This document shows, piece by piece, positions 1-64,000 of a stretch of DNA of 64,000 nt; positions within the stretch are counted from its first letter, which is position 1, and the number at the start of each line of letters is the position of its first letter. The notes beneath the pieces are model-generated. The model did not search any database and had not been told where the DNA came from. It saw nothing but the letters and a program-made list of their open reading frames with translations. Location: positions 384,001 through 448,000 of the forward strand of contig JAHPZH010000002.1 of assembly GCA_019058315.1 (NCBI GenBank). Direction: 5' to 3'. The DNA comes from Candidatus Helarchaeota archaeon. GTDB taxonomy: Archaea; Asgardarchaeota; Lokiarchaeia; Helarchaeales; RDOG01. A program made the translations under genes and the position numbers.

Positions 1-2391
1 GATTGTTAAAATCTTATTATTTTTATCAAAATTTAACTTATCACTTTCTAAAGTTAATTCTATCCCATTTAAAACAATTTTTTTTGGTATTTCATCCAAA
101 CAATTAAATCGAATCTCATAATCTCGCTTTTCGGGGTGAAAAGAACCCTTTGGTAGCCCAATTTTAAAAATTATATTACTATCTTCAAGAATACATTCAT
201 ATTTTGTCTCACAATATTCCCCTTTTTGATAATTCAAAGTATCTCCATCATCTTCATAAAGAGTATATTCCGAAAATCCACTTGGATAAACATCTAAAAT
301 TAGTGGATTGATAGGTTTTTCACCAATATACTGCATATCTGGCTGCAAGGGGATAATTGAGTCGCCTTTGACAAAAATTGGGATATTTTCAATTGTAATG
401 TCTATCTCTATCTCTTTGGGACCTTGATATTCTTTCTTATTCCAATAATCTATCCACTTACCAGCTGGTAAATATACTTTCTGCTTTTTGATACGCTTTT
501 TAGTAATTGGAACAACTAACAACTGACTTCCAAAAAGGAATTCATCATCTAAGGTCACACAACGCTTATCATCTTGATATTCTAATATAAGAGGTCTCAT
601 AATCGGAAGTCCTTGTGTATGGGCTTCATGAAAAAGTGTATATATATAAGGCATCAATCTATATCGAAGTTTAATGTAATTTCGGCTAATTTCTTCTACT
701 TTTTTACCAAATTGCCAAGGTTCTTGAGGTCTTGTTCCTGTCATAGTGTGAGTTCTACTAAAAGTATAGAAAACCCCCAGTTGAATCCACCTAGCGTATA
801 AAGTTGGGTCAAGTTTGAAAAATATTTTTCTGGGATGCATAAGACTAGCTGCAAAACCGCCTATATCCGCTCCACAAAAATGTATTCCACTCAATCCCAT
901 GTTTAAGAGCATTGAAACACTTAATTTTAAATGTAACCACGAACTTGTATTATCTCCGGACCAAATCGCCGTATATCGTTGAATTCCGGCATAACCAGCT
1001 CGTGTAATTATAAATGGTCTCTTATTAGGCTGTAATTTTAAAAGCCCATCTTGAGTAGCTTGACACATAAATAAAGCATAAACATTATGTATTTTTGCAT
1101 GCCTCGAATTTAATGCATTATCATAATGTAAAACATCTGCTGTTGAAACTTTTCGAAATAATGTATTAATAACATTCCCCGATTCAATAGATGGTTCGTT
1201 CATATCATTCCAAATACCAGCAATCCCCTCATCTAAATATGCTTTTAAATTATTTCCCCACCATTCCCTTACAGTTTCCCTCGTAAAATCAGGAAAAACA
1301 CATTTTCCCGGCCAAACCCAACCATAGAAAGGTTTACCATTTTTTCGTTTACAATATAATTCTTGTTCCATTATTTTATTATAGAATTTGTAATTCTTAT
1401 CAACCTTAATACCCGGATCTACGATTAAATAGATTTTAAAACCTTTATCACGCATATCTGCCATTAATTTCTTCGGATCTGGAAATCTTTTTTTATTCCA
1501 TGTAAAAACACGAAATCCATCCATATAATCTATGTCTAAAACTATCATATCACATGGGATTTTACGCTTTCGTAGCTCATTTGCCACATCCCGAACTTCT
1601 TTTTCTGTTTTATAACTCCATTTACATTGCTGATACCCTAAAGCCCACTTCGGTGGAAAATAGGGTCTTCCTGTTAAAGCTGTGTATAGATTAATAACTT
1701 CTTTAATTGCAGGTCCATAAATGAAATAGTAATTTAATTCTCCCTCTACAGCTCCAAAATAATATATATCTTTGAGTTTTTTACCCATATTAAAGAAAGA
1801 CTTGAAAGAGTTATCAAAAAATATTCCGTATGCCCGACCCTCATTTAAACCGATAAAAAAAGGTATTGATACATATAAAGGATCAGTTTTGTGGTTATAC
1901 ATCATAGCATCTACATTCCAGTTCACGAAATCATTTTTTCTCTTATCCAATTTTCTTGATTTCTCCCCAAAACCGTAATAATGCTCATTTGGAAGCATTT
2001 GCTTAAAACAAATTACCTCTTTATCATGCCATGCATGTCCTCCAAATCCCGCATCTTGATTTATGATATTTCCTTCACTATCATGTATCGTCAAATGAAA
2101 AAGCTTCTTTCTAATACGAAGCTGTAGTTGCGATGTTATAATAATAATCTGATCTTCTTCTTCAGAAATTGTAAGCTGAACTTCAGGCCAGTTATTTTTG
2201 ATAACTGCATAGGAGTAATCTTTTCCAAATTCTTTATTTGTTATGCGAACTCGAATCATTTGTTCATTTAGAAAAGATATCTGGATCTTTGCATTATCAC
2301 ATATAATTTTAATGAGATTTCCGTCCCTCTCAAAACTTTGGATGGCTCTTATAAATTGATATTTGCTTAATTTTCGCAATTTATACTTCAT
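1..2391 (-). CDS. GH31 alpha-glucosidase (3' end runs off the window edge; absent from the ORF track)
   Basis: ATG at 2391 reads MKYKLRKLSKYQFIRAIQSFERDG; contains YGFGE, PPKWALGYQQCKWSY, LDIDYMDGFRVFTW, GIWNDMNEP (nucleophile motif) and IWSGDN (acid/base); frame reaches position 1. Confidence 0.93.
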   Translation of the reverse strand, partial: MKYKLRKLSKYQFIRAIQSFERDGNLIKIICDNAKIQISFLNEQMIRVRITNKEFGKDYSYAVIKNNWPEVQLTISEEEDQIIIITSQLQLRIRKKLFHLTIHDSEGNIINQDAGFGGHAWHDKEVICFKQMLPNEHYYGFGEKSRKLDKRKNDFVNWNVDAMMYNHKTDPLYVSIPFFIGLNEGRAYGIFFDNSFKSFFNMGKKLKDIYYFGAVEGELNYYFIYGPAIKEVINLYTALTGRPYFPPKWALGYQQCKWSYKTEKEVRDVANELRKRKIPCDMIVLDIDYMDGFRVFTWNKKRFPDPKKLMADMRDKGFKIYLIVDPGIKVDKNYKFYNKIMEQELYCKRKNGKPFYGWVWPGKCVFPDFTRETVREWWGNNLKAYLDEGIAGIWNDMNEPSIESGNVINTLFRKVSTADVLHYDNALNSRHAKIHNVYALFMCQATQDGLLKLQPNKRPFIITRAGYAGIQRYTAIWSGDNTSSWLHLKLSVSMLLNMGLSGIHFCGADIGGFAASLMHPRKIFFKLDPTLYARWIQLGVFYTFSRTHTMTGTRPQEPWQFGKKVEEISRNYIKLRYRLMPYIYTLFHEAHTQGLPIMRPLILEYQDDKRCVTLDDEFLFGSQLLVVPITKKRIKKQKVYLPAGKWIDYWNKKEYQGPKEIEIDITIENIPIFVKGDSIIPLQPDMQYIGEKPINPLILDVYPSGFSEYTLYEDDGDTLNYQKGEYCETKYECILEDSNIIFKIGLPKGSFHPEKRDYEIRFNCLDEIPKKIVLNGIELTLESDKLNFDKNNKILTI

Positions 2392-2525
2392 TATTAAAAC
2401 CCGAAGTAATTTGTTATTCTATCTTTAATCATAAATTGATTTTTTTATGTTCCTTATTCTTTATGTCTTTTACATTCATAAAAAAATCCTAATATATGGA
2501 ATTTAAAATAAAATCATATTAAGAA

Positions 2526-3110
2526 TTGATGGTGGCAAAAATTATATTCAACACTTTTGATGTTGTCCAACAAATTAAAGACCTTAAAGAGTCCTTGAAA
2601 ACAATTAAAGCTAAGGAAAATCCCATTAAATACGGTGATGTATTAAGAGAATTAGGATTTAAATATATTTCACTCTCAAAATCTCAAAATACTAAAAAAA
2701 ATTTAAAAAATGCAATAAATACTTTTAGAAAAGGGACTAATCTTAAAGGAGTTTCCACTGAAATTTTTCATGCACATATTGGTTTTGCACTTGCTGCTCT
2801 TTCCAAACACGAAAATAGAAAGAAAAATCTAATAAAAGCTATAAAATCGTTTAAAGTCGCGTTAAACTTAATAAATTCGGATAATAATCCAAGTTTTTAT
2901 GCAAAACTTCAATTAAATCTTGGTCAAGCACATTATTTTTTAAGCGATATTCAAGATATTGAACCAAATCTTAAAATTGCTCTGAATGCTTATCAGGAAG
3001 CTATTATGTATTATGATAATTTGGAAGAGTATACAGAGATTGTTAAGGGGATGCATCAAATTATTGATGATATTGAAGAAAAGCTTAATAATTTGAATAA
3101 TAAAAAATAA
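2526..3110 (+). CDS. TPR-like helical repeat protein
   Basis: Repeats such as NLKNAINTFRKG, NLIKAIKSFKVAL, YAKLQLNLGQAHY, NLKIALNAYQEA. Confidence 0.7.
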   Translation: MMVAKIIFNTFDVVQQIKDLKESLKTIKAKENPIKYGDVLRELGFKYISLSKSQNTKKNLKNAINTFRKGTNLKGVSTEIFHAHIGFALAALSKHENRKKNLIKAIKSFKVALNLINSDNNPSFYAKLQLNLGQAHYFLSDIQDIEPNLKIALNAYQEAIMYYDNLEEYTEIVKGMHQIIDDIEEKLNNLNNKK

Positions 3111-3196
3111 TAAAATAGTCGTTTTTAGATTTTACCTCCTTTTTTCACTAGTACTATGAAAATGAAAAAAAAAGAAAAATGGTAAATTAGTCTAGA

Positions 3197-4780
3197 TCAT
3201 TCACTCTTTTTTACTATCAATATGAATATAATTGTTGCAACAGCGGCACCGATTCCAATTATCACAAAAATTATAATTGTATCGGGTTCTTGTGCTCCCA
3301 TAATCAGAATTAGAAGTTCCAGCCGATTAGAAGGAGATACTGTACGGGGTTGAAAATATTTATAAAATATATCATTACCTACTCCGGAACCCCCATAATC
3401 AGAATATTCATCCCATGCCACGTGTACTTTCCCAGATCCATCCACCGCAATTGATGGACTATAAGAATGGTTTGTGCTCTCCGTGGAGATTACATCTGTC
3501 GCGTTAACATAGCCATTCCAATTCCCTGAGATGGGGTCCCAGAATTTGTAAAATATATCAAAATACGGCCCCGCACCATCATAGGGTGACCAATCATACC
3601 ATGCCACGTGTACACTCCCGGATCCGTCCACTGCGATTGATGGCTCATAAGAAAGCGATGTACTCTCTGTGGAGACCACGTCGGTTGCATTGATAGTACC
3701 GTTCCATATGCCTGTCGAGGCGTTCCAGAACTTGTAAAATATATCATTCTCTCCTGCACCTGCGCCTCCATAGTCCGTAAAATCATTCCAAACCACATGT
3801 ATATTCCCTAAAAGGTCTACCGCGATCGAAGGTTGGCTAGAATCTAGTGTGCTCTCAGTGGAAACCACACTAGTTGTGCTCCAGGTGCTTGATGTAGCAT
3901 TCCAGAACTTATAAAATATATCATAATCCGTTCCTACTCCGGTATAATTCGTTTGATCATGCCATACCACGTGAACATTCCCAGAACCGTCCACTGCAAG
4001 TGATGGAAGTATAGAATTATTCAAACTCTCTGTGGAAACTACATCAGTCGCAGTAATAGTACCGTTCCATAAGTTTGTTGTGGCGTTCCAGAACTTGTAG
4101 AATATATCATAATCTGTTCCTGAGCCCCCGTAATTCGCATCATCATACCATACTACGTGCACATTCCCAAAACCATCTGCTACGATTTTTGGTCCGTAAG
4201 CACTACCTGTACTTTCCGTGGAGACCACAGTTGTCGTTTTCCAAGTGCTCGTAGTGGCGTTCCATACCTTGTAAAATATATCAAAATCCGTTCCCGCACT
4301 AGTATAATTCGTATTATCAAACCATACTACATGTACATTCCCGGAACTGTCCACAGCAATCGATGGACTATCAGAAGGTCCCGTGCTCTCTGTGGAGACT
4401 ATATCAGTCGCATTAACTCTACCGCTCCATATACCTGAATTGGCATTCCAAAACTTGTAAAATATATCCAAATCCGTTCCCGCACCCCCAATATTTGTAT
4501 AATCCTCCCATACTACATGTACGTTCCCGGCACCGTCCACTGCGATCGACACATCTTTACCACCAACCGCATGCAAGCTCTCCGTGGAGATCACTTCTGT
4601 TGTGGTCCATCCTGATGTAGACATTTTTAATTTAGGCTCATCTTTTAGTGCATTGTTAGATATTGTTACGTAGCTCCAAGATGATGACTGGTTTGTTGTA
4701 TTTGTGTAAATGATAGGAACAATTGCTAGAATAACTAGCATTTGGGCAAGCGTCAAAATACTAATTTTATTTTTGTTCAT
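3197..4780 (-). CDS. Membrane-anchored extracellular 7-bladed beta-propeller (glyco)protein
   Basis: N-terminal hydrophobic signal segment; 7 repeats of PSIAVDGSGNVHVVWxD...DIFYKFWNA; many NxT/S sequons; C-terminal TM helix followed by KKSE. Confidence 0.85.
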   Translation of the reverse strand: MNKNKISILTLAQMLVILAIVPIIYTNTTNQSSSWSYVTISNNALKDEPKLKMSTSGWTTTEVISTESLHAVGGKDVSIAVDGAGNVHVVWEDYTNIGGAGTDLDIFYKFWNANSGIWSGRVNATDIVSTESTGPSDSPSIAVDSSGNVHVVWFDNTNYTSAGTDFDIFYKVWNATTSTWKTTTVVSTESTGSAYGPKIVADGFGNVHVVWYDDANYGGSGTDYDIFYKFWNATTNLWNGTITATDVVSTESLNNSILPSLAVDGSGNVHVVWHDQTNYTGVGTDYDIFYKFWNATSSTWSTTSVVSTESTLDSSQPSIAVDLLGNIHVVWNDFTDYGGAGAGENDIFYKFWNASTGIWNGTINATDVVSTESTSLSYEPSIAVDGSGSVHVAWYDWSPYDGAGPYFDIFYKFWDPISGNWNGYVNATDVISTESTNHSYSPSIAVDGSGKVHVAWDEYSDYGGSGVGNDIFYKYFQPRTVSPSNRLELLILIMGAQEPDTIIIFVIIGIGAAVATIIFILIVKKSE

Positions 4781-5020
4781 AATTTTTCCTCGAATTCTAT
4801 AAAGATTTAAATTAGGTTTTCCTTTAGACTATTAAGTCCAAAAATAATGATTTAGTTTATAGAAGAATATTTATTTTTAAGGCTTATCAAAATCATGAAA
4901 TTGTTGTGAGTTATATTCTTTTAGAAATTTTGAATTTCTGGACTATTTCGATAAGAACTAAAAATATTTAAATTATGAATACGATTTTATCTTTAAATTA
5001 ATAATCGGAGGAATCAACAA

Positions 5021-7036
5021 TTGTTACCAATTAATAAAGTCGTCTTGTTTAAGACGGGAATCGGTTATTTCGAAAGAAAAGATAAAATAGATCTAGCAAA
5101 GAAATCAATAAATTTAAGTTTCAAACGAAAAGTTATGAATGATATATTAGCCACACTTACCATTGCGACGGGAAACAGTTTAGTTACTGGAATAAGTTAT
5201 GAAGGTGCAGAAACTGATCTTCAAAGAGCTCTCGAAGACGCTTTGATTAAGATCCCCAATGAAAACAGTTTTATAACTCTTTTAAAACAGCTGGTGGGAA
5301 GCACTGTCACCTTAAAAATTGTTGGAGAAGTTATAACTGGAATTGTTCTTGGTGTGCAAGAATTGAAAAAAGGAATTGAAAAAGCAATCATCAATGAACC
5401 GTATCTTGTTCTACGTGATATTAGTGGTTCGATTAGGAATATTAAAATTTCTGATCTTACTGGACCAAGTGCCCAATTATCAGTTAGTGATGATAAAATG
5501 AACAAAGAACTTCAATTCTTTATCGAAAAAATGTATACAAGCAAAAAAAAGGACATGAAACCCGTTACAATCTTCTTTGAGGGTGAAGGAAAAGATGATG
5601 TTACCGTATCTTATCTTCATGAGATGCCCAGCTGGAAAGTATCTTATCGTCTAACATTTATCGATGAAGATAATTTCTTACAAGGATGGGCGCTAATAGA
5701 CAATACATTAGATGAAGATTGGGAAAATATTGAACTCAGTTTAATTGCAGGTTTACCTATTTCATTTATTTACGACCTCTATACACCTAACTGGATTCTA
5801 AGACCTACTGTAGCTCGTAAGGATAAATATGACATCCAAGTAACTGAATTTGAGGGTGAACTTGAAGAATTACGCGAAATGAAAGAAGAAGCAAAGAGGC
5901 CAATGGCTCAACCAGCTGCTCCACGACCAATGAAAGCAATGGCTGGGAAAAGGAGAAGTAAGTTTAAAGTAACTGCAAAAGAAAAGATGGTAGCTACGGC
6001 ATCTGATAAGTCTGATGCATTAGATAGGCTAGAATCTACAAAGGTGGAGGCAAAAGGAGAAGAAGCTGGAGATTTTTTTGAATACAAGATAATGGTTCCA
6101 GTTACTGTAAAGCGAAATCAATCTAGCCTTGTTCCAATCTTACAATCAAAGATAACGGGTAAAAAGATGAGCGTTTATAATGAATCAGTTAGAGCCGATA
6201 ATCCAATGTTATGTTGCGAAATTGAGAATGATTCAGGACTTACCTTGGAGGAAGGACCAATCACGGTATATGATGCATCTACATTCATAGGCGAAGCAAT
6301 GCTGCCCTTCGTTAAACAAGGAGAGAAAAGAAGAATTCCTTACTCTGTGGATCTAGGGATAACAGTAAATACAAAAAGGAAAGAAAAATCAGTCGATATA
6401 CATCAAATTAAACTTGGAAAAGATTACCTCTACTCGTTCCAATACTATCTAAAAAAGTGCGAATATCTCGTTAAGAATAAATCTGAAGAAGCTAGAGAAG
6501 TCATCGTCGAACATCCCAAAGAAGATAGATTCGAACTCTATGAAACAGAAAAACCATTTGAAGAGTCTAAGAATTTTTACCGTTATATGGTCAAGGTAGA
6601 TCCAAAAACACAAGCTAAGCTTTTGATTAAAATTAGGCGAGTTGATCGCTCTAGTTGGTACTTTAGCAATGTTTCAAAGTCAGAAATCGATCTTTGGTAT
6701 AAACAGAAATTAATAAATGAAGAAGATAGGGATTTTCTACTAAAAATATGGAAACTTAATACAGAAAAAAATGAAGTCGATAACAAGATTAATGAATTAG
6801 AAAATAAGAAAAACAGTATTATTAATGACCAAAATCGGTTGAGACAAAACCTAAAAAGCATCGGAACAAGTAGGAGTGAAGAACGACTTAGAAACAAATA
6901 TATTACAAAAATGGATGAACAAGAGAATGAATTAGAAAAGATTGAGGCTGAAATCAAAGAATTAACAAAGAAAAGTGAAGAATTAGAACAAAAAATTAAT
7001 GATGAAATTCGAAAACGCCCTGTAGTGGAGGATTAA
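5021..7036 (+). CDS. DUF4139-family protein, subunit A (cassette 1), with C-terminal coiled coil
   Basis: LPINKVVLFKTGIGYFER, SWKVSYRL, GWALIDNTLDEDWENIELSLIAGLP, FFEYKIMVPVTVKRNQSSLVP, TLEEGP, DQNRLRQNL; TTG start with GGAGG SD. Confidence 0.8.
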   Translation: MLPINKVVLFKTGIGYFERKDKIDLAKKSINLSFKRKVMNDILATLTIATGNSLVTGISYEGAETDLQRALEDALIKIPNENSFITLLKQLVGSTVTLKIVGEVITGIVLGVQELKKGIEKAIINEPYLVLRDISGSIRNIKISDLTGPSAQLSVSDDKMNKELQFFIEKMYTSKKKDMKPVTIFFEGEGKDDVTVSYLHEMPSWKVSYRLTFIDEDNFLQGWALIDNTLDEDWENIELSLIAGLPISFIYDLYTPNWILRPTVARKDKYDIQVTEFEGELEELREMKEEAKRPMAQPAAPRPMKAMAGKRRSKFKVTAKEKMVATASDKSDALDRLESTKVEAKGEEAGDFFEYKIMVPVTVKRNQSSLVPILQSKITGKKMSVYNESVRADNPMLCCEIENDSGLTLEEGPITVYDASTFIGEAMLPFVKQGEKRRIPYSVDLGITVNTKRKEKSVDIHQIKLGKDYLYSFQYYLKKCEYLVKNKSEEAREVIVEHPKEDRFELYETEKPFEESKNFYRYMVKVDPKTQAKLLIKIRRVDRSSWYFSNVSKSEIDLWYKQKLINEEDRDFLLKIWKLNTEKNEVDNKINELENKKNSIINDQNRLRQNLKSIGTSRSEERLRNKYITKMDEQENELEKIEAEIKELTKKSEELEQKINDEIRKRPVVED

Positions 7037-7037
7037 A

Positions 7038-9284
7038 ATGTTAACCATTAAAAGTGCGATATTATATAAGACGGGCGTTGGATATTTCGAAAGATCTGGT
7101 AAAATTGATTTAAGTAAGACGAATAAAATTGTCTTATCATTCAAGAAAAAACTTATGAATGACGTTCTTGCTTCGCTCTCGGTGGCAGGTAAAGATGCGT
7201 TAGTTTCTGGGGTTTCCTATGAGGGTCACGATATTGATTTGGATAGAGCTCTTGAAGATTGTCTAATCAAAGTGCCTGAATTTGATTCATTTATCGTTCT
7301 TTTAAAACAATTAATCGGCAGTCATATTGAAATTATATTGGGTTCTGAAAAAATATCCGGTATAGTTTTAGGAATTCAAAAATTCGAACGAGGAGTCGAA
7401 GGAACTGAAGAAAAAATTATGGAACCGTTCCTAGTTCTATCAGATGATACTGGAGATATTAAAAATATTAAAATAGCTGACATGACAGGACCTGATGCCC
7501 GATTTTCGGTGAGTGATGAAAAGATGAACAAAGAACTGCAATACTTTTTGGAGACTATTTATACATCGAAGAAACGTGATGCAAAAAGCATGACCATTTT
7601 TCTTGAAAAAAAACCAGATTCAACAACTATGGATTCAGAGGTTTCGATTTCTTACCTTCATGAGGTACCTTCCTGGAAAGCTAGCTATCGCCTTCTTCTA
7701 TTTCCTACGGAAACCGTAATCCAAGGCTTTGGTTTGATTGATAATCCCACTGACGAAGATTGGAATGAAATTAATCTATCACTAATATCTGGTCTTCCAA
7801 TATCATTTATATATGACCTTTACTCCCCAAATTGGATTCAACGTCCAAGAGTTCAGCGGAGAACACAATATGATATAACTCCAACAACTTATGAAGAATC
7901 GACAACAGAAGAGGGTTATTTTGATCTTAAAGGGACGGGTGTATTGGGTGATGTTATGATACCAAAACTGGACGCTCATCGGGGTATACCAGCAGAAAAA
8001 ACAGGTGAACAGAGAATGAAACACATGATTCAATCTACAAAAGTAAGTGCTGCTGGAACAGAAGGTGGAGATTTTTTTCAATACGAAATTACAGTCCCCA
8101 TAACAGTAAAACGAAACCAAAGCTCATTGGTTCCTATTTTACAGTCTAATATAAAATCAAATAGAATGTCGGTCTATAATGAAAATGTAAGGAAAGATAA
8201 TCCGATGTTAACCATTGAGCTCACCAATGACACTGGACTTACTTTGGAAGAAGGTCCAATATCTGTATTCGAACTGGACAATTATGCTGGTGAAGCGATG
8301 CTTCCTTTTCTAAAGAAAGATGAAAAAAGAAGAATCGGATATGCAGTAGATCTTGGAGTACTGGTTAATAAAACAACAAAAGAAGATTCATTAAATTTCC
8401 ATGATATCAAAATTGAGAATAACATTCGAGCATTTAGGTACAGGATAAAGAAGGTAGAATATATAATTCGAAATAAATCCGATGATCCGAAAGAAGTTGT
8501 AATAGAACATCCGAAAGAGACTGATTATAAACTATATGAGACTGCTGATCCATTCGAAGAATCCAAAAATTTTTACAGATATAAAGTTTCAGTTGCTCCA
8601 AAGGCATCAGAAAAACTCCTTGTTAAAACGCGTATTGTTGAAAGTACTTATACATATTATTCTGGAGTTTCTAAATACCAAATTGAGGAATGGTATAATT
8701 TAAAATTGATAAATGATCAAGAAAAGGATTTCCTAATGAAAATATGGAAGGTAACAACGAAGTTACAAGATGTCAATGATGAAATTGATAGTAAAACTGA
8801 TGAAAAAAACAATATTTCAACGGATCAAAACCGTTTACGTCAAAATATTAAGGTTTTAGGACCATCTCATGGTGAACGTCAACTTAGAGAAAAATATGTC
8901 AAAAAATTAGAATCCCAAGAAGAAATTCTTGAAAGAATTGATGTGGAAATAGAGAAACTAAATAAAGAAAAAGAAAATCTCGAGTATCTGATAAATAAAT
9001 TAAATGAATTGGATTATGAAAATGGAACATCTCTGAATAATGTAGCATGGGGTTTCTACCTAGTCGGAGAAAGTGAGGTCGTAGTGGAATATGCAAGGAA
9101 AGCAATAGCTCTTGATGATGAGAAGGGTTTTATTTGGGATACATTGGGCTGTGGGTTGTATAGGATTGGAAAAATTAAAGAATCTTATGAAGCATTCTTA
9201 AAGGCAATAGAGTTAAGCCCCAAGGGTGAAGAAGATATAACAAAGGAAATCTATGAAAAAGTTAAAGCTGAATATAACCCCTAA
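7038..9284 (+). CDS. DUF4139-family protein, subunit B (cassette 1), with C-terminal TPR domain
   Basis: Paralog of 5021..7036 with the same motifs plus TPR-like LNNVAW...WDTLGCGLYRIG...AFLKAIELSP; starts 1 nt after the A stop. Confidence 0.8.
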   Translation: MLTIKSAILYKTGVGYFERSGKIDLSKTNKIVLSFKKKLMNDVLASLSVAGKDALVSGVSYEGHDIDLDRALEDCLIKVPEFDSFIVLLKQLIGSHIEIILGSEKISGIVLGIQKFERGVEGTEEKIMEPFLVLSDDTGDIKNIKIADMTGPDARFSVSDEKMNKELQYFLETIYTSKKRDAKSMTIFLEKKPDSTTMDSEVSISYLHEVPSWKASYRLLLFPTETVIQGFGLIDNPTDEDWNEINLSLISGLPISFIYDLYSPNWIQRPRVQRRTQYDITPTTYEESTTEEGYFDLKGTGVLGDVMIPKLDAHRGIPAEKTGEQRMKHMIQSTKVSAAGTEGGDFFQYEITVPITVKRNQSSLVPILQSNIKSNRMSVYNENVRKDNPMLTIELTNDTGLTLEEGPISVFELDNYAGEAMLPFLKKDEKRRIGYAVDLGVLVNKTTKEDSLNFHDIKIENNIRAFRYRIKKVEYIIRNKSDDPKEVVIEHPKETDYKLYETADPFEESKNFYRYKVSVAPKASEKLLVKTRIVESTYTYYSGVSKYQIEEWYNLKLINDQEKDFLMKIWKVTTKLQDVNDEIDSKTDEKNNISTDQNRLRQNIKVLGPSHGERQLREKYVKKLESQEEILERIDVEIEKLNKEKENLEYLINKLNELDYENGTSLNNVAWGFYLVGESEVVVEYARKAIALDDEKGFIWDTLGCGLYRIGKIKESYEAFLKAIELSPKGEEDITKEIYEKVKAEYNP

Positions 9285-9295
9285 TTTTTTTATTT

Positions 9296-10381
9296 TTACT
9301 TATTTGCCTTAATACTAAGTAATCTTTCTGAGCATTCAACCATACTTTGATAGTCTCCCAATCTTTCATATGCAATTGCCATTCTATTCCAAACATCCTT
9401 ATATTCAGGAGAACTAACTATAATTTGTTTGAAAAAATCTATAGCTTTTTGATAATCACGAGAATTTAGAAACATATTTCCCATTTTGTATAATCTTGTA
9501 ATATTTTTTTCTTGATCTTCTTTGGTTAGTACTTTTTCAACCTTTTCCTCAACCTTATCTTCAACCATTCCTTCAACTTTTTTTTCAACTACTTGTTCAA
9601 GTTTATCTCTAGATATTTTCTCATAAATTTTTTTAATTCTTGCTTGATCTTCATGATTAGGTAATTCCTGGATATGTTCTTTTGGAATTTTTTCTTCCAA
9701 TGATTTAACAATTTTTAAAGCAGTTTTATTACTAGGTTCGATTTTAATAACTTTTTTAAAAAAATCCAAAGCTATTTTTTCGTTTCCAGTATTCATATTA
9801 GCAATCCCAAGGTTAAAATATGCTCTTTCATTTAATGGATCCATATTAATGACTTTTTCACTATAAGCAATTGATTTTTTATGATCTCCTAATCTCCCGT
9901 AAATAGATGCTAAATTATTTAAAGCTTTTTTATTTTTTTTGTTCTTTTCAAGGGCCATTTCGTTATATTCTATTGCTTTTTGGTGATTTTCTAATTTAAT
10001 GTAAGCATCGGCTAAAGAGTTTAGAACTTCATTAAAGGTTGGATCTAATTTAAAAACTTGTTTGAAACATTTAATGGCTTTTTCATATTCTTTGATTATC
10101 ATATAAGAGTTACCTAGGAAATTCCAAGCTTCTTTATCTTCTGGATCAAGTAAAACCACGTTTTCATTGCATAAGATGGCATTTTCAATATCTCCAATAT
10201 TTGAATAACATATCGCTAATTCAACCCAAGCTTCTATAAAGTCAGAGTCAGACTCTACAGCCTTTCTAAAACTTTCAATGGCGTCTGCATTATCTCCTGC
10301 TCTTAAACAACTAAGTCCTTTGAAATAAGATATTCGGACTATTAAATCACGATCTTCTAGTTGAATAGGTTGCTTCATCAA
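9296..10381 (-). CDS. TPR repeat protein
   Basis: Multiple 34-aa TPRs (AWNFLGNSY...KAIKCFKQVFKLDP; AYFNLGIAN...KVIKIEP). Confidence 0.9.
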   Translation of the reverse strand: MMKQPIQLEDRDLIVRISYFKGLSCLRAGDNADAIESFRKAVESDSDFIEAWVELAICYSNIGDIENAILCNENVVLLDPEDKEAWNFLGNSYMIIKEYEKAIKCFKQVFKLDPTFNEVLNSLADAYIKLENHQKAIEYNEMALEKNKKNKKALNNLASIYGRLGDHKKSIAYSEKVINMDPLNERAYFNLGIANMNTGNEKIALDFFKKVIKIEPSNKTALKIVKSLEEKIPKEHIQELPNHEDQARIKKIYEKISRDKLEQVVEKKVEGMVEDKVEEKVEKVLTKEDQEKNITRLYKMGNMFLNSRDYQKAIDFFKQIIVSSPEYKDVWNRMAIAYERLGDYQSMVECSERLLSIKANK

Positions 10382-10491
10382 AAAATTAAATGCTCGATTT
10401 TATTTATACTAATTGATAAAATAAATGCTAAAATTTTTAAAAAAGACCTAGTTATATTTATACAACGGGCTACTCATGCGCGTTAAAAATC

Positions 10492-11532
10492 ATGATAGAA
10501 ATAAAATTTAATAAAAAGGTCACTTTAAAAGAGCACACCATTTTCTCAATAGTATTTTCTCACAATAACCGTTATTTTCTTAATGTTCTCAGCCCGTATT
10601 CTCCTCAGAGTGATTTTATTAATGTTAGGGAGTTAGAAACTGGAAAACTTGTTTGCTCGTTTAAATATGAAAATAGAGTAAAATCAATTGCAGTTTCTTC
10701 TAACATTTTCTATATTTTAAGTGGGTCAGAAGTCTGGGAGTTGGATTCAAGTAGTGCATGGACTCATAATCTAATATGGTCTCAAGGATGTTCTCAAAAT
10801 TTGTGGGGTAATCTTATTGAAATCTCACCTGATGGTCGTTATGTAATAACACAATCTGAGGGTAATACTATTAAGGTTCTAGAGATACGGTCTGGAAAAC
10901 AACTGTTTAAAATTGGAGGACATAGATATCCCATAAAGAAGATAAATGTCTCTCTTGATAATCGCTATATTATGACTACATCCGAAGATAAAACCATGAA
11001 AATTTGGGAATTTAATACAGGTAGATTAGTTCACACTTTAAAAAAGAACCATGATTTTGGTTCGAGTTTATTCTCTTCTGATGGAGGATATTTGATAACT
11101 GTAGCTGACTATAATAACCTCAATGTTTGGGAGCTAGAATCAGGAAATCTCAAACATAATATTAAAGGACATAAGAGTTATATTGACACATTAAATACTT
11201 TTGGAAATTATGTAATATCGGGATCTAGAGATAAAACCATTAAAATTTGGGAATTAACCACTGGTAAATTATTACATACACTTAAAGAACATACTGCTGG
11301 TGTGAGTTCAATCGCAATATCACCCGATGGGCGTTATCTATTTAGTGGATCAATTGATAAGACTGTTAAAGTTTGGGAATTACTCACAGGTAAATTATTA
11401 AAAACACTTGAAGGGCATGATGATTGGATAACTTCAGTTATGGTCTCTCCAAATGGTCGCTATATTATAACTACATCTTCTGCTGGTCCTAATCGTAGTC
11501 AAGAATATATCATCTGGCTGGTCGAATATTGA
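10492..11532 (+). CDS. WD40 repeat protein
   Basis: GH...SGSRDKTIKIWE, SPDGRYLFSGSIDKTVKVWE repeats. Confidence 0.93.
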   Translation: MIEIKFNKKVTLKEHTIFSIVFSHNNRYFLNVLSPYSPQSDFINVRELETGKLVCSFKYENRVKSIAVSSNIFYILSGSEVWELDSSSAWTHNLIWSQGCSQNLWGNLIEISPDGRYVITQSEGNTIKVLEIRSGKQLFKIGGHRYPIKKINVSLDNRYIMTTSEDKTMKIWEFNTGRLVHTLKKNHDFGSSLFSSDGGYLITVADYNNLNVWELESGNLKHNIKGHKSYIDTLNTFGNYVISGSRDKTIKIWELTTGKLLHTLKEHTAGVSSIAISPDGRYLFSGSIDKTVKVWELLTGKLLKTLEGHDDWITSVMVSPNGRYIITTSSAGPNRSQEYIIWLVEY

Positions 11533-11546
11533 TTAAAGAATAAGTT

Positions 11547-13076
11547 CTAGTAGATTTGGATTATTTTTTTTAATCTTTCTTCAGTTTTTTCATATTCTTC
11601 CTCACTTAATGGGTTATCATAAAGATATACTTTTTTTAATTTAAGAAGTTCTTTTAAGCCTTCTATTTTATTGATTTGATTGTCATAAAGACTTAAGAAT
11701 TGTAATTCAGCAAGCTTTTCTAATCCCTCTATTTTTGTAATATTGTTAGAACCAAGTTTTAAATCTTCCAATTGGTATAAATTTTCCAATCCCTCTAATT
11801 TTGTAATTTGATTATTACTCAAATCTAAATAATTTAAATTTTTAAGATTTTGTAATCCCTTAATTCTTTCAATTTCATTATGAGAAAGGTCTAATTCTTT
11901 TAATTGAAAAAGACTATCTAATCCTTCTATTTCGGCAATTTGATTACTAAATAGATCCAAATTCTGTAATAGGGAAAGACTTTCTAACATCTCTATTTTT
12001 GTAATTTCATTTGAATCAAGGGACAATTCTCTTAATTGTGAAAGTTGATGAATACCCTCTATTTTATTAATTTGATTATTATTAATACTTAATTCTTGTA
12101 ACTCTATCAGATATTCTAACCCCTCTATCTTTGAAATTTTGTTATTAGAAAGCCCCAAATCTTGTAATTTAATAAGTTTATTTAAATTCTCTATCTTTAT
12201 AACTTGATTTGCACTCAAATATAATCTATTTAATTGTATAAGATTCTCCAAATTTTCAATTTTTTCAATATCATTCTCTGAAAGATTTAAATATTCTAAT
12301 TCAGAAAGCTTTTCCAAGCCTTCTATCTTTGTAATTTTATTATGATCAAGGCTCAATTCTTTTAAATGTGTAAGAACTTCCAATCTTTGGATTTTAGATA
12401 TCTCATTTTCTCCTAGATATAATGATTGCAATTGAGAAGAATTTTCTAACCCCATAATTTCTGTGATTTTATTTTCAGTAAGCATTAACATTCTCAATTG
12501 TGTAAGATTTTCTAAACCTTCAATTTTTGTGATTTGATTATTATAAAAGATTAATTCTTGTAATCGAGAGAGCCTTTCTAAACCTTCTATTTTTGAAATT
12601 TTATTTGAATTAAAGTTTAATTTTCTTAAGTTAATAAGACTTTCTAACCCCTCTATTTTTGAAATTTGGTTACGAATAAGATTTAATTCTTGTAACTGGG
12701 AAATTCCCGACAACCCTTTTATCTTTGTTATCATATTAATGGATAAGTCTAATATTTTTAATTGAAAAAGTCCCTCTAATCCTTCAATTTTCTTAATATG
12801 ATTGTCTTTAATGAATAATTCCTGTAATTGGTTTAATCTATTTAAGCCTTCTATTTTTGTAATCTGATTATGTCCAAGATCTAAGGATTGTAATTGGGTA
12901 AAATCTGAAAGTAATATTGGAATTTTTTTCAAATTTTTATTTAATAATACAAGTTTAACTATATTACCTTCATTATTAATTTCAAAATCGTTATCATTTA
13001 ATTTAAATTTCTCCATTAATTCTTCCATTGTTGTTTTTTCTCGAAGTTCTTTGATTTGATTTATTTTTTCAATCAT
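11547..13076 (-). CDS. SDS22-type leucine-rich repeat protein
   Basis: About 20 22-aa repeats LxxLxLxxNxIxKIEGLExL; YDNPL cap. Confidence 0.95.
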   Translation of the reverse strand: MIEKINQIKELREKTTMEELMEKFKLNDNDFEINNEGNIVKLVLLNKNLKKIPILLSDFTQLQSLDLGHNQITKIEGLNRLNQLQELFIKDNHIKKIEGLEGLFQLKILDLSINMITKIKGLSGISQLQELNLIRNQISKIEGLESLINLRKLNFNSNKISKIEGLERLSRLQELIFYNNQITKIEGLENLTQLRMLMLTENKITEIMGLENSSQLQSLYLGENEISKIQRLEVLTHLKELSLDHNKITKIEGLEKLSELEYLNLSENDIEKIENLENLIQLNRLYLSANQVIKIENLNKLIKLQDLGLSNNKISKIEGLEYLIELQELSINNNQINKIEGIHQLSQLRELSLDSNEITKIEMLESLSLLQNLDLFSNQIAEIEGLDSLFQLKELDLSHNEIERIKGLQNLKNLNYLDLSNNQITKLEGLENLYQLEDLKLGSNNITKIEGLEKLAELQFLSLYDNQINKIEGLKELLKLKKVYLYDNPLSEEEYEKTEERLKKIIQIY

Positions 13077-13264
13077 TTTATAACCTAAATACTCAATCCT
13101 AAATTTTTATTATAAAAAAATAATCAATTAAAAATTTATGTGTTAATTAAAAAACTTGGTATTCCAACTGAATTAAAATTATTCAGAACTAAATTTTCTC
13201 AAAAATAAAAGTATTTAAACGATTAACTTTTACTTTTATTAATTTATTAGTAGAGGAATATTCC

Positions 13265-15283
13265 ATGTTACCAATAAATAAAGTAATATTGTTTAAAACA
13301 GGAATCGGATGTTTCGAAAGACAAGGAAAAGTTGATTTAAAAAAGAAAACTATTGATTTGAGCTTTAAGAGAAAGGTTATGAACGATTTATTAGCCACTT
13401 TATCAATTGCGACAAAAAACAGTCTAGTTACTGGAATTAGTTATGAAGGTTCTGAAATCGATCTTGAAAGGGCATTAGAAGATGCTCTTATCAAAATACC
13501 TCCCGAAGATTCTTTTCTAAATTTATTAAAACAATTAGTAGGTAGCAATATAACATTAACAATTGCTGGAGAAATAATTGAAGGAGTAATACTTGGTATA
13601 CAGAGAATGAAAAAAGGTCTTGATAAAGCAATCATTAATGAACCTTATCTGGTATTAAGTGAAAAAGGTGGAACTGTAAAAAATCTTAAAATTTCTGATC
13701 TAACTGGTCCTAATTCCAAATTATCAGTTAGCGATGAAAAGATGAATAAGGAGTTAAAATTCTTTATAGAGAAGATGTATACAAGTAGAAAGAAAGATAT
13801 GAAATCTTTAACGATATTCTTCGAAGGGGAAGGAGAAGATGAAGTTACAGTCACTTATTTACACGAGATGCCAAGCTGGAAAGTTTCGTACCGATTAACT
13901 TTTATAGAAGAGGACAATTTTATTCAAGGTTGGGCTCTAATCGATAATACATTAGATGAAGACTGGGAAAATATAGAATTAAGCCTTGTAGCTGGATTGC
14001 CTATAAGTTTTATCTATGATCTATACACACCTAATTGGATTCAACGCCCAACAGTTGCTAGACGAGAAAAATATGATATTGAAGTAACCGAATACGAAGA
14101 AGAAATGGACAATTTAATGGATATGGCAAAAAAGTCAGAAGAAATGGCTATGCCTACAACAGCCACAACAACTCCTGCACCAGCCCAATTCGGAGGAGCA
14201 GGAGCATTTAGAGCTCTAGCCAAGCAAAAAAGCGTATATGGAGCAAAAGATAGAGCTAATGCAGAAGCCCGACTAGATTCTACAAAAGTAGAAGCCAAGG
14301 GAGAGGAAGCTGGGGATTTCTTCGAATATAAAATAATGGTTCCAGTCACTGTTAAACGAAACCAAAGTTCATTAGTGCCGATATTGCAAGCTAAGATTAC
14401 GGGTAATAAAATGAGTGTATATAATGAATCGGTTAGAGCTGATAATCCAATGTTATGTTGCGAAATTGAGAATGATTCCGGACTTACTCTAGAGGAAGGA
14501 CCAGTTACGGTATACGAAATGTCCACCTTTGTAGGTGAGGCGATGTTACCTTTCATTAGACAAGGAGAAAAAAGACGAATCCCATACTCGGTCGATTTAG
14601 GGATTACAGTTGAAACTAAATGGAAAGAAAAGTATGTAGATATTCATAAGATTCAGCTTGGAGAAGATTACTTGTATAGTTTTAATTATTATAAAAAGCA
14701 ATGTAAATATACTGTTAAGAACAAATCTGAAGAGGGTCGTGAAGTAATAATTGAATTTCCCAAGGAATATGGCTATGAGCTCTATGATACAGATGATAAT
14801 AAGCCTTTTGAAGAGAGTAAGAATTTTTATCGATATAAAGTTAAAGTAGATCCCAAAACACAAGCAAAACTGTTGGTTAAAAGCAGAAGAGTTGACAAAT
14901 CGACATATTATTTCCAGAATGTTTCAAAATCAGACATTGATCTATGGTATAAACAAAAATTAATTACTGATGCTGAATATGAGTTTCTTTTAAAAATTTG
15001 GGAATTGAATAATGAAAAAAGAGAAGTTGATAACCAGATCAACGATTTGCAGAACAAGAAAAATAGTATCATTAATGATCAAAATAGATTAAGGCAGAAC
15101 TTACGAAGTATTGGAACAAGTAGGAGTGAAGAACGGCTTAGAAACAAATATATTACAAAATTAGACGAGCAAGAGGTTCAATTAGAAAATATTGAGGCAG
15201 AAATTAAAGAATTAACTAAAAAAAGTGAGGATTTGGAACTAAAAATTAATGAAGAAATTCGAAAACGACCTGTGGAAGTGTAA
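13265..15283 (+). CDS. DUF4139-family protein, subunit A (cassette 2)
   Basis: Collinear close paralog of 5021..7036 with long identical peptide stretches. Confidence 0.8.
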   Translation: MLPINKVILFKTGIGCFERQGKVDLKKKTIDLSFKRKVMNDLLATLSIATKNSLVTGISYEGSEIDLERALEDALIKIPPEDSFLNLLKQLVGSNITLTIAGEIIEGVILGIQRMKKGLDKAIINEPYLVLSEKGGTVKNLKISDLTGPNSKLSVSDEKMNKELKFFIEKMYTSRKKDMKSLTIFFEGEGEDEVTVTYLHEMPSWKVSYRLTFIEEDNFIQGWALIDNTLDEDWENIELSLVAGLPISFIYDLYTPNWIQRPTVARREKYDIEVTEYEEEMDNLMDMAKKSEEMAMPTTATTTPAPAQFGGAGAFRALAKQKSVYGAKDRANAEARLDSTKVEAKGEEAGDFFEYKIMVPVTVKRNQSSLVPILQAKITGNKMSVYNESVRADNPMLCCEIENDSGLTLEEGPVTVYEMSTFVGEAMLPFIRQGEKRRIPYSVDLGITVETKWKEKYVDIHKIQLGEDYLYSFNYYKKQCKYTVKNKSEEGREVIIEFPKEYGYELYDTDDNKPFEESKNFYRYKVKVDPKTQAKLLVKSRRVDKSTYYFQNVSKSDIDLWYKQKLITDAEYEFLLKIWELNNEKREVDNQINDLQNKKNSIINDQNRLRQNLRSIGTSRSEERLRNKYITKLDEQEVQLENIEAEIKELTKKSEDLELKINEEIRKRPVEV

Positions 15284-15287
15284 TTAA

Positions 15288-17534
15288 ATGTTAGAAATAA
15301 CAAAAGCAATTTTATATAAAACTGGAATTGGCTACTTTGAGCGTATAGGAAAAATCGATTTTAATAAATCAAATAAGATAATTCTATCTTTCAAGAAGAA
15401 GCTTATGAATGATGTTCTAGCATCTCTTTCGGTCTCGGGCAAATCCAGCTTAGTCACTGGAGTTTCTTATGAAGGACACGACATAGATCTGGCAAGAGCA
15501 CTAGAAGATGCTCTTATTAAGGTACCGAATGAAAATTCTTTTATTTCCTTACTAAAACAGACCGTAGGCTCTCAAATTGAAATCAAGATTGGAAGTGAAG
15601 TTATTAAAGGGATTGTTCTTGGAATTCAAAGTTATGAAGTTGGGGTAGAAGGAACAAAAGAAAAAATCCAAGAACCTTTTTTAGTTTTAGCTGATGAAAG
15701 TGGGGATATAAAAAATATCAAAGTAGCAGATATGACTGGTCCTGATGCAACATTTTATTTAACTGATGAAAAAATGAACAAAGAATTACAATATTTCCTA
15801 GAAACAATCTATAGTTCAAAGAAACGTGATGCTAAAACGATGACAATTTTTCTAGAACAAAAACCAGATTCCCCTAATGAATCCGAAGTTTCAATATCTT
15901 ACCTGCATGAAGTCCCTTCATGGAAGGCCAGCTACAGACTTTTAGTATTTCCAGGTGGAGAAACCATCATTCAGGGTTTTGGTTTAATCGATAACCCAAC
16001 AGATGAAGATTGGAATAGTATTAATTTATCACTAATATCTGGATTACCAGTATCATTTATATACGATCTTTATTCCCCAAATTGGATAAAACGTCCTTTT
16101 GTTGCACGTAGGGAAAGTTATGATATCACTCCGACTACTTATGAGGAGGATATATCTGGATCTGATCAAACTCTTGATGGTGCTCCAATGGAATTAGGGG
16201 CAGTCACGAAGATCCCACGGGTTACGTCCGGGTCTACAGCTAACTTGAGAGATGAAAGAGAAAGAATGCAGAGAGTTTTAGAATCAACAAAAGTTGCTGC
16301 TGCAGGATCTGAAGGTGGAGACTTCTTCGAGTACGAGATAACAGTTCCTATAACTGTAAAACGAAATGAATCGTCATTAGTCCCAATATTACAATCTGAA
16401 ATAAAAGCAAATAGAATGTCAGTTTATAATGAAAAAGTCCGTAAGGATAATCCAATGCTAACAGTAGAATTGACAAATAACACTAATTTGACTTTAGAAG
16501 AGGGTCCTATATCAATCTATGAAGCAGGAACTTTCTCAGGAGAGGGAATGTTACCATTTCTAAAAAAGGAAGAAAAGCGAAGGATCGGTTATGCTGTAGA
16601 TCTTGGTGTTCTCGTTACCACAAAGACTGAAGAAGACTCATTAGATTTTCATCAAATTAGAATTGCACGTAATCTTCAAGGATACCGATACAGAATAAAA
16701 AAAGTCGAATATACTATAAAAAATAAAACTGATGAGCAAAAAGAAATCGTCATAGAACATCCAAAGATTAAAAAATGGGACTTATTTGAAACCAAAGATC
16801 CATTTGAAGAGTCGAAAAATTTCTATCGATATAAACAGACATTAGCTCCCAATACTTCAGAGAAGCTTCTTATAAAGACTAGAAATGTTGAAATTGAATA
16901 CAGATACTATTCAAATGTTTCAAAATATGATATTGAAGCTTGGTATGAATTAAAATTAATCAATGACGAACAAAAAGAATTTTTAATGAAAATCTGGAGA
17001 GCAACCACCAAACTAAGCGATTTAAGAGCTGAAATTCAATCTTTACAGAATGATAAAAACAACATTTCAACGGATCAAAATCGTCTTCGTGAAAATATTA
17101 AAGTTCTTAAAATAAGCCATGGCGAACGTCAACTTCGTGAGAAGTATATTAAAAAATTAGAAGATCAAGAAGAAATCCTTGAAAAGATTGAAGCAAAAAT
17201 CGAAAAAATACAAAAAGAAGTTAAGAATTACGAATATCTTATTAGCAAATTAAATGAGTTAAATTATAATAATGCCTCCTCCCTAAATAGTGTCGCTTGG
17301 GGATTCTGGCTAATTAAAGACGCTGAAACATGTGTAGAATATGCTAAAAAATCAATTGATCTCGATCCTACACGAAGTTCTACCTGGGATACTTTAGCTT
17401 GTGGCTTATATGGAATTGGAAAAATTAAAGAAAGTTATGAAGCATTTCAGAAAGCTATAGAATTAAAGCCTAAAGGTGAAGAAGGTTTAACTAAAGAAGT
17501 TTGGGAAAAAGTGAAGTCTCAATACAATCCTTAA
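15288..17534 (+). CDS. DUF4139-family protein, subunit B with C-terminal TPR (cassette 2)
   Basis: Same length (748 aa) as and collinear with 7038..9284. Confidence 0.8.
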   Translation: MLEITKAILYKTGIGYFERIGKIDFNKSNKIILSFKKKLMNDVLASLSVSGKSSLVTGVSYEGHDIDLARALEDALIKVPNENSFISLLKQTVGSQIEIKIGSEVIKGIVLGIQSYEVGVEGTKEKIQEPFLVLADESGDIKNIKVADMTGPDATFYLTDEKMNKELQYFLETIYSSKKRDAKTMTIFLEQKPDSPNESEVSISYLHEVPSWKASYRLLVFPGGETIIQGFGLIDNPTDEDWNSINLSLISGLPVSFIYDLYSPNWIKRPFVARRESYDITPTTYEEDISGSDQTLDGAPMELGAVTKIPRVTSGSTANLRDERERMQRVLESTKVAAAGSEGGDFFEYEITVPITVKRNESSLVPILQSEIKANRMSVYNEKVRKDNPMLTVELTNNTNLTLEEGPISIYEAGTFSGEGMLPFLKKEEKRRIGYAVDLGVLVTTKTEEDSLDFHQIRIARNLQGYRYRIKKVEYTIKNKTDEQKEIVIEHPKIKKWDLFETKDPFEESKNFYRYKQTLAPNTSEKLLIKTRNVEIEYRYYSNVSKYDIEAWYELKLINDEQKEFLMKIWRATTKLSDLRAEIQSLQNDKNNISTDQNRLRENIKVLKISHGERQLREKYIKKLEDQEEILEKIEAKIEKIQKEVKNYEYLISKLNELNYNNASSLNSVAWGFWLIKDAETCVEYAKKSIDLDPTRSSTWDTLACGLYGIGKIKESYEAFQKAIELKPKGEEGLTKEVWEKVKSQYNP

Positions 17535-17564
17535 TAAAACTCTTTTTTTAATTTCTATATTTTT

Positions 17565-17880
17565 TTAAAACCCATAATTTGTAGTTTCATTAAAAATATG
17601 TTTAGATTCTATTAGAAAGACATCTTTTTGCCAAATTCTTAAAGAAATTTTTTTAATTTCTCCATTAATAATGAGCTTATCTCCTGCTTGTATATCAGTA
17701 CTAAAGATAGAACTGCCACGCCCCCAAGCAACTACTGGAATTTCATTAGGAACGCCGTGAATTCTTTCATCCAATTTTAAGATAAAACTAATTATTACAC
17801 CATGAGAGGCAGAATATTTAACTTTCCTTTCAGTTACTGTTCCACGTATAGTACCCTTAAAAATTGGTTTTTGGTAACAT
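17565..17880 (-). pseudogene. Small OB-fold (SSB-like) protein gene with a +1 frameshift near its start (frameshifted or recoded CDS)
   Basis: GGAGG SD (17886-17890), then ATG TTA CCA AAA ACC AAT TTT TAA. The +1 frame continues open as KGTIRGTVTERKVKYSASHGVIISFILKLDERIHGVPNEIPVVAWGRG...IQAGDKLIINGEIK to the stop at 17565, giving about 104 aa. Confidence 0.6.
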
Positions 17881-17987
17881 ATACACCTCCATAGGATTTT
17901 TTAAAATCTAATAAATTATTTATGGATAAAATTGCTATTTATATTTTGAAATAAATGGGATATATGTGATTAAAAAAGGAAAATAAA

Positions 17988-18560
17988 ATGAGTCGTCGAA
18001 TAAAGAAAAAAGTTTCCAAAGACGTAGGAGCTAAGATGGCTGGTTTAGACAAGCTCCAATTGAAAATTATGAAGGGTTTAAGTAGGACTAAATCAATTTT
18101 CCAAAATATAAAAATAAAAAGGGAGAATAAAGAAAAAGAAATGGATATTACAGAAAAAACACAATCAGAAATAGCTAAAATAAGTAAAAAACTTGAAAAT
18201 AATGAAAATATATTTGAAAAAATTTCAAAACAAATAACAGTTCAAGGGGAAATATTATCACAAAGAGTTGCAAGATTTCAAGAAGTTATGAAAGGTCTTG
18301 TAATTAAAAGTGAAGAATTGGAAGAATTTGGAAAGGCTCCGGTTGAAGGACACATGACAGTCGAGGATATAGAAAGTTTCTTAGCTACATTATACGAAAA
18401 TTATGGTATGATGCAACGAACGTATGAGGAAACTAAGGATGATGCCTTTTTAGAAATGGCTATGGATACACAGTTAGCAATTCAGGAGATTAATGAAATT
18501 AAAGGGTATTTAATAGAACGTGGACGATTCGATAAAGAATTTGATTCACTAGGAATATAA
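17988..18560 (+). CDS. Hypothetical coiled-coil protein (basic N-half, acidic C-half)
   Basis: 190-aa ORF with helical/heptad character. Confidence 0.7.
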   Translation: MSRRIKKKVSKDVGAKMAGLDKLQLKIMKGLSRTKSIFQNIKIKRENKEKEMDITEKTQSEIAKISKKLENNENIFEKISKQITVQGEILSQRVARFQEVMKGLVIKSEELEEFGKAPVEGHMTVEDIESFLATLYENYGMMQRTYEETKDDAFLEMAMDTQLAIQEINEIKGYLIERGRFDKEFDSLGI

Positions 18561-18600
18561 AAATAATTTTTACATAATATTAAATAAAAAGGAGAGGATA

Positions 18601-19542
18601 ATGGAAAGTTTACCTAATTGGCATCCATATTGGTCATCATTTCCTAATGAACTTGAATATAGTGATTTAGATACAGCTGTAATTGACTTTATAATGAGTT
18701 GCTATCACAAAGTGGAGGGGGGATTTGGAGATTATAAGACGGAAAAAGAGCCGTATGTAAGCTCAACAGCTAAAGGGTTAATTTGTCTAGATTTATTAAA
18801 AAAAATAGATATGGTAAAAAGAATCGATATATATTCATTTTTAAGAGGTTGTCAAAATTCTGATTTTGGATTTGCTATTACAACTTCGAAAAGTGATTTA
18901 TATCCATCAAACTTAGAAAGCACTTATTATAGTATAATCGCAATAAACCTGATTGGATATTTACCTCGTTTAAAACTTCACCAACCTAAAATAATTAATT
19001 GGGTTCTTTCCCACTATAATTTCGATGGAGGATTTCATAGTGATGAAAGTGTTGTTTCTAACGAATATTACACATTTCAGGCTTTATTAATATTGAATCT
19101 TTTAAAGGGTCTTGATAGAATAGACCCAAATTTAACGGTAAGTTATTTAATTAATAGACAAACCTTTAAAAACCCTGAAGTCACATTGACAACAAGCCAG
19201 CTTCTATCCTTATATCTGCTAATAAGTCCAGAAGAAGTAATAGATAGATTGAATATCAAGGTTTCAACTAGTCGTTTATTACGTTGTCAAAACAAGACGG
19301 GAGGATTTCGTAAGAAAAAAATAGATTTAATATATAAATCCGATATGCTTTATACATTCCAAGCTATTATAGGATTAACTATTATAAGAAAGCTGACAAG
19401 AATTAACAAAGAAAAAGCAATTGAATGGATAATTTCTTGTCAAAATGATGATGGTGGTTTTGGAAACAAACCAAATGCAAAATCGTCCCTTTCAAATACA
19501 TTCTATGCTTTAATATCATTATATCATCTGACGAGTCTATAA
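18601..19542 (+). CDS. Prenyltransferase/squalene-oxidase-repeat protein resembling a GGTase beta subunit
   Basis: Repeated motifs CQNSDFGF, HYNFDGGF, CQNKTGGF, CQNDDGGFGNKP...SNTFYAL. Confidence 0.8.
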   Translation: MESLPNWHPYWSSFPNELEYSDLDTAVIDFIMSCYHKVEGGFGDYKTEKEPYVSSTAKGLICLDLLKKIDMVKRIDIYSFLRGCQNSDFGFAITTSKSDLYPSNLESTYYSIIAINLIGYLPRLKLHQPKIINWVLSHYNFDGGFHSDESVVSNEYYTFQALLILNLLKGLDRIDPNLTVSYLINRQTFKNPEVTLTTSQLLSLYLLISPEEVIDRLNIKVSTSRLLRCQNKTGGFRKKKIDLIYKSDMLYTFQAIIGLTIIRKLTRINKEKAIEWIISCQNDDGGFGNKPNAKSSLSNTFYALISLYHLTSL

Positions 19543-19912
19543 GTTATGGAATTTTAATTTAAATTATTCTGCAAAAAAACTGATTTTACCGATAAAATTT
19601 AAATTTTTGAAACTTCTAGCGATGAAAAACTATAATCAGATCTTCGGTGTATTTTGAAATTCATCATAAAAAATTGGCGCCTTATGAAATTATGTTCTAC
19701 CTTTGCTATCTCCTAAGGTTTTTACCAAATTCAAAAACAAAGGTGTAAAAAGCTTTTTCTCAAGATTTTAAGGATCTATATCTCATAAAATCAAAAAATA
19801 AGCCTTTAGAAACGAGATAGCTTAAACAATCGATATGACAAAAATCATCTGATCTAGAAAAAAGTTATGAGAAATTTGTCGAATATGAGAATTTGATATT
19901 GAAATCGAATGC

Positions 19913-19920
19913 TTTATATA
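19913..19920 (+). promoter_or_regulatory. Candidate TATA box of the histone gene
   Basis: TTTATATA about 115 nt upstream of the histone ATG, in a 490-bp intergenic region. Confidence 0.35.
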
Positions 19921-20033
19921 GGAGTTTTGGTTGAAAGTTTCATAATTGAACTAATATTTCGAAATACCATTTCGAAAAAAAATTAAAATTAAAAAAAAAT
20001 CGATTAAAAAAAAATAAATTTGAGGGAAAAAAT

Positions 20034-20255
20034 ATGGCAAAGAAAGCCAAAGTTATAACGAAAACCGCTCTTAGGCGATTAATGAAAGTAGAAGCAGATG
20101 CAAGCATTGTAAGTGCTGATGCAATCGCAGCATTAATGGATTATCTCCAAGATACTGCAGTCACAATCACAAAGAAAGCACTAGAACTTACTAAACATGC
20201 TAAAAGAAAAACAGTCTCAAAAGAAGACGTAAAAATCGCCCTTCAGAGCTTATAA
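20034..20255 (+). CDS. Archaeal histone (HMf/HMt-like histone fold)
   Basis: ALRRLMK...VSADA...A.ELTKHAKRKTVSKEDVKIA matches the archaeal histone fold (HAxRKTVxxED). Confidence 0.93.
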   Translation: MAKKAKVITKTALRRLMKVEADASIVSADAIAALMDYLQDTAVTITKKALELTKHAKRKTVSKEDVKIALQSL

Positions 20256-20264
20256 ACCTTAATC

Positions 20265-20286
20265 ATTTCCTTTTTTTTTTCTTTCT
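20265..20286 (+). terminator. Oligo-T archaeal terminator after the histone gene
   Basis: T10 run at 20271-20280 within a pyrimidine tract just after the stop codon. Confidence 0.55.
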
Positions 20287-20386
20287 AATTCTATAGAGTT
20301 AAAACTTTTCTGCATTTTAAACCAAAATTTCTTTTTAGTAATATTTTTAACTTAAATTTCAATCTATAATTTCAATCAATTTTAGA

Positions 20387-21670
20387 GTGATATTTTTGCT
20401 TGAAGGATTAGACGACGTTGAATGGGACACTTTAGAGCACGCGTATGGTGAAGCATCCGATGTTCCTGAACAAATTCGAAATTTGGCTTCAAATGATCAA
20501 AAAGTTCGAGATCAAGCTTTATGGGATCTAAATGGAAATATTCTTCACCAAGGTACTCGATATGAGGCATCAGCTTATGCAGTTCCGTTCATATTTGAGA
20601 TATTAAAAGAACCTGGAGCTGGCGATAAAGTAAAACTAATTGAATTTTTGGTGAATTTAGCCCTAGGATATCCCGACTCTTTTTTACCATTCGGTCCAAA
20701 TGTGCAAGGGTGGATAGATGAATATAATTATTGGGTTGAAAGGGCAGAAAAAGAGAGGTTAACCTTTGACGATGAAATGTGGATGACTAACTTAGGGGAT
20801 TTTGTTGAAGTTTATAAGGCAGTACAAAAACAAGTATCTGATTTTTATAGTTTTCTTGATAGTGAAAATGACGATGAACGATTATGGGCCACTTTTACTG
20901 TTGCTTGGTTCCGTGAAGACGCTAAAAGTAGTATACCAAAGGTTCGTAAAGTATTAGATAAAGAGAAATCCGAAAAGAATATAGCAAATGCCATTTTATC
21001 TCTTTCATTGCTAGACTCATATCTTAATGATGTTTCAGATGTTGATTTATTTAAAGAATATTTAGCAGAGGATAATCCTACCCTTGTTAAGACTTCAGCA
21101 GCGATTGCACTTATAAATGTCCTTAAAGAGGGTACAGAAACAAGCGTGTTAAAAAGTTTAGGCGATACATTAATTGAGTTGGCGAAAAAGGATAGTCCTC
21201 CCGGCGATACACATAAGGTAACTGCCTCAGTTGAAAAGGAGGATGGAGAAACTATTAATTTAGGGGTCTATACCTCTGGCGGAAAGGGAGCAGCTTCTGA
21301 ATTTCCTTGGAATGATGGAGATATGGTAGGTTACATATCCAAAATATTGAAAAGTTTTGGAAGAAAAGACCCAGAAAAAATTCTACCTCCATTATGTGAT
21401 GCATTACAATATTTAGATGGTATTCCTGCACTTACAATAACGCAGACTATGTTATGGATAGTGTTTCCAGAACCACCAAAGGGAGATCTTTGGACAACGG
21501 AAGAATTAAATGAAAACCAAAAATTAGTAATACGAGCAATTGCGAATAGTCCTCGTGCTTGGACATACGGTGGACAACCTTTTGGTAATTATCGAATGGA
21601 GATAAGTGGATGGAGACTACCTACTAAATTTGAAGAGTTGAAAAGATTAGCAGGACCTAATAATAAGTAA
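20387..21670 (+). CDS. HEAT-repeat-like protein (true start may be the TTG at 20396)
   Basis: LEGLDDVEWDTLEHAYGEASDVPEQIRNL...ILHQGTRYEASAYAVPF, an N-terminus typical of a widespread bacterial HEAT-repeat family. Confidence 0.7.
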   Translation: MIFLLEGLDDVEWDTLEHAYGEASDVPEQIRNLASNDQKVRDQALWDLNGNILHQGTRYEASAYAVPFIFEILKEPGAGDKVKLIEFLVNLALGYPDSFLPFGPNVQGWIDEYNYWVERAEKERLTFDDEMWMTNLGDFVEVYKAVQKQVSDFYSFLDSENDDERLWATFTVAWFREDAKSSIPKVRKVLDKEKSEKNIANAILSLSLLDSYLNDVSDVDLFKEYLAEDNPTLVKTSAAIALINVLKEGTETSVLKSLGDTLIELAKKDSPPGDTHKVTASVEKEDGETINLGVYTSGGKGAASEFPWNDGDMVGYISKILKSFGRKDPEKILPPLCDALQYLDGIPALTITQTMLWIVFPEPPKGDLWTTEELNENQKLVIRAIANSPRAWTYGGQPFGNYRMEISGWRLPTKFEELKRLAGPNNK

Positions 21671-21693
21671 GTTTTGAGTTTTGGAATTCATCA

Positions 21694-23190
21694 TTATGGA
21701 TTAAACTCTTTTATTTTTTCATTTATTTCGTCTACTCTATTCTTTAATGTTTGTAAATCTCTTAAATTAAATCTAACACTATTTATTCGTTTTTTTATTA
21801 GCTCTAATTCTTCAAGAAGGTTTTTTGTTTTCAGCTTCTTCCAATTCGCAATTACTAATTCTGGTTCACTTCTGTATGTCCAAACGTTATTTGAAAATAT
21901 ATGACCTGCATCAAGATTTAGAATTGTTAATTTTCTCAGGTTTTCGAAATTATTTATTTCTAAAATTTTATTCATTACGAGATATAATTCTTTTAATTTC
22001 GTTAAATTTTCTAGATTCTTAATTTCTGTAATTTGATTATTCTGAAGATTTAATTTTTTTAATTTAGTCAGATTATCTAAATTCTTAATTTCCGTAATTT
22101 GATTTACTTCTAGTATTAATTTTTTTAATTGTGTCAAATTTTCTAAATTCTTAATTTCTTTAATTTGGTTACGACCAAGAAATAATTCTTCAAGTTGTGT
22201 CAGATGTTCTAAATTCTTGATTTCTGAAATTTGATTAGAGTCAAGATATATAGTTTTTAATTTATTTTGGTTTTGCAAATTCTCGATTTCTGAAATTTGA
22301 TTAATTCCAAGAGCTAATAACTGGAGTTGTGTAAGATTTTCTAAATTTTTGATTTTTTTAATTTGATTTGCTTCAATTTTTAATTCTTTTAATTGTTTTA
22401 AATTATCTAAATTCTTAATTTCTGTAATTTTATTTGAATCAATACTTAAAACTTGAAGTTGGGTTAAATTTTCAACATTCTTAATTTCTGTAATTTTATT
22501 TGAATCAAGATTTAAAACTTGAAGTTGTATTAAATTTTCAACATTCTTAATTTCTGTAATTTTATTAATTTGAAGCCATAATTCTTTTAATTTTGATAAC
22601 TTTTCTAAATTCTTTATTTCTGTAATTTTATTATCTTGAAGTATTAATTCTTCTAATTCTGTTAGATTTTCGAGATTCACGATTTCTGTAATTTGATTTA
22701 GACCAAGGTCTAATCGATGAAGTTTGGTTAAATGTCCCAGATTCTTGATTTCATTAATTTGGTTTTCACATAGATCTAATTTCTGAAGTTGAGTAAGATT
22801 TTCGAGATTTTTGATTTCAAAAATTTTATTTACACCAAGATCTAAAACTTTTAGTTGTGTAAGTTTGTCTAAATTCTCGATTTCTGAAATTTTATTTAAA
22901 CCAAGATTAAGTTGTTGAAGTTGCATCAGTTGTTCTAAATTTTTGATTTTCGAAATTTCATTTATTGAAAGATCTAATACTTGGAGTTGCGTTAGATGTT
23001 CCAGATTCTCAATTTCTGAGATGTCATTTCTACTTAGATCTAATACTTGAAGTTGTTTCAGATTCTCTAGATTTTTGATTTTGGTAATATTTTGGATTTG
23101 TAGATCAATAAGTTTCAGAGTTTTTAATCCATTTATTTTTTTAACCTGAAAATTTTTTCCTTTATATCGCACAGACATATTAATTGACAT
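21694..23190 (-). CDS. SDS22-type LRR protein with C-terminal coiled coil
   Basis: About 18 repeats of LxxLxLxxNxIxEIKNLENL. Confidence 0.95.
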   Translation of the reverse strand: MSINMSVRYKGKNFQVKKINGLKTLKLIDLQIQNITKIKNLENLKQLQVLDLSRNDISEIENLEHLTQLQVLDLSINEISKIKNLEQLMQLQQLNLGLNKISEIENLDKLTQLKVLDLGVNKIFEIKNLENLTQLQKLDLCENQINEIKNLGHLTKLHRLDLGLNQITEIVNLENLTELEELILQDNKITEIKNLEKLSKLKELWLQINKITEIKNVENLIQLQVLNLDSNKITEIKNVENLTQLQVLSIDSNKITEIKNLDNLKQLKELKIEANQIKKIKNLENLTQLQLLALGINQISEIENLQNQNKLKTIYLDSNQISEIKNLEHLTQLEELFLGRNQIKEIKNLENLTQLKKLILEVNQITEIKNLDNLTKLKKLNLQNNQITEIKNLENLTKLKELYLVMNKILEINNFENLRKLTILNLDAGHIFSNNVWTYRSEPELVIANWKKLKTKNLLEELELIKKRINSVRFNLRDLQTLKNRVDEINEKIKEFNP

Positions 23191-23221
23191 ATTTTAACCA
23201 ATTTTCACTTTGATCTTGAAA

Positions 23222-24379
23222 TTACATTTCAAGGGATTTTATTTTGTCATTTATTTCCTGAACTTTCGCTTTTAATTTCTCTAAATCTTCTAATTTAATT
23301 CCTGGCATATTCATTTGTGTTTTTATTGACTCTAATTTTTCAACGAGTTCAGCTACTTTAAGATTATTACAATGCTCGATTACTGCTTTTACTCCTTCTT
23401 CATATATTTTTTTATCATTATCTAATAAATAAGATGAAGTTAGAAATAAGGTTTGAAGTTTTGTTAGATTTACTAAATTCTTAATTTCTAAAATCTGATT
23501 TTCATTTAGATTTAATATATAAAGTTCTGTTAGATTATCTAAATTCTTAATTTCTGAGATTTGATTGAACTCAAGAGATAATCTTTCTAATTTAGTCAAA
23601 TTAGCTAAATTCTTCATTTCCGAAATTTGATTATGTCCTAATTCTAAATTTTGCAGTCGTGTTAAATTGTTTAAATTCTTTATTTCTGAGATTTGATTAT
23701 GTCCTAATTCTAAAAATTGCAGTCTTGTTAAATTATCTAAATTCTTAATTTCTGAAATTTGATTATGTCCTAATTCTAAATTTTGTAGTTGTGTTAAAGT
23801 ATCTAAATTCTTAATTTCTGAAATTTGATTATGTCCCAATTCTAAAAATTGTAATCGTGTTAAATTGTCTAAATTCTTAATTTCTGAAATTTGATTTTTG
23901 TCAAGATCTAACCTTTGGAGTTGTATAAGATTATCTAAATTTTTAATCTCTGAAATTTGATTTTCTTGAAGCCATAATTCTTCTAATTTTTTTAGATTAT
24001 CTAAATTACCTATTTCTGAAATCTGATTAGTATTGAGCATTAATATTTGGAGTTGTGGTAGATTATCCAGATTTTTTATTCTCGAAATTTGATTATTACC
24101 AAGATATAAAACTTCTAACTGTGTTAAATTTTCTAAATTCTTGATTTCTGTAATCTGATTTCCACTAAGCTCTAATTTTTTTAGTTTTCTTAGGTTTTCT
24201 AGATTCTCGATTTCTGAAATTTCATTTATTGAAAGATCTAATACTTGGAGTTCTGTTAGATTTTCTAAATTTTTAATTTCTGTAATATCTTGGATTTGTA
24301 AATCAGAAAGATCTAGAATTTTTAACCCATTACTTAAAATTTCAACAGGGTAAGTATTTCCTTCATATTCCACCGACAT
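23222..24379 (-). CDS. SDS22-type LRR protein (tandem paralog of 21694..23190)
   Basis: Same repeat consensus; homologous N-terminus (MSVxYxG...NGLKxLxLxDLQIQ) and C-terminal coil (LEDLEKLKAKVQEINDKIK). Confidence 0.95.
   Translation of the reverse strand: MSVEYEGNTYPVEILSNGLKILDLSDLQIQDITEIKNLENLTELQVLDLSINEISEIENLENLRKLKKLELSGNQITEIKNLENLTQLEVLYLGNNQISRIKNLDNLPQLQILMLNTNQISEIGNLDNLKKLEELWLQENQISEIKNLDNLIQLQRLDLDKNQISEIKNLDNLTRLQFLELGHNQISEIKNLDTLTQLQNLELGHNQISEIKNLDNLTRLQFLELGHNQISEIKNLNNLTRLQNLELGHNQISEMKNLANLTKLERLSLEFNQISEIKNLDNLTELYILNLNENQILEIKNLVNLTKLQTLFLTSSYLLDNDKKIYEEGVKAVIEHCNNLKVAELVEKLESIKTQMNMPGIKLEDLEKLKAKVQEINDKIKSLEM
23590..23900 (-). repeat. Near-identical 66-nt tandem units inside the LRR gene
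   Basis: Four consecutive LELGHNQISE repeats, alternating QFLELG/QNLELG, with the DNA unit ...atttgattatgtcc(t/c)aattctaaa... Confidence 0.85.
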
Positions 24380-24696
24380 ATTCTTTCGACTATCTTCACT
24401 TTGAGATAAAAAAATTTATGATTTATTAGTAAATGTTTGTGAAATTAACTCTTGGGATGGTTTAAAAATCGTTATGTTTCTATCCCAAATAAACTAAATT
24501 TCCTTTAAATTGCGTTTCAAATAATATGGGGAATAAATTCAGTTTACTTTTTGAATTCTGCAGAGAAATCATATAAAATTACACCTTTTTGTTTTATATC
24601 AAGAAGTGTTTATATTCCCCTTACCTTATTAAAATTTATATGTAAGAAAAAGAATGAATTAATATCTCCTTTTTTTTAATTTTAAGAAGGGATATT

Positions 24697-26574
24697 ATGA
24701 GAACCAAAAAAAAAATTATATTAGTTACACAGATTTTTCTTATTTTGACATTATACCTTGTTATTAACACTTCTAAATTTGATATTACTGCTATTTCCTT
24801 GTCTTCAGTCAACGATAAAAGCTTTACCTTAAATACTACTGCAAGCTGGTCCAATGCGACTGCGATTTCAGATGTTTACGGGTGGAACGATGATGGTAGT
24901 GTATATCCAAGCGTCGCTGTGGACAGTAGCGGCAACCTGCACGTGGTCTGGCAAGATTGGACGGACGGTGAGTGGGGATCTGATATAGAAATATTTTACG
25001 TAAACTATACCGCTTCTGGCTGGTCCAACGCCACCGCGATTTCGGACCTTTACGGGTGGAACAATGGTGATAGTTATGATCCAAGCGTCGCCGTGGATGG
25101 TGACGGAAATGTGCATGTGGTCTGGTATGATGACACCAATGGTGAGTGGGGAACTGATCAAGAAATAATGTATGCCAATTACACTGGGTCGGGTTGGTCC
25201 AACGCCACCGCTATTTCCGACCTTTACGGGTGGAACAATGGTGATAGTTATGATCCAAGCGTCGCCGTGGACGGTAACGGTAATGTACACGTGGTTTGGC
25301 ACGATGCTACTAATGGTGAGTGGGGAACTGATCTTGAAATAATGTACACAAACTACACCGCTTCTGGCTGGTCCAACGCCACCGCGATTTCGGACCTTTA
25401 CGGGTGGAACAATGGTGAAAGTTATTGGCCAAGCGTCACCGTGGACGGTAGCGGCAATGTACATGTGGTCTGGAACGATTACACGGCCGGTGGGTGGGGT
25501 GGTGGTGGAAGCGACCCTGAAATATTTTACACAAACTACACCGCTTCTGGCTGGTCCAACGCGACCGCGATTTCGGACCTTTACGGGTGGAACAATGGTG
25601 AAAGTTATAGGCCAAGCGTCGCCGCGGACGGTAGCGGAAACGTACACGTGGTCTGGGAAGATGACACGGACGGTGCGTGGGGAACTGATATAGAAATATT
25701 TTACACAAAATACACCGCTTCTGGTTGGTCCAACCCTATTGCGATTTCCGACCTCTACGGGTGGAACAATGGTGAAAGTTATAGGCCAAGTGTCGCCGCG
25801 GACGGTAGCGGAAACGTGTACGTGGTCTGGCAAGACTTAACCAGTGGTGCGTGGGGAACTGATGATGAAATAATGTATGCAAACTACACTGCAGCGGGTT
25901 GGTCCGATGCCACCGTGATTTCAGACCTTTACGGGTGGAATAATGATTTTAGCGGCGGACCAAGTATCGCAGTGGACGGCACCGGTAATTTACACGTGGT
26001 TTGGCACGATGACACGGACGGTGAGTGGGGAACTGATTATGAAATAATGTACACAATATTAACTGAAAAACCTTCTTCAAGCAACCCGTCTGATATTTTT
26101 ATGTTAACCATGGGTTCAGATACTATTGATTGGGTAATTTGGGATGAATCTGGCATAGGAAAATATCGGGTTTCCGTGTATGATATTATCAACAAAAGTT
26201 ATTATTTATGGGTAAATTGGACTGTATGGACGAATAATACAAATTTAAAAGTCCCTATTAATCGAAGTGTAGAAGGAATATTCAATTATACAATTGAATA
26301 TTATGATTTTTATCATCAATTCGGCATTTCAGACTCAGTTATTGTAACAATAACCGAGTATATTCCCTCTAAAGATGAGCCAATTATAATCGCACCACAA
26401 GGCAGTGGAGATATTTCCAACTTCTTATTATCGCCATTGGGTCTTGGAATTATAGCTGGCGTTGGGGCGATGTTTCTAATATTGGTAGCAGTCGTAATTA
26501 AACTCAATAATACTGTTAAAGAACTTAAAAAAAGTAGTAAATTTTCGACTTCTAAAAAATCAAACGAGAAATAA
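24697..26574 (+). CDS. Membrane-anchored extracellular 7-bladed beta-propeller protein with a following Ig-like/beta domain
   Basis: Signal segment; 7 repeats of WSNATAISDLYGWNNGxSYxPSVAVDGxGNVHVVWxDxTxGEWGTDxEIMY; C-terminal TM and basic tail. Confidence 0.87.
   Translation: MRTKKKIILVTQIFLILTLYLVINTSKFDITAISLSSVNDKSFTLNTTASWSNATAISDVYGWNDDGSVYPSVAVDSSGNLHVVWQDWTDGEWGSDIEIFYVNYTASGWSNATAISDLYGWNNGDSYDPSVAVDGDGNVHVVWYDDTNGEWGTDQEIMYANYTGSGWSNATAISDLYGWNNGDSYDPSVAVDGNGNVHVVWHDATNGEWGTDLEIMYTNYTASGWSNATAISDLYGWNNGESYWPSVTVDGSGNVHVVWNDYTAGGWGGGGSDPEIFYTNYTASGWSNATAISDLYGWNNGESYRPSVAADGSGNVHVVWEDDTDGAWGTDIEIFYTKYTASGWSNPIAISDLYGWNNGESYRPSVAADGSGNVYVVWQDLTSGAWGTDDEIMYANYTAAGWSDATVISDLYGWNNDFSGGPSIAVDGTGNLHVVWHDDTDGEWGTDYEIMYTILTEKPSSSNPSDIFMLTMGSDTIDWVIWDESGIGKYRVSVYDIINKSYYLWVNWTVWTNNTNLKVPINRSVEGIFNYTIEYYDFYHQFGISDSVIVTITEYIPSKDEPIIIAPQGSGDISNFLLSPLGLGIIAGVGAMFLILVAVVIKLNNTVKELKKSSKFSTSKKSNEK
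24845..26055 (+). repeat. Seven GC-rich ~174-nt tandem repeats encoding propeller blades
   Basis: Recurring DNA tggtccaacgccaccgcgatttcggacctttacgggtggaacaatggtga...ccaagcgtcgccgtggacgg. Confidence 0.9.
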
Positions 26575-26831
26575 AAATAATATAACAGATTTTTAAGATA
26601 AGTTAAATTATTATGTAATTTTATAGTTTTTAGACTTTTTTATTTCTTTAGAATAATAATATTTATACGCTCTGCCATTCACTATTTCTATTTATTATAT
26701 CTATAAGAATTTATACGAAAATAATGTAAAAGATACTGAATGAAATAGAGTCTAGAATCTATAGTGTATAATAAGTAAATTTCATTAATTTATTCATTGA
26801 CCAAAGCCTAATAAAAGTGAGATAGGTATAA

Positions 26832-28286
26832 ATGAGTAAAGTAAAATGGGAAACCGAATTAAAAAGAGAACAAATTGAAAAGACTTGTATCAGAATAACC
26901 AGAAATTTGGTTGGGGAAGAAAAGAAAAGAGAATATGATGCATGTATCAATAAATTGAACTCAATCCTAGACAAAAACAGAATTAATGAAGAATTCGAAA
27001 ATCTAAAGCAAGAAGATTATGAAACTAGTTGTCTATCTATAATAGACCAATTGAATGTTAAAAATCCTAATAAATTGAAAAATAATTGTATAAATAAATT
27101 TAAAATTCAAATTAGTGACCCTATTTGGATAGAAAAAATGACTGAATATAAAAAAACTTTTCTATTTAATGAATTAAATGAATTAAATACTATGGTTGAT
27201 TTAGAAAAATATGAACATCAAAATAAGCTATTTATGAAGCAAATATTAGCTAGTGATGTAAAGAAAAACTTACAAATTTACTTTAAAGATATTAAATTGA
27301 AGGATGATCCTGATTTTTTAACGAGAAAAAAATCCATTTCATATAAACTAAATAAAGAATATTTATCAGAAAATATAGAGAAACAAGAAAAACTGAGACT
27401 TTTAGCAACTTATTTATTAACTGATGGGAGTCTATACAAGGATGGCAACAACTACAAATTAGATTTCACTAATAAATCTATTATTCTTATTGAAAAATTC
27501 ATGGATATACTAAAAGAATTTATACCTAATGCGCATTTCAATTTTACAAAACATAAGGTCCCAACAGGAATTAGTTATCAAGTCAAAGTTCCTTCTAATG
27601 AACTAGCTGAGTTATTATTTGAAATTTCACCATCCTACAAGACAAAACCCTATAAAAACCTTTCAGAATGTGAAAATGAATATAAAAAAGAACTTTGTGT
27701 AAAATGGAAGGTGAAAGACAAACAAATGGGATATAAAGAGAAATATTTCGCACCTGCAACTTACCGAAATATAATGGATAAAGTATCTGTTACAGATATT
27801 CTCAGAATAATTTTTGATAATGAAGGTAGTGTTGGTTTAAGCATTCGAAAAGATGGAAGAACAGATAAAAAATTGTCAGTTACTTGTCTACATCCTGGTT
27901 TAGCTGAAGAAATAAGACAAATGTTAATTGCAGTAGGAATTCACACAAATCCAATTCCTGAAAATTATAAAGGAGATTTTGAAATTTTATCTGAATATTA
28001 TGAAACTTTTCGTGATAAAATAGGATTTACTAGAGGAGTAACAAAAGAAAAGGGAAAATATTTAATTGGAAAAAATAAATCTGATATTTTAGATATTTTT
28101 ATTCTAATTTCTTGTATGCAAAAGGATAAGGGACTAATTTTAAAAAATATACCGAATTTAGAAAAAAAACTGGAGTCTATAGTAACCGAATATGAAGAAG
28201 GTGTAAACCAAGGTATTTCTAAAAACTTGTTATTAAAAAAGATTTCAGAAAAGTTAACTATTTTTCAAGATAATCGTAATAAATAG
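26832..28286 (+). CDS. Free-standing double-motif LAGLIDADG endonuclease-like protein
   Basis: Motif 1 LLATYLLTDGSLY followed by LDFTNKS; motif 2 ILRIIFDNEGSVG; later FRDKIGF; no intein splice-junction motifs or host gene. Confidence 0.78.
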   Translation: MSKVKWETELKREQIEKTCIRITRNLVGEEKKREYDACINKLNSILDKNRINEEFENLKQEDYETSCLSIIDQLNVKNPNKLKNNCINKFKIQISDPIWIEKMTEYKKTFLFNELNELNTMVDLEKYEHQNKLFMKQILASDVKKNLQIYFKDIKLKDDPDFLTRKKSISYKLNKEYLSENIEKQEKLRLLATYLLTDGSLYKDGNNYKLDFTNKSIILIEKFMDILKEFIPNAHFNFTKHKVPTGISYQVKVPSNELAELLFEISPSYKTKPYKNLSECENEYKKELCVKWKVKDKQMGYKEKYFAPATYRNIMDKVSVTDILRIIFDNEGSVGLSIRKDGRTDKKLSVTCLHPGLAEEIRQMLIAVGIHTNPIPENYKGDFEILSEYYETFRDKIGFTRGVTKEKGKYLIGKNKSDILDIFILISCMQKDKGLILKNIPNLEKKLESIVTEYEEGVNQGISKNLLLKKISEKLTIFQDNRNK

Positions 28287-28294
28287 AAAAAGAG

Positions 28295-28477
28295 TGGGAC
28301 CGCCGGGCTTCGATCCCGGGACTTTACCCATGAGAGACGTTTATTCTCTCATTTCTGGCTTTCTCCGAGGAGAATTGTAAAGAGAGTGGTCAAGCTCTGA
28401 AATACAATTGTAAATCTTATAAGGCCAGCACTCTTTTTGGGAAGTTTTAGACTCTAACCAAGCTGAGTCACGGTCCC
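28295..28477 (-). tRNA. tRNA-Ile(UAU) with three introns (20a/21: 28435-28455; 37/38: 28361-28417; 44/45: 28324-28353)
   Basis: Removing three BHB-like introns gives a 75-nt cloverleaf: GGGACCG UG ACUC AGCUUGGUUA GAGU G CUGGC CUUAUAA GCCAG AAGUC CCGGG AUCGAAG CCCGG CGGUCCC A, with all four stems fully paired. Confidence 0.85.
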
Positions 28478-28534
28478 ATTAATTGTAGGTATCCATTGAT
28501 ATTATTGCAAATAATTAATGACTTTTATCTTTTT

Positions 28535-31501
28535 TTATTTTTCCGATTTTTTGAAATAGAATTGAATATCCACGTTTTCTATTGACAATTTACCCGAAAC
28601 GAAACCTTTTTTGACTTTATCTGGAGCTGATTTTACTATTTGAATTGTTTGAGCTCTTGTAATTGAAGTTATCATATCCTGAAACGTTGTTAATTTATCT
28701 AAAACGTCTTTATCATTACAAACCACTATTAATTCTATAGTTTCCTTCACATGGAATTTGTTTTTCTTCCGATTTTGCTGAATATGTCTTGTTAGCTCCC
28801 TGACCATATGTTCTGCTTTTAGTTCATCTTTTACTTCAGTTTCGAGTCCAACTGAGCACTTAGGTCGTTCTTTGAATTTTATTGTCTTCTTTTTCGGGGC
28901 TGATTTTACAACCTCTGTAGTTTTTACATTCGCTTGATTATTTATTATATCTAATAAGTTATCAATTTTATTCATTTTTTCCTTGGGAACAATTATTGCC
29001 TTAAGCAAAGGATAACGTAGTTTTATTCCTTCTTCTTGGCGAATGGATAAAAGAGATTCCACAATATGTTTAACCAGTTCCATTGATTCTTCCAATTCAG
29101 GTTTAATAAGTTTGGTATTTGTTTTTGGCCATTTAAGTAATTGGATGCTTTCTGGAGTTTTAGTTTCAGCAGGTCGAACTAAATGTTGGTAGAGTTCTTC
29201 AGATAAAAATGGTATGGCGGGTGTACTAAGTACGATAAGAGTACGGAGGACTTCATATAACGTTGCCATAGCTGCAGAATCTTGATTATTTATACGATCT
29301 CTGATTATTCTCACGTACCAATGACTAAGGTCGCTCATATAAAAATCCTGTAATAATTTCGGAATTTTTGGTAAATTATACGTTTCAAACTCTTCTGTCA
29401 CGTTTTTGATTAAAGAATTTAATCTTGAAAGAAGCCAAGTATCTTCAATTTGAAGTTTCATTTTACTAAGATTATGTTTTGTTGGATCAAAGTCTGCAAT
29501 TTTTAGAAACGTAGTAGCATAAACATAGACATTATATATAACATTTAGCATACGATGAGCATCTTTTAATTCAGTCCATACGAATTTCATATCTTCTCCG
29601 GGTGCTGTTGATTTAACGGAATAGAATCTGAAAGCTTCTGAGCCATACTTTTCTATTACTTCTTCTGGTGCTACGACATTTCCTATAGATTTACTCATAG
29701 GTCGTCCTTCTTCATCCATTGTAAATCCATGCATATATACTGCCTCGTAAGGACGAGTTTCTGACGATACAATACTCGAAGACATCAAAGTATTAAACCA
29801 ACCACGAATTTGGTCCTTTCCTTCTAATATGAAATCTGCTTTTTTCCAGTTATCAAAGTCATTTTTTCCATAAACAACCATATTTGTAGACCACATACCG
29901 GATCCTGAATCTAACCAAACATCCAATACATCTGGAATTCGTTTTTTAGTTCCACCGCATTTGCATTTCCAAGTAACTTCGTCTATCCAAGGTCTGTGGA
30001 GATCTTCAGGAACTTTATTAGAAAGCTTCTTCAGTTCATCTACTGACCCTATAATTGTAACATCGTCACATTTATCACATTCCCAAATTGGCAGCGGAGT
30101 TCCCCAATATCTTTGACGGGAAATACACCAGTCCCAAAGATTCGAAATCCAGTTGTGAAACCAACCACCTGCCCATTGAGGTTGCCAATAGACTTTTTTA
30201 TTTTCACTTATCATGAGTTCATGCAGTACACTCATTTTAAAGAACCACTGTTCAATATTTCGATAGATGAGTGGTGTTTTACACCTCCAGCAGTGAGCAT
30301 ACTCATGTTTTAATGTACCTAGATTTAACAATGTTCCTTTTTTCTTCAAATCATCCAATATTTTTTTGTTTGCATCTTTAACATAGAGTCCTTTGTATTT
30401 TCCTCCTTCTTCGGTAAAGTTCCCTGCAGAATCAAGAGGTGAAAAAGCTGGCACTTTGTATTTTAAACCAACTATGTAATCCTCTTGTCCATGCCCAGGA
30501 GCAGAATGAACTAATCCAGTGCCTCCTTTATCTACAGTAACATATTCTTCAGATAAAATAACTGTATGAACATTTGGATTTCCTTTTTCATATTCTAAAT
30601 TTTTAGGAACTTCTTCAGCTAATGGAGGAATGTATTTTAATCCTTCTAATTTTTCTCCTAAAAATTCTTCAATTATTTTAAAATCTTTGCCCAATAATCC
30701 TTGAATTACTGCTGTAGACAATGCTTTAGAAATTATCCAGACTTCATTACCAACTTTCGCTCGAATGTAGTTATATGTAGGATTCACCATAACTGCTAAA
30801 TTAGCAGGAAGTGTCCAAGGCGTTGTTGTAAATATTAGTAAATACTCATTTTTTTTATCTTTCACCTTAAATTTTAGAAATAAGGAGATATCTTCAATAT
30901 TATAATATTCAAATTCATGTTTAGCAAGCGCCGTTTCACATCTAGGGCATGTATTTAACGGTCGAGCACCTTTATACAAGTATCCATTATCCCATGCCTT
31001 TCGAATAGCCCACCATATTCCTTCTATATAGCTATTAAAGACTGTTTCGTAAGGATGTTCCCAATCATAAAAGCACGCCAGCCTTTTAAACTGTTCATTC
31101 ATTTTCCATAAATTTGTTTCTGCAAATTCACGACATTTTTTAATAAAATTTTCTAGACCAAATGCTTCTATTTCCTTTTTATTAGATATTTCTAATTCTT
31201 TTTCCATTAAAACTTCAATAGGTAATCCGTGCATATCATATCCTGGATTTACTTTTACATAATGACCTGTCATGCTTTTATAGCGGAGTACATAATCTTT
31301 CAAGACCTTATTCCAAGCAGTACCTAAGTGAATTGCTCCTGTTGTATAGGGAGGACCGTCAATAAATTTCCATTCAGGATCATTTTGTTCCAAATTCTTT
31401 TTCCAAATTTTTTCGAAGATTTTATTCTTTTCCCAGAATTTTAGAATTTTATCTTCCATCTCTTTAAATACAATTTTTTTTGGCAGTTCTTTTATTGGCA
31501 T
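28535..31501 (-). CDS. ileS: Isoleucyl-tRNA synthetase (archaeal/eukaryal type)
   Basis: DGPPYTTGAIHLGT (HIGH), GYDMHGLPIE, TTTPWTLPAN, GTGLVHSAPGHG, WCISRQRYWG, EGKDQIRGWF, PMSKS. Confidence 0.97.
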   Translation of the reverse strand: MPIKELPKKIVFKEMEDKILKFWEKNKIFEKIWKKNLEQNDPEWKFIDGPPYTTGAIHLGTAWNKVLKDYVLRYKSMTGHYVKVNPGYDMHGLPIEVLMEKELEISNKKEIEAFGLENFIKKCREFAETNLWKMNEQFKRLACFYDWEHPYETVFNSYIEGIWWAIRKAWDNGYLYKGARPLNTCPRCETALAKHEFEYYNIEDISLFLKFKVKDKKNEYLLIFTTTPWTLPANLAVMVNPTYNYIRAKVGNEVWIISKALSTAVIQGLLGKDFKIIEEFLGEKLEGLKYIPPLAEEVPKNLEYEKGNPNVHTVILSEEYVTVDKGGTGLVHSAPGHGQEDYIVGLKYKVPAFSPLDSAGNFTEEGGKYKGLYVKDANKKILDDLKKKGTLLNLGTLKHEYAHCWRCKTPLIYRNIEQWFFKMSVLHELMISENKKVYWQPQWAGGWFHNWISNLWDWCISRQRYWGTPLPIWECDKCDDVTIIGSVDELKKLSNKVPEDLHRPWIDEVTWKCKCGGTKKRIPDVLDVWLDSGSGMWSTNMVVYGKNDFDNWKKADFILEGKDQIRGWFNTLMSSSIVSSETRPYEAVYMHGFTMDEEGRPMSKSIGNVVAPEEVIEKYGSEAFRFYSVKSTAPGEDMKFVWTELKDAHRMLNVIYNVYVYATTFLKIADFDPTKHNLSKMKLQIEDTWLLSRLNSLIKNVTEEFETYNLPKIPKLLQDFYMSDLSHWYVRIIRDRINNQDSAAMATLYEVLRTLIVLSTPAIPFLSEELYQHLVRPAETKTPESIQLLKWPKTNTKLIKPELEESMELVKHIVESLLSIRQEEGIKLRYPLLKAIIVPKEKMNKIDNLLDIINNQANVKTTEVVKSAPKKKTIKFKERPKCSVGLETEVKDELKAEHMVRELTRHIQQNRKKNKFHVKETIELIVVCNDKDVLDKLTTFQDMITSITRAQTIQIVKSAPDKVKKGFVSGKLSIENVDIQFYFKKSEK

Positions 31502-31713
31502 TTACACTAACATCTCCTCAAATTTCAATTGAATTAATGATGAAAGATGACTTAGTCTAAAAAAGTAGCTGTTTTCATTTTTAATTTTTTTTATTTTTGT
31601 TTTGGTCGCTAATTTCGCAAACCCTCATTAAAGTCACCTAGCATTAATAAAATTGATCGTGTATTATAAAGGTTATGTTTTAAGTTAAATTATCTAATTT
31701 TTTTCTATAAATT

Positions 31714-32583
31714 TTATCTCTGTATCTTGTTTTTTATATTAGCAATTTTTTCATAATATTTAGCAACATTTTTATGTTGTTGTAGTCTATTTAAGATTCT
31801 TTTTCTTGATATAAATCGTGGATCTGTAATAACTGCCAAAGTATTTGTCATATTGATTTTTCCTCCGTTATATCTGCAATATTTTCTTAATGCTGAACTG
31901 AATATAGAGTCAATTCCTTTTGAATTTGGAACAGGTTTTAATCCTCCAATTTTTTTAAAAATATCTCTTCTTACGCACATATTAGATCCACTAAATTCTA
32001 TAAACCCGAAAAAAGATCTAGTCACGTAGTATAAAACTAACAATTGAGATAACGAAAAATATTTTGTGATTGGAAAAACTTTTTTATTTCGAATAAAATA
32101 ATAAAACATTAATTGACAAAAAATCAGTATCCCGAATAATAATGAAGATGCCAATATTAAAATAAGTGATATGAAGATTGTACCTGCAGAAATTAAATAA
32201 TCACTTTTATAAATATGAGGAGCACTGCATGCTAGTAAATTTTTATTCTTTTGGAATTTTTTATATATTATTTCAAAATAATTTTCTGGAAGTTGGGTGT
32301 CCGCATCAAGAAAAATTAAAATTTTCCCATTAGATTGTTTTACGGCATAATTGATTTGAGGAACTTTTCCCTTTTTTGGTGATTCTAATACTTGTACATA
32401 TTTTTGTGCAATTTCTACAGTTCTATCGTTACTTCCTCCATCACATACCAAGATTTCATAAATTAAATTAGTTTTTTGATTTTTAACTGAAAATATTGTT
32501 CTTTTTATATTATTCTCTTCATTATAAGTTGGAATTATAACAGTTAAGGAGATTTGGTCCGTGCTCAGAAAAAATTCCTCCAT
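31714..32583 (-). CDS. GT2 family glycosyltransferase
   Basis: VIIPTYNEE, VCDGGSNDRT, FLDAD, GSNMCVRRDIFKKIGG; internal TM segment. Confidence 0.9.
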   Translation of the reverse strand: MEEFFLSTDQISLTVIIPTYNEENNIKRTIFSVKNQKTNLIYEILVCDGGSNDRTVEIAQKYVQVLESPKKGKVPQINYAVKQSNGKILIFLDADTQLPENYFEIIYKKFQKNKNLLACSAPHIYKSDYLISAGTIFISLILILASSLLFGILIFCQLMFYYFIRNKKVFPITKYFSLSQLLVLYYVTRSFFGFIEFSGSNMCVRRDIFKKIGGLKPVPNSKGIDSIFSSALRKYCRYNGGKINMTNTLAVITDPRFISRKRILNRLQQHKNVAKYYEKIANIKNKIQR

Positions 32584-32601
32584 AATTTAAAAAATATGAT
32601 T

Positions 32602-33960
32602 TTATTCACCTGTTTTTTCCCATTCTAATGTTTCTGGCAATCTGAATTGTGAAACGAACATATAACCAACATTTCTAATATGCCAAGGGAAGTAAAGTAA
32701 GTTTGAATAATGTTTATCTCCATACTTCCTCACTCCATTTACTATGTGACCAAATAAAAATATGAACATGGTCAAGCTAACAAGGACAAGATAATAATCT
32801 TGAATTAAAACGAATATTAAAGTAAAAATTATTGAACCGACAGTGAAAAGTGGAAAATGGGCAAAATGTAGCATCGCAAAATTTCTAGTAATCACCGTTC
32901 TTAATGCTTTTGTACTGGATTGCATAAGTTTTCCTGCATCTCTTCTGTAACCAAATATCCAGCGATTGCGTTGTTTTTTGAAATTTTGAGACTTTTCAGG
33001 TTCTTTTGAATAAATAACTGCATTTGGTGCAAAAACTATTTTCTTATTTTTAACTGCAAGTTGGACTGATATTAATAAATCTTCTGCTAAAGCATCTTCA
33101 TCAAAATTTCCAACTTCTTCGAGATCTTTTTTGGATATTGCCCAATTCCTCCCATATAACCAAATAGTCCTTCCCAATCTCTGGAAAGTTTCATGAAATA
33201 GCCCAGGACCATTATAAGTCGCATTCTCTAATGCAGTACCCCTCGTTAGAGTATTTTTATTCCAATTTTCTACTTTAAGTGGTCCAACAACGGCTCTGTT
33301 CTTTTTATTTCTTAAAGGAGCAATCAGATTATGCAATGTATCTGGAAGCAATTTTGCTCCTGAATCATAGAACACTAATATCTCATTTTTAGCTTCAGAG
33401 ACAGCATAATTTAAAGCTGGTGGTTTGCCTTTCTTTTTCAGGCTTTTATTAAGAATTCTAATCGGATGTTCCTGATTGATATATTGTTTACAAATTTCCT
33501 CGCTATTATCCGTTGATCCACTAATCACTGCTAAAATTTCCATTTTCTCTTTCGGATAATCAGATTTTAAAATTGTATCTAATGTACTTTTTAAGCCATC
33601 TGCTTCATTCAAAGATGGTATAATAACACTTAAACCAGGCTCAAAACTCTTGTCGTATTTTTTATAACCACCAAAACCGGCAAAAAAGAAAATACCAAAT
33701 AATAGCGGATAAAAGATAAATAAAACTAAAAGCCCAAGATATGCGAATATCCCTAATATATCCAGTGGATGTAAATTTCGATAAAACATACTAGATAAAC
33801 TATTATTTAATAAGTTTTGATTTAAATTATTAAATATATAATCTACCACTCTCATAAGGTAAGAATATTCCCTAGGAAAGATTATATGATAGATTGCAAA
33901 AATAAAAATTACTATTATAGAATAGAAAAGATATCTAATTTTTGTCATAGGATTTAGCAC
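32602..33960 (-). CDS. Membrane-bound processive GT2 glycosyltransferase (cellulose/PNAG synthase-like)
   Basis: VIIPSLNE, KGKPPALN, LAED, QRNRW (QxxRW); flanking TM helices. Confidence 0.9.
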   Translation of the reverse strand: MLNPMTKIRYLFYSIIVIFIFAIYHIIFPREYSYLMRVVDYIFNNLNQNLLNNSLSSMFYRNLHPLDILGIFAYLGLLVLFIFYPLLFGIFFFAGFGGYKKYDKSFEPGLSVIIPSLNEADGLKSTLDTILKSDYPKEKMEILAVISGSTDNSEEICKQYINQEHPIRILNKSLKKKGKPPALNYAVSEAKNEILVFYDSGAKLLPDTLHNLIAPLRNKKNRAVVGPLKVENWNKNTLTRGTALENATYNGPGLFHETFQRLGRTIWLYGRNWAISKKDLEEVGNFDEDALAEDLLISVQLAVKNKKIVFAPNAVIYSKEPEKSQNFKKQRNRWIFGYRRDAGKLMQSSTKALRTVITRNFAMLHFAHFPLFTVGSIIFTLIFVLIQDYYLVLVSLTMFIFLFGHIVNGVRKYGDKHYSNLLYFPWHIRNVGYMFVSQFRLPETLEWEKTGE

Positions 33961-34014
33961 CTCGTTTTATTTTATTGAAAAATATTGAAAAATAGATAAA
34001 AAATAAAGATTTTC

Positions 34015-34641
34015 TCACAAATTTCCCCTCCCAAAAGGATTTAGTTTAAAAAAATAGTAGTTAAGAAAATTTGAAAAAGCTGAAAGTACCGATTTAAATT
34101 TATTAAATACTAGTCTTACATAATAGAAAAAATACTGAATATGATATAAATAAATAAAATGTAATCGATTTACATGAGAAATCTGCTGATTTTCAGTTAT
34201 TTTAAATAATTTTTGAGGGCTCTTATCTCTTTTTCTCTCTAATATAAAATCTTTACTAGAGCGTTCTTTTTTATTAAATGTTATAAAACCAATCTCTTTT
34301 TTAAAAATTTTAGTATAAATAAAAATTCTAAATTTTTTTGAAAATTGAAGTTTAACTATTCCAGGTTGTATAATCAATTCAACCAATAACCAAAATAATA
34401 TCAAAGATGGAATTATTTCTTCGATTAAGCGAATATGTAAGTTGAATTGTAACTGATAGAAGAAATAGAAATTTATTACAAAAAAGATTGTATGTAATGA
34501 ATTTATTAAAATTTGGAAAAGTGGAATAGAACAAGTCCCAACTATTAGTAAAATAAAACTCAATACAAATAATTTTGAGTAGTTAATAAATTTCAATTGA
34601 TTTCTCCGTAGATTATATTTCAGTTTATTATCATTCAACAC
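34015..34641 (-). CDS. Hypothetical membrane protein (uncertain)
   Basis: 208-aa hydrophobic ORF co-oriented with its neighbours; no recognisable motif. Confidence 0.4.
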   Translation of the reverse strand: MLNDNKLKYNLRRNQLKFINYSKLFVLSFILLIVGTCSIPLFQILINSLHTIFFVINFYFFYQLQFNLHIRLIEEIIPSLILFWLLVELIIQPGIVKLQFSKKFRIFIYTKIFKKEIGFITFNKKERSSKDFILERKRDKSPQKLFKITENQQISHVNRLHFIYLYHIQYFFYYVRLVFNKFKSVLSAFSNFLNYYFFKLNPFGRGNL

Positions 34642-34718
34642 TTATTTAAAAATTTCGAATTATATCTTTATTATAATATTTTTAAAATTCTTTAAAAAAA
34701 GGATTGAAGAGAGAGAAG

Positions 34719-35639
34719 CTATTCAACCTTATCAAGATGTTTCTTACCATATATAGTTAGATGAATTATAGAAATTATGGAAAAGCCAAATAATATTATG
34801 AACATTAGAGGAATTAACCAGTTTGCATAAAACATATTATTTATGAACAATTGCCCTTCTTGAAACACTGGACTATAAAGTGAGATAAAAGCACCACCTA
34901 ATATTCCAATTAATAAGGCCATGACAAATACACGCCAAGGTCTTTCGCCTATTGTCATTGGAGTTTCTTCAAGACCCAACCCCTGTTGTCTTGCTCTACA
35001 ATATTCTTGAATGAGAGTTGTAGCGATTGTTAATAAACCAATTATTACAAAGAGGTCAAGATAGGCATTTCCAAAGAAATCAAAATAATGTACAAGATAT
35101 CCAAGAGGTCCAAATATGCTTGAATATAAAGGTCCATGTATTTCGGCATATGTCAAGAGATATAGAATAGGTCCTATCATCCAAACAATATCTCCAAATT
35201 TATCTATCAATGCATCGAAATATGCACCAAACATAGTTTCTTTCTCTTGAATTCCGGCAATACAACCATCAACACTGTCTAAAATGCCCGAAAACATTAT
35301 AGAAAGTGCTGCAAAATAAATATAAGCTCCACCTAACCCAAAAAAGAAAATCGAATAAAATCCAAGTAAGAAGTTAAAAATAGTCATTTTATTTGGTGTA
35401 AAGCCAAATTTAGCGAAACCTTTCGAAAAATTATATACTAAATTCGAATATGGAACAAGAGGGCCAGGACATTCTTCGGGAGTTTTATCGGGTTGCCCAT
35501 GGGAATTTAGCCATTTTATCATATATTCCCTAAAAGGCAAGATATTACCGACTTTCTCACGTTTTAAAAATGTATAGACTAAAAATACAGCTGTAATTAT
35601 GATTAAGGAAATACCATAATAAAAAATAAAATCTATCAA
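34719..35639 (-). CDS. CDP-alcohol phosphatidyltransferase
   Basis: TPNxMT and DSVDGCIA...GAYFDALIDKFGD signature; EYCRAR, IGERP. Confidence 0.92.
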   Translation of the reverse strand: MIDFIFYYGISLIIITAVFLVYTFLKREKVGNILPFREYMIKWLNSHGQPDKTPEECPGPLVPYSNLVYNFSKGFAKFGFTPNKMTIFNFLLGFYSIFFFGLGGAYIYFAALSIMFSGILDSVDGCIAGIQEKETMFGAYFDALIDKFGDIVWMIGPILYLLTYAEIHGPLYSSIFGPLGYLVHYFDFFGNAYLDLFVIIGLLTIATTLIQEYCRARQQGLGLEETPMTIGERPWRVFVMALLIGILGGAFISLYSPVFQEGQLFINNMFYANWLIPLMFIILFGFSIISIIHLTIYGKKHLDKVE

Positions 35640-35751
35640 TGTATTTTGCTCCTATGTCTTATCCATTCAATTATTATTAGCAATTTTTTGATAAATTTAA
35701 AATATAGGAAAAAAATTATTCCCTAAATTTAAAAACTTTTGCTTTGTAGTA

Positions 35752-37803
35752 TTGGTAGGGAATTACATGAGTGATGACATTAGAATATCTGACAGAATAA
35801 AACGAATAAAAGAATTAGTACTTAAAGGGAATAAACTTTTAGAGCAGCAAAAATATGATCAAGCCTTATCTACGTTTGATGAAGTTATCACTGAGGAACC
35901 TAGATTTTTTGATGCTATAATTGGTAAAATGAAGGTATATAGGGAGTTATATCAATGGGAAAACGTAATAAAATGTTGTGATAAAATTCTTGAGATAAAT
36001 CCAAATGAAATCACAGCAATAGAGCATAAAATTTGGTCTTTATACGCATTGGATAAGATTGATGAGGCTTTAAATCTCGCTAAAAAAGCACAAAGAACAT
36101 ATCCTGATAATTATACTATTCAACAATGTATAGATGCAAGTCTTGAGAAGAAACAAAAAATAGAAAAGCCTGTTATCGCTAAGGAGAGAATAATAAAAAA
36201 GCCAATTGCTGAAAGGAAGATTGAACCAGAAACAAGACCCCTTGAAGAATTAGAAACGGTTAGAGCACTCCCAGACACCTCTGAAATGAGAAAAACAAAC
36301 AAATTCTTAATTGTTGTAGTTTATAGCTATTTAATGGCTGCTATAATTACTTTTTTGATTATCGATGTTCTATTTTTTAATAATTTAAATTATTATACAC
36401 GTTTATTTATTCAAATTGGTCTCTATGGTTGCTTATTGATTTCATTTCTTATCTTAATAAGTTTTGATAAGCACACAACGATAAGAGAACTTGGAATATC
36501 AACTGAGAATTTACTTAATTCAATTTTAATAGGAATTTTTGTTTCTTCTGGGTTTGTTATCGTTGCATTATTATTTTGGATAGGTCCAATAATTGAAGAT
36601 TTCTTAACAATTTTAACAATTGGATTTTTAACTATCTTTATTGGAATAGTTGAAGAATTCTTTTTCAGAGGGTATATTGAAAGTAAAGCAAGAAAAAGTT
36701 CAAGAAAAATGATTGCAATATTAATTACTGGAATATTATTCGCTGTATTGCATGTTCCAAAATATTTACTCCTTCCTATTGTATCTAGAAATTATTCTTA
36801 TTTAGCCTCTATTCCCTCAACAGTTCAATCATTAATAATATTAGGTTTATTATTTGGATTTATTCGAGAAAATACAAAAAATATTATTGGACCCATTATT
36901 GCACATTCAACTTGGGATTTTTATCTTCTAATATATATGCCGTCTACTACATATCAGCTATATTCAATTGCAAACCCGGGATATTTTATGATATTTCAGA
37001 TGGTAGCATCGTATGCAATGCTGGGGACTTTCTTATTGGCTTGGCTATTATCAAGTCGATCAAAAGTCAATACACTTGAAGATCCTCGGGAACTTCCTAT
37101 ACAAATTGCAGAATTATATTCTAAAGCAGATAAGTATAAAAAAACAATATCAAAATTACAAAACAAAATTAATTACTTATCTAGAAGGCAAGATTATTAT
37201 AAGCAACATAATTATTATGCATATCGAAGTCTAGAATTGAAAAAGAGAAAAATACAAAGTAAAATCGATTTTTACAAAAATGAAAGAGAAAATATTCTGA
37301 ATTTAGCGGAGAATATCACTTTAGAAAACTATAATGAAATGATGGATAATAAAGATAGACAATTAATAATAGCAAAGAACGATCTAAACCTTTCACTTAG
37401 AAATGCAACTAGAGAACCCATTTCATTTAAACCAGAAAGATTAGCAAGCCCTAGAATTAACCAATTTGGCTTTAATGTCATGCCAATCAATTCTAAAATT
37501 CAAGAACTTGAACGAAAAAAAGAATCCATTCAAAGAAAAATCGAGTCATATTCCTTAAAGCAGGAAAGGATACAATATAGAAATCCGCGTTATGTAAGGC
37601 AACTAGAAGTTAAAATAGAAAAATTTCGTTGTCAAATTGAATATTATGACATACTCATTGATACCTATAAAAATATAGCAAGTACTATATCTAATACTAA
37701 TTATAGGGAAAAACGAAAGTTACTTAATGAGAAAACAAGATATGCGAAACGTGAGCTAAATGAAAAAATTCGAAGTATTAATTTACAATATTATAGGCGA
37801 TAA
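35752..37803 (+). CDS. TPR - CPBP/CAAX (Rce1-like) intramembrane protease - coiled-coil fusion
   Basis: N-terminal TPRs; EEFFFRG, LFAVLH, IIAHSTWD motifs; soluble helical C-terminus. Confidence 0.85.
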   Translation: MVGNYMSDDIRISDRIKRIKELVLKGNKLLEQQKYDQALSTFDEVITEEPRFFDAIIGKMKVYRELYQWENVIKCCDKILEINPNEITAIEHKIWSLYALDKIDEALNLAKKAQRTYPDNYTIQQCIDASLEKKQKIEKPVIAKERIIKKPIAERKIEPETRPLEELETVRALPDTSEMRKTNKFLIVVVYSYLMAAIITFLIIDVLFFNNLNYYTRLFIQIGLYGCLLISFLILISFDKHTTIRELGISTENLLNSILIGIFVSSGFVIVALLFWIGPIIEDFLTILTIGFLTIFIGIVEEFFFRGYIESKARKSSRKMIAILITGILFAVLHVPKYLLLPIVSRNYSYLASIPSTVQSLIILGLLFGFIRENTKNIIGPIIAHSTWDFYLLIYMPSTTYQLYSIANPGYFMIFQMVASYAMLGTFLLAWLLSSRSKVNTLEDPRELPIQIAELYSKADKYKKTISKLQNKINYLSRRQDYYKQHNYYAYRSLELKKRKIQSKIDFYKNERENILNLAENITLENYNEMMDNKDRQLIIAKNDLNLSLRNATREPISFKPERLASPRINQFGFNVMPINSKIQELERKKESIQRKIESYSLKQERIQYRNPRYVRQLEVKIEKFRCQIEYYDILIDTYKNIASTISNTNYREKRKLLNEKTRYAKRELNEKIRSINLQYYRR

Positions 37804-37854
37804 TTAGAAATATTATTAAAATATTTTCCTCATATCAATAATTGAGGTTAATTT

Positions 37855-38571
37855 TTGAATATTGCTTTAACATTTGATTTAGAAAAAGATGCTAATTTAC
37901 CCTCAACTTATGGAATTTTAATTGGTTTAAAAAAGATCCTTAATATCCTTAAAAAATATTCTATTAAATCTACATTTTTTGTAACTTCAAATATTGCACA
38001 AATGTATCCAAAAATAATTAAAAAGTTGAGTCAAAGCAATGAAATTGGTAGTCATGGGCATGTTCATAAAAAATATAAGAAAATAGGAGATGCAGAAAAA
38101 AAAGGACTAAAGAAATCAAAAGTTTTACTTGAAGAAATTACTGGAAAGCAAGTCCTAGGATTTAGAGCTCCAAACTTATATACTAATATCAAATTATACA
38201 AAACATTGAAAGAATTAAACTTTGTTTATGATGCATCTGGGAAACCAGATTCAAATTTGGATTCAATTTTTGGCTTAAAAATCTTTAAAGTATCAAGTTT
38301 AAATATTTATTTTCGATTTCCGTTCGGATATAAGTATTTCATAACAAAACAATATCATAATAAAGATGAAATATCTGTCTTCTACTTTCATCCATGGGAA
38401 TCAATAGATATGAAGAGATTATATATTCAAAATAATTCTATTTCTGACTTGTTTTTAAGACCTGACAGATGGTTGAGTACAGGTGAATCATTTTTAGAAA
38501 AATTTGAAGATTTAATTAAATTTTTTATTGCTAGGAAATTCAAATTCCGATTATTGAAAGAAATGTTATAA
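37855..38571 (+). CDS. Polysaccharide deacetylase (NodB/CE4)
   Basis: ALTFDLE, STFFV, EIGSHGHVH, GFRAP, FYFHPWE. Confidence 0.9.
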   Translation: MNIALTFDLEKDANLPSTYGILIGLKKILNILKKYSIKSTFFVTSNIAQMYPKIIKKLSQSNEIGSHGHVHKKYKKIGDAEKKGLKKSKVLLEEITGKQVLGFRAPNLYTNIKLYKTLKELNFVYDASGKPDSNLDSIFGLKIFKVSSLNIYFRFPFGYKYFITKQYHNKDEISVFYFHPWESIDMKRLYIQNNSISDLFLRPDRWLSTGESFLEKFEDLIKFFIARKFKFRLLKEML

Positions 38572-38688
38572 ATTTTATGAATGAAATTTAATTAAATGAA
38601 ACACCCAATAAGTAACTTTTATATCAATTTAAATTTAAAAAATGATTCAAATATCCCTCTATGTTATTTGATTTTGATGAATCAATAT

Positions 38689-40143
38689 CTAATTTTCTTC
38701 TATTGAAATAAATTTATGTAGAAATGGGTCATATTTAACAGTCCTTTCCTTATTCATCCTATTTTCAATCAAATTTCTAAAAAGCTTAAAAAATTTATTT
38801 TCAAATCCAAAACCAAACATTTCCCTATTCCATCTTAAATTTGCTATAAATTTAAGTATTTTAATAGGTGGAAAATTCAATTGTTCAAATACCTTCCTTC
38901 CTACAACAGCACTCGTAATTGCTATCATTTCTAAACGATCTTTATTTTTTAAATAATCTTGAGCTTGTTCTCTTCGAATCTTTGACCATCCTAAAAGATT
39001 AGAAGGTGGTTTAAACCCCATATCTATAGCTTTTTCATAAATCGTTGTTTTTGGATAAGGAAATAGTATTTTTATGGAAAATTCGGAGTCTGGGTTAATT
39101 TTTTTCACTTTTTTTATTAAATTAATTGTCATATTTAGATCTTTTTCGGTTTCGTCAGGAACACCTATCATCCAACTATAATCTGCAATAATATCTAATT
39201 TTTTAGTAATTTTAGCACTTCTTATTATGTCCTTTATTGAAATTTTTTTGTTTAGAACATTAAGAATTCGTTGAGAGCCGGATTCTGCACCAAAATACAT
39301 CTGACTACAGCCATGTTCTTTTGCTTCCTTTGCAAGTTTATAATCTAATCGATCTACACGTAATTCAGCTTTCCATATTATATCTTGATCTTTAAAAAAT
39401 GTAAAAAGAGGTTTAATTCGTTTCATATCCGCAAAAAAATAATCATCATAGAAGAAAATTTTTCTTGCACCAAAATCTAATGCCTTTTCAAGTTCCTGCA
39501 TACATTTTTCCGCAGTCCACCCCCTCCAAATATTATTTAATAATGCATTATAACAGAATGCACATCTATATGGACAACCACGACTAGTTATCATATTAAA
39601 ATTTCCATTCTCAATATAACGTCCTGGTTCTACTAAATCCCAAGGAATACTCAATTGATTTAATTCAGAACTTCCTAGTAACTCATTATTCGGATTATGA
39701 ACTATTTTTCCACCACTCTTAAAGGAGAGGCCATCAATATGACCTAAATTTTTACCAGAAACTAACTCAAAGTAAGGTTTCTCCCCCTCTCCTCTAATAA
39801 TAATATCTATTAATCTATTTTGAAGAGTCTGAGTAGGTAAAATTGTAGGATGAATACCTCCCCAAACAATTTTTATTTCTTTAAATTCTTGTTTAATTAA
39901 TTTGGAAATAATTAAGGCATTATAAATCTGTGGACCAGTCATAACAGAAATGCCAATATATTTTGGCTCATTATCTGAAATTTTTTCTAATACTTGATTA
40001 ATATCATCATATCTTAAATCAAAAATTTTTACATCAATGTTATGATTAACTAAGTAATCTGCAATAAATAAAATTGAAAAAGGTAGCATAGGTGTCTGAA
40101 CTTTCGCAAATTCAAGACGAGGATAGATTAGAATTGTATTCAA
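38689..40143 (-). CDS. B12-binding radical SAM protein
   Basis: N-terminal cobalamin-binding domain (VWGGIHPT, RGEGE), TSRGCPYRCAFC, GAESGSQRIL. Confidence 0.93.
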   Translation of the reverse strand: MNTILIYPRLEFAKVQTPMLPFSILFIADYLVNHNIDVKIFDLRYDDINQVLEKISDNEPKYIGISVMTGPQIYNALIISKLIKQEFKEIKIVWGGIHPTILPTQTLQNRLIDIIIRGEGEKPYFELVSGKNLGHIDGLSFKSGGKIVHNPNNELLGSSELNQLSIPWDLVEPGRYIENGNFNMITSRGCPYRCAFCYNALLNNIWRGWTAEKCMQELEKALDFGARKIFFYDDYFFADMKRIKPLFTFFKDQDIIWKAELRVDRLDYKLAKEAKEHGCSQMYFGAESGSQRILNVLNKKISIKDIIRSAKITKKLDIIADYSWMIGVPDETEKDLNMTINLIKKVKKINPDSEFSIKILFPYPKTTIYEKAIDMGFKPPSNLLGWSKIRREQAQDYLKNKDRLEMIAITSAVVGRKVFEQLNFPPIKILKFIANLRWNREMFGFGFENKFFKLFRNLIENRMNKERTVKYDPFLHKFISIEEN

Positions 40144-40191
40144 TAAAATAATCCCAATTTTATAACATGAGTCAGATATTCTTAAATTTTA

Positions 40192-41484
40192 TTAAAACCA
40201 ATCAATTATCGATGAGCAACTATGACCAGGTGCTTCCTTTGTTCTTCCAATAACTCGAAATGTTGCACCTTCATATCCACATTCAGGACATTTATTCTTT
40301 GATATTAATTCTACTATATCATCCACAACTATGGCCATATTAATAGAACCATTTACACCAAATGGTGTGATGGCTTCTAAAACACCTCTTCCACCTTCTT
40401 TTACTGGTTCCAAAGTCTCTATATCTCTAATAATTATTCTAGCATAATTGGGACAATGATGTAGATAATCTTGATATTTCTTGGACCAATGCCCACCATA
40501 TAATACAGGAGATTCAGTAAACGCGTAAATATCATTTAATCTATATGAATCCATATTGAAAACTTCCTTAAAATGTTCAATAAAATCAACTTTATCTACC
40601 TTTTCCATTTTCGCCTGCCCCTTTACTCCATCCCATCCTCCCCCACCAGATCCAACATATCCAGTTTCACTCAAATCTATTTTAATGTTTTCTTTAATCA
40701 TTTTATTTACTAGAACATTATTCATTAAGAGTGGACTTCCACCAAACAGAATACTTTCATGTTTAAATTTTTCTATCTGCTTAATCATAAACTTTGAATC
40801 TAAAACCAATCCAGCACGAACACCAAAAGTTGAAATTATTGCCCAAATCGTTTTTAAAATCTTAAATTTAATTAAATAATAAGAACGAGTAGGAATCGTC
40901 TCCCATGGCTTATTCATGAGGCTTGTAAAAAAACGAATTTGTTGCTCATATTTTTTTATTAATTTACGTTGATGAGAATATACTTTTAATTGCTTCATTT
41001 TCTTTAATGCTATTCGTCTTGCTAAGGATCCATAAAGATTTCTATTGGGAGCAAAATTAAAGCACATTCCTGTATTCCTAAATTTATCTCGAAATAAAAA
41101 TTCCTCAAAACATTTCAACGCATTATATTGAATGATTTCAAGGTCTTCATAAGTCCTACCTACCAGTGAGGGATCCCCAGTAGTGCTAGAAGAACTGCTC
41201 CATATAATAATATCTTTTTGAGAAGCTTTTATTAAATTAGGAAATAATTTCTTGGAAATTTTATAATTATTAGTGTAAAAATAAGGAACAAATTGAAGAT
41301 TATCATCATTGATAATTTCAGGAACTGTATAATCATTTTTCTGACACAAATCAAGATAAAATTTATTTTTTTGAGATAGAATGATTTGTTCTCTTAATTT
41401 TTCAAAAAAAGTTATGTCATCAATTTCACGGGGAGTATATTCATTAGAAAAATCCGTAATTTCTTTTAATTTTATTAAACCCAT
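40192..41484 (-). CDS. LuxE-like acyl-protein synthetase / acyl-AMP ligase
   Basis: SSSSTTGDPS, GGGGWDG, DIYAFTE, GRGVLEAITPF, CPECG...FRVIGR...SCS. Confidence 0.78.
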   Translation of the reverse strand: MGLIKLKEITDFSNEYTPREIDDITFFEKLREQIILSQKNKFYLDLCQKNDYTVPEIINDDNLQFVPYFYTNNYKISKKLFPNLIKASQKDIIIWSSSSSTTGDPSLVGRTYEDLEIIQYNALKCFEEFLFRDKFRNTGMCFNFAPNRNLYGSLARRIALKKMKQLKVYSHQRKLIKKYEQQIRFFTSLMNKPWETIPTRSYYLIKFKILKTIWAIISTFGVRAGLVLDSKFMIKQIEKFKHESILFGGSPLLMNNVLVNKMIKENIKIDLSETGYVGSGGGGWDGVKGQAKMEKVDKVDFIEHFKEVFNMDSYRLNDIYAFTESPVLYGGHWSKKYQDYLHHCPNYARIIIRDIETLEPVKEGGRGVLEAITPFGVNGSINMAIVVDDIVELISKNKCPECGYEGATFRVIGRTKEAPGHSCSSIIDWF

Positions 41485-41649
41485 TTAAGAACACCTAATA
41501 AAAAATTCAAAATCTAATTACCATTATTTTATCATAATAAAATATCGAACTAAAAAATATTACGATGGTTTCTTATTAAGAATTTCATATCTTATCTGAA
41601 AATCTAGTAAAACTAAGTTCGAAGGTTTTCAAAAAACCATAAAATACTA

Positions 41650-42768
41650 TTATCTAAAACATTTATAAATCCAATTTTTAATTTTATCATGCTCTAAAAA
41701 AGAGAGACTCCCCTTCCACTCTTTAAGTTCTTTATCATAATAATCCTCGAATTGTCTTATAAATCTTGTCAACTTTTTTACTATACTTGGAGAAGTTTCT
41801 GTTATATATAAAACTCCAAAGAGATATTTTCCGTGTTTAAATAGTAAGGTTTCTTTACCAAAATTTATTGTATCTATTTCCGAATCAAATTCTAAAACGG
41901 TTTTAAAACCTTGACTTACAGCATATACAAAACCTGCTAAGATCAATCGTTTTGGGGAGAACGGATATTTTGGAATTTCTTTCTGAAAATCAAATTCATA
42001 GATTAAGCTACCATTAGATCTAACTAAATAAACGGATTTTATGGAAAAATATGTGCTTATTACTTCCATAGTATCTGGATATTTAAATATAAACAAACAT
42101 AAGAAAAATAAAATTAGTGTTAAAAGTAAGTAATCTATAATAATTATATAATATGATTCAATAATTGGAGATAAATAACCTATACTAAAAGATCGCTCAA
42201 ATGTAAGAGTTCCTATAGAAATAAGTGGAATTACTACATGCTTTTTAACTTCTTCATTCTTTATTTCATTTAGAATTATTTTGCTTCTTCTCATAATAAA
42301 TATAAAAAGAGCAATATAAATCCCATAAATATGTAGACCTAGAATAAAATTGACATTATAAACAAAAAATCCAGATTCTTCATAAAATATAGTTGGATAA
42401 AATGTAAATATATTTAATACTGAAAATAATATCATCGCTAATACGTAAAAAATCCTAATTTGTAGATCTTTTTCTGTTTTATGACCGCTAATTTCACTAT
42501 ACTTAATAATAATTCGAATTATAATTGAAAAAGCCAAAAGGATTAAAAAAACTTTCATACCAAATCCATTAGTATCTATATTTTCATTAAAAGTTCCAAA
42601 TGTGGCAAAAATTATGACTCTAGAACAGTCATAAATTACTCCCAGACCAAAACTCAAAAAAAGAATTACAATTAATAAATTAGTTTCTGATTTATTTCTT
42701 AAATACTCTATTGAAGCCCTAAATTGTGCCAAAATATAGAAAAATATTGATAAAATTGCTGAAACCAA
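41650..42768 (-). CDS. Multi-pass (about 7 TM) membrane protein with C-terminal longin-like domain
   Basis: Hydrophobic N-terminal 230 aa, then IKSVYLVRSNGSLIYEFDF...LILAGFVYAVSQG...IDTINFG...FKHGKYLFGVLYI...LTRFIRQFEDYY...WKG. Confidence 0.72.
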   Translation of the reverse strand: MVSAILSIFFYILAQFRASIEYLRNKSETNLLIVILFLSFGLGVIYDCSRVIIFATFGTFNENIDTNGFGMKVFLILLAFSIIIRIIIKYSEISGHKTEKDLQIRIFYVLAMILFSVLNIFTFYPTIFYEESGFFVYNVNFILGLHIYGIYIALFIFIMRRSKIILNEIKNEEVKKHVVIPLISIGTLTFERSFSIGYLSPIIESYYIIIIDYLLLTLILFFLCLFIFKYPDTMEVISTYFSIKSVYLVRSNGSLIYEFDFQKEIPKYPFSPKRLILAGFVYAVSQGFKTVLEFDSEIDTINFGKETLLFKHGKYLFGVLYITETSPSIVKKLTRFIRQFEDYYDKELKEWKGSLSFLEHDKIKNWIYKCFR

Positions 42769-42968
42769 TATTATATTATTCAGATTTACACCACGTTTAT
42801 GATTTAAAGTAATTAAAATGCTTTAAATTGAAATATATTTCTTATATATATATTTCCTATACCGTGCTTGAATAGATATATCGAAAACTATATAATGTAA
42901 AATTAAGTAAAAAACAAATTTATTCAGAAGGATTAAAAGAAATATTTAGAAATGTGTTTACTTTTTAA

Positions 42969-43490
42969 TTATTTTTCTATTATTTTGTCTACCAATGTTG
43001 CGAAAACATTATTTACACTTTCACCGGTTTTAGCAGAAGTTTCATAAAATTCTGCATTTATTTCTTTTGCCATTTTAATCCCGTCTTCTTTTGAAATGAC
43101 TTTATTCGTTAAATCTATTTTATTGCCAACAAGAATCGTTGGTATTTTACCGCAATATTGGATAGCTTCATCATACCAATCAATTATGTGATTATAGGTA
43201 TTTTTATTTGTAACATCGTAAACTATGATTGCACCAAATGCGCCTCTTAAATATGAGTCCCGAAGAATTTTATATTTTTTCTGACCTCCGATGTCCCAAA
43301 TTAATAAATAAATATTTTGACCACCAATCTCCATTAATTTAGCTGAAATATCTGTCCCAATAGTCATTTTATAGCTTTCTTCGAATCGTTTTTCTACATG
43401 TTGAACAATTATTGAAGTCTTTCCAACTGCCTCATCGCCAAGCATCACTATTTTATAGACTTTTTCCATTTTTTTTGAAATCCTTCTCAC
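42969..43490 (-). CDS. Rab-like small GTPase (Ras superfamily)
   Basis: GDEAVGKTS, TIG, IWDIGGQ, YLRGA, GNKID, ETSAK; no C-terminal Cys motif. Confidence 0.95.
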   Translation of the reverse strand: MRRISKKMEKVYKIVMLGDEAVGKTSIIVQHVEKRFEESYKMTIGTDISAKLMEIGGQNIYLLIWDIGGQKKYKILRDSYLRGAFGAIIVYDVTNKNTYNHIIDWYDEAIQYCGKIPTILVGNKIDLTNKVISKEDGIKMAKEINAEFYETSAKTGESVNNVFATLVDKIIEK

Positions 43491-43674
43491 CCTTCTATTT
43501 TTAATTTCATAAACTGGGTAAAAATTATTTTATAATCGTCATTTTTTTACAATTATATAATTATTTAAGAATCACAAAAATAAAAAACTTTTTTCAATCT
43601 TATTTCATTTGACTATTTAATTTCAATATTGTATGTAATATTAATTTTTACAGAAAAAAAAATTCGATAAGTAA

Positions 43675-45546
43675 GTGATTGATTTGAAAATTTTATCTAT
43701 CCATTCAGATGGTTTTTCTTTTAATACACGCGAAAAGGCAACTGCCTTAGCTGAGGATATCAAAGAAGAAGAAAAAGTTATGAAAATTGATAATAAAGTG
43801 CTAGTTGCATTTACTACTATAGAAAAAAAAGATGAATCTAATGTAAAAGCAGCAGGAATTATGGCATCTGATGCGATAGGGCAGTTAGCAAAAGATATAG
43901 GAGAAAAGAAAATTATACTCTACCCTTATGCGCATCTTTCAACTTCTTTAGCTGATAGTAAAACTGCAATAAAAATTTTGCATGATTTGGAAAACCTACT
44001 GAAAAAAGAAGGATTTGATGTTTATAGAATTCCATTTGGTTGGTATAAATCTTTTAAAATAAATAATATTGGTCATAGTCGAGCAGAGAGCTTAAGAAGC
44101 ATCAATGTGGATGAATATGTTGAAAAAAGAAAGGAAAAAGTAGTCAAAGTCGAAAAATCCACATTTCATGTTCTTGATTTAAGTGGAAATTTAGTTCCCC
44201 ATAAAAAATTTAATTATAAAGGCTATGAGGATCTTCAAAGGTTCATGAATTATGAAGTATCAGGTTCAAGAGAAGTAACTGTTCAACCACCTCATACGAA
44301 ATTAATGAAGAAATTAGAATTAGTAGATTATGAATCTAGAGCAGATCCGGGTCATATGAGATGGTATCCACGTGGTGAATTAATACGTAATATACTTATT
44401 GAGTATTTATCTAAAAAAATGCAAGATCTCGGGGCAATGCAAGTTGAAACCCCTGTAATGTTCACTACTAAACACCCTATAATTCAACAACATTTAAAAA
44501 AATGGGCGGAGCGACAATATTTAGTGAAAAGCGGAGATAAAACACTATTTCTACGTTTTGCATCTGATTTTGGCTTATTTTTTATGTTATCTGATTTAAA
44601 CATAAGTTATCGAAATCTACCAATGCGTATGTATGAGTTAACTAAATACAGTTTTAGACATGAACAAAGCGGTGAAGTTGTAGGTTTACGTCGCCTTCGG
44701 GCATTTACAATGCCAGATCTTCATACCCTCTGTAAAAATGTTGAACAAGCTGTAAAAGAATTCGAAAGACAGTATCAAATATGTATCAACTTCATGAATG
44801 ATCTTGAAGTTGATTATGAAGTCGGTTTTAGAGTGGTAAAAGAATTTTGGGATGTACATAAAGATTGGATATTATCTCTCATTAAAAAAGTTAATAAACC
44901 TGCTCTTGTTGAGCTATTTCCTAAAAGAGATGCTTATTGGATTATGAAATTTGAATTCAACTTTGTTGATTTTACTGAAAAGGCAGCCGCACTTCCTACA
45001 ATTCAAATTGACGTTGATATGGCAAGACAATATGGTATCCAATATACTAACGAGAATGGAGATAAAGTTCATCCAACAATATTACATTGCAGTCCAAGTG
45101 GAGCCCTCGAGAGGGTAGTTTACGCTATTCTAGAAAAAGCAGCGAAAAATATTGAAGCTGAAGATGTCCCAATGTTTCCACTATGGTTATCACCTACTCA
45201 AGTGAGAGTAATCCCTGTCAAAGACGAATTTATAAAGTATTCTGAGCAAATAGTTAAAAAATTGGAAAAAAATCAAATTCGCGCTGATCTAGATGATAGA
45301 TCCGATTCTGTTGGCAAAAAAATTCGAAATGCAGGGCAAGAATGGATACCTTATATTATTGTTATAGGTGAAAAAGAAGTAAAGAGTAATAAATTAGCTA
45401 TTAGAGTTCGAAAAGAGAGGGGTAAAATCTTAGAATTAACTGTAAATAAATTTATCGATCTTCTAAAGAAAGAAATTACAATTGAAACCTTCCTACCTCT
45501 TCCAGAACCATTAAGAAATTTAAAAAATAGTCCAATTTTTATATAA
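43675..45546 (+). CDS. thrS: Threonyl-tRNA synthetase (archaeal type with N-terminal editing domain)
   Basis: LYPYAHLS, PFGWYKSF, FRHEQSGEVVGLRRLRAFTMPDLH, ILHCSPSGALER, LWLSPTQVR. Confidence 0.96.
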   Translation: MIDLKILSIHSDGFSFNTREKATALAEDIKEEEKVMKIDNKVLVAFTTIEKKDESNVKAAGIMASDAIGQLAKDIGEKKIILYPYAHLSTSLADSKTAIKILHDLENLLKKEGFDVYRIPFGWYKSFKINNIGHSRAESLRSINVDEYVEKRKEKVVKVEKSTFHVLDLSGNLVPHKKFNYKGYEDLQRFMNYEVSGSREVTVQPPHTKLMKKLELVDYESRADPGHMRWYPRGELIRNILIEYLSKKMQDLGAMQVETPVMFTTKHPIIQQHLKKWAERQYLVKSGDKTLFLRFASDFGLFFMLSDLNISYRNLPMRMYELTKYSFRHEQSGEVVGLRRLRAFTMPDLHTLCKNVEQAVKEFERQYQICINFMNDLEVDYEVGFRVVKEFWDVHKDWILSLIKKVNKPALVELFPKRDAYWIMKFEFNFVDFTEKAAALPTIQIDVDMARQYGIQYTNENGDKVHPTILHCSPSGALERVVYAILEKAAKNIEAEDVPMFPLWLSPTQVRVIPVKDEFIKYSEQIVKKLEKNQIRADLDDRSDSVGKKIRNAGQEWIPYIIVIGEKEVKSNKLAIRVRKERGKILELTVNKFIDLLKKEITIETFLPLPEPLRNLKNSPIFI

Positions 45547-45645
45547 TTTTATTTTTTTTGTTCAACATCTTTTTGATATAAAGTTATAATAACTGGAACT
45601 CAAATAATATACACTATATTTTAGTCTGCACTTGGATGACCCAAA

Positions 45646-46965
45646 TTGAATGAAAAGATGTTAGAGTTAAAAAATGAGCTAGCAGAAAAAGACGAACATA
45701 TTATGGAACTAGAAAAAATCAACTATCAAACACAAAAGAAACTTGCTGTGCTACAGAAAAAACTCCTCGAACTGGAGAACAAGTCAGAAGGTATTGACAT
45801 TTCTCCAAAAGATATAACGGAAAATACGGACATTATGGATTTAAAATTAAAACTCAAAAAAAGAGATGAAATTTTAAAAAACATTAAGAATAAATTGGAT
45901 GTTTTAAAGAAAAAAACAATCCCAAAAGCAGATCAAAAGCAATTAGATGTTATGAGACAAGCCATTTCAAAAATAAAATCGTTACAATCAGAGCTCATAG
46001 AAAAAAATTCTAAAATTTCGGAGTTACGAAAAAATGTTGAAAAGACTAAAGAAGATGTAAAAAAGGAATTAGAGCAAAAAGATAAAATAATTCAAAACCG
46101 AGTCGCTGAAATTAATAAGCTAGAGAATGAATTTGTTTCTTTTAAAGAAGAATTTGTCGAAGAATTAAAAAATATCGAAAGACAAAAAGAAACAATTTCT
46201 ATGAAACAATTACTTGATTCTAAAAAAGATACTGAAATCGAAAGGGATAAATTTCAAGAGATTATAGCTGATAAAAATGATCTACTTAAAAAACGTGAGG
46301 ATGATATTAAAGGTTTAAAGATGATGCTGGAAACCCGCGATAAAAAAATCGGAGAACTTGAAGAGAAGGTAGATAACTTACTTTTAAGTGATGAATCAAC
46401 AAAAACACTACAATCTAAAATAACATCTATTGAAGATGAGTATAACCAAAAATTAAAAATAAGAGTTGAAGAATTAGAAAAAACTCGAGCCGAGATTATA
46501 TTAATTAGCTCAGAATTAGCATGTGCATGTCCAAATATACTATCTGCTGAAGAAATTTTAGATTGTGTAGATGATTTAATGTTAACAGCTCCAGAAAAAA
46601 GAACCGAAAAAATCGAAGAAATTAGAGCTAGCAAAGGGCTAAAAAGTACTAACGTGACGAAAGAAATTAAATCTGAAATAAAAAAAGAAGAAAAATTAAC
46701 CGAAGAGGCTACTGATAAAGAAGTGGTTAAAGAAATTTCTACTGAAGAAATAACTGAAGATAAAGAAGTATCCCCTCCAGAAGAAAGTAAATCTGAAGAA
46801 TCAGAATTAAGAGCTTTAATAATTAAGGAAATTCCACACTTATCAGATGCCGAATTGGAGACTTTTTTACAAGAATTATTAGATTCTCCTCCTGATGATA
46901 GAGATTCTAAGTTAGAACTTTTTAAAATGACTAAAGAACTTGAAGAATTTAAAAAATCAGGTTAA
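45646..46965 (+). CDS. Long coiled-coil protein with acidic C-terminal region
   Basis: About 290 aa of continuous heptads, then an acidic linker and a small helical domain. Confidence 0.75.
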   Translation: MNEKMLELKNELAEKDEHIMELEKINYQTQKKLAVLQKKLLELENKSEGIDISPKDITENTDIMDLKLKLKKRDEILKNIKNKLDVLKKKTIPKADQKQLDVMRQAISKIKSLQSELIEKNSKISELRKNVEKTKEDVKKELEQKDKIIQNRVAEINKLENEFVSFKEEFVEELKNIERQKETISMKQLLDSKKDTEIERDKFQEIIADKNDLLKKREDDIKGLKMMLETRDKKIGELEEKVDNLLLSDESTKTLQSKITSIEDEYNQKLKIRVEELEKTRAEIILISSELACACPNILSAEEILDCVDDLMLTAPEKRTEKIEEIRASKGLKSTNVTKEIKSEIKKEEKLTEEATDKEVVKEISTEEITEDKEVSPPEESKSEESELRALIIKEIPHLSDAELETFLQELLDSPPDDRDSKLELFKMTKELEEFKKSG

Positions 46966-46972
46966 AATTTAA

Positions 46973-48028
46973 TTATTTTATTCGTTTTAAATTTTGTTCA
47001 TGATATCGAGAAGCGTATGATAATGTAATCTGATAAAAATCTTCTTTTTTCGTAATAACCTTTTCTAAATGACCTTCGACTAATATTTTTTCATTATTTT
47101 GCGCTTGACCTCGAAATTCTTCTAAATAATTTATTATCCGTCTTATATTATCTATTTTTGGTCCTTGTATAATCTCTTCAACTTCTATATCATATGTAGA
47201 TTGCATAAAGAAAGCATCTTTGGAATCTGTAACAATAGCTTTTGCCTTTATCCACCCTTTAGGTCTAATTTTTTTAATTTCATTATATTCGTTTTTTATT
47301 TCATTCCATTTCTTAACAGGTTCAAATTCAATTTTTATTGATCTACTTGTATCATTTGAATCTATAATTGCATAAATCTGTTTTTTTGCATTATCTTGTA
47401 TATAATCTTCTAATGTATAATTGGTATAACGCCAATTTTTTTGATAAACAGCATTATTTGGAGGACTGAATTCATTTTTTAGTTTAAAATAATTTTTTTG
47501 ATAGAATTCCCGAAGAACTTGCCTTAATATTTCAAGCTCTTTTCTCCCATATATGATTAAGTCAATATCGCTAAAATTAATATGATAAAAATCATGCAAT
47601 ATTGACCCAAAAACTCCAAAATCTTTAGATTTAAGTTTTGAATGTTGTGTTATAATATCGATCAACTCTTGAGTTTTAGAAATCAAAATATCCTTTGGAG
47701 AACTTGCTAAAATCTTTTGAAGTTTTTCTTCCGGTTTCCGAACTTCATAGGCTTGATTATAAGTTAATCCTACTAGCTTCGTGTTTAAAGGGTGGTAAAA
47801 AACCTGATATTGGGGATAATTTCTTTGAATGAATTTTAGTCCACCATCAAAATAGAATTTAAAATATTCATTTTTTCCCCGAATTGCTCTTCTATCATCG
47901 GATTGGTAAATATCACTTGGCGCATATTCTACATCACAAATTGATGCATTATCTGGATGACAATAACCATAAACCCTAAATATTATCTTTTCATCCGTTA
48001 GTAGAAAATCTCTGTCCCGAAATTTCAT
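46973..48028 (-). CDS. Pol-beta-superfamily nucleotidyltransferase (COG1665-like)
   Basis: FRDRDF...FRVYGYCHP; FGVFGSIL...SDIDLIIYG; C-terminal FRGQA...VEGHLEKV. Confidence 0.8.
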   Translation of the reverse strand: MKFRDRDFLLTDEKIIFRVYGYCHPDNASICDVEYAPSDIYQSDDRRAIRGKNEYFKFYFDGGLKFIQRNYPQYQVFYHPLNTKLVGLTYNQAYEVRKPEEKLQKILASSPKDILISKTQELIDIITQHSKLKSKDFGVFGSILHDFYHINFSDIDLIIYGRKELEILRQVLREFYQKNYFKLKNEFSPPNNAVYQKNWRYTNYTLEDYIQDNAKKQIYAIIDSNDTSRSIKIEFEPVKKWNEIKNEYNEIKKIRPKGWIKAKAIVTDSKDAFFMQSTYDIEVEEIIQGPKIDNIRRIINYLEEFRGQAQNNEKILVEGHLEKVITKKEDFYQITLSYASRYHEQNLKRIK

Positions 48029-48123
48029 AGTAGCACAAACAAAATGTTAAAGATTAATATTAACAAATTTATATGAAAAGTTCTAATTTTTAAGATGAAT
48101 ATAAATTTTAAGGAACATTTATT

Positions 48124-49158
48124 ATGAAAAAATTAGATTGGGAGTATCCAAGAGATGGAGATATTATATTAACTGATGATTTTTTCATATTTTACACTAT
48201 GGGATACGATCATCCTAAAAAGAGAGTAATTTCTTATTTAAAATATATCCCAGTTATGGCTAAAAATTATTTTAATTTGGATTGGATTCCTCATAAATGG
48301 CAATTTTTAGGTAGAAAATACGTAAGACCTAAAAAACTTTATTCTCCAAAGATTTTTAAATCAATAGAGACTGCATTTGAGACTCATTTTTCAGAATATC
48401 TCTATTATTCTAAAAATTGGGATAAAACTGTATTTGCCATTCCTCATGATAAAATTAAGGAGGTATTTGTTCCAAAAAGTGGTTTAAATCGTTTGATTGA
48501 GCTTGAAAAGAAAGATTTTCTACAAAAAAAAGCAATAAAACTTATTAATATTCTTTCAGATTATTCGAAAATTCCTCTGACAGACTTTGGAATACATGGG
48601 TCTCTTCTAACTTCGATGCATACTGAAACCAGTGATATTGATATTGCTGTATATGGTGCAAATAATTTTAAAGAATTAAAAAAGTGTGTAAAGAAATTAG
48701 AAGAAGAGAAAAGAATCCAATATCTCTTTGAAATTCCCACGGATAAAATTCGAAAAAATAAAGGAATTTTTGAAAATCAAAAATTTGTCTTTAACGCAAT
48801 TAGAAAAATTTTGGAAATAAGAAATAATTACGAAATATTCGAATATAAGGCTATTAAACCAATTCAATTTCAGTGTCAAATTATTGATAGTTCACTGGCA
48901 ATGTTTAGACCTGCTTTATATAGATTTAAGGATTTCAGGGCAGAAAATATAGGTTCTAAATTAGAAAAAAATCAAGAACCGATTGAATTGGTTTCTATGA
49001 TTGGGGAATTTCGAGATGTAGTTCAAAAAGATCAAATTGCTAAAGTCTCTGGTATGTTAGAAAGGGTTAAAAATATTATAACAGGTGAAATATACCATCG
49101 AGTAGTTGTGGGGTCAGGAGAGGGTGAGGAATCTATACTTCCTTTTGATGATCTTTAA
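48124..49158 (+). CDS. Pol-beta-superfamily nucleotidyltransferase (COG1665-like), divergent paralog
   Basis: PRDGD...FYTMGYDHP...YLKYIP; FGIHGSLL...SDIDIAVYG; C-terminal VSGMLERV. Confidence 0.8.
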   Translation: MKKLDWEYPRDGDIILTDDFFIFYTMGYDHPKKRVISYLKYIPVMAKNYFNLDWIPHKWQFLGRKYVRPKKLYSPKIFKSIETAFETHFSEYLYYSKNWDKTVFAIPHDKIKEVFVPKSGLNRLIELEKKDFLQKKAIKLINILSDYSKIPLTDFGIHGSLLTSMHTETSDIDIAVYGANNFKELKKCVKKLEEEKRIQYLFEIPTDKIRKNKGIFENQKFVFNAIRKILEIRNNYEIFEYKAIKPIQFQCQIIDSSLAMFRPALYRFKDFRAENIGSKLEKNQEPIELVSMIGEFRDVVQKDQIAKVSGMLERVKNIITGEIYHRVVVGSGEGEESILPFDDL

Positions 49159-49924
49159 TAAAATCTAAAATTTTTTTGGAAAATTTTTCCTTTACTTCCT
49201 CAATATTATAATCTTCTATTTTTACTTCCATTAAAAACTGCTTACGCATTAAACTTAATTGCTTATGGAATTTCTTATGTAATTCTTTGCTGACAGTCCT
49301 ATTAATTAATTTTCTAGTAAGATTATCCAATGATTCTGATTTTCCAGGTTTAGATTTCGTTATGAGTGGTTCATTTTTAATCGGTTTTTTGATTCTAGAG
49401 ATAATTTTCGAATAGACCGAATTAACCATTTTTGAATCTTTTAAATCAGTTGTCTCTAAAGTAATCACAGGGATATCCCAAGAGTAATCTCCAGGTTCAT
49501 CCAATTTCTTATATACATCTTCAATAACAGAATTTGGAATTGGTAGACCCCTTTTTTCATTCCACTCAATAGCCTTCTCCAATGGTATCTTAATGAAAAT
49601 TGATAGAAAATGGGTATCAAAGGTATTTGTTATTTCAAATAGATTATGCCGCATTGATTTATAATAATTCAAATCGTCGTTGATAACATTAAAACCAAGT
49701 GTAAGACAGTCTTTGATAATATTTAAAGTTATTTTTCTAATAATAGGTTCCCGATCTGGATCAAAATTTTCATTATAACCGGGTATCATGTTTCTGATAT
49801 CATCTGAACCAATAACTACCGTAGGATGGCCATTTTCTTCAAAAATTTTTGCTAATTTTCTAGCAAATGTTGTTTTTCCAGCACTTGGGATTCCAATGAG
49901 ACCAAGAAGAAATTGATTAGTCAC
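49133..49924 (-). CDS. pstK: L-seryl-tRNA(Sec) kinase (PSTK/KTI12 family)
   Basis: GIPSAGKTT P-loop, GSDDIR, NDDLNYYKSMRH, NEKRGLPIP, EPGDYSWD, C-terminal helical bundle. Confidence 0.82.
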   Translation of the reverse strand: MTNQFLLGLIGIPSAGKTTFARKLAKIFEENGHPTVVIGSDDIRNMIPGYNENFDPDREPIIRKITLNIIKDCLTLGFNVINDDLNYYKSMRHNLFEITNTFDTHFLSIFIKIPLEKAIEWNEKRGLPIPNSVIEDVYKKLDEPGDYSWDIPVITLETTDLKDSKMVNSVYSKIISRIKKPIKNEPLITKSKPGKSESLDNLTRKLINRTVSKELHKKFHKQLSLMRKQFLMEVKIEDYNIEEVKEKFSKKILDFIKDHQKEV

Positions 49925-50102
49925 TGAGTTTCACAAATGAATTCATAAAATGTATTTTCAATAAATTATTAGTTAGTTTAAAATAATAATCCTTTTTTTA
50001 AAATCCTTTAAATTATTAGTAGTATTTTTATAATCATTATTAAAACAAAAAATCCGCTCAATTATTTGAAGTGAGATGAATATAAATAAATTGGGATTCT
50101 AA

Positions 50103-50858
50103 TTGTTAATTGATAGTCATTGTCACCTAGATTGGAAGTCCTTTAATAAGGATATAGATGATGTTATACAAAGAGCAAAGGAAAATGGTTTAATTGCTAT
50201 TATAACCTCTTCTTTTTTCGAAAATTTTGAAAAAACTTTAAATTATGCTGAAAAATTTAAAAACTATGTGTTTATTTCCTTGGGGTTACATCCTCCTCAA
50301 GTTAATATTAATTCAGTAAAAAGGACAATAAAATTAATTCAAGAAAATGCAAATAAGATTAAAGCTATAGGAGAAGTTGGTCTTGACTATTATTGGATAA
50401 AAGATCCTAAGAAAAGAGATGGCCAAAAAAAAGCATTTGTTGAATTTATAAATCTTTCAATAGAATTAGAATTACCAATAGTTATACATGCCCGAAATGC
50501 TCACTCTGACGCAATTAATATATTAGAGAATAATTCAGCTTCAAAAGTATTGATGCATTGTTTTAGTGGAAAAGTAATTGAAGTAAAAAGAGTAATTAAA
50601 AATGGATGGTATATATCAGTCCCAACATCCGTTACAAACCGCGGAGTTCATCAAAATATCGCAAAGGTATGCCCTCTAGAATATATGTTGCTTGAAACCG
50701 ATTCCCCTTTCTTATCCCCTTTTAAAAAAAGTCGTAATGAGCCTATGAACGTAAAGTACTCTGCAGAAAAAATTGCTGAGATTAAAAAAGTTACTGTAGA
50801 AGAAATTTCAGAAATAACTACAAAGAATGCAATTAAATTTTATAATTTAGACCTTTAA
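50103..50858 (+). CDS. tatD: TatD family nuclease
   Basis: IDSHCHLD, GLHP, IGEVGLDY, IHARNA, MHCFSG, LETDSPFL, RNEP. Confidence 0.95.
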   Translation: MLIDSHCHLDWKSFNKDIDDVIQRAKENGLIAIITSSFFENFEKTLNYAEKFKNYVFISLGLHPPQVNINSVKRTIKLIQENANKIKAIGEVGLDYYWIKDPKKRDGQKKAFVEFINLSIELELPIVIHARNAHSDAINILENNSASKVLMHCFSGKVIEVKRVIKNGWYISVPTSVTNRGVHQNIAKVCPLEYMLLETDSPFLSPFKKSRNEPMNVKYSAEKIAEIKKVTVEEISEITTKNAIKFYNLDL

Positions 50859-50873
50859 AAACCTAAGAATCGA

Positions 50874-51620
50874 TTAATCGAGGACCTTATCACAATTTCC
50901 ACAGTTCACATCATAACCTTTTCTATGAAAAGTGTATGCTTTTTCATCAATAGTCCAATTACAATATTTACATCGACCTAGATCCCAAGATGAGACTTTC
51001 TCCTCTTTCTCCTTTAATGTTATGGGATCTATTTTTCCATCTATTATATTTGTAATTGTATCCATTAGCTCTGGGATATTTGTTTGTTTATCCGTTAAAG
51101 AATCTTCTTCGGTTACAATACCAACTTTATCTATAATTGAGGGAATTTCTTTTAAAGCAATATCTTTAATAGGAGATTCTAATTCTGCACCACACTCTAC
51201 ACAAAATCCTACCATTGGAAAATTCACTTTCCCACATTTAAGACAAATATTTTCTTCATCAATACCAATAAGATTTAAATCAACTGTTATAACTTCTAAT
51301 ATTTCATCTAGACCTTTTTGTAAAGTTTCCTCTGTGATTTTTGCTGCTTTAGATCCAAAACCCCGAGGAATGATTCCATTTGAAACCTCAATAACTGTAA
51401 ATTCTTTAAGACCCGCCTTTGGGAAAATATTGAATTCAAATAATTCAGGATCGTATATAAGCCCTTTACGAGCTTTAATGTGAAAACCATTCTCAGTTTT
51501 TTTATATTCTAATTTCTTTTTTAAAAAAACAGAAAGGGTTTGTGTGATAATTTCGGCACATTTTGAAGCTGAATTAGTAACCGCAAATTTTTTTGTAAGA
51601 TAGGTGAGAGGCTGTGGCAT
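50874..51620 (-). CDS. Zinc-ribbon-containing hypothetical protein
   Basis: CLKC...CVECG and CKYC...CGNC pairs. Confidence 0.75.
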   Translation of the reverse strand: MPQPLTYLTKKFAVTNSASKCAEIITQTLSVFLKKKLEYKKTENGFHIKARKGLIYDPELFEFNIFPKAGLKEFTVIEVSNGIIPRGFGSKAAKITEETLQKGLDEILEVITVDLNLIGIDEENICLKCGKVNFPMVGFCVECGAELESPIKDIALKEIPSIIDKVGIVTEEDSLTDKQTNIPELMDTITNIIDGKIDPITLKEKEEKVSSWDLGRCKYCNWTIDEKAYTFHRKGYDVNCGNCDKVLD

Positions 51621-51698
51621 AATAAACCCTCAAATTAATAACTATTACTAGAACTATAATCATTTAAATCTCTATTGTTAATTATTTAATTTCAAGAT

Positions 51699-52241
51699 TT
51701 ATTTGATTTTTTCATTTTTGTCAAGTATCACAATCCCATCTGCCAGAATTTTTTTCCAATTGATGGGGAAATTAAGTACCAAATCCTTTATTTCAACTCT
51801 ACCATCACAATAGACTCCCTCAACACTGTTCCCATCAGTGATGAATAATTGTCCATCGAAGCTTAGAATGAAATATTCGCCCTTTTTAATCTTGATATCT
51901 TCTCTCCCACTTGCATTAAATTCTCTATAATAAACAACCTCATCTTGTGGTTGAATCATTAGTAACTTTTTATTTTTATAATCTTGAATGATTTCACTTT
52001 TTATTGCATCCACTTCTTTAGGAATTATGTGTCGTTCGTTAATGACTGGTCTGTAATTTGTTTGATAAACTCCCCACTGATTTGGGAAAATAACAGTCCA
52101 ATAGTCACTTAAATCAACGCCAATAGCATTCTTTGCCGTATTTTTAATGGTAAATCTAGCAAAAAAGTGGTCCGACGTATTTTTTTCGTATAATGCTTCA
52201 AGAATATGAATGGTTACTAATTTTCCTTTATAAAATAACAT
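51699..52241 (-). CDS. Hypothetical protein
   Basis: 180-aa ORF with normal composition; no motif recognised. Confidence 0.6.
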   Translation of the reverse strand: MLFYKGKLVTIHILEALYEKNTSDHFFARFTIKNTAKNAIGVDLSDYWTVIFPNQWGVYQTNYRPVINERHIIPKEVDAIKSEIIQDYKNKKLLMIQPQDEVVYYREFNASGREDIKIKKGEYFILSFDGQLFITDGNSVEGVYCDGRVEIKDLVLNFPINWKKILADGIVILDKNEKIK

Positions 52242-52328
52242 TTAAACATCTTCAGCCTTTTTTTATTTTTTATAAATATTTAACACTTTGCGTTCTCAAT
52301 TAAATAAACCATGAATGAACAATCTATT

Positions 52329-52748
52329 TTAAGGACTTATTAATTTTTGAACCTTATGAAGATGTCTGGAGATTTTTACAGCTTTAGATTCAATTTCGTG
52401 AACCGTACCTTTCTCAATAACGAAATGATTAATTTTAAGATTGGGATAGAATTTACGTTGGTCTTCTGCTAGATAGTGTAATTGGAGGCAATGCGGAGAG
52501 CCATCAATGGTAAGTATCGTTAATTCTTCTATGCTGGAATAACGGATCATTAAAGTTAATTTATATCCTACTTGATCCATATGGTAAGTTTCTAAACAAA
52601 TGTGCTTATGAGCTGGTGAATTAAATTTTTTCATGAAATCTTTTAGAATTTCGGGATATCTCAGTATTAAACAAGTTCCAGTAAGTAAAATTCTCTTTTT
52701 TTCCCTTAATTCATTATCTCCAAGGTTGGTTTCAAGTAGATTATACAT
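52329..52748 (-). CDS. Small Cys-containing protein related to the C-terminal domain of Fe-S binding proteins
   Basis: LLTGTC...ICLE...GYKL...TIDGSPHCLQLH. Confidence 0.6.
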   Translation of the reverse strand: MYNLLETNLGDNELREKKRILLTGTCLILRYPEILKDFMKKFNSPAHKHICLETYHMDQVGYKLTLMIRYSSIEELTILTIDGSPHCLQLHYLAEDQRKFYPNLKINHFVIEKGTVHEIESKAVKISRHLHKVQKLISP

Positions 52749-52854
52749 TTTTTTTCTCCAATATTTTTAAATCTAATAATAATTTTTAAATTAAAAATAT
52801 ATTCACTTATGGAAAATAAATATAAAATTTGTAGATTTAGACAATTTAAATGAC

Positions 52855-53817
52855 TTAGATGAGAAATTTACCTTCTTTTTGTATTAATTTACCATCAATT
52901 TCGATTGTAACCATATTCATAACTCCATCATGATGGATATTACTATATGTTTGACCCCCGATATTAATATTTTTACCTATAGCAAGATGAGCAGTTCCTT
53001 TCATCATTTTATCACCTATGGTCCCTGTTGTATGCTTTAGAGTGTGATTTGTTCCAATTCCTAATTCTGCAATATTATTTCCATTCTCATCTGCTGCTTC
53101 TATAATAGCTTGTATCTTAGCCGCTTCTTCAGCCCCTTCAATTTTTACTGCACGTCCATTTTCTATTAATATTTCTACAGGAGTTTTAATAGCCCCTACT
53201 TTTTCAAAAAAAACATCAATTAACCATATGCCTTGTGCTGTACCTTCTACAGGGGCTATAGCTGCTTCTGAATATTCTGGAACCGCACCCCAAGCTCCAG
53301 GAACAACATGTCTAACTCTTAAAGGAGCAGAAATTCTACCCTTCATAGATAATGAAACATCAGTACCTTTTTTTGTAGTAATTCTTGCTTCATTTCCATT
53401 TGTTAAAATATCTGCTAACTTTTCTGTTAATTCAGTGATTTCATAAATATCTTCATGCGAAATGTTTGGTTTAATATAAGGTACGCCTCCTACTCTTGCT
53501 CCAACATCGGTAGCTGCACGTCTTGCATTCATATGAAGAAATAATTGTATTGTGCTATGAGAAAGAACTCCCAAAATAACATCCGATTCAAGCATTTTTT
53601 TAGCTACTTCTTCTGGAGGTTCTATCTGCATTTCCTTTTCATTTAATTTGACCATTGTTACATTTGCATTTAAATCCTCTGCCTCCTCAGCTAAAAGTTT
53701 TGCACTTCTAGCAAAACCCCTTGAGGTAATAATTAATACCTTTTCATCTGGCTTAATTCCCATACAAGTCTCCACAATAACTCTTGCTCCCTTTCTATAA
53801 TCTAATTTTTTGCTCAT
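52855..53817 (-). CDS. M29-like (leucyl) aminopeptidase
   Basis: TKKGTDVSLS, EAAIAPVEGTAQG, IAELGIGTN, GTAHLAIG, SNIHHDG. Confidence 0.85.
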   Translation of the reverse strand: MSKKLDYRKGARVIVETCMGIKPDEKVLIITSRGFARSAKLLAEEAEDLNANVTMVKLNEKEMQIEPPEEVAKKMLESDVILGVLSHSTIQLFLHMNARRAATDVGARVGGVPYIKPNISHEDIYEITELTEKLADILTNGNEARITTKKGTDVSLSMKGRISAPLRVRHVVPGAWGAVPEYSEAAIAPVEGTAQGIWLIDVFFEKVGAIKTPVEILIENGRAVKIEGAEEAAKIQAIIEAADENGNNIAELGIGTNHTLKHTTGTIGDKMMKGTAHLAIGKNINIGGQTYSNIHHDGVMNMVTIEIDGKLIQKEGKFLI

Positions 53818-53980
53818 TTAATCTTAAACCTCAAGATTTTATTATTTATCAATTGTAGCAATTATTATTTAAATTCATTAATATTGTTTTAACTTCATAA
53901 TTAATCATAAGATAATAGAATAACATCTTATCAAATAACCTTATAAATTTATGAATTAAAACAATTTGGAGAGTTAAATA

Positions 53981-55336
53981 ATGTCTCATCTTACTAAAGC
54001 AGCTTTAACAATCGCTGGTTCAGATAGCGGCGGCGGTGCAGGAATTCAAGCAGACTTAAAAACTTTTTCTGCATTAGGAATCCATGGAACATCCGTAATC
54101 ACTGCCATCACGGCTCAAAACACGAAAAAAATATATGAAATTCTAGAATTACCACTAAAAATTATCGAACAACAATTAATTGCGGTATTAACTGATTTTG
54201 AAATAAAATTTGCTAAAACGGGAATGCTTTATAATAAAGAAATAATTGAGTTAATTTCAAATAAAATTGAAGAATTTAAATTCAAATTAATTCTTGATCC
54301 AATAATTTTAGCCAGTTCTGGTACAAGACTATTAAAAGAGGATGCTGTAAATACTTTAATCAAGTCTTTATTTCCAAAAACTTTTGTTATAACTCCAAAT
54401 ATCATAGAAGCAGGGAAAATAACTGGAAATTCAGTTCAAAATGTTGAAGATATGAAAGAGGCTGCGAAAAATATTAAAAAACTCGGCCCTGAAGCTGTTT
54501 TAATAAAGGGAGGTCATTTAAATAGTAAACAAATCGTTGATATCTTATATTATAACGAACAATTTACGAGTTTTGAAAAAAATAAACTAAACTATCAACT
54601 TCATGGTACAGGTTGCACTTTATCAGCAGCAATTACTGCATATCTGACTTTAAATAATCCATTAAATGATGCGGTGGTTAAAGCTGAAGATTTCATAGAT
54701 TTAGCTGTTCAATATCCAATAATAACAAAAAGTGGGATATACCCGGTTAATCCTCTTGCAAAACTAGAACTTACTGCTAAACGATTCCATATACTCGAGA
54801 ATTTAAAATTAGCTATTAATATAATTGAAGGCGAAAAAAGATTTTCTCAATTAATACCTGAAGTCCGATCAAATATAGCTATGACCTTTCCAAATGTCCA
54901 ATCTACTGATGATATTGCAACTACTGAGGGAAGAATTACTATAATAAATAGCTTTCCTAGGTCATCAGGTAAAATTCATTTTGGAGGAATTCATCACGTC
55001 CCTAGGTTGATATTAAGCGCTCAAAAATTCGATCCTACTGTCATTGCGGCAATGAATATAAGATTTTCTCCCGAAATATTTCATGCTTGTCAAAAAGCTA
55101 AATTATCTGTAATAAAAATTGACCGAACTAAAGAACCTAAAGAAAAATCTAAAATTGAGGGTAAAAGTATGAGTTGGATTATTGAAGAAGCTATAAAAAT
55201 AAATAAGGGTAAAATCCCAGATCTAATTGCTGATGAAGGTGCATTAGGGAAAGAAGCAATGATTCGAATTTTTGGACATTCTGCTATTGATGTTGTTGAT
55301 AAAGCATTTCAAATCCTGAAATATATAAATATTTAA
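53981..55336 (+). CDS. thiDN: Bifunctional HMP/HMP-P kinase - thiamine-phosphate synthase ThiN
   Basis: TIAGSDSGGGAGIQADLKT, HGTGCTLSAA; C-terminal LIPEVRSNIA...AMNIRF...GKEAMIR. Confidence 0.93.
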   Translation: MSHLTKAALTIAGSDSGGGAGIQADLKTFSALGIHGTSVITAITAQNTKKIYEILELPLKIIEQQLIAVLTDFEIKFAKTGMLYNKEIIELISNKIEEFKFKLILDPIILASSGTRLLKEDAVNTLIKSLFPKTFVITPNIIEAGKITGNSVQNVEDMKEAAKNIKKLGPEAVLIKGGHLNSKQIVDILYYNEQFTSFEKNKLNYQLHGTGCTLSAAITAYLTLNNPLNDAVVKAEDFIDLAVQYPIITKSGIYPVNPLAKLELTAKRFHILENLKLAINIIEGEKRFSQLIPEVRSNIAMTFPNVQSTDDIATTEGRITIINSFPRSSGKIHFGGIHHVPRLILSAQKFDPTVIAAMNIRFSPEIFHACQKAKLSVIKIDRTKEPKEKSKIEGKSMSWIIEEAIKINKGKIPDLIADEGALGKEAMIRIFGHSAIDVVDKAFQILKYINI

Positions 55337-55370
55337 GATTTTTTTTAATTTCTTATCATTTTTTTCTTTC

Positions 55371-55775
55371 TTACTTATTTTCTGAATAATGCTTAATATT
55401 CGCATAAATACCTATCGCTATCAGAATTGGACCTACAATAAATGTCAAAGGTATAAGAGCAATATTGGAATAGAAAAAATTTGCTTCCCAGTTTAGGTAA
55501 AAAATATAATTTGAATAAAGCCCAAATCCAAGTCCGATTAATAAAATACCCGTTATAATAATAGGGAATCTTAGCAGGAAGTTTAGAAAGTCAAGTGGAC
55601 TACTGGTATAACGTTCACTATGTCTTTCTTCGCCCTCTATTCGCAACCCATGATAATAATTCGGTCTAGCGTCTTCCATTCTTTTACATTCGGGGCATAG
55701 ACCACCGAAATTAGTATATTGTATTTCTGAAATTTCTTCTCCGCAATTTTCACAGTATGGCATAGACTTAACCAC
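55371..55775 (-). CDS. Zinc-finger membrane protein
   Basis: CENC...CPEC followed by two TM helices. Confidence 0.7.
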   Translation of the reverse strand: MVKSMPYCENCGEEISEIQYTNFGGLCPECKRMEDARPNYYHGLRIEGEERHSERYTSSPLDFLNFLLRFPIIITGILLIGLGFGLYSNYIFYLNWEANFFYSNIALIPLTFIVGPILIAIGIYANIKHYSENK

Positions 55776-55860
55776 ATCCTCTTTATTGTATCAATATTAA
55801 AAATAATCAAATTTAAATCTTTATAAATAAGAAGGATCTCTACAAATATTAAAAAATTCG

Positions 55861-57255
55861 TTATTTTTTTAATTGTAAACCAATAATATTATCTAATTCT
55901 GCTAGGAAATCTTCAAATTTCGCCATTTTAATATAACCGCCACCAGAATTAGTATGACCTCCTCCAAAACCACCGACAATATTCGCTGCTTTTTTTAATG
56001 CATCTCCTAGATTAATACCTTTTTTTACAAGAGGTGAGTGACAACGTGCAGAAAATTTGATTTTATCTTCAGTTTGGGCTAAACAAATCAAAATTTTATT
56101 CGGATCTGAAACTCTACTTGATAGAACCATAGAACAAACAGTACCAATTAAATTAGGCTCAATTTTGTCAGAAATTGAATATATTACATTTTGTTTTTCA
56201 TTTATTGAGTCAGTAACATCCTTTATTCCTATAAATAATTTATTTGTATCGTCTTCAAATAGTTCAACAGCACGTCTATATGTGTCATAATCACTTTTCA
56301 AGCATACTTCAAGCCCAATTTTCGCCTGCCCCCTTCTACCACAAGCATTGATTAGGAAACCAAATTCTCTGGCATCTCTTTTCATTGTACCCTCCTGTTC
56401 TTTTAATAATGTATAAACCTTACCATATAAACTAGCGATTACATTTTCTGGAAGTTTTCCTTTCAATCTAGATTTTAGAGCTTCCCAAAATTGGCCTTTT
56501 TTATCCTCATCTAAATCTATCCATCTTTGTTTCTTATCTATATTTAGACTTGATAAAAAGTTTTTACATGCATTTAAATCAGCAGTTAATGATGGAAGGA
56601 CCGGAAATGAAATGAAAAGTAAATTCAACATAGAATAGGTCTGTCTTCCTAGTAAACGTATGTCTTCTTCCCTTTTTATATATTTCTGTGCTTCTGCTTC
56701 CCTGCATATTTCATCATTATAACCTATTAAGTCTCCTTTTGAATCCTGCCATTCAGCAATTGCTGCAACTACTGCAAGTGGTGACATCTCAACATGTTTT
56801 TCAACTTGATTTGCTACAAGATATGCCAAACCTCCTGCTGAAATAGATTGAGTGCCATCAATACCTGCAAGCCAAGGATTAATATGTGCAACTTTTTCAT
56901 TTGAAGGAATTTTTTGAGCTGTTTTATGATGATCTATTACCAAAATACATTTATTTGGAAATTTAGTTAGAATAAAATCCAAAATTGTGGAACCACAATC
57001 ACAAAAAATAAGAAAATCAAAGTTATTTTGGTTTTCAGCAATAGAATCAATAATATCATTTCTTAAAGAATGTGTAAATCTATAATTAATTTGTCCGTTA
57101 TGAGATCTAATAACTTTAGTTAAAACAGCTGCTCCTGTTACACCATCTGCATCTAGATGTGCTACACAATAAAAATTTGAACCTTTTTTTAATTCTACTT
57201 GAAGCAATTGTGCTCCATTTCTGATTATTTCTAGAAATTTTTCATGTTCCGACAT
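55861..57255 (-). CDS. DHH/DHHA1 RecJ-like nuclease (GAN/HAN/Cdc45 superfamily)
   Basis: HLDADG, DCGS, IDHH, INP, LINACGR, FSAR, GGGH. Confidence 0.9.
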   Translation of the reverse strand: MSEHEKFLEIIRNGAQLLQVELKKGSNFYCVAHLDADGVTGAAVLTKVIRSHNGQINYRFTHSLRNDIIDSIAENQNNFDFLIFCDCGSTILDFILTKFPNKCILVIDHHKTAQKIPSNEKVAHINPWLAGIDGTQSISAGGLAYLVANQVEKHVEMSPLAVVAAIAEWQDSKGDLIGYNDEICREAEAQKYIKREEDIRLLGRQTYSMLNLLFISFPVLPSLTADLNACKNFLSSLNIDKKQRWIDLDEDKKGQFWEALKSRLKGKLPENVIASLYGKVYTLLKEQEGTMKRDAREFGFLINACGRRGQAKIGLEVCLKSDYDTYRRAVELFEDDTNKLFIGIKDVTDSINEKQNVIYSISDKIEPNLIGTVCSMVLSSRVSDPNKILICLAQTEDKIKFSARCHSPLVKKGINLGDALKKAANIVGGFGGGHTNSGGGYIKMAKFEDFLAELDNIIGLQLKK

Positions 57256-57307
57256 TTTCTGCAGATTAAACAGCTATTAAGAAAGAGAAAGAGATAAAAA
57301 ATTAAAA

Positions 57308-57613
57308 TTATGGGCTTCCCTTGTTAATCATATCTTTTATTTTGTTTATTTCGCCAGGATCCTTAACTATTGGAATATTTTCAAAATATCCTGGTAAACC
57401 TTTTGTCAGTTCTTCAATCAATAATAATAAAGCTTTATCCGATGGAATATCTTTAACAGAAAAAGAACCTGGAAATTCGAAAACTGCTTCTTTCCAAGTG
57501 CCCGGTTCTTTTGAAACTAAGCAATAGATATAATCTTTCGTATAAATTATGACAGAACTCTTTCCCGGTTCCGTAGTCTCATCAATAACCTTTATCATAT
57601 CTTCTTTACTCAT
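57308..57613 (-). CDS. Hypothetical protein
   Basis: 101-aa ORF with GGTGA SD, co-oriented with the DHH gene. Confidence 0.7.
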   Translation of the reverse strand: MSKEDMIKVIDETTEPGKSSVIIYTKDYIYCLVSKEPGTWKEAVFEFPGSFSVKDIPSDKALLLLIEELTKGLPGYFENIPIVKDPGEINKIKDMINKGSP

Positions 57614-57778
57614 TTTCTCACCAATTTTTAAAATGAGATTAAATCATCAAATTATTAATTACCAATTAGTTCAGATTTGGTTTAAATTAATCTTACCCAT
57701 ACTTAATAATATAAACTATTTAAAGGTGTTAAACAATTTATTTATATAAATCAATCGAGGGCAACCGGAGAGGTATTA

Positions 57779-58339
57779 ATGGTTAAAGATAGTTATAAAA
57801 TCGTAAATGTAGTGGCTTCGGTTACATTAGATGATGAGATTGATTTGTATAGAGTTGCAAGAAAATATAAAGATATTGAATGGAACCCTGAACGCTTTCC
57901 CGGATTAATTATGAGAATTATCAAGCCTAAAGCATGTATCTTAATGTTTCACACTGGTAAAATGGTAGTTACAGGTCTATCTCGAGAAAAAGACATTCAG
58001 GAAGTTACAAAAGGTGTACTTGAGAAAATAAAAAATGCTGGTATAATAATAAAATCAGAACCAAAGATAAAAATTCAAAATGTCGTAGCAAGTGGTGATT
58101 TAGGATCCGAAATTAATCTTGATCTAGCTTCTATTCTTCTAAAAAGAGCTATTTATGAACCAGAGGTGTTTCCCGGTCTAATATTTCGAATGACTGAACC
58201 TAAAACCGCTTTTTTAATTTTTAGTTCGGGAAGAATTGTCATTGCTGGCGCAAAAAATGAAGATATAATCAAAGAGGGAATTAAGAAATTAAAGGAACAA
58301 TTAAATGAATTAGATTTAATAAAAGAAAAAGAAAGTTAA
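57779..58339 (+). CDS. tbp: TATA-box-binding protein
   Basis: IVNVVAS...NPERFPGLIMR...FHTGKMVVTG / IQNVVAS...YEPEVFPGLIFR...FSSGRIVIAG direct repeat. Confidence 0.97.
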   Translation: MVKDSYKIVNVVASVTLDDEIDLYRVARKYKDIEWNPERFPGLIMRIIKPKACILMFHTGKMVVTGLSREKDIQEVTKGVLEKIKNAGIIIKSEPKIKIQNVVASGDLGSEINLDLASILLKRAIYEPEVFPGLIFRMTEPKTAFLIFSSGRIVIAGAKNEDIIKEGIKKLKEQLNELDLIKEKES

Positions 58340-58349
58340 ATCTTAAATA

Positions 58350-58826
58350 TTATTTTAAAATATTAACGTTTGTCTTTAATTTCTTGAGTGTATCTTCTAA
58401 TTTCTCTACAATCATTCGAGTTCCGGAGGTTATATCCATAAATCCTAATTCATTTTCATATCGAGGTACTAAATGAAAATGTAAATGATTTATAATACTT
58501 GCACCAGCAGCTTTCCCTTGATTTAAACCAATATTAAAACCAACAGGAGAATAAACTTTTTCCAACAATTTTACGGATTTTTGAATGGTTTTCATAATAA
58601 TAAGTAAATCTTTATCTGCTAAATCCTCAAATTTTTCAATGTGTTTTTTTGGAGCTATTAATAAATGAGCTGGATTGTATGGATATTTATTTAAAATTAT
58701 TATAATATCGTCTGTTTCAAAAAGTACTAGGTCTAAAGGATTACAAAAAATGCATTTTTCTGTTTTTTTACTGGTCACGTAGCTCATCTTATCAATAAAC
58801 TTATAATCTCGAAATTTTTTCTCCAA
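58350..58826 (-). CDS. HIT family hydrolase
   Basis: CIFC, NKYPYNPAHLLIAP, GFNIGLNQGKAAGAS, HLHFHLVPR. Confidence 0.95.
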   Translation of the reverse strand: MEKKFRDYKFIDKMSYVTSKKTEKCIFCNPLDLVLFETDDIIIILNKYPYNPAHLLIAPKKHIEKFEDLADKDLLIIMKTIQKSVKLLEKVYSPVGFNIGLNQGKAAGASIINHLHFHLVPRYENELGFMDITSGTRMIVEKLEDTLKKLKTNVNILK

Positions 58827-58857
58827 ATCTATTTTGTCCTTTTCTGAATAATAATGC

Positions 58858-59295
58858 TTATTTTGATTGGAATTTTTTTAAAATATTATTTAAAACGTTT
58901 TTTAAAGCGGGTTCACCTACAGCTCCAATTACCTTATCAATTAAATTACCTTTAGAAAATATTAAAAAGGTAGGAATTCCCATAACTCCAAATTTTATTA
59001 AAATTTGTTGATTTAAATCTGCATTAAGTGAACAGAATAAGATTTTATTACTATATTCGGGGGAATTAGCTAATTTTTCAAAAATAGGGGCCATCATCTT
59101 ACAAGGCATACACCAATCTGCCCATAAATCAACAATGCTTAAGTTTGCCTTACTAATTACTTCATAAAAATTACTTGAATTAAGTTCCACAATACCTTTA
59201 GCAGATTCTTGCTGAGGATTTTGAATGCGATGTTTAAGTTGTTCCATTTTTTTTAAGCGAAGCTTTCTTAATTCTTCATCTTCTTGATCGTTCAA
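58858..59295 (-). CDS. trxA: Thioredoxin
   Basis: VDLWADWCMPCK, VMGIPTFLIF, IGA. Confidence 0.93.
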   Translation of the reverse strand: MNDQEDEELRKLRLKKMEQLKHRIQNPQQESAKGIVELNSSNFYEVISKANLSIVDLWADWCMPCKMMAPIFEKLANSPEYSNKILFCSLNADLNQQILIKFGVMGIPTFLIFSKGNLIDKVIGAVGEPALKNVLNNILKKFQSK

Positions 59296-59383
59296 TTTTT
59301 CTAATTCTCCTATAACTAATTTGTTCTTCTAAAATGTAAAATCTCATTTATATTAAAAATATAAACATATAACTTCAGAAATA

Positions 59384-60745
59384 TCAATTCAGTAGTAATA
59401 AGACTAAATCACTAACATTCGTTCCAGTAGGTCCAGTAAATATAAGGTTATGCCCTAATTCTTTGAAAAATGTATATGAATCGTTATTGTTAAGATAATT
59501 TTCAACTTTCAGTCCCAAATTTTTTGCTACAGAGTAACTGTTATTGTCAATAATAGCACCAGCCGCATCACTATTCCCATCTATTCCATCTGTTCCAATG
59601 GCTAACATAACAGCATGTTTAAAATTTTCCAATTTTTTCGTTGCACCCAAAATTAACTCTTGACATCTACCGCCTTTACCAAGCCCCTTTATTTGAACAG
59701 TTGTTTCACCCCCCGCAATAAATAGGAGCGGTTTTCCGAATTTTGGAATTTTAACATAGATTTCATTAGCCAAATCGATTAATTTTTTACCCATCTCTCT
59801 TGCTTCTCCTTCAACGAATTTAGAAAAAAGAAATGGAGTGATATCTCGTTTATTTGCGAAGTTAAAAACTGCTTTACATGCGGTTTTTAAACTTCCCACG
59901 ACAAAATTTTCTGTTTTAGAAAAACAAGGGTCATTTTTTTTGGGATTTTCTGGAATTACACCCTCTAAGCCTTTTTTAAAATGCTTTCTAATTGAGGGAG
60001 GAGTCTCTTCAAATATTCTATATTTCTCTAAAATTTCTATAGCATTCTGATAGGTACTTTGATCCGGGTATGTAGGACCAGAGGCTATGAATTCTGGAGG
60101 GTATTTTCCGACATCTGAAATTAAAAAGGAAATTATTTTTGCAGGATATAATTGTTTTACTAAATTGCCTCCTTTAAATTTGTCAATATGTTTCCTGACA
60201 ATATTTATCTCTTTAATATCTGCCCCAGAATTTAAAAGTATTTTTGTTAAATCTTGAATATCATCTAAATTAATCCCTTCATAGGGAAAAGTAAGTAAAG
60301 CACTTCCACCTCCACTTATTAATATAAAAATTAAGCTATTTTTTTTAGGAATTATTTTTATTAAATCTAGCAGATGATTTGCTGCTTGAATATTTGTTTT
60401 ACCTGGTATAGGATGCTCTGCCTCTAGAATTTTTATTTTTTCGACATTAATAGTTCGTTTTATATTCCTTGGTACAATTACGATCCCATCTGTAATATTA
60501 CTAGAACCCAAAGTTTTTTCAATTTGTTCAGCCATACCTCCACTTGCTTTACCAAATCCAAGTATGTATATATTGTTATAATCGTCAAATTTTGGAATCT
60601 TGTCAAAAATAAATGATTTTGTTAGTAAATTTGAAATTTCAATTGACTGAAAAGCAATTTCTAATATATTTAACATTATCTTACGCATTTCTCTAATTTT
60701 AGGATTCTGTACTTCCAATAAATTTTCTCTATTTTTTATCGACAT
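59384..60745 (-). CDS. Glycerate 2-kinase (MOFRL family)
   Basis: GFGKA, HPIP, LISGGGSAL, IASGPT, GGETTV, GGRCQE, GTDGIDG, TGPTGTNVSD. Confidence 0.93.
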   Translation of the reverse strand: MSIKNRENLLEVQNPKIREMRKIMLNILEIAFQSIEISNLLTKSFIFDKIPKFDDYNNIYILGFGKASGGMAEQIEKTLGSSNITDGIVIVPRNIKRTINVEKIKILEAEHPIPGKTNIQAANHLLDLIKIIPKKNSLIFILISGGGSALLTFPYEGINLDDIQDLTKILLNSGADIKEINIVRKHIDKFKGGNLVKQLYPAKIISFLISDVGKYPPEFIASGPTYPDQSTYQNAIEILEKYRIFEETPPSIRKHFKKGLEGVIPENPKKNDPCFSKTENFVVGSLKTACKAVFNFANKRDITPFLFSKFVEGEAREMGKKLIDLANEIYVKIPKFGKPLLFIAGGETTVQIKGLGKGGRCQELILGATKKLENFKHAVMLAIGTDGIDGNSDAAGAIIDNNSYSVAKNLGLKVENYLNNNDSYTFFKELGHNLIFTGPTGTNVSDLVLLLLN

Positions 60746-60966
60746 TTAATAAATATTATTTCTTCAAATGTATTTATTTTTCTACTAATTGAAATCTTGT
60801 TTCTGTTATTCCCTATAAAAGGGAAAAAATTTTGTTAATATATTTTGATATGTTAACAAATCATGTTTTATATACCTATTCCGAAGGCTTTTTTTGATTC
60901 AATTTTAGTAAGTATATTAATCTAAATTTAGTGATTAAGCTTAAAAATTCATTTTAAGGTTATTTT

Positions 60967-61317
60967 ATGGATATTACAAGCTATTCTCCACAAAAAAGGG
61001 ACTATGTCCAAAAAATTATTGAAGAAGAACTCTATGATTATGTAACCGATGTTAATAGAAGATGGAATAGCAATATTTTTCCAAGTTCTTCTTTAGCCAA
61101 AGCCCTCTTAAAGAATCTACATGAAGGTCGGAATAAATATCGTAAATATCATACGTTGGTAAAAAAAGTCTTAAATAAATGGGCTACTTTAGGCTTCTGT
61201 AAATTAATTAGTATGACATCTCTTCCTTCTGGGAAAAAGACTAAATTCATTTACCAATTCGAATTTGATAAAATGAAAAAATTTCAAGTTATTAAACTAT
61301 TACCTTTAACAATTTAA
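60967..61317 (+). CDS. Small basic hypothetical protein, possibly winged helix
   Basis: Helices followed by a beta hairpin (GFCKLI...GKKTKFIYQF). Confidence 0.55.
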   Translation: MDITSYSPQKRDYVQKIIEEELYDYVTDVNRRWNSNIFPSSSLAKALLKNLHEGRNKYRKYHTLVKKVLNKWATLGFCKLISMTSLPSGKKTKFIYQFEFDKMKKFQVIKLLPLTI

Positions 61318-61371
61318 ATTTAGAATTTATATTATCTGTAATTAAGAATCTATTTTTCTAAAAATTTGATT

Positions 61372-61719
61372 TTATTTGACTGGATATTGAGTCATTTCCA
61401 CCCATGGATGACCTAAAACAAGTATTATTCCATTCTCTCGAAATTTTTCAGGAAAATCATTTTCAGGCATTATGTAAATATAAAATGAATGCGGATCTAC
61501 TTTATTAGGGATTGAAAATTCAACTGGAATTTCATGTGGTGAATTATCAATACAATAAGATGTTGGAATAACATCTATTCTTTCTTTTAAAAATTTTTCA
61601 TCAATATAATTTCCGCTTAAACTAGGATCAATAAGGATTTTGATATTATTAACTTCATAATTTTTGTCCCATAGCAAAAATACTATATTTATAATTTCTG
61701 TATTCAAAAAAACCACCAA
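61372..61719 (-). CDS. Retropepsin-fold-like protein with a degenerate active-site motif
   Basis: IKILIDPSLSGNYIDEKF and LVLGHPWV resemble ALIDSGAxGNFI and ILGMPWL. Confidence 0.5.
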   Translation of the reverse strand: MVVFLNTEIINIVFLLWDKNYEVNNIKILIDPSLSGNYIDEKFLKERIDVIPTSYCIDNSPHEIPVEFSIPNKVDPHSFYIYIMPENDFPEKFRENGIILVLGHPWVEMTQYPVK

Positions 61720-61808
61720 TTAATAATGAGAAGTGAAATCTATAAATCTTCATTTTGTTAATGTTTTAGATATAAAATCAAATTCTTATATAATTAGAGG
61801 ATTTTTAA

Positions 61809-62375
61809 ATGTCAAAATCCAACGAAATTTCTTCTGATTGGTCTTCTAAATTAAAAAATGTTTTAGAAGAATCGAATTTATTATCAAAGTTTGAAAAATG
61901 TATCACTTGTGGTAAGTGTGTTGGCGATTGTCCCGCTTCTACAGTGTCATCTACTTATAATGTTCGTAAATTAATTCGTGATATGTTATATGGACGGTCA
62001 GATTTATTATTATCAAGTGAAGAGATTTGGGAATGCTTTTTATGCTACACTTGTGAAGTTTTATGTCCAGCTGGATTAAAAATACCCAATTTAATCCATC
62101 TTTTAAGAGAAAAAGCGTTAGAAGAAGGATATGGTTATGATTTGATTCAAGATATTAAACCAATGGGGGAGTATTTTTTAAAAACTGGAACTGTTTTTGA
62201 AAATGTTACAATTAAAAAAGTTAGGGAGAAATTAGGAATACCCAAAAAACGGATAATTACTGAGCAAGCACTCAAAAAATTAAATCAAATATGTGAATCA
62301 ACTGGCTTTATAAATACTATAAAGAATATAGATAAGAAAGTAAAGTCAACTAAAGCTAGAAAAACAAATTATTAG
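61809..62375 (+). CDS. hdrC: Heterodisulfide reductase subunit C
   Basis: CITCGKCVGDCP and WECFLCYTCEVLCP. Confidence 0.92.
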   Translation: MSKSNEISSDWSSKLKNVLEESNLLSKFEKCITCGKCVGDCPASTVSSTYNVRKLIRDMLYGRSDLLLSSEEIWECFLCYTCEVLCPAGLKIPNLIHLLREKALEEGYGYDLIQDIKPMGEYFLKTGTVFENVTIKKVREKLGIPKKRIITEQALKKLNQICESTGFINTIKNIDKKVKSTKARKTNY

Positions 62376-62384
62376 GTTTATGCT

Positions 62385-63299
62385 ATGATAAATTCTGAAA
62401 GATTCGAAAAAATTCCTAAAAATGGTCCATTTTTCCTATTTCGCAGTTGTATGGTGAATGAATTTTATCCTGCCATAGAAACCGCATTTAAAAGAATCCT
62501 TGATGTTTTAAATATTGAATATTATGAATCAGACGATCAAATTTGTTGTGGTGGTGTATTTTCTAATTTCGAGCCGGAGTTATCAACTGCAGCAATAGCG
62601 GCACAGAATTTTAGTGTAATAGAGAAATTTTCAGACCTAATTTTAGTGAATTGTAATGAATGTTTTTCTTCACTTCAAAAGGCAAAAGAATTTTTCGAAG
62701 ATCCAGAAAATAAATCAAAAGTCGATGAAATTTTCAAGAATTTAAATCTTTCATTTAAGAATTCTGTTGAAATTTTTCATGTCACCGAATTTATCTATAA
62801 AAATTTAGATGAAATTAAAAAAAACCTCAAATTAGATTTAAATAAAACTAAAATAGCAACATTTACAGGATGTCACTGGTTAAAGACTCATAAGGATATT
62901 GCTTTAGATAATCCTGAAAATCCAACTATCCTCGATGAAATAGTAGAACGTTTAGGGGGTATCGCGGCACAATATACAGAAAAAACTTTATGCTGTGGTA
63001 TGGGATATATCCAAAAAATAATTCATCCAAATTTATCTTTAGAAATCTCATTTAAAAAATTAAAAAGCATCGATTATGTAAAACCAGATCTTATACTGAC
63101 AATTTGTCCTAATTGTATGTCTGTTTTAGATGCTGCACAAATTCAAATTGAAATTGAAAAAGATATTGAATATCACATTCCTGTTATTCATTTAACACAA
63201 TTAATAGGCTTATGTATGGGTTTGGACCCGTTTAAAGAATTAGCATTGGATTTAAATCATATAGATATAAGTCCATTTTTAAAAAAATTAGATTTATAA
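62385..63299 (+). CDS. hdrB: Heterodisulfide reductase subunit B
   Basis: Two CCG domains (ICCGG...CNEC; GCH...CCGMG...CPNC). Confidence 0.92.
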   Translation: MINSERFEKIPKNGPFFLFRSCMVNEFYPAIETAFKRILDVLNIEYYESDDQICCGGVFSNFEPELSTAAIAAQNFSVIEKFSDLILVNCNECFSSLQKAKEFFEDPENKSKVDEIFKNLNLSFKNSVEIFHVTEFIYKNLDEIKKNLKLDLNKTKIATFTGCHWLKTHKDIALDNPENPTILDEIVERLGGIAAQYTEKTLCCGMGYIQKIIHPNLSLEISFKKLKSIDYVKPDLILTICPNCMSVLDAAQIQIEIEKDIEYHIPVIHLTQLIGLCMGLDPFKELALDLNHIDISPFLKKLDL

Positions 63300-63317
63300 T
63301 AAGTTAAGTGAAAAAGA

Positions 63318-64000
63318 ATGAAAATTGGAGTATTTATCTGCCATTGCGGAGCTAACATTGGTGGCGTAATAGACATTGAAAAAATCAAAGAAGTATTAAA
63401 AGATAAAAAGGATATTTATGTTTTTGACAATCCTTATTCTTGTAGCGAATCAGGACTCTTGGATTTACGAAAAGCTATCGAGGAACATAAGCTAGATCAT
63501 ATTGTAATTGCTGCTTGTTCACCAAAGATGCATGAAAATTTATTCCGAAATATGTTAAGCGAGGTAAATATTAATCCTTTTCTATTGGATATAGCTAATA
63601 TTCGTGAACAAGATTCATGGGTTCATAGATCTCAGCCAGAATTTGCGACTTTAAAAGCAATTGACTTAATAAAAATGGCAATTGAAAAAGTAAAAAAACT
63701 TGAAGCCTTGTCAAAAATAAAAATATCTGTTGAAAAGCAAGCATTAATTATTGGAGGGGGAATTGCTGGAATTAGTGCAGCTTTAAATCTTGCAAATCTA
63801 GGTATTAAAGTCTTTCTTGTCGAAAAAAGTCCCAGTATAGGTGGACATATGGCTATGTATGATAAAACATTTCCTACATTAGATTGCTCAATTTGTATTT
63901 TAGCTCCTTTAATGGTCGAGGCGTCTTTAAATCCGAATATTGAGATTTTGGATTATTCTGAAGTGGAGGAAGTTAAAGGTTATATTGGAAATTTTGAAAT
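63318..64000 (+). CDS. hdrA: Heterodisulfide reductase subunit A (N-terminal part, truncated by the window edge)
   Basis: MKIGVFICHCGANIG, AACSPKMHE, NIREQDSWVH, IGGGIAGISAAL, DKTFPTLDCSICIL. Confidence 0.95.
   Translation, partial: MKIGVFICHCGANIGGVIDIEKIKEVLKDKKDIYVFDNPYSCSESGLLDLRKAIEEHKLDHIVIAACSPKMHENLFRNMLSEVNINPFLLDIANIREQDSWVHRSQPEFATLKAIDLIKMAIEKVKKLEALSKIKISVEKQALIIGGGIAGISAALNLANLGIKVFLVEKSPSIGGHMAMYDKTFPTLDCSICILAPLMVEASLNPNIEILDYSEVEEVKGYIGNFE

Follow-up and report, generated by a model that had tools for sequence, protein, structure and literature searches.

What do two copies of one tightly coupled gene pair, set 3,980 nt apart in the genome of a Candidatus Helarchaeota archaeon, encode, and do the two products of each pair work together? 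Both pairs lie in a window of 64,000 nt of a MAG (JAHPZH010000002.1, positions 384,001-448,000, forward strand), and all coordinates given here count from its first base. As the initial annotation had proposed, all four open reading frames are intact and tightly coupled on the plus strand. Specifically, A (5021..7036, 671 aa), a leaderless DUF4139-like protein whose TTG start aligns with the ATG of A' and of the orthologs, is followed after a gap of 1 nt (7036 to 7038) by B (7038..9284, 748 aa), and A' (13265..15283, 672 aa) is followed after 4 nt (15283 to 15288) by B' (15288..17534, 748 aa). A and B are indeed paralogs (about 52% amino acid identity), B differing by an added C-terminal TPR-like module (about nt 8994-9281) that B' also carries, and the identities between the cassettes are 76% for A/A' and 71% for B/B'. 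The SD of B (GGAGG, 7027..7031, +) is located within the final codons of A, suggesting translational coupling and, with it, stoichiometric co-translation of A and B. Most tandem pairs of the family have gaps of 1-12 nt.

The similar upstream layout attributed to the two cassettes was also recovered. A TATA-like box, TATTTAAA, stands 48 nt 5' of the start of A (4965..4972, +) and 45 nt 5' of that of A' (13212..13219, +), and each gene has its own SD (GGAGG at 5007-5011, +, for A; GAGG at 13253-13256, +, for A'). The octamer TATTTAAA is not enriched across the window (27 observed versus 32.7 expected); an AAAA-N-TATTTAAA box is invariant in the four aligned upstream regions, orthologous and paralogous, whose flanks have diverged.

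By sequence comparison, A, B, A' and B' belong to the DUF4139 superfamily, in which they branch off as a divergent group. Their scores on DUF4139 (PF13598) were 18.8, 26.6, 19.6 and 25.3 bits for A, B, A' and B', respectively, all below the gathering threshold of 31.8, and their scores on NCBIfam TIGR02231 ('mucoidy inhibitor MuiA family') were 29-50 bits against a threshold of 112.6. Though below the Pfam threshold, the initial assignment as DUF4139-like genes holds, since the family alignment matched, in hhalign, a canonical DUF4140+DUF4139 protein that this genome also encodes (probability 95%, E 3e-8, 280 columns, covering A' residues 181-504); that comparison protein scores 125 bits on DUF4139. 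With the DUF4139/TIGR02231 protein MuiA the window proteins share a homologous beta-sandwich core with NxxxEDW and GxP motifs, an equivalently placed variable insert and a tendency to tandem paralogs, the same genome also having a canonical pair. Unlike MuiA, however, they have an Sm-like barrel in place of the internal coiled coil, show no DUF4140 match at E<=0.1, and carry in addition a helical hairpin at the C-terminus, invariant at its tip, and, in B, the TPR.

This branch is among the larger protein families without function, structure or literature. It comprises at least 3,343 clusters (50% identity, E<=1e-30), and 9,381 cluster representatives match it at E<=1e-3. The absence of an established function noted at the outset stands: in our literature search DUF4139 was named only in lists, in four papers, with no paper on the function of the family, and no solved structure matched the family by sequence. 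Among the PADLOC defence models the only matches were at the coiled-coil level, to LmuB and DruC over the helical region (E 3e-5 to 7e-3, <=21.5 bits). In a 107-sequence alignment 49 columns are invariant, and the motifs DNTxDEDW, AGLPISF and RNQSxLVPI are conserved on the family surface. The dozens of invariant polar residues, together with the very low dN/dS reported below, imply that the family must do something precise.

In the model of A' (pLDDT 82, residues 255-324 in the arm below 50), the N-terminal part is predicted to fold as a beta-sandwich that holds an Sm-like barrel (about residues 80-165), and residues 344-549 as a second beta module. These two beta-sandwich modules would make up a rigid body, on which most invariant polar residues lie. 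The predicted disordered arm occupies residues 263-341 in A (5807..6043, +) and likewise in A'. The coiled-coil hairpin, predicted at residues 569-667 of A' (nt 14969-15265, +), would consist of two helices of ~47 residues with an invariant tip, and the previously described motif DQNRLRxN...LRxKY is real and maps to this tip. For B and B' the reported C-terminal TPR module gave matches at residues about 699-729 (E 1e-4 to 4e-4) and a partial PrsT TPR match (E 3e-7), with TPR_2 at 22.6 and 20.7 bits, under the Pfam cut-off of 27; a 95-aa C-terminal module is kept in 7/7 B-type proteins. Since the conserved acidic tail of A overlaps the SD of B, it constitutes weak evidence for a contact between tail and TPR.

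Structural comparison brought up no strong homolog that would point to a function. The top Foldseek match to the beta-rich body is ribophorin I/Ost1, the luminal beta-sandwich subunit of eukaryotic oligosaccharyltransferase (OST) (6s7o_E, E 2.5e-5, probability 0.66), with further matches to 6ezn_A and 6c26_1 (E range 2.5e-5 to 5e-4, probability 0.5-0.66). In ribophorin I, as in the window protein, helices follow a pair of beta-sandwich modules, but TM is about 0.1 and VIA Z only 5.7 over 127 residues, there was no Pfam match to ribophorin I (PF04597), the PF04597-positive protein encoded by this genome reached a probability of 2.8% in hhalign, and the window proteins, unlike ribophorin I, are without membrane anchor or OST context. 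The N-domain of M1 aminopeptidase was the other of the best beta-domain matches (Z about 6). Residues about 80-165 superpose on Hfq/Lsm with the N-terminal helix in place (3hfo_A, Z 7.6, rmsd 1.8, 62 residues; rmsd 1.8-2.3 over 62-68 residues for the Sm/Hfq match as a whole, model residues 79-164), a Z that is common by chance, and unlike the Hfq ring subunits the barrel is here inserted in a larger domain.

The arm is the fastest-evolving part of these proteins, and the point at which it branches from the core is fixed. Between the cassettes its identity is 43-46% versus 71-83% elsewhere (for A, 43% versus 79-83% outside the arm), and between orthologs it is 58-77% versus 88-95%, a pattern that could possibly reflect mere relaxed constraint on a linker. 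When long arms were tested in bacterial relatives, 9/10 contained a folded domain (CarboxypepD_reg in 8, TonB_C in 1). What had been a vague 'DUF' now has a defined domain layout, a hot spot at a fixed position where whole domains are inserted, and a split into exported and leaderless members, and yields testable questions about self-association and the binding partners of the arm.

How did the locus come to hold two pairs? Each two-gene unit goes back to a single gene that had earlier been duplicated in tandem, and the A-B unit was duplicated long ago from an ancestral locus with the order GH31-A-B-o190-prenyltransferase-like. The left synteny anchor, outside the cassette, is a GH31 glycosidase gene (1..2391, -; Pfam Glyco_hydro_31 E 1e-127), which also flanks A in loci L092 and L094. 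The right anchor, linked in Hel-type loci only, encodes a prenyltransferase-like alpha-alpha toroid protein (18601..19542, +; Pfam Prenyltrans E 1e-33). Between B' and the toroid gene lies o190 (17988..18560, +), a 190-aa helical orphan with no match in Pfam or Atlas, which travels with the A-B pair, adjoining it in 3/3 Hel-type and 4/4 Loki-type loci examined, in varying orientation. A second MAG has one ortholog of A (P0005, 91% amino acid identity) and one of B' (P0013, 87%), and the flanking synteny is divided between the two cassette copies. At the nucleotide level the cassettes are 70-74% identical, with synonymous sites saturated (pS 0.72-0.76); the dN/dS of about 0.07 indicates strong purifying selection on both, which agrees with the earlier description of the cassettes as intact.

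Each cassette is, as had been observed, divergent from a repeat-protein gene, A from an SBBP beta-propeller gene (3197..4780, -; Pfam SBBP) and A' from an LRR gene (11547-13076, -). The SBBP gene is absent at L092 and L094 and is a local neighbour only. The TPR (9296-10381, -), WD40 (10492-11532, +) and LRR genes reported between the cassettes are present and were all identified by Pfam, but they do not belong to a conserved locus, since the three intervening genes (9296..13076) are missing from the single-cassette Helarchaeota locus L092. Across phyla no conserved neighbour genes were found around the family gene.

Within five tandem pairs the partners share 52-54% (Hel), 52% (Loki), 75% (P0016/P0025), 39% (G123) and 70% (the canonical pair) identity. 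In each, the two partners resemble one another more than they resemble the pairs of other lineages, indicating lineage-specific tandem duplication, and such pairs arose repeatedly in Asgard lineages. In Asgard archaea a lone gene has become a coupled pair more than once, with a small co-located orphan alongside.

Our working explanation, put forward tentatively since as a whole we would stop short of calling it probable, is that the locus holds an old duplicated pair from an uncharacterised DUF4139 branch whose body is a scaffold, with A and B forming a heteromer in Asgards. The beta-sandwich body may be a self-associating scaffold, homomeric in the ancestor, which in Helarchaeales-like and Loki-like Asgards would have become a heteromer of two co-translated paralogs. 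The arms, the TPR of B and the co-located o190 would then be the variable, putatively client-facing parts, and four paralogs would put four different arms on offer. The A/B heteromer itself is plausible. A bolder version, which we consider unlikely, makes A, B and o190 an Asgard-specific heteromeric scaffold with the hypervariable arms and the TPR of B as exchangeable docking handles, and sees exported bacterial relatives with TonB_C or CarboxypepD_reg arms as following the same principle, a DUF4139 body that bears a display arm; if true, it would represent an undescribed modular adaptor architecture common to archaea and bacteria.

The strongest competitor, rather doubtful but by no means negligible, is that the paralogs act alone or as homo-oligomers, the duplication having brought nothing but more varied arms and an extra TPR (subfunctionalisation), with no A:B complex. 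The expectation that A-B pairs would be conserved elsewhere did not hold, since the gene is a singleton in 79/80 loci from other genomes, mostly bacterial, and of the 40 Asgard genomes that were positive, most have a single match; with a single copy almost everywhere, a heteromer is not required for function. Moreover, nearly all family-conserved columns are retained in both the A-type (90/94) and the B-type (89/94), which fits independent action equally well, and the differences between the types are concentrated in the arm and TPR. Against independence, tandem pairs with the short gaps given above have been kept in at least four lineages, the SD of B within A points to stoichiometric co-translation, and what was duplicated and retained was the complete A-B unit rather than one gene of it.

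The reported lack of a signal peptide was confirmed, as the family-conserved core begins at residue 2 of the window proteins with no N-terminal extension, and a leaderless start at the conserved first strand was found in 4/4 window proteins and 113/113 near relatives. In contrast, signal-peptide-like leaders are present in 68/143 family representatives (about half of the more distant ones), some bacterial members having a signal peptide and others none, so that the 'cytoplasmic machine' of the initial annotation does not generalise to the family and the ancestral role cannot have been one tied to partners in the cytoplasm. Among cultured bacteria, the myxobacteria Corallococcus, Myxococcus and Cystobacter fuscus have the leaderless single-copy form and could serve for genetics. 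A role at the envelope or outside the cytoplasm, like that of the exported relatives, with the Asgard proteins reaching the membrane surface or the outside by an unconventional route, would accommodate these leaders, the TonB_C and CarboxypepD_reg arm inserts (typical envelope domains), the luminal location of ribophorin I, the best fold match, and the membership of P. aeruginosa MuiA in a cell-envelope stress regulon under the ECF sigma SbrI (PMC10418997). Unlike MuiA, a member of that regulon, the window proteins and their near relatives are leaderless; B carries a TPR, o190 has no hydrophobic leader by eye, and no secretion genes were found near the cassettes in the window or at L092. We therefore regard such a role as improbable.

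The arm also invites comparison with alpha-2-macroglobulin/C3, in which a flexible hypervariable segment is likewise exposed between beta-sandwich modules. As a cytoplasmic protease trap of this kind, the arm would be bait whose cleavage changes the body, and the toroid protein would be TED-like. Apart from the disorder and hypervariability of the arm, this draws on weak Foldseek matches to C3, CD109 and A2M (probability <=0.25) and on a TED_complement match of the toroid protein that, at 19.1 bits, is below the cut-off of 22. That protein, however, shows no CxEQ thioester motif by eye, has its real match in Prenyltrans and is linked to the pair in only one type of locus. A and B gave no TED or MG Pfam hit, and neither a thioester motif nor an MG-domain array is evident in them; the MG-type Pfam hits stem not from the core but from CarboxypepD_reg domains inserted in it, and the arms of relatives, unlike an A2M bait, hold folded docking-type domains. 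A protease trap is thus highly improbable.

Finally, a mis-assembled repeat or decaying duplicate, which the MAG origin of the sequence and the breaks of a related MAG's contigs inside the cassettes might suggest, has a near-negligible probability, as the initial annotation had anticipated, given the divergence, saturated synonymous sites and low dN/dS of the cassettes, the separate orthologs of both copies in the second MAG, and an independent Logan contig that spans 6205-14470 and bridges A through A'. Both cassettes are also covered by a related population from another study.

The two cassettes of the window, we firmly conclude, go back to an ancient duplication of a lineage-specific tandem pair, and both copies have been maintained by selection; the pair itself arose from a single-copy gene that is widespread and belongs to an uncharacterised branch of DUF4139. 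ORF listing recovered, all on the + strand, the four genes placed here by the initial annotation: A (5021-7036, 671 aa, with a TTG start where A' and the orthologs have an aligned ATG), B (7038-9284, 748 aa), A' (13265-15283, 672 aa) and B' (15288-17534, 748 aa). Over the full shared length A and A' are 76% identical, B and B' 71%, and A and B 52%. Since the Shine-Dalgarno GGAGG of B (7027-7031, +) lies within the last codons of A, and the intergenic gaps measure 1 nt (A to B) and 4 nt (A' to B'), the layout indicates that the cassette genes are probably translated in a coupled fashion. Further upstream, TATTTAAA was found 48 nt before the start of A and 45 nt before that of A', and the box AAAA-N-TATTTAAA stays invariant ahead of both genes and ahead of their orthologs from two further MAGs, with differing flanks. 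We read this box as a putative conserved archaeal TATA element on its positional conservation and not on enrichment, TATTTAAA showing none in the AT-rich window (27 octamers found versus 32.7 expected). A bacterial sigma-70/terminator scan was discarded, being unsuited to an archaeon and no better than shuffles.

The cassettes are 70-74% identical in nucleotides, with synonymous sites saturated (pS 0.72-0.76), a dN of 0.16-0.21 and, in the comparisons where dS could still be estimated, a dN/dS of 0.04-0.08. A Logan contig assembled independently from the likely source sample covers 6205-14470, running from inside A through B and three repeat-protein genes into A', and both cassettes are covered, at 95-99% identity, by three runs of another study. 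The listing of datasets containing the locus included none of RNA. In a second MAG (GCA_048940975.1) an A ortholog (91% aa) adjoins GH31, a B' ortholog (87% aa) adjoins the orphan gene o190 and a prenyltransferase-like gene, and a partial A' ortholog (82.5%) is present as well. The saturation, the spanning contig and these orthologs show, as the initial annotation had thought likely, that neither cassette is an assembly artefact. In the tree A clusters with the A of that MAG and B' with its B', so the cassette duplication is older than the split of these genomes. Contigs from two runs of another study join window position 13374 to 9925 with 17 extra letters, which may represent a rearranged inter-cassette variant in related strains.

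Pfam confirmed the neighbours as described, with an SBBP propeller gene (-) before A and TPR (-), WD40 (+) and LRR (-) genes between the cassettes; GH31 lies further left, and o190 and the prenyltransferase-like gene further right. Because a single-cassette Helarchaeota contig (L092) has the order GH31 (-), a 595-aa gene, A, B, o193 (the counterpart of o190), a prenyltransferase-like gene and a histone gene, the window is an ancestral GH31-A-B-o190-prenyltransferase locus in which the A-B unit was duplicated in tandem. The TPR, WD40 and LRR genes lie between the copies, outside the conserved unit, and a link of GH31 to the family gene was restricted to Hel and Jord Asgard loci. The labels of the genome's best hits, together with MCR-type genes upstream in the syntenic single-cassette contig, mark the genome as that of a Helarchaeales-like Asgard.

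Pfam DUF4139 and TIGR02231 (the MuiA family) gave sub-threshold matches only, but a profile of 107 members aligned with a canonical DUF4140+DUF4139 protein of the same genome (probability 95%, E 3e-8); the aligned part spans A' residues 181-504 and contains the NxxxEDW motif. This alignment upholds the original DUF4139-like assignment, and on this profile evidence the four proteins form a genuine, if divergent, branch of the superfamily. It is a large one, counting 9,381 representatives of 50%-identity clusters when the cut-off is E<=1e-3 and 3,343 when it is E<=1e-30, with full-length relatives of ~660 aa and 30-38% identity in Myxococcota (including cultured Corallococcus, Myxococcus and Cystobacter fuscus), Planctomycetota, Thiotrichaceae, Acidobacteriota, several Asgard lineages and Undinarchaeota. 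The 107-sequence alignment has 49 invariant columns, and the motif DNTxDEDW marks an acidic surface that is invariant. Of the 94 family-conserved columns, nearly all are retained in the A-type as well as in the B-type proteins, neither type looking degenerate. As the initial annotation held, no molecular function is established: the literature names DUF4139 (in four papers), DUF4140, TIGR02231 and F37C4.5 only within lists, and sequence searches of the PDB returned only coiled-coil matches, for the family profile and for a canonical DUF4139 protein alike. A single member of the superfamily has been studied, MuiA of P. aeruginosa: the ECF sigma SbrI drives it, envelope stress induces it, and what it does is still under debate (PMC10418997). 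A known defence system was rejected, PADLOC returning only coiled-coil-level matches.

The A-B pair did not prove to be a general feature of the family: in 79 of the 80 loci taken from species-representative genomes, the gene had no second copy within +/-8 kb. Among the Asgard genomes sampled, 40 of 151 carried the gene, mostly with one match each. No neighbour conserved across phyla was found in the fetched loci, and an apparent cluster of ~980-aa neighbours, made up of Ser/Thr kinases together with an FtsK-like ATPase, was dismissed. Small GTPase genes, which are abundant in Asgard genomes, occur near the family gene in Loki, in Jord and in a third Asgard family and may be chance neighbours. 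In four Gemmataceae loci (L027:7687-12443, L035, L040 and L046) the single-copy gene is followed immediately by genes for an uncharacterised protein of 160-196 aa and an FtsK/SpoIIIE-like ATPase; the ATPase scanned with Pfam was that of L027, which measures 1,292 aa. This arrangement could be a lineage-specific module or plain synteny.

Tandem pairs were nevertheless found five times: in the Hel-type lineage (A and B, partners 52-54% identical), in four loci of the Loki-type lineage (~650 aa + ~673 aa, 52%), in the P0016/P0025 clade (locus L012, 75%), in another genome, G123 (39%), and among canonical DUF4139 genes elsewhere in the window's own genome (70%). In all five the partners are closer to one another than to the pair members of other lineages, which points to repeated lineage-specific duplication as the probable origin of the pairs, with concerted evolution of an older pair as a possible alternative. 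The L012 contig (DATKTP010000009.1) is labelled Candidatus Deferrimicrobium, a bacterium, and is probably mis-binned, since its pair, 48% identical to A', groups inside the Asgard clade. The canonical DUF4140+DUF4139 pair (L117:4580-6232 and 6260-7930, -; contig C11 of the window's genome, ~554.6-557.9 kb) encodes proteins of 550 and 556 aa with DUF4139 scores of 118 and 125 bits, the superfamily thus occurring as coupled pairs twice in this genome; the 556-aa protein, the one of the two whose N-terminus was inspected, has no leader.

Downstream of B', o190 (17988-18560, 190 aa) has no Pfam and no Atlas match. Nine relatives of it were detectable, those with a name coming from Asgard MAGs, and wherever context is available they adjoin a B-type gene. 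In each of the four Loki-type loci the o190 profile detected a homolog of 33% identity, placed upstream of the pair and divergent from it; near the singleton loci examined it detected none. Because the link survives a rearrangement, these patterns suggest that o190 may be functionally connected to the pair in lineages with pairs. The four Loki-type loci (L009, L113, L114 and L115) share the order o190 homolog (-), pair, 292-294-aa membrane protein and small Arf/Ras GTPase (-), with a RagA/Arf-like GTPase of 400-420 aa upstream in three of them; the membrane protein has a homolog in L092 (16938-17786).

The proteins had been called cytoplasmic, which fits the near relatives of the window proteins (113 of 113 leaderless) but not the family at large: among 143 new cluster representatives (P0137-P0279), 68 carry a Sec-typical N-terminal extension with a hydrophobic h-region and 58 are leaderless. 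Given these leaders, an ancestral function tied to strictly cytoplasmic partners seems unlikely. The disordered arm (A' residues ~263-341) is the fastest-evolving part of the window proteins, at 43-46% identity between cassettes versus 71-83% elsewhere, and 58-77% between orthologs versus 88-95% elsewhere. Its median length is 74 aa, with 150-200 aa in many representatives, and ten long arms tested held CarboxypepD_reg (eight), a TonB C-terminal domain (one) or nothing recognisable (one). The arm is an insertion hot spot for whole domains in this DUF4139 branch. Domain-bearing arms of bacterial members are those of P0236 (340-540), P0206, P0219, P0220, P0232, P0240, P0243, P0198 and P0275.

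AlphaFold2 with the family alignment gave a confident A' model (mean pLDDT 82), with which a model cut to residues 1-556 agrees. It predicts an N-terminal beta-sandwich (about 1-60 and 180-245) into which a helix-plus-barrel is inserted (about 80-165). Residues 255-324, where pLDDT falls below 50, are predicted to be disordered; residues 344-549 form a second beta-rich module, and the C-terminus folds into an antiparallel helical hairpin (569-615 and 620-667), whose turn holds the family-invariant Q606, R608, N612 and E622. The best PDB matches to the beta body were ribophorin I/Ost1 (Foldseek E 2.5e-5, probability 0.66) and the M1 aminopeptidase N-domain, with a TM of only ~0.1 and VIA Z 5.7-6.3. 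The inserted barrel is similar to those of Hfq/Sm proteins (Z 7.6 with an rmsd of 1.8 across 62 residues, a Z range common according to the tool). Fold searches with the full model were swamped by generic helical hairpins (Z ~10), and those with the truncated model gave no match at Z 8 or above. The beta body, barrel and hairpin matches assign no function to the family. Ribophorin I homology was dropped, profile comparison with the genome's own ribophorin I homolog showing none; this Asgard ribophorin I-like gene is a 594-aa ORF (L116:1321-3105, +; contig C5, ~557.8-559.5 kb; Pfam Ribophorin_I 29.1 bits, just above cut-off).

Coupled translation, repeated pair retention, whole-unit duplication and the domain-bearing arms of relatives lead us to propose, tentatively, that the body self-associates and became an A/B heteromer in these Asgards, the arms, the TPR of B and o190 being variable partner-facing parts. 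The main rival, that the paralogs act independently, like the singletons, we consider somewhat less likely. A complex prediction pairing full A' with B' residues 550-748 (the hairpin-TPR part only) reached scores of 0.04 and 0.05 where the mark is 0.32, which weighs neither way. A macroglobulin-like bait mechanism and an envelope role are minor alternatives. The idea that B's TPR binds the conserved A tail (EEIRKRPVxEE) is weakened, because the tail codons overlap, and so double as, the Shine-Dalgarno of B. The DUF4139 superfamily was already catalogued, as an uncharacterised kind; new here are the definition in Asgard archaea of a leaderless hairpin-bearing branch, the history of its duplications, the paralog with a TPR and the orphan partner o190, and the evidence for the arm as a domain-insertion site within the branch.

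The only fused form above 1,177 aa, and not an informative fusion, was a fifth paralog of 1,240 aa in the window's genome (L118:4935-8657, -; contig C5, 194934-198656, the contig that also carries the ribophorin I-like gene). It combines an A-like N-terminal half (51% identity) with three tandem C-terminal beta modules and one terminal coiled coil, and is conserved, with lengths of 1,210-1,246 aa, in further Asgard MAGs that bear the label Helarchaeota or Promethearchaeota.

Follow-up and report, generated by a model that had tools for sequence, protein, structure and literature searches.

Here, we describe P0001, a free-standing LAGLIDADG gene in a Candidatus Helarchaeota archaeon, as what sequence comparison with syntenic relatives identifies as a lineage-specific insertion against the end of a tRNA gene. 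We suggest that P0001 is a selfish homing endonuclease lodged at a tRNA flank. We infer activity, target site and homing, and we regard this best reading of the locus as having a little more than an even chance of being right. The window, i.e., the stretch of 64,000 nucleotides that was analysed, contains the following features that bear on this reading.

26832..28286, plus strand: P0001, free-standing LAGLIDADG endonuclease gene, putative (484-aa ORF; PF14528, AF2 and Foldseek)
26832..27326, plus strand: N-terminal helical domain, aa 1 to ~165 (~165-180 aa), family-specific
27399..27431, plus strand: LAGLIDADG motif 1, LLATYLLTDGS, aa 190-200, with the predicted catalytic D198 (codon 27423-27425)
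27798..27830, plus strand: LAGLIDADG motif 2, ILRIIFDNEGS, aa 323-333, with the predicted catalytic E331 (codon 27822-27824)
28077..28283, plus strand: C-terminal three-helix tail, aa 416-484 (DSSP, homolog alignment)
28287..28294, no strand: 8-nt spacer from the ORF stop codon to the tRNA 3' end
28295..28477, minus strand: tRNA-Ile(UAU) gene with three inserts, convergent with P0001
28455-28435, minus strand: D-loop insert of tRNA-Ile, 21 nt
28417-28361, minus strand: position 37/38 insert of tRNA-Ile, 57 nt
28353-28324, minus strand: variable-loop insert of tRNA-Ile, 30 nt
28535..31501, minus strand: ileS, directly upstream of tRNA-Ile on the same strand (TIGR00392, 6e-269)
21671..28294, no strand: lineage-specific 6.6-kb block between a HEAT-repeat gene and the tRNA 3' end

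The end coordinate 28477 given for the endonuclease in a first-pass annotation of this DNA takes in the tRNA gene as well; the ORF ends at 28286.

Sequence and structure prediction agree that P0001 is a single-chain, two-motif LAGLIDADG protein. PF14528 (LAGLIDADG_3) matches it in two stretches at E=1.2e-7. The AlphaFold2 (AF2) model, with a pLDDT of 92.9 and a pTM of 0.92, consists of two alpha-beta-beta-alpha-beta-beta-alpha units, each headed by a LAGLIDADG helix (by DSSP, H182-196/E199-204/E207-214/H217-227/E237-243/E246-254/H256-263 in the first unit and H320-331/E332-338/E344-350/H355-367/E372-374/E383-385/H387-396 in the second), and the top Foldseek matches of this model are I-DmoI and I-Tsp061I at probability 1.0 and TM 0.54-0.68 by target. 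Modelling of the ORF, which the first-pass annotation had put forward as a check, thus returned the LAGLIDADG fold. In sequence searches of the PDB, a narrow core profile gave no matches, and a broad profile gave weak matches to I-DmoI and inteins, plus winged-helix matches. The same annotation had read the 484-aa ORF as carrying two LAGLIDADG helices that keep their acidic residues, and this holds: D198 and E331 are retained across all long homologs, at identities of 26-41%, the (T/S)DG motif at motif 1 is present in 8/8 long homologs covering the region, and E331 and G332 are invariant in the family alignment A1. The frame of 484 codons is unbroken with all core motifs present, and its start agrees with the N-termini of the homologs P0004, P0006 and P0009. 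P0001 is probably a catalytically competent, monomeric two-domain DNA endonuclease. It also lies, as had been claimed, outside any intron or intein: there are no extein sequences and no host protein on either side, and the gene is bordered by a 257-nt intergenic spacer at one end and by the 8-nt spacer to the convergent tRNA at the other.

The nuclease core (aa ~165-460) is preceded by a domain that is all-helical in the P0001 model, reaches a pLDDT of 82.6 when modelled alone, and is conserved in P0002, P0003, P0004, P0006, P0007, P0009 and P0016. AF2 places this domain and the core in a single, confidently predicted arrangement. The domain had no named match in Pfam or NCBIfam; a structure search of the whole PDB gave generic helical hairpins only (best Z 5.9), an Atlas fold search gave TM ≤0.35, and an Atlas feature search gave nothing usable. 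The N-terminal extension had been annotated as helical with several Cys. The helices and four Cys (at 19, 38, 67 and 86) are indeed present, but C86 alone is invariant across the family and a CxxC pair is absent, and the domain is therefore unlike a zinc finger. At the other end, most long homologs run on past the region of the three-helix tail into one or two winged-helix domains (alignment, Pfam). P0001 ends at the tail, and Pfam found no HTH or winged helix in it.

In the collections searched, the P0001 family is rare, confined to Asgard archaea and patchy. The P0001 protein, used as a query, matched nothing in 60 relatives of the same class, the family had three matches in 400 Asgard genomes, and among 1.84 billion representative sequences there were 51 matches at E≤1e-3, of which ~8 extend beyond the LAGLIDADG core. 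For ten family sequences that were looked up, the 90%-identity clusters contain one or two sequences each. The relatives of the core point to ancestry shared with the endonucleases of archaeal rRNA introns. In Candidatus Borrarchaeum, the 23S rRNA gene harbours a 298-aa homolog (32% identity, E 1e-28), and among the metagenomic loci recovered with a core alignment of five sequences, L040 lies within an LSU rRNA gene, L046 lies within an SSU rRNA gene, L039 overlaps an LSU match and L045 lies 155 nt past an SSU match. The remaining long family members are found in unrelated contexts with no tRNA close by, among ordinary chromosomal genes such as those for Roadblock, Arf-type GTPase and ParA proteins. 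The first-pass annotation had raised for checking a tendency of homologs to sit next to tRNA genes; no other long member of this family adjoins a tRNA. The leucine-rich repeat (LRR) context that P0001 shares with its closest homolog, P0003, was set aside as uninformative, LRR genes giving hundreds of matches in the genome.

The locus itself is conserved. Linkage of ileS and tRNA-Ile is kept in seven Helarchaeales loci (including L010, L047-L050 and L085), the prenyltransferase gene beyond the tRNA is kept in L047-L050 and L085, and the wider flank is kept in all of these but L085. IleRS identity to the window is 91% for L047, 82% for L048 and L049, 80% for L050 and 76% for L085. The 6.6-kb block of the window holds two LRR genes (498 and 385 aa; recognized by repeat sequence), an SBBP beta-propeller gene (625 aa; by Pfam) and P0001. 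In L047, the closest relative, tblastn synteny and the junction sequences reveal a spacer of ~50 nt where the window has the block. Using nine family proteins as tblastn queries, neither a P0001 gene nor a remnant was detected in L010 and L047-L050 (best E 0.25), and the gene is absent from L085 by its gene list; P0001 is polymorphic for presence and absence against five syntenic Helarchaeales relatives. At this spot L048 carries other cargo (527 and 226 aa), as does L050 (152 aa), and L085 has a HEPN-MNT pair between ileS and tRNA-Ile. Two apparent leads among these neighbours were discarded: the 424-aa tRNA neighbour in L047 is not a LAGLIDADG protein but the ortholog of the HEAT-repeat gene of the window, and the 527-aa protein of L048 has no relationship to the coiled-coil stalk of P0002. 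The 23-nt 3' end of tRNA-Ile has no second copy at ≤3 mismatches within the window, there is no duplicated T-arm and acceptor segment within 12 kb, and local alignments of the block, made to find att-like repeats or a leftover half of tRNA-Ile, scored below shuffled sequence. No integrase is present at the locus. With neither an integrase nor a directly repeated tRNA 3' end at its far border, the block does not have the make-up of an element integrated at a tRNA att site.

The unspliced tRNA-Ile gene was missed by ARAGORN and by Rfam; once the three inserts are removed, ARAGORN calls a 75-nt tRNA-Ile(tat). The spacer at 28287-28294 and the three inserts bear out the original description of a convergent, multi-intron tRNA gene whose 3' end lies 8 nt from the stop codon. 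That annotation further proposed that the introns protect the host copy from the enzyme, which would make the gene an agent of tRNA intron gain, and this proposal is not supported by the relatives. In an alignment of alleles, 6/6 of those that lack the ORF carry the D-loop and 37/38 introns, and the variable-loop intron is present in the window and in L050, which lacks the ORF, and absent from L047, L048, L049, L085 and G001. As for co-occurrence of the gene with intron-bearing alleles, likewise suggested as a check, the alleles of all six ORF-less relatives bear introns too. The divergence of the L050 variable-loop intron, including compensatory changes in its hairpin, makes it look as old as the other introns. 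By parsimony, the P0001 gene would have arrived later than the introns that are also found in ORF-less alleles. The comparison with L047 is closest: the mature tRNA-Ile is identical and the 37/38 intron differs at 2/57 nt, while L047 lacks both the P0001 gene and the variable-loop intron, and the two tRNA-Ile genes show one intron difference in each direction. On the IleRS tree, the window and L050, which both have the variable-loop intron, are not sister lineages, and neither outgroup has it; given this placement, a double gain is no less parsimonious than a single gain with two losses.

In Lokiarchaeia, at least two subfamilies of free-standing LAGLIDADG genes cluster at tRNA flanks. Just two ORFs of ≥150 aa in the genome end convergently ≤20 nt from a tRNA 3' end, and both encode LAGLIDADG proteins, of unrelated subfamilies. 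Of the LAGLIDADG ORFs in the genome, 3/7 lie within 500 nt of a tRNA, compared to 26/4189 ORFs overall (P~7e-6, a post hoc value based on 41 detected tRNAs and counting two paralogs only 9 kb apart). In the second subfamily, 10/30 loci have a tRNA 49-377 nt away. It is unlikely that P0001 came to its position against the tRNA by chance. A 219-aa gene between tRNA-iMet repeats on C3 was not counted as LAGLIDADG, Pfam giving HTH matches only. The literature searched yielded no description of the Asgard LAGLIDADG architecture or of the gathering at tRNA flanks.

We suggest the following scenario for P0001 as a selfish element. The core would have left an rRNA intron and acquired the N-terminal helical domain; most family members would also have acquired C-terminal winged helices, which P0001 is without. 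The P0001 gene may then have come, alone or with neighbouring cargo, into the short spacer behind tRNA-Ile(UAU). The enzyme would cut chromosomes without the gene at or near the empty site, formed by the conserved 3' part of the tRNA and the spacer, and repair from a gene-bearing copy would copy in the gene with flanking DNA. Insertion of the gene would itself break the target site, and because the site is disrupted in this way, an intron would be unnecessary for self-protection. Some observations sit less easily with this scenario: the 6.6-kb block, with three unrelated cargo genes, is no clean insertion of a single gene, the other long family members live in contexts without tRNAs, and the enrichment at tRNAs has the post hoc basis given above.

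The variable content of this spot also allows that P0001 is passive cargo of a tRNA-side island, having come via a recombination hotspot and now being inactive or decaying, in which case adjacency to the tRNA would reflect the hotspot and not a target. We consider this unlikely. The different cargo in L048, L050 and L085 suggests that the spot may simply be a hotspot, and other places in the genome have duplicated tRNA 3' halves on both sides of nuclease-free cargo, e.g., a 1575-aa fn3/Ig protein; moreover, P0001 lacks the C-terminal winged helices that most relatives have and could be a truncated form. However, its unbroken frame keeps every core motif, the locus has neither an integrase nor a duplicated tRNA half, and a hotspot alone leaves unexplained why both ORFs that abut a tRNA 3' end are LAGLIDADG genes. 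The retained extra domains can also be taken as a hint of host function. In the manner of HO or WhiA, P0001 would then be a domesticated LAGLIDADG protein acting as a site-specific nuclease or DNA-binding regulator of the host, with its N-terminal domain and the winged helices of its paralogs serving cellular roles. Consistent with domestication, the multi-domain architecture is conserved among members as divergent as 26-41% identity, homologs stand among ordinary chromosomal genes, and the model arranges N-terminal domain and core with confidence. We nevertheless find domestication quite unlikely, and the WhiA-like variant that the first-pass annotation offered as its alternative is contradicted by the retained acids, by the lack of an HTH in P0001 and by the lack of an ortholog in the 60 relatives of the same class; nor do the five syntenic close relatives have one, and the genomic context varies from member to member.

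The introns of tRNA-Ile invite a collaborative form of homing, in which the enzyme cuts intron-less tRNA-Ile at an intron site, the resident intron protects, and repair spreads both gene and intron. The P0001 gene is separated from the variable-loop intron site by 37 nt (29 nt of exon 4 and the 8-nt spacer), and the near-identical L047 allele lacks gene and intron together; two gains of that intron are compatible with the tree, and the route by which the introns of the heavily interrupted Asgard tRNA genes arrived is reported as open (bioRxiv 10.64898/2026.10.13.758758). Against this, co-occurrence of gene and intron rests on that one genome pair, the D-loop and 37/38 introns are universal among the ORF-less alleles, the seemingly old variable-loop intron of L050 is accompanied by no gene remnant, the long relatives of P0001 are not tRNA-adjacent, and in the second LAGLIDADG family, which resides in tRNA clusters, the adjacent Ser(GCU) and Val(UAC) tRNA genes in the family-f4 loci are intron-less. 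Collaborative homing at an intron site is thus very improbable. We give equally little credence to a related possibility, in which the enzyme would cut gene-less tRNA-Ile alleles in or behind the 3' half, e.g., in an intron-free variable loop and T-arm, and repair would copy the gene, the variable-loop intron and the cargo. If it were true, LAGLIDADG endonucleases at tRNA flanks would be one route by which short bulge-helix-bulge (BHB) introns spread among Asgard tRNA genes.

The window and L047 form a concrete test substrate, combining an identical mature tRNA, differing introns and a 6.6-kb block with an intact, putative endonuclease gene. The family also defines an Asgard-specific LAGLIDADG architecture, composed of a new N-terminal domain, an rRNA-intron-type core and usually winged helices, and its compact single-chain scaffold could serve as a meganuclease.

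Among characterized enzymes, the closest structural counterparts are I-DmoI and I-Tsp061I, which are monomeric and encoded in archaeal rRNA introns. Like them, P0001 is predicted to be a two-domain single chain with one acid per motif, and sequence relatives of its core lie inside Asgard 23S and 16S rRNA genes; in contrast, P0001 is free-standing, carries in addition the ~180-aa N-terminal helical domain and the C-terminal helical tail, and shares only 14-17% sequence identity with these solved proteins. With WhiA and yeast HO, it has in common a LAGLIDADG core to which further DNA-binding domains are added, P0001 paralogs bearing winged helices. However, WhiA has lost its catalytic residues and is conserved in synteny, whereas in the P0001 family both acids are kept and the distribution is extremely patchy, and P0001 has no HTH. 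In the collaborative homing of F-CphI with psbA and of mobE with I-TevIII (PMC2790892, PMC6083498), a free-standing nuclease gene similarly lies next to a gene whose introns carry no ORF, but in those systems the introns belong to group I and cutting at the point of intron insertion has been demonstrated, while the introns at the P0001 locus are short BHB tRNA introns that, by parsimony, would be older than the gene and are also found in its absence. One model explains tRNA disruption and intron gain by integrases that insert DNA at the 3' ends of tRNA genes (PMC3293823); the P0001 locus resembles it in having foreign DNA exactly at a tRNA 3' end and introns that vary among close relatives, and differs from it in lacking an integrase and a duplicated tRNA fragment. 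SegB of phage T4, a free-standing endonuclease, is encoded within a cluster of tRNA genes, and a tRNA T-arm motif forms part of its 27-bp site (PMC2330249). As with P0001, the gene stands by tRNA genes, and relatives without it keep the homologous tRNA region (PMC2330249). SegB is a phage-encoded GIY-YIG enzyme, while P0001 is a LAGLIDADG protein of an archaeal chromosome known from its sequence and model, and the analogy is functional only; nevertheless, the T-arm motif in the SegB site offers a model in which a tRNA flank acts as the target.

The 484-aa LAGLIDADG protein encoded beside the tRNA-Ile(UAU) gene (P0001) is, in the best-supported reading and the one toward which we lean, a selfish homing endonuclease, free-standing and descended from rRNA-intron enzymes, whose gene inserted into the spacer behind this tRNA gene. 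Its nuclease activity, target and homing we infer. The features concerned are as follows.

21671-28294: block holding two LRR genes, an SBBP beta-propeller gene and the LAGLIDADG gene
26832-28286, forward strand: free-standing LAGLIDADG ORF, 484 aa (ORF listing)
P0001 residues 190-200: motif 1, LLATYLLTDGS, acid D198 (sequence)
P0001 residues 323-333: motif 2, ILRIIFDNEGS, acid E331 (sequence)
28295-28477, reverse strand: tRNA-Ile(UAU) gene, convergent with the ORF
28324-28353: variable-loop insert of the tRNA-Ile gene, 30 nt

The ORF proper ends at 28286, the end coordinate of 28477 in the first-pass annotation including the adjoining tRNA gene, and its stop codon lies 8 nt from the tRNA 3' end, as had been claimed. 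Both motifs with their acids, D198 and E331, are present as described, and P0001 matches Pfam LAGLIDADG_3 (PF14528, E=1.2e-7) over two stretches; NCBIfam gave no name. The AlphaFold2 model (52 aligned sequences, mean pLDDT 92.9, pTM 0.92) has seven N-terminal helices followed by two alpha-beta-beta-alpha-beta-beta-alpha units, and its top Foldseek matches in the PDB are I-DmoI and I-Tsp061I (probability 1.0, TM 0.54-0.68 target-normalised), with I-SceI, the I-OnuI family, bI3 maturase and WhiA ranked lower, bearing out the proposed LAGLIDADG fold. The N-terminal helical extension with several Cys also stands in that the seven helices and four cysteines are there; only C86 is invariant, and a CxxC pair is absent from this part. 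Modelled separately (pLDDT 82.6), the N-terminal 182 residues have no convincing structural match among 48,161 PDB chains (best Z 5.9) or in the Atlas, where the best TM of the fold search was at most 0.35 and the feature search was empty.

The descent of the nuclease core can be traced through its relatives. The match in the Asgard genome G307, on a contig of Candidatus Borrarchaeum weybense, is a 298-aa ORF within an Rfam LSU rRNA match and aligns with P0001 residues 165-451 (32% identity, E 1e-28). Moreover, among eight metagenomic sequences related to the core, four lie in or beside rRNA genes (L040 inside an LSU match, L046 inside an SSU match, L039 overlapping an LSU match and L045 155 nt past an SSU match). 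These positions place the P0001 core in the archaeal rRNA-intron homing endonuclease clade, from which the long free-standing proteins derive. In L019 (Candidatus Borrarchaeum weybense), L040 and L046, LAGLIDADG ORFs interrupt Asgard 23S/16S rRNA genes, and none of these three loci has an Rfam group I intron match at the gathering threshold.

The tRNA-Ile gene has three inserts (21 nt in the D-loop, 57 nt at 37/38 and 30 nt in the variable loop); unspliced, it is not called by ARAGORN or Rfam, and with the inserts taken out ARAGORN reports a 75-nt tRNA-Ile(tat). Directly upstream on the same strand lies ileS (TIGR00392, 6e-269), an order shared by the seven Helarchaeales loci that were compared (the window, L010, L047-L050 and L085); in the window the two genes span 28295-31501 with 57 nt between them, and L085 has a HEPN-MNT pair inserted at this point. 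An IleRS search yielded relatives closer than any in the species-representative set (IleRS identity to the window 91% for L047, 82% for L048 and L049, 80% for L050 and 76% for L085). The window and L047-L050 have flanking genes in common, e.g., two GT2 genes, ileS, a prenyltransferase, a 190-aa gene and a DUF4139 pair. Neither a LAGLIDADG gene nor a remnant is present in L047-L050 (best tblastn E-value 0.25 with nine family proteins), and the L085 gene list has no LAGLIDADG gene. The 427-aa gene at 20387-21670 has an 88% identical counterpart in L047, a HEAT-repeat gene whose stop codon lies ∼50 nt from the tRNA 3' end; in the window the two ends are 6.6 kb apart (21671-28294). This block contains no integrase, and a second copy of the tRNA-Ile 3' end was looked for at the window locus and not found; a duplicated or decayed tRNA half left by an element was likewise searched for at the tRNA-Ile locus without success. 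Within the block, the SBBP gene (24697-26574, 625 aa) consists of seven units of ∼174 nt and has ∼40% G+C compared with ∼30% for the genome. Elsewhere in the source genome (L086, contig C3:622670-630637), two elements in or beside a 20-gene tRNA array are flanked on both sides by duplicated tRNA 3' halves: one of 843 bp with a 219-aa HTH gene (tRNA-Met 3' half, 1 mismatch/24) and one of 4.8 kb encoding a 1575-aa fn3/Ig protein (tRNA-Asn 3' half, 0 mismatch/24).

Other cargo occupies the same spot in L048 (527- and 226-aa genes) and L050 (a 152-aa gene), as does the HEPN-MNT pair of L085 on the ileS side of the tRNA. The endonuclease gene might itself be passive cargo of a variable island, which we consider doubtful. 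That P0001 is a domesticated nuclease or regulator we regard as unlikely, and here the evidence comes from the family. Searched exhaustively, 1.84 billion representative proteins gave 51 matches at E≤1e-3, among them five full-length long relatives (P0003, P0004, P0006, P0007 and P0009, the last from a Candidatus Helarchaeota MAG; 30-40% identity, 662-860 aa); the source genome has one paralog, P0002 on contig C3, which exceeds 1047 aa and runs off the contig end. The conserved extra domains favor domestication: the N-terminal helical domain is common to every long relative, and P0002, P0004, P0006, P0007, P0008 and P0009 have one or two C-terminal winged-helix domains (ArsR, TrmB or MarR type), none being detected by Pfam in P0001 and P0003. 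The retained catalytic acids argue against it, the acid of each motif being kept by all long relatives with E331 and G332 invariant, as does the distribution, which is extremely patchy. The P0001 protein query matched 0/60 same-class relatives, and a profile search of 400 Asgard genomes gave real matches only in the source genome (two) and G307. The first-pass annotation had proposed looking for homologs beside tRNAs; the six other long members adjoin unrelated genes in varied contexts (LRR genes; Roadblock/Maf; FAD oxidase; ParA and glycosidase; DAP epimerase and an Arf-type GTPase; a contig end), with no tRNA beside them by ARAGORN, an Rfam E-value scan or a GC-peak scan that does pick up the window's own tRNA-Ile. 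One distant relative (24% identity, E 3e-8), from a genome of the same order, has a tRNA-Lys ∼600 nt away.

Least probable of all is intron-protected collaborative homing, in which the endonuclease would cut intron-less tRNA-Ile alleles while the introns protect the host copy. We aligned seven tRNA-Ile(UAU) alleles (window, L047, L048, L049, L050, L085 and G001, another Asgard genome). The D-loop and 37/38 inserts are in 7/7 alleles, including all those lacking the ORF, and the variable-loop insert of the window recurs in the ORF-less L050 (29 nt, clearly homologous, with compensatory hairpin changes) and is precisely absent from L047, L048, L049, L085 and G001. In the IleRS tree the window pairs with L047, and L048/L049 fall with L050; on it, the variable-loop intron requires two gains, or one gain and two losses, and one gain, in the lineage of the window, accounts for the endonuclease gene. 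From the alignment and tree, no intron is confined to the gene-bearing allele, and two of the window tRNA's three introns clearly predate the gene. The sole positive point for an intron link is one genome pair: the closest relative, L047, has neither the gene nor the variable-loop intron. The mature tRNA-Ile is identical in the window and L047, and their 37/38 introns differ at 2/57 positions. L047 also has an extra 30-nt D-loop insert (about 5199-5228) and G001 a 31-nt T-loop insert (L010, about 4680-4710); intron turnover in this one orthologous tRNA is quick across the seven alleles.

Position beside a tRNA is not peculiar to P0001. Among seven PF14528 ORFs in the source genome, P0174 (619 aa, start of contig C10) converges on a tRNA-Val(UAC) gene, with 17 nt between its stop and the tRNA 3' end, and tRNA-Ser(GCU) is 410 nt away from its paralog P0175. 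Both belong to a separate subfamily (LAGLIDADG_1/_3 with a C-terminal HTH) and are not significantly similar to P0001. Of 4189 ORFs ≥150 aa in the genome (41 detected tRNAs), just two run convergently to within 20 nt of a tRNA 3' end, both LAGLIDADG. Within 500 nt of a tRNA are 3/7 LAGLIDADG ORFs versus 26/4189 overall (hypergeometric P∼7e-6), a post hoc value with incomplete tRNA detection and with two of the three ORFs being paralogs 9 kb apart. Only ∼41 tRNA genes were detected in this genome (RF00005 and a custom scan), about half in one C3 array, and many dispersed ones are probably too interrupted for standard tools. In one Lokiarchaeia family (f4; 72/135 genomes), P0175-type genes occur in multiple copies, many of them with stop codons. 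Of 30 fetched loci (L055, L056-L084), 10 have the open frame 49-377 nt from a tRNA, mostly one of a Ser(GCU)/Val(UAC)/Ser(UGA)/Thr cluster; its Ser(GCU) and Val(UAC) genes are intron-free in the f4 loci. Adjacency to tRNA genes thus seems usual for free-standing LAGLIDADG genes in the class, yet it is independent of introns. P0174 (C10:3-1862, L051) and P0002 (C3:1480109-1484684, L018/L002) have a common coiled-coil N-terminal region of ∼300 aa, roughly 88% identical when translations are compared by eye, and LAGLIDADG modules of different subfamilies; both genes are at contig ends, presumably because repeats break assembly. The palindrome TTTGCGCAAA or a near variant occurs in L051 (about 11200-11330) and L054 (about 5330-5400), in each case upstream of a different LAGLIDADG ORF (P0175 and a 631-aa ORF on contig C6).

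For P0001 as a selfish homing endonuclease, the candidate target would be the conserved tRNA-Ile 3' end and spacer; spanning both, it would be disrupted by the gene's own insertion, which would thereby confer self-immunity. Our literature search found no paper on tRNA-flanking LAGLIDADG genes in archaea. Asgard tRNA genes have been reported to carry ∼2.2 inserts each, with no tested arrival route explaining them, and the mobile-element test of that 2026 preprint does not mention homing endonucleases (10.64898/2026.10.13.758758); an integrase-based model of tRNA intron gain has also been described (PMC3293823). A precedent for an endonuclease gene within a tRNA region is T4 SegB, which lies in a tRNA cluster and whose 27-bp site contains the T-arm motif (PMC2330249).

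Follow-up and report, generated by a model that had tools for sequence, protein, structure and literature searches.

A three-intron tRNA-Ile(UAU) gene next to ileS in a Helarchaeota archaeon and the class-wide retention of its anticodon-loop intron

In most archaea, the isoleucine codon AUA is read by an agmatidine-modified tRNA-Ile2(CAU), which is made via TiaS. Decoding of AUA by a UAU anticodon without TiaS has been described for Nanoarchaeum equitans, Candidatus Korarchaeum cryptofilum, and ARMAN-2, -4 and -5, and the tRNA in question has been called tRNA-Ile3 (PMC6000648; PMC8450103; PMC3239211). These archaea also lack tRNA-Ile2(CAU). The UAU genes of Korarchaeum and ARMAN-2 contain an intron, which in ARMAN-2 occupies the canonical 37/38 site (PMC6000648; PMC8450103; PMC3239211), and the Korarchaeum gene is most similar to the organism's own tRNA-Ile(GAU). 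A comparable replacement is known in bacteria; Mycoplasma mobile, after loss of the C34-modifying enzyme, reads AUA via a UAU anticodon, the U34 of which is unmodified (PMC3575796). In yeast, the 37/38 intron of tRNA-Ile(UAU) is required for pseudouridine formation at positions 34 and 36 by Pus1 and blocks the Elp-dependent conversion of U34 to ncm5U34 (PMC6582322). The tRNA-Ile(UAU) gene of the red alga Cyanidioschyzon merolae is interrupted three times, by introns located in its D-arm, anticodon arm, and T-arm (PMC9602550).

Intron-crowded tRNA genes have also been described in Asgard archaea, namely in Atabeyarchaeia and Freyarchaeia (PMC11291895) and in a census of 90 genomes (bioRxiv 10.64898/2026.10.13.758758). 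Neither of these two studies mentions tRNA-Ile(UAU), TiaS, AUA decoding, or agmatidine, and no paper joining agmatidine or TiaS with Asgard archaea was found among the best-ranked literature matches. As for the splicing enzyme, TACK and Asgard archaea possess an (αβ)2 endonuclease, EndA, with the L1 (Crenarchaea-specific) loop. This architecture has been linked to the cleavage of relaxed bulge-helix-bulge (BHB) motifs, and a lysine in the loop confers the broad specificity (PMC5829648).

The window analyzed here is a stretch of 64,000 nucleotides from Candidatus Helarchaeota archaeon (contig JAHPZH010000002.1). A sequence-only reading of this window had proposed that a 183-nt locus on its minus strand, 57 nt downstream of ileS and on the same strand, yields a 75-nt tRNA after removal of inserts of 21, 57, and 30 nt, and both the gene and its position were confirmed. 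The precursor spans 28295-28477 on the minus strand and reads from GGGACCG to CGGTCCCA; 75 nt are left once 28455-28435 (21 nt), 28417-28361 (57 nt), and 28353-28324 (30 nt) are taken out. The upstream open reading frame was identified as ileS by a profile search (TIGR00392, 894.8 bits against a cut-off of 621.4), and its stop codon ends at 28535, which leaves the 57-nt spacer before the tRNA. The parts of the locus, in the direction of transcription, are as follows.

28535..31501, minus strand: ileS, isoleucyl-tRNA synthetase, 988 aa (TIGR00392)
28478..28534, minus strand: A+T-rich spacer between ileS and the tRNA gene, 57 nt
28456..28477, minus strand: exon 1; acceptor 5′ strand GGGACCG, U8, G9, D-stem 5′ strand, and D-loop to U20a
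28435..28455, minus strand: intron 1, 21 nt, in the D-loop at 20a/21; predicted strict BHB
28418..28434, minus strand: exon 2; A21, D-stem 3′ strand, G26, anticodon stem CUGGC, and loop from C32 to A37
28421-28419, minus strand: anticodon UAU, within exon 2
28361..28417, minus strand: intron 2, 57 nt, at the canonical 37/38 site; predicted relaxed BHB; homologous to the intron of the related genome G001
28354..28360, minus strand: exon 3; A38, anticodon stem 3′ strand GCCAG, and A44
28324..28353, minus strand: intron 3, 30 nt, in the variable region at 44/45; predicted relaxed BHB
28295..28323, minus strand: exon 4; A45-C48, T-arm CCGGG-AUCGAAG-CCCGG (A at position 54), acceptor 3′ strand CGGUCCC, and A73
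28287..28291, minus strand: run of five T, starting 4 nt past the discriminator

The run of five T at 28287..28291 is likely to be an archaeal oligo-T termination signal, and the stretch AATAATAT, located approximately 22-29 nt upstream of the 5′ end of the tRNA, may tentatively be read as a TATA box, in a genome that has only 30% G+C. On the other side of the gene, a convergent open reading frame of 484 aa, without a match in NCBIfam, ends 8 nt from the 3′ end of the tRNA.

The spliced 75-mer is called as tRNA-Ile(tat) by ARAGORN. All four of its stems are paired, and its anticodon loop, CU-UAU-AA, has the regular length of 7 nt with U33 and A37, the UAU anticodon being encoded in the DNA. 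The partners expected for tertiary contacts are present (U8-A14, G15-C48, G18G19, and G26-A44); the discriminator is A73, and CCA is not encoded. The 75-mer has 61% G+C against approximately 30% for the genome. The 183-nt precursor folds with z = -3.99, none of 200 shuffled sequences being as stable, and in its minimum-energy structure the acceptor stem stays paired, the anticodon stem still encloses intron 2, and intron 3 keeps its hairpin. In the raw window, no tRNA was called by ARAGORN or Rfam, which is expected because the gene has three inserts, and ARAGORN with its intron option missed the locus when run on the whole genome. Contigs assembled in two other studies cover the locus with zero differences: one (X2) corresponds to 28200-28558 and includes the whole gene, and the other (X3) corresponds to 28397-28609 and includes the anticodon at 28421-28419. 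No DNA form of the locus free of the inserts was seen in the contigs of these two studies, and the runs listed as carrying this DNA include no RNA run. The identity of the two contigs therefore excludes, as far as contigs can show, a C-to-T assembly error, and with it the misread CAU that the sequence-only reading had named as one of the observations that would overturn it. The locus is a real tRNA-Ile(UAU) gene.

The geometry of the three introns was scored by a script, with random pairs of junctions of the same lengths within the window as the null. Intron 1, at 20a/21 of the D-loop, has a central helix with all four pairs formed (UUGG/CCAA), an inner helix of 3 bp, and an outer helix of 1 bp. 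Intron 2, at 37/38, has three of four central pairs, with one A-G opposition, an inner helix of 2 bp, and an outer helix of 5 bp that is the anticodon stem itself. Intron 3, at 44/45, likewise has three of four central pairs with one A-G, and has an inner hairpin of 8 bp and no outer helix. Under the null, three of four central pairs together with a flanking helix appeared in approximately 4.8% of trials, and a complete central helix in 0.7%. Among the placements that yield an identical mature sequence, the junctions first proposed are those with the best BHB for each intron, and the distinction that had been drawn between a strict intron 1 and relaxed introns 2 and 3 with an A-G mismatch was reproduced in detail. 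By this scoring, with values well clear of the null, each insert is bounded by a predicted BHB site, introns 2 and 3 being relaxed forms with flanking helices.

Such an intron load is not exceptional within this genome. The tRNA-Ile(GAU) gene (C5:118689-118814) has two introns, and non-canonical or multiple introns were also found in three tRNA-Ala genes, in the initiator tRNA gene (D-arm, anticodon loop, and T-arm), and in an elongator-type gene with a CAU anticodon (approximately five introns). Since many other tRNA genes of the genome are of this kind, a gene with three introns is normal here. Over the whole genome, the number of tRNA genes called by ARAGORN rises from 26 to 40 when the intron option is set. 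The likeness to the intron-crowded tRNA genes of other Asgard archaea extends to the presence of several BHB introns per gene, to their non-canonical sites, often in the D-arm, to their being missed by standard software, and to an EndA of two paralogues. The view that multi-intron tRNAs are best known from Thermoproteales, taken in the sequence-only reading, was thus overstated, as they have been published for Asgard archaea (PMC11291895; bioRxiv 10.64898/2026.10.13.758758).

The two EndA paralogues consist of 184 and 201 aa, both have the PF01974 and PF02778 domains, and they are 27% identical to each other. The 184-aa protein is best matched by catalytic alpha subunits of crenarchaeal heterotetramers, with 157 bits for the alpha subunit of Aeropyrum pernix (3P1Z_B). 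In a gapless alignment with 3P1Z_B, IRKPK lies opposite VEKPR, K44 of the A. pernix protein corresponds to K41, and the catalytic stretch GxDFxVY...DHAPF...RKKF is aligned. In the 201-aa paralogue, DHAPF is replaced by NPSKF, and the catalytic His is missing. Judged by these residues, the enzyme is of the (αβ)2 type with the L1/CSL loop and is predicted to have broad specificity; relative to described (αβ)2 enzymes (PMC5829648; 3P1Z, 3AJV, 2ZYZ), it has the same two paralogues, loop lysine, and catalytic residues, and no difference is apparent in its sequence. The three introns had been taken to need a broad-specificity endonuclease, and this two-subunit EndA with its loop lysine would supply one, of a kind already published for Asgard archaea (PMC5829648). 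From established archaeal tRNA processing, the maturation pathway can be outlined as follows. Transcription of the 183-nt precursor would begin at a promoter of its own or run on from ileS, and EndA would cut the two 3-nt bulges at each of the three BHB motifs. An RtcB-type ligase would then join the four exons, CCA would be added, and the 75-nt tRNA would be charged by the neighboring IleRS. Isoleucine identity of the UAU tRNA is suggested by A73 and by the stems that it shares with tRNA-Ile(GAU), namely the acceptor GGGACCG/CGGUCCC and the T-stem CCGGG/CCCGG, which are the same in both genes. The closeness of the two isoacceptors is as in Korarchaeum.

The demand for an AUA decoder is considerable. 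The genome comprises 5.79 Mb in 12 contigs (94% complete, 6.6% contamination), and among its 2345 long open reading frames AUA amounts to 34.6 per 1000 codons (3.5%), makes up 34% of the Ile codons, and is the eighth commonest codon. The sequence-only reading had named a search for TiaS as a check; the enzyme was found neither in this genome nor in any of 43 genomes sampled from its class. The TiaS_FLD model PF08489 has no match in this genome (94% complete), although it matches all four archaeal control genomes, and a four-domain Asgard TiaS taken from G075 as a query found only a fragment with E = 0.008. No protein of the genome scored above the cut-off for TilS. Across the phylum, TiaS was detected in 111 of 201 sampled genomes and was missing throughout several sampled families; these include the two sampled families of the class to which the window belongs, f4 (0 of 40 genomes) and f5 (0 of 3), many of whose TiaS-less genomes are 98-100% complete. 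Without TiaS, the class therefore cannot make the agmatidine-modified tRNA-Ile2(CAU). Three tRNAs with a CAU anticodon were found; one of initiator type, one of elongator type with the acceptor strand GCCGAAG, and, on contig 3, one initiator-like copy that sits in a densely packed array of tRNAs. None of those found resembles the Ile tRNAs, with scans that need an intact anticodon arm in genes that carry up to approximately five introns. The elongator-type gene, with its approximately five introns (C6, approximately 124830-125070), has an acceptor unlike those of both Ile tRNAs, and its typing as Met is not rigorous. The tRNA-Ile(UAU) gene is thus most likely the AUA decoder of the organism.

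Orthologues were sought in relatives at several distances. In G001, a genome of the same family, a tRNA-Ile(UAU) gene also lies directly after ileS, and the 37/38 introns of the two genes have homologous sequences; the other two introns of the G001 gene are placed elsewhere, at a different position of the D-loop and at 58/59 of the T-loop. The ileS flanks of 22 genomes from the other families of the class contained no UAU tRNA, and the linkage to ileS is therefore limited to the family of the window, with its two genera. A BLAST search with the locus as query, in which 40 relatives were covered, returned only A+T-rich chance matches and 3′ exons from the tRNA-Ile(GAU) and tRNA-Ala genes of the window's genome itself. 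For the class as a whole, a pattern was used that joins the 3′ half of the D-arm, any 5-nt anticodon stem, and CUUAUA; since it ends at A37, it does not condition on the presence of an intron. This pattern matched 64 of 101 genomes of the class, and its reversed control matched 8 of 101. When 30 matched loci were fetched, 29 were tRNA-Ile(UAU) genes. Tabulated by script, the stems of 43 parsed loci fall into 14 different forms for the acceptor, five for the anticodon stem, and seven for the T stem; every one of these is fully paired, and this variety with pairing preserved amounts to abundant compensatory change. In the phylum sample, the same pattern matched 32 of the 43 genomes of the class; in the TiaS-positive families, it matched about as frequently as the reversed control, and the matched strings were unlike tRNA anticodon arms. 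In the TiaS-negative families outside the class (f6, f15, f16, f19, and f24), no match to the D-arm pattern was obtained, the pattern being probably unsuited to them. Two other patterns were set aside. A first pattern of 15 nt was too specific, and its five matches in TiaS-positive families, read locus by locus, were not tRNAs. A pattern with a gap of 40-70 nt is circular with respect to intron presence and gave false matches in G005 and G210, and it served for finding orthologues only.

In these orthologues, the intron beside the anticodon behaves differently from the other introns. All 29 UAU loci have an insert of 44-57 nt that follows A37 and precedes the 3′ strand of the anticodon stem, and two f1 genes, whose D-loop introns put them outside the reach of the pattern, widen the range to 44-62 nt when added. 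Nucleotides of the anticodon loop take part in the central BHB helix, which is perfect in 37 of approximately 40 distinct orthologues. Introns in the D-loop, the variable region, and the T-loop of the UAU genes are present or absent by genus. A survey of relatives for the same intron positions had been one of the checks named in the sequence-only reading; 37/38 was kept in every orthologue examined, and the remaining positions vary between genera. As a control, tRNA-Ile(GAU) genes were collected with the same pattern ending in CUGAUA, which misses genes with D-loop introns; 25 of 28 true loci found in this way have no anticodon-loop intron and three have one, or four of 29 when G000's own gene is included, and the genomes compared are related, so the UAU and GAU counts are not numbers of independent events. 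The contrast within the gene and between the two isoacceptors argues that selection has kept the 37/38 intron of the UAU tRNA. As for guide functions of the intron, box C/D motifs (RUGAUGA and CUGA) were not seen by eye in the 57-nt intron. A conserved hairpin, GGACA...ACA...UGUCC, in introns of the f4 genomes was considered as an H/ACA guide and rejected, as its ACA sits in the loop.

Taken together, these observations make it very probable that the locus is a functional tRNA-Ile(UAU) gene reading AUA in an Asgard class without TiaS, and that its 37/38 intron is maintained by selection. A decaying pseudogene, a chance look-alike of a tRNA, or T34 as an assembly error for C would fit the silence of the standard finders and the mismatch in two of the three BHB motifs. 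Such a reading is nevertheless close to refuted, and hardly credible in view of a fully paired cloverleaf, the identity of contigs from independent runs, and orthologues that have compensatory changes and are all TAT; moreover, alternative splicing could not draw a CAT anticodon from the 57-nt intron, in which this triplet is absent. It is also very improbable that a tRNA-Ile2(CAU) has been missed and is served by an unrecognized C34-modifying enzyme, the UAU tRNA then being redundant or minor. The tRNA genes here are hard to find, as the ARAGORN counts of 26 and 40 without and with the intron option illustrate, the genome is 94% complete, and the elongator-type CAU tRNA on C6 has not been rigorously typed as Met. 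On the other hand, neither the Pfam model nor the Asgard TiaS protein revealed TiaS, and no TilS exceeded its cut-off; none of the 43 genomes sampled from the class has TiaS, and many of these are 98-100% complete, the UAU gene is conserved throughout the class, and the elongator-type CAU tRNA has an acceptor unlike both Ile tRNAs.

More weight is due to the proposal that the gene is functional while its 37/38 intron contributes nothing to anticodon modification. U34 would then be unmodified, AUA and AUG would be discriminated by the tRNA body, IleRS, and the ribosome, and the intron would be an old passenger. The unmodified U34 in tRNA-Ile(UAU) of M. mobile provides a precedent (PMC3575796), the genome has a single gene of the TruA/Pus1 family, anticodon-loop introns are common in the genome anyway, and the orthologues are related, so that one ancestral intron could account for all 29. 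Although this proposal is possible, we consider it rather doubtful, since the D-loop, variable-region, and T-loop introns of the same gene come and go by genus and the 37/38 intron is never lost, the sister tRNA-Ile(GAU) does without the intron in 25 of 28 loci, and the helix that pairs with the anticodon loop is perfect in 37 of approximately 40 distinct orthologues. Selective retention of the intron, which we prefer, most likely reflects a function in the precursor; that is, U34 (and U36) would be modified, or shielded from Elp3-type modification of U34, while paired with the intron. On the comparative pattern, the 37/38 intron would pair with anticodon nucleotides as in yeast, and the state of U34 and U36 would be set before splicing.

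Comparison with the described systems shows which of these features were to be expected. With the archaea that use tRNA-Ile3, this organism shares a UAU Ile tRNA in a genome without TiaS; it is unlike them in that the host is an Asgard archaeon, that additional introns occupy the D-loop and the variable region, that the gene adjoins ileS, and that the tRNA extends through a class instead of single lineages with small genomes. M. mobile is similar in that it has lost the C34-modifying enzyme and reads AUA through UAU (PMC3575796). It differs in being a bacterium with an intronless gene, and in having an IleRS adapted by a specific Arg in the bacterial-type C-terminal domain, which the archaeal/eukaryotic-type IleRS found here does not share. 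The resemblance to eukaryotic tRNA-Ile(UAU) lies in an anticodon-pairing intron that is always kept in this isoacceptor, and in the presence of an Elp3 orthologue (763 bits against a cut-off of 350); with the gene of C. merolae, the number of three introns is shared as well. Unlike eukaryotes, this organism splices by an archaeal EndA that reads BHB motifs, and its TruA/Pus1 family, as in ordinary archaea, comprises a single PF01416 gene (C7:120085-120390); no second, Pus1-type paralogue was seen in the genome with this model. The eukaryote-like route to AUA decoding that had been suggested from the sequence thus holds as far as the UAU tRNA, the failure to find TiaS, and the retained 37/38 intron are concerned, but as a decoding strategy it had already been published in archaea (PMC6000648; PMC8450103; PMC3239211). 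Both this strategy and the intron load are known from other archaea, and only the strict, class-wide retention of the anticodon-loop intron is less expected and eukaryote-like. Because TiaS occurs in about half of the Asgard genomes sampled, the resemblance does not by itself establish shared ancestry with the eukaryotic system.

AUA is among the most used codons of this A+T-rich genome, and its reading is consequently central to translation in the organism, even though standard tRNA finders would report the genome as being without an AUA decoder. With this gene, the few archaea published as having replaced the agmatidine route by a UAU tRNA are joined by an Asgard lineage, which is close to eukaryotes. 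In this lineage, a single intron is never lost from the UAU isoacceptor, whereas its neighbors and the GAU sister vary, a pattern that mirrors intron-dependent anticodon modification in yeast and makes it testable whether archaeal tRNA introns have a role in decoding fidelity. A further proposal, which we regard as unlikely, is that the eukaryotic AUA system, with a UAU tRNA and an obligatory anticodon-pairing intron that directs or protects the state of U34 and U36, was already in place in Asgard archaea, at least in the whole class Lokiarchaeia, broadly defined, and may be ancestral and not convergent. If this were true, the Asgard genes would constitute a prokaryotic model for intron-dependent tRNA modification.

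The tRNA-Ile(UAU) gene of the window follows ileS, and this adjacency of ileS and the tRNA gene is kept in the family's second genus (genome G001, locus L024, 2150-2350); 22 ileS flanks from other families of the class were examined, and none had tRNA-Ile(UAU) as the neighbour. On its other side, the tRNA gene is convergent with an open reading frame that ends 8 nt from the tRNA 3′-end and for which no NCBIfam match was found:

window 26832-28286, plus strand, ORF of 484 amino acids

The canonical intron site beside the anticodon, 37/38, is occupied in relatives as well. In f4, a large family among those sampled from the class, the hairpin GGACA-(N)ACA...UGUCC is conserved among the 37/38 introns of the UAU genes (loci L078-L112), which likewise have in common the 3′-end AGUAAA. 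In family f5, a single genome (G234) harbors two different tRNA-Ile(UAU) genes (L061 and L067), whose acceptor stems are unrelated and both of which contain a 37/38 intron. A further shared character lies in the T-loop, which in the tRNA of the window (28306-28312) reads AUCGAAG, with A and not U at position 54. The same A54 loop is common to the UAU orthologs of three other genomes (G017, G235, and G032), and also occurs in two Ala tRNAs of the window's own genome (contigs C6:72218-72322 and C10:16537-16670).

Elsewhere in this genome, outside the window, two genes for tRNAs with a CAU anticodon appear to carry multiple inserts:

contig C5:113830-114020, plus strand, initiator-type tRNA-Met, anticodon stem with three G-C pairs, CCA encoded
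contig C6:124830-125070, minus strand, elongator-type CAU tRNA, acceptor stem GCCGAAG/CUUCGGC

The tRNA-Met gene appears to have three introns, of which one interrupts the D-arm, one occupies site 37/38, and one falls within the T-arm, and the elongator-type tRNA seems to require removal of about five inserts; downstream of the latter, within the same 650 nt, lie two more multi-intron tRNA genes. Also outside the window, about 25 tRNA genes that all point the same way form a dense array on contig C3 (627500-631800). They are lower in G+C and different-looking in sequence, and include one for an initiator-like CAU tRNA. This array may be part of a mobile element or a virus.
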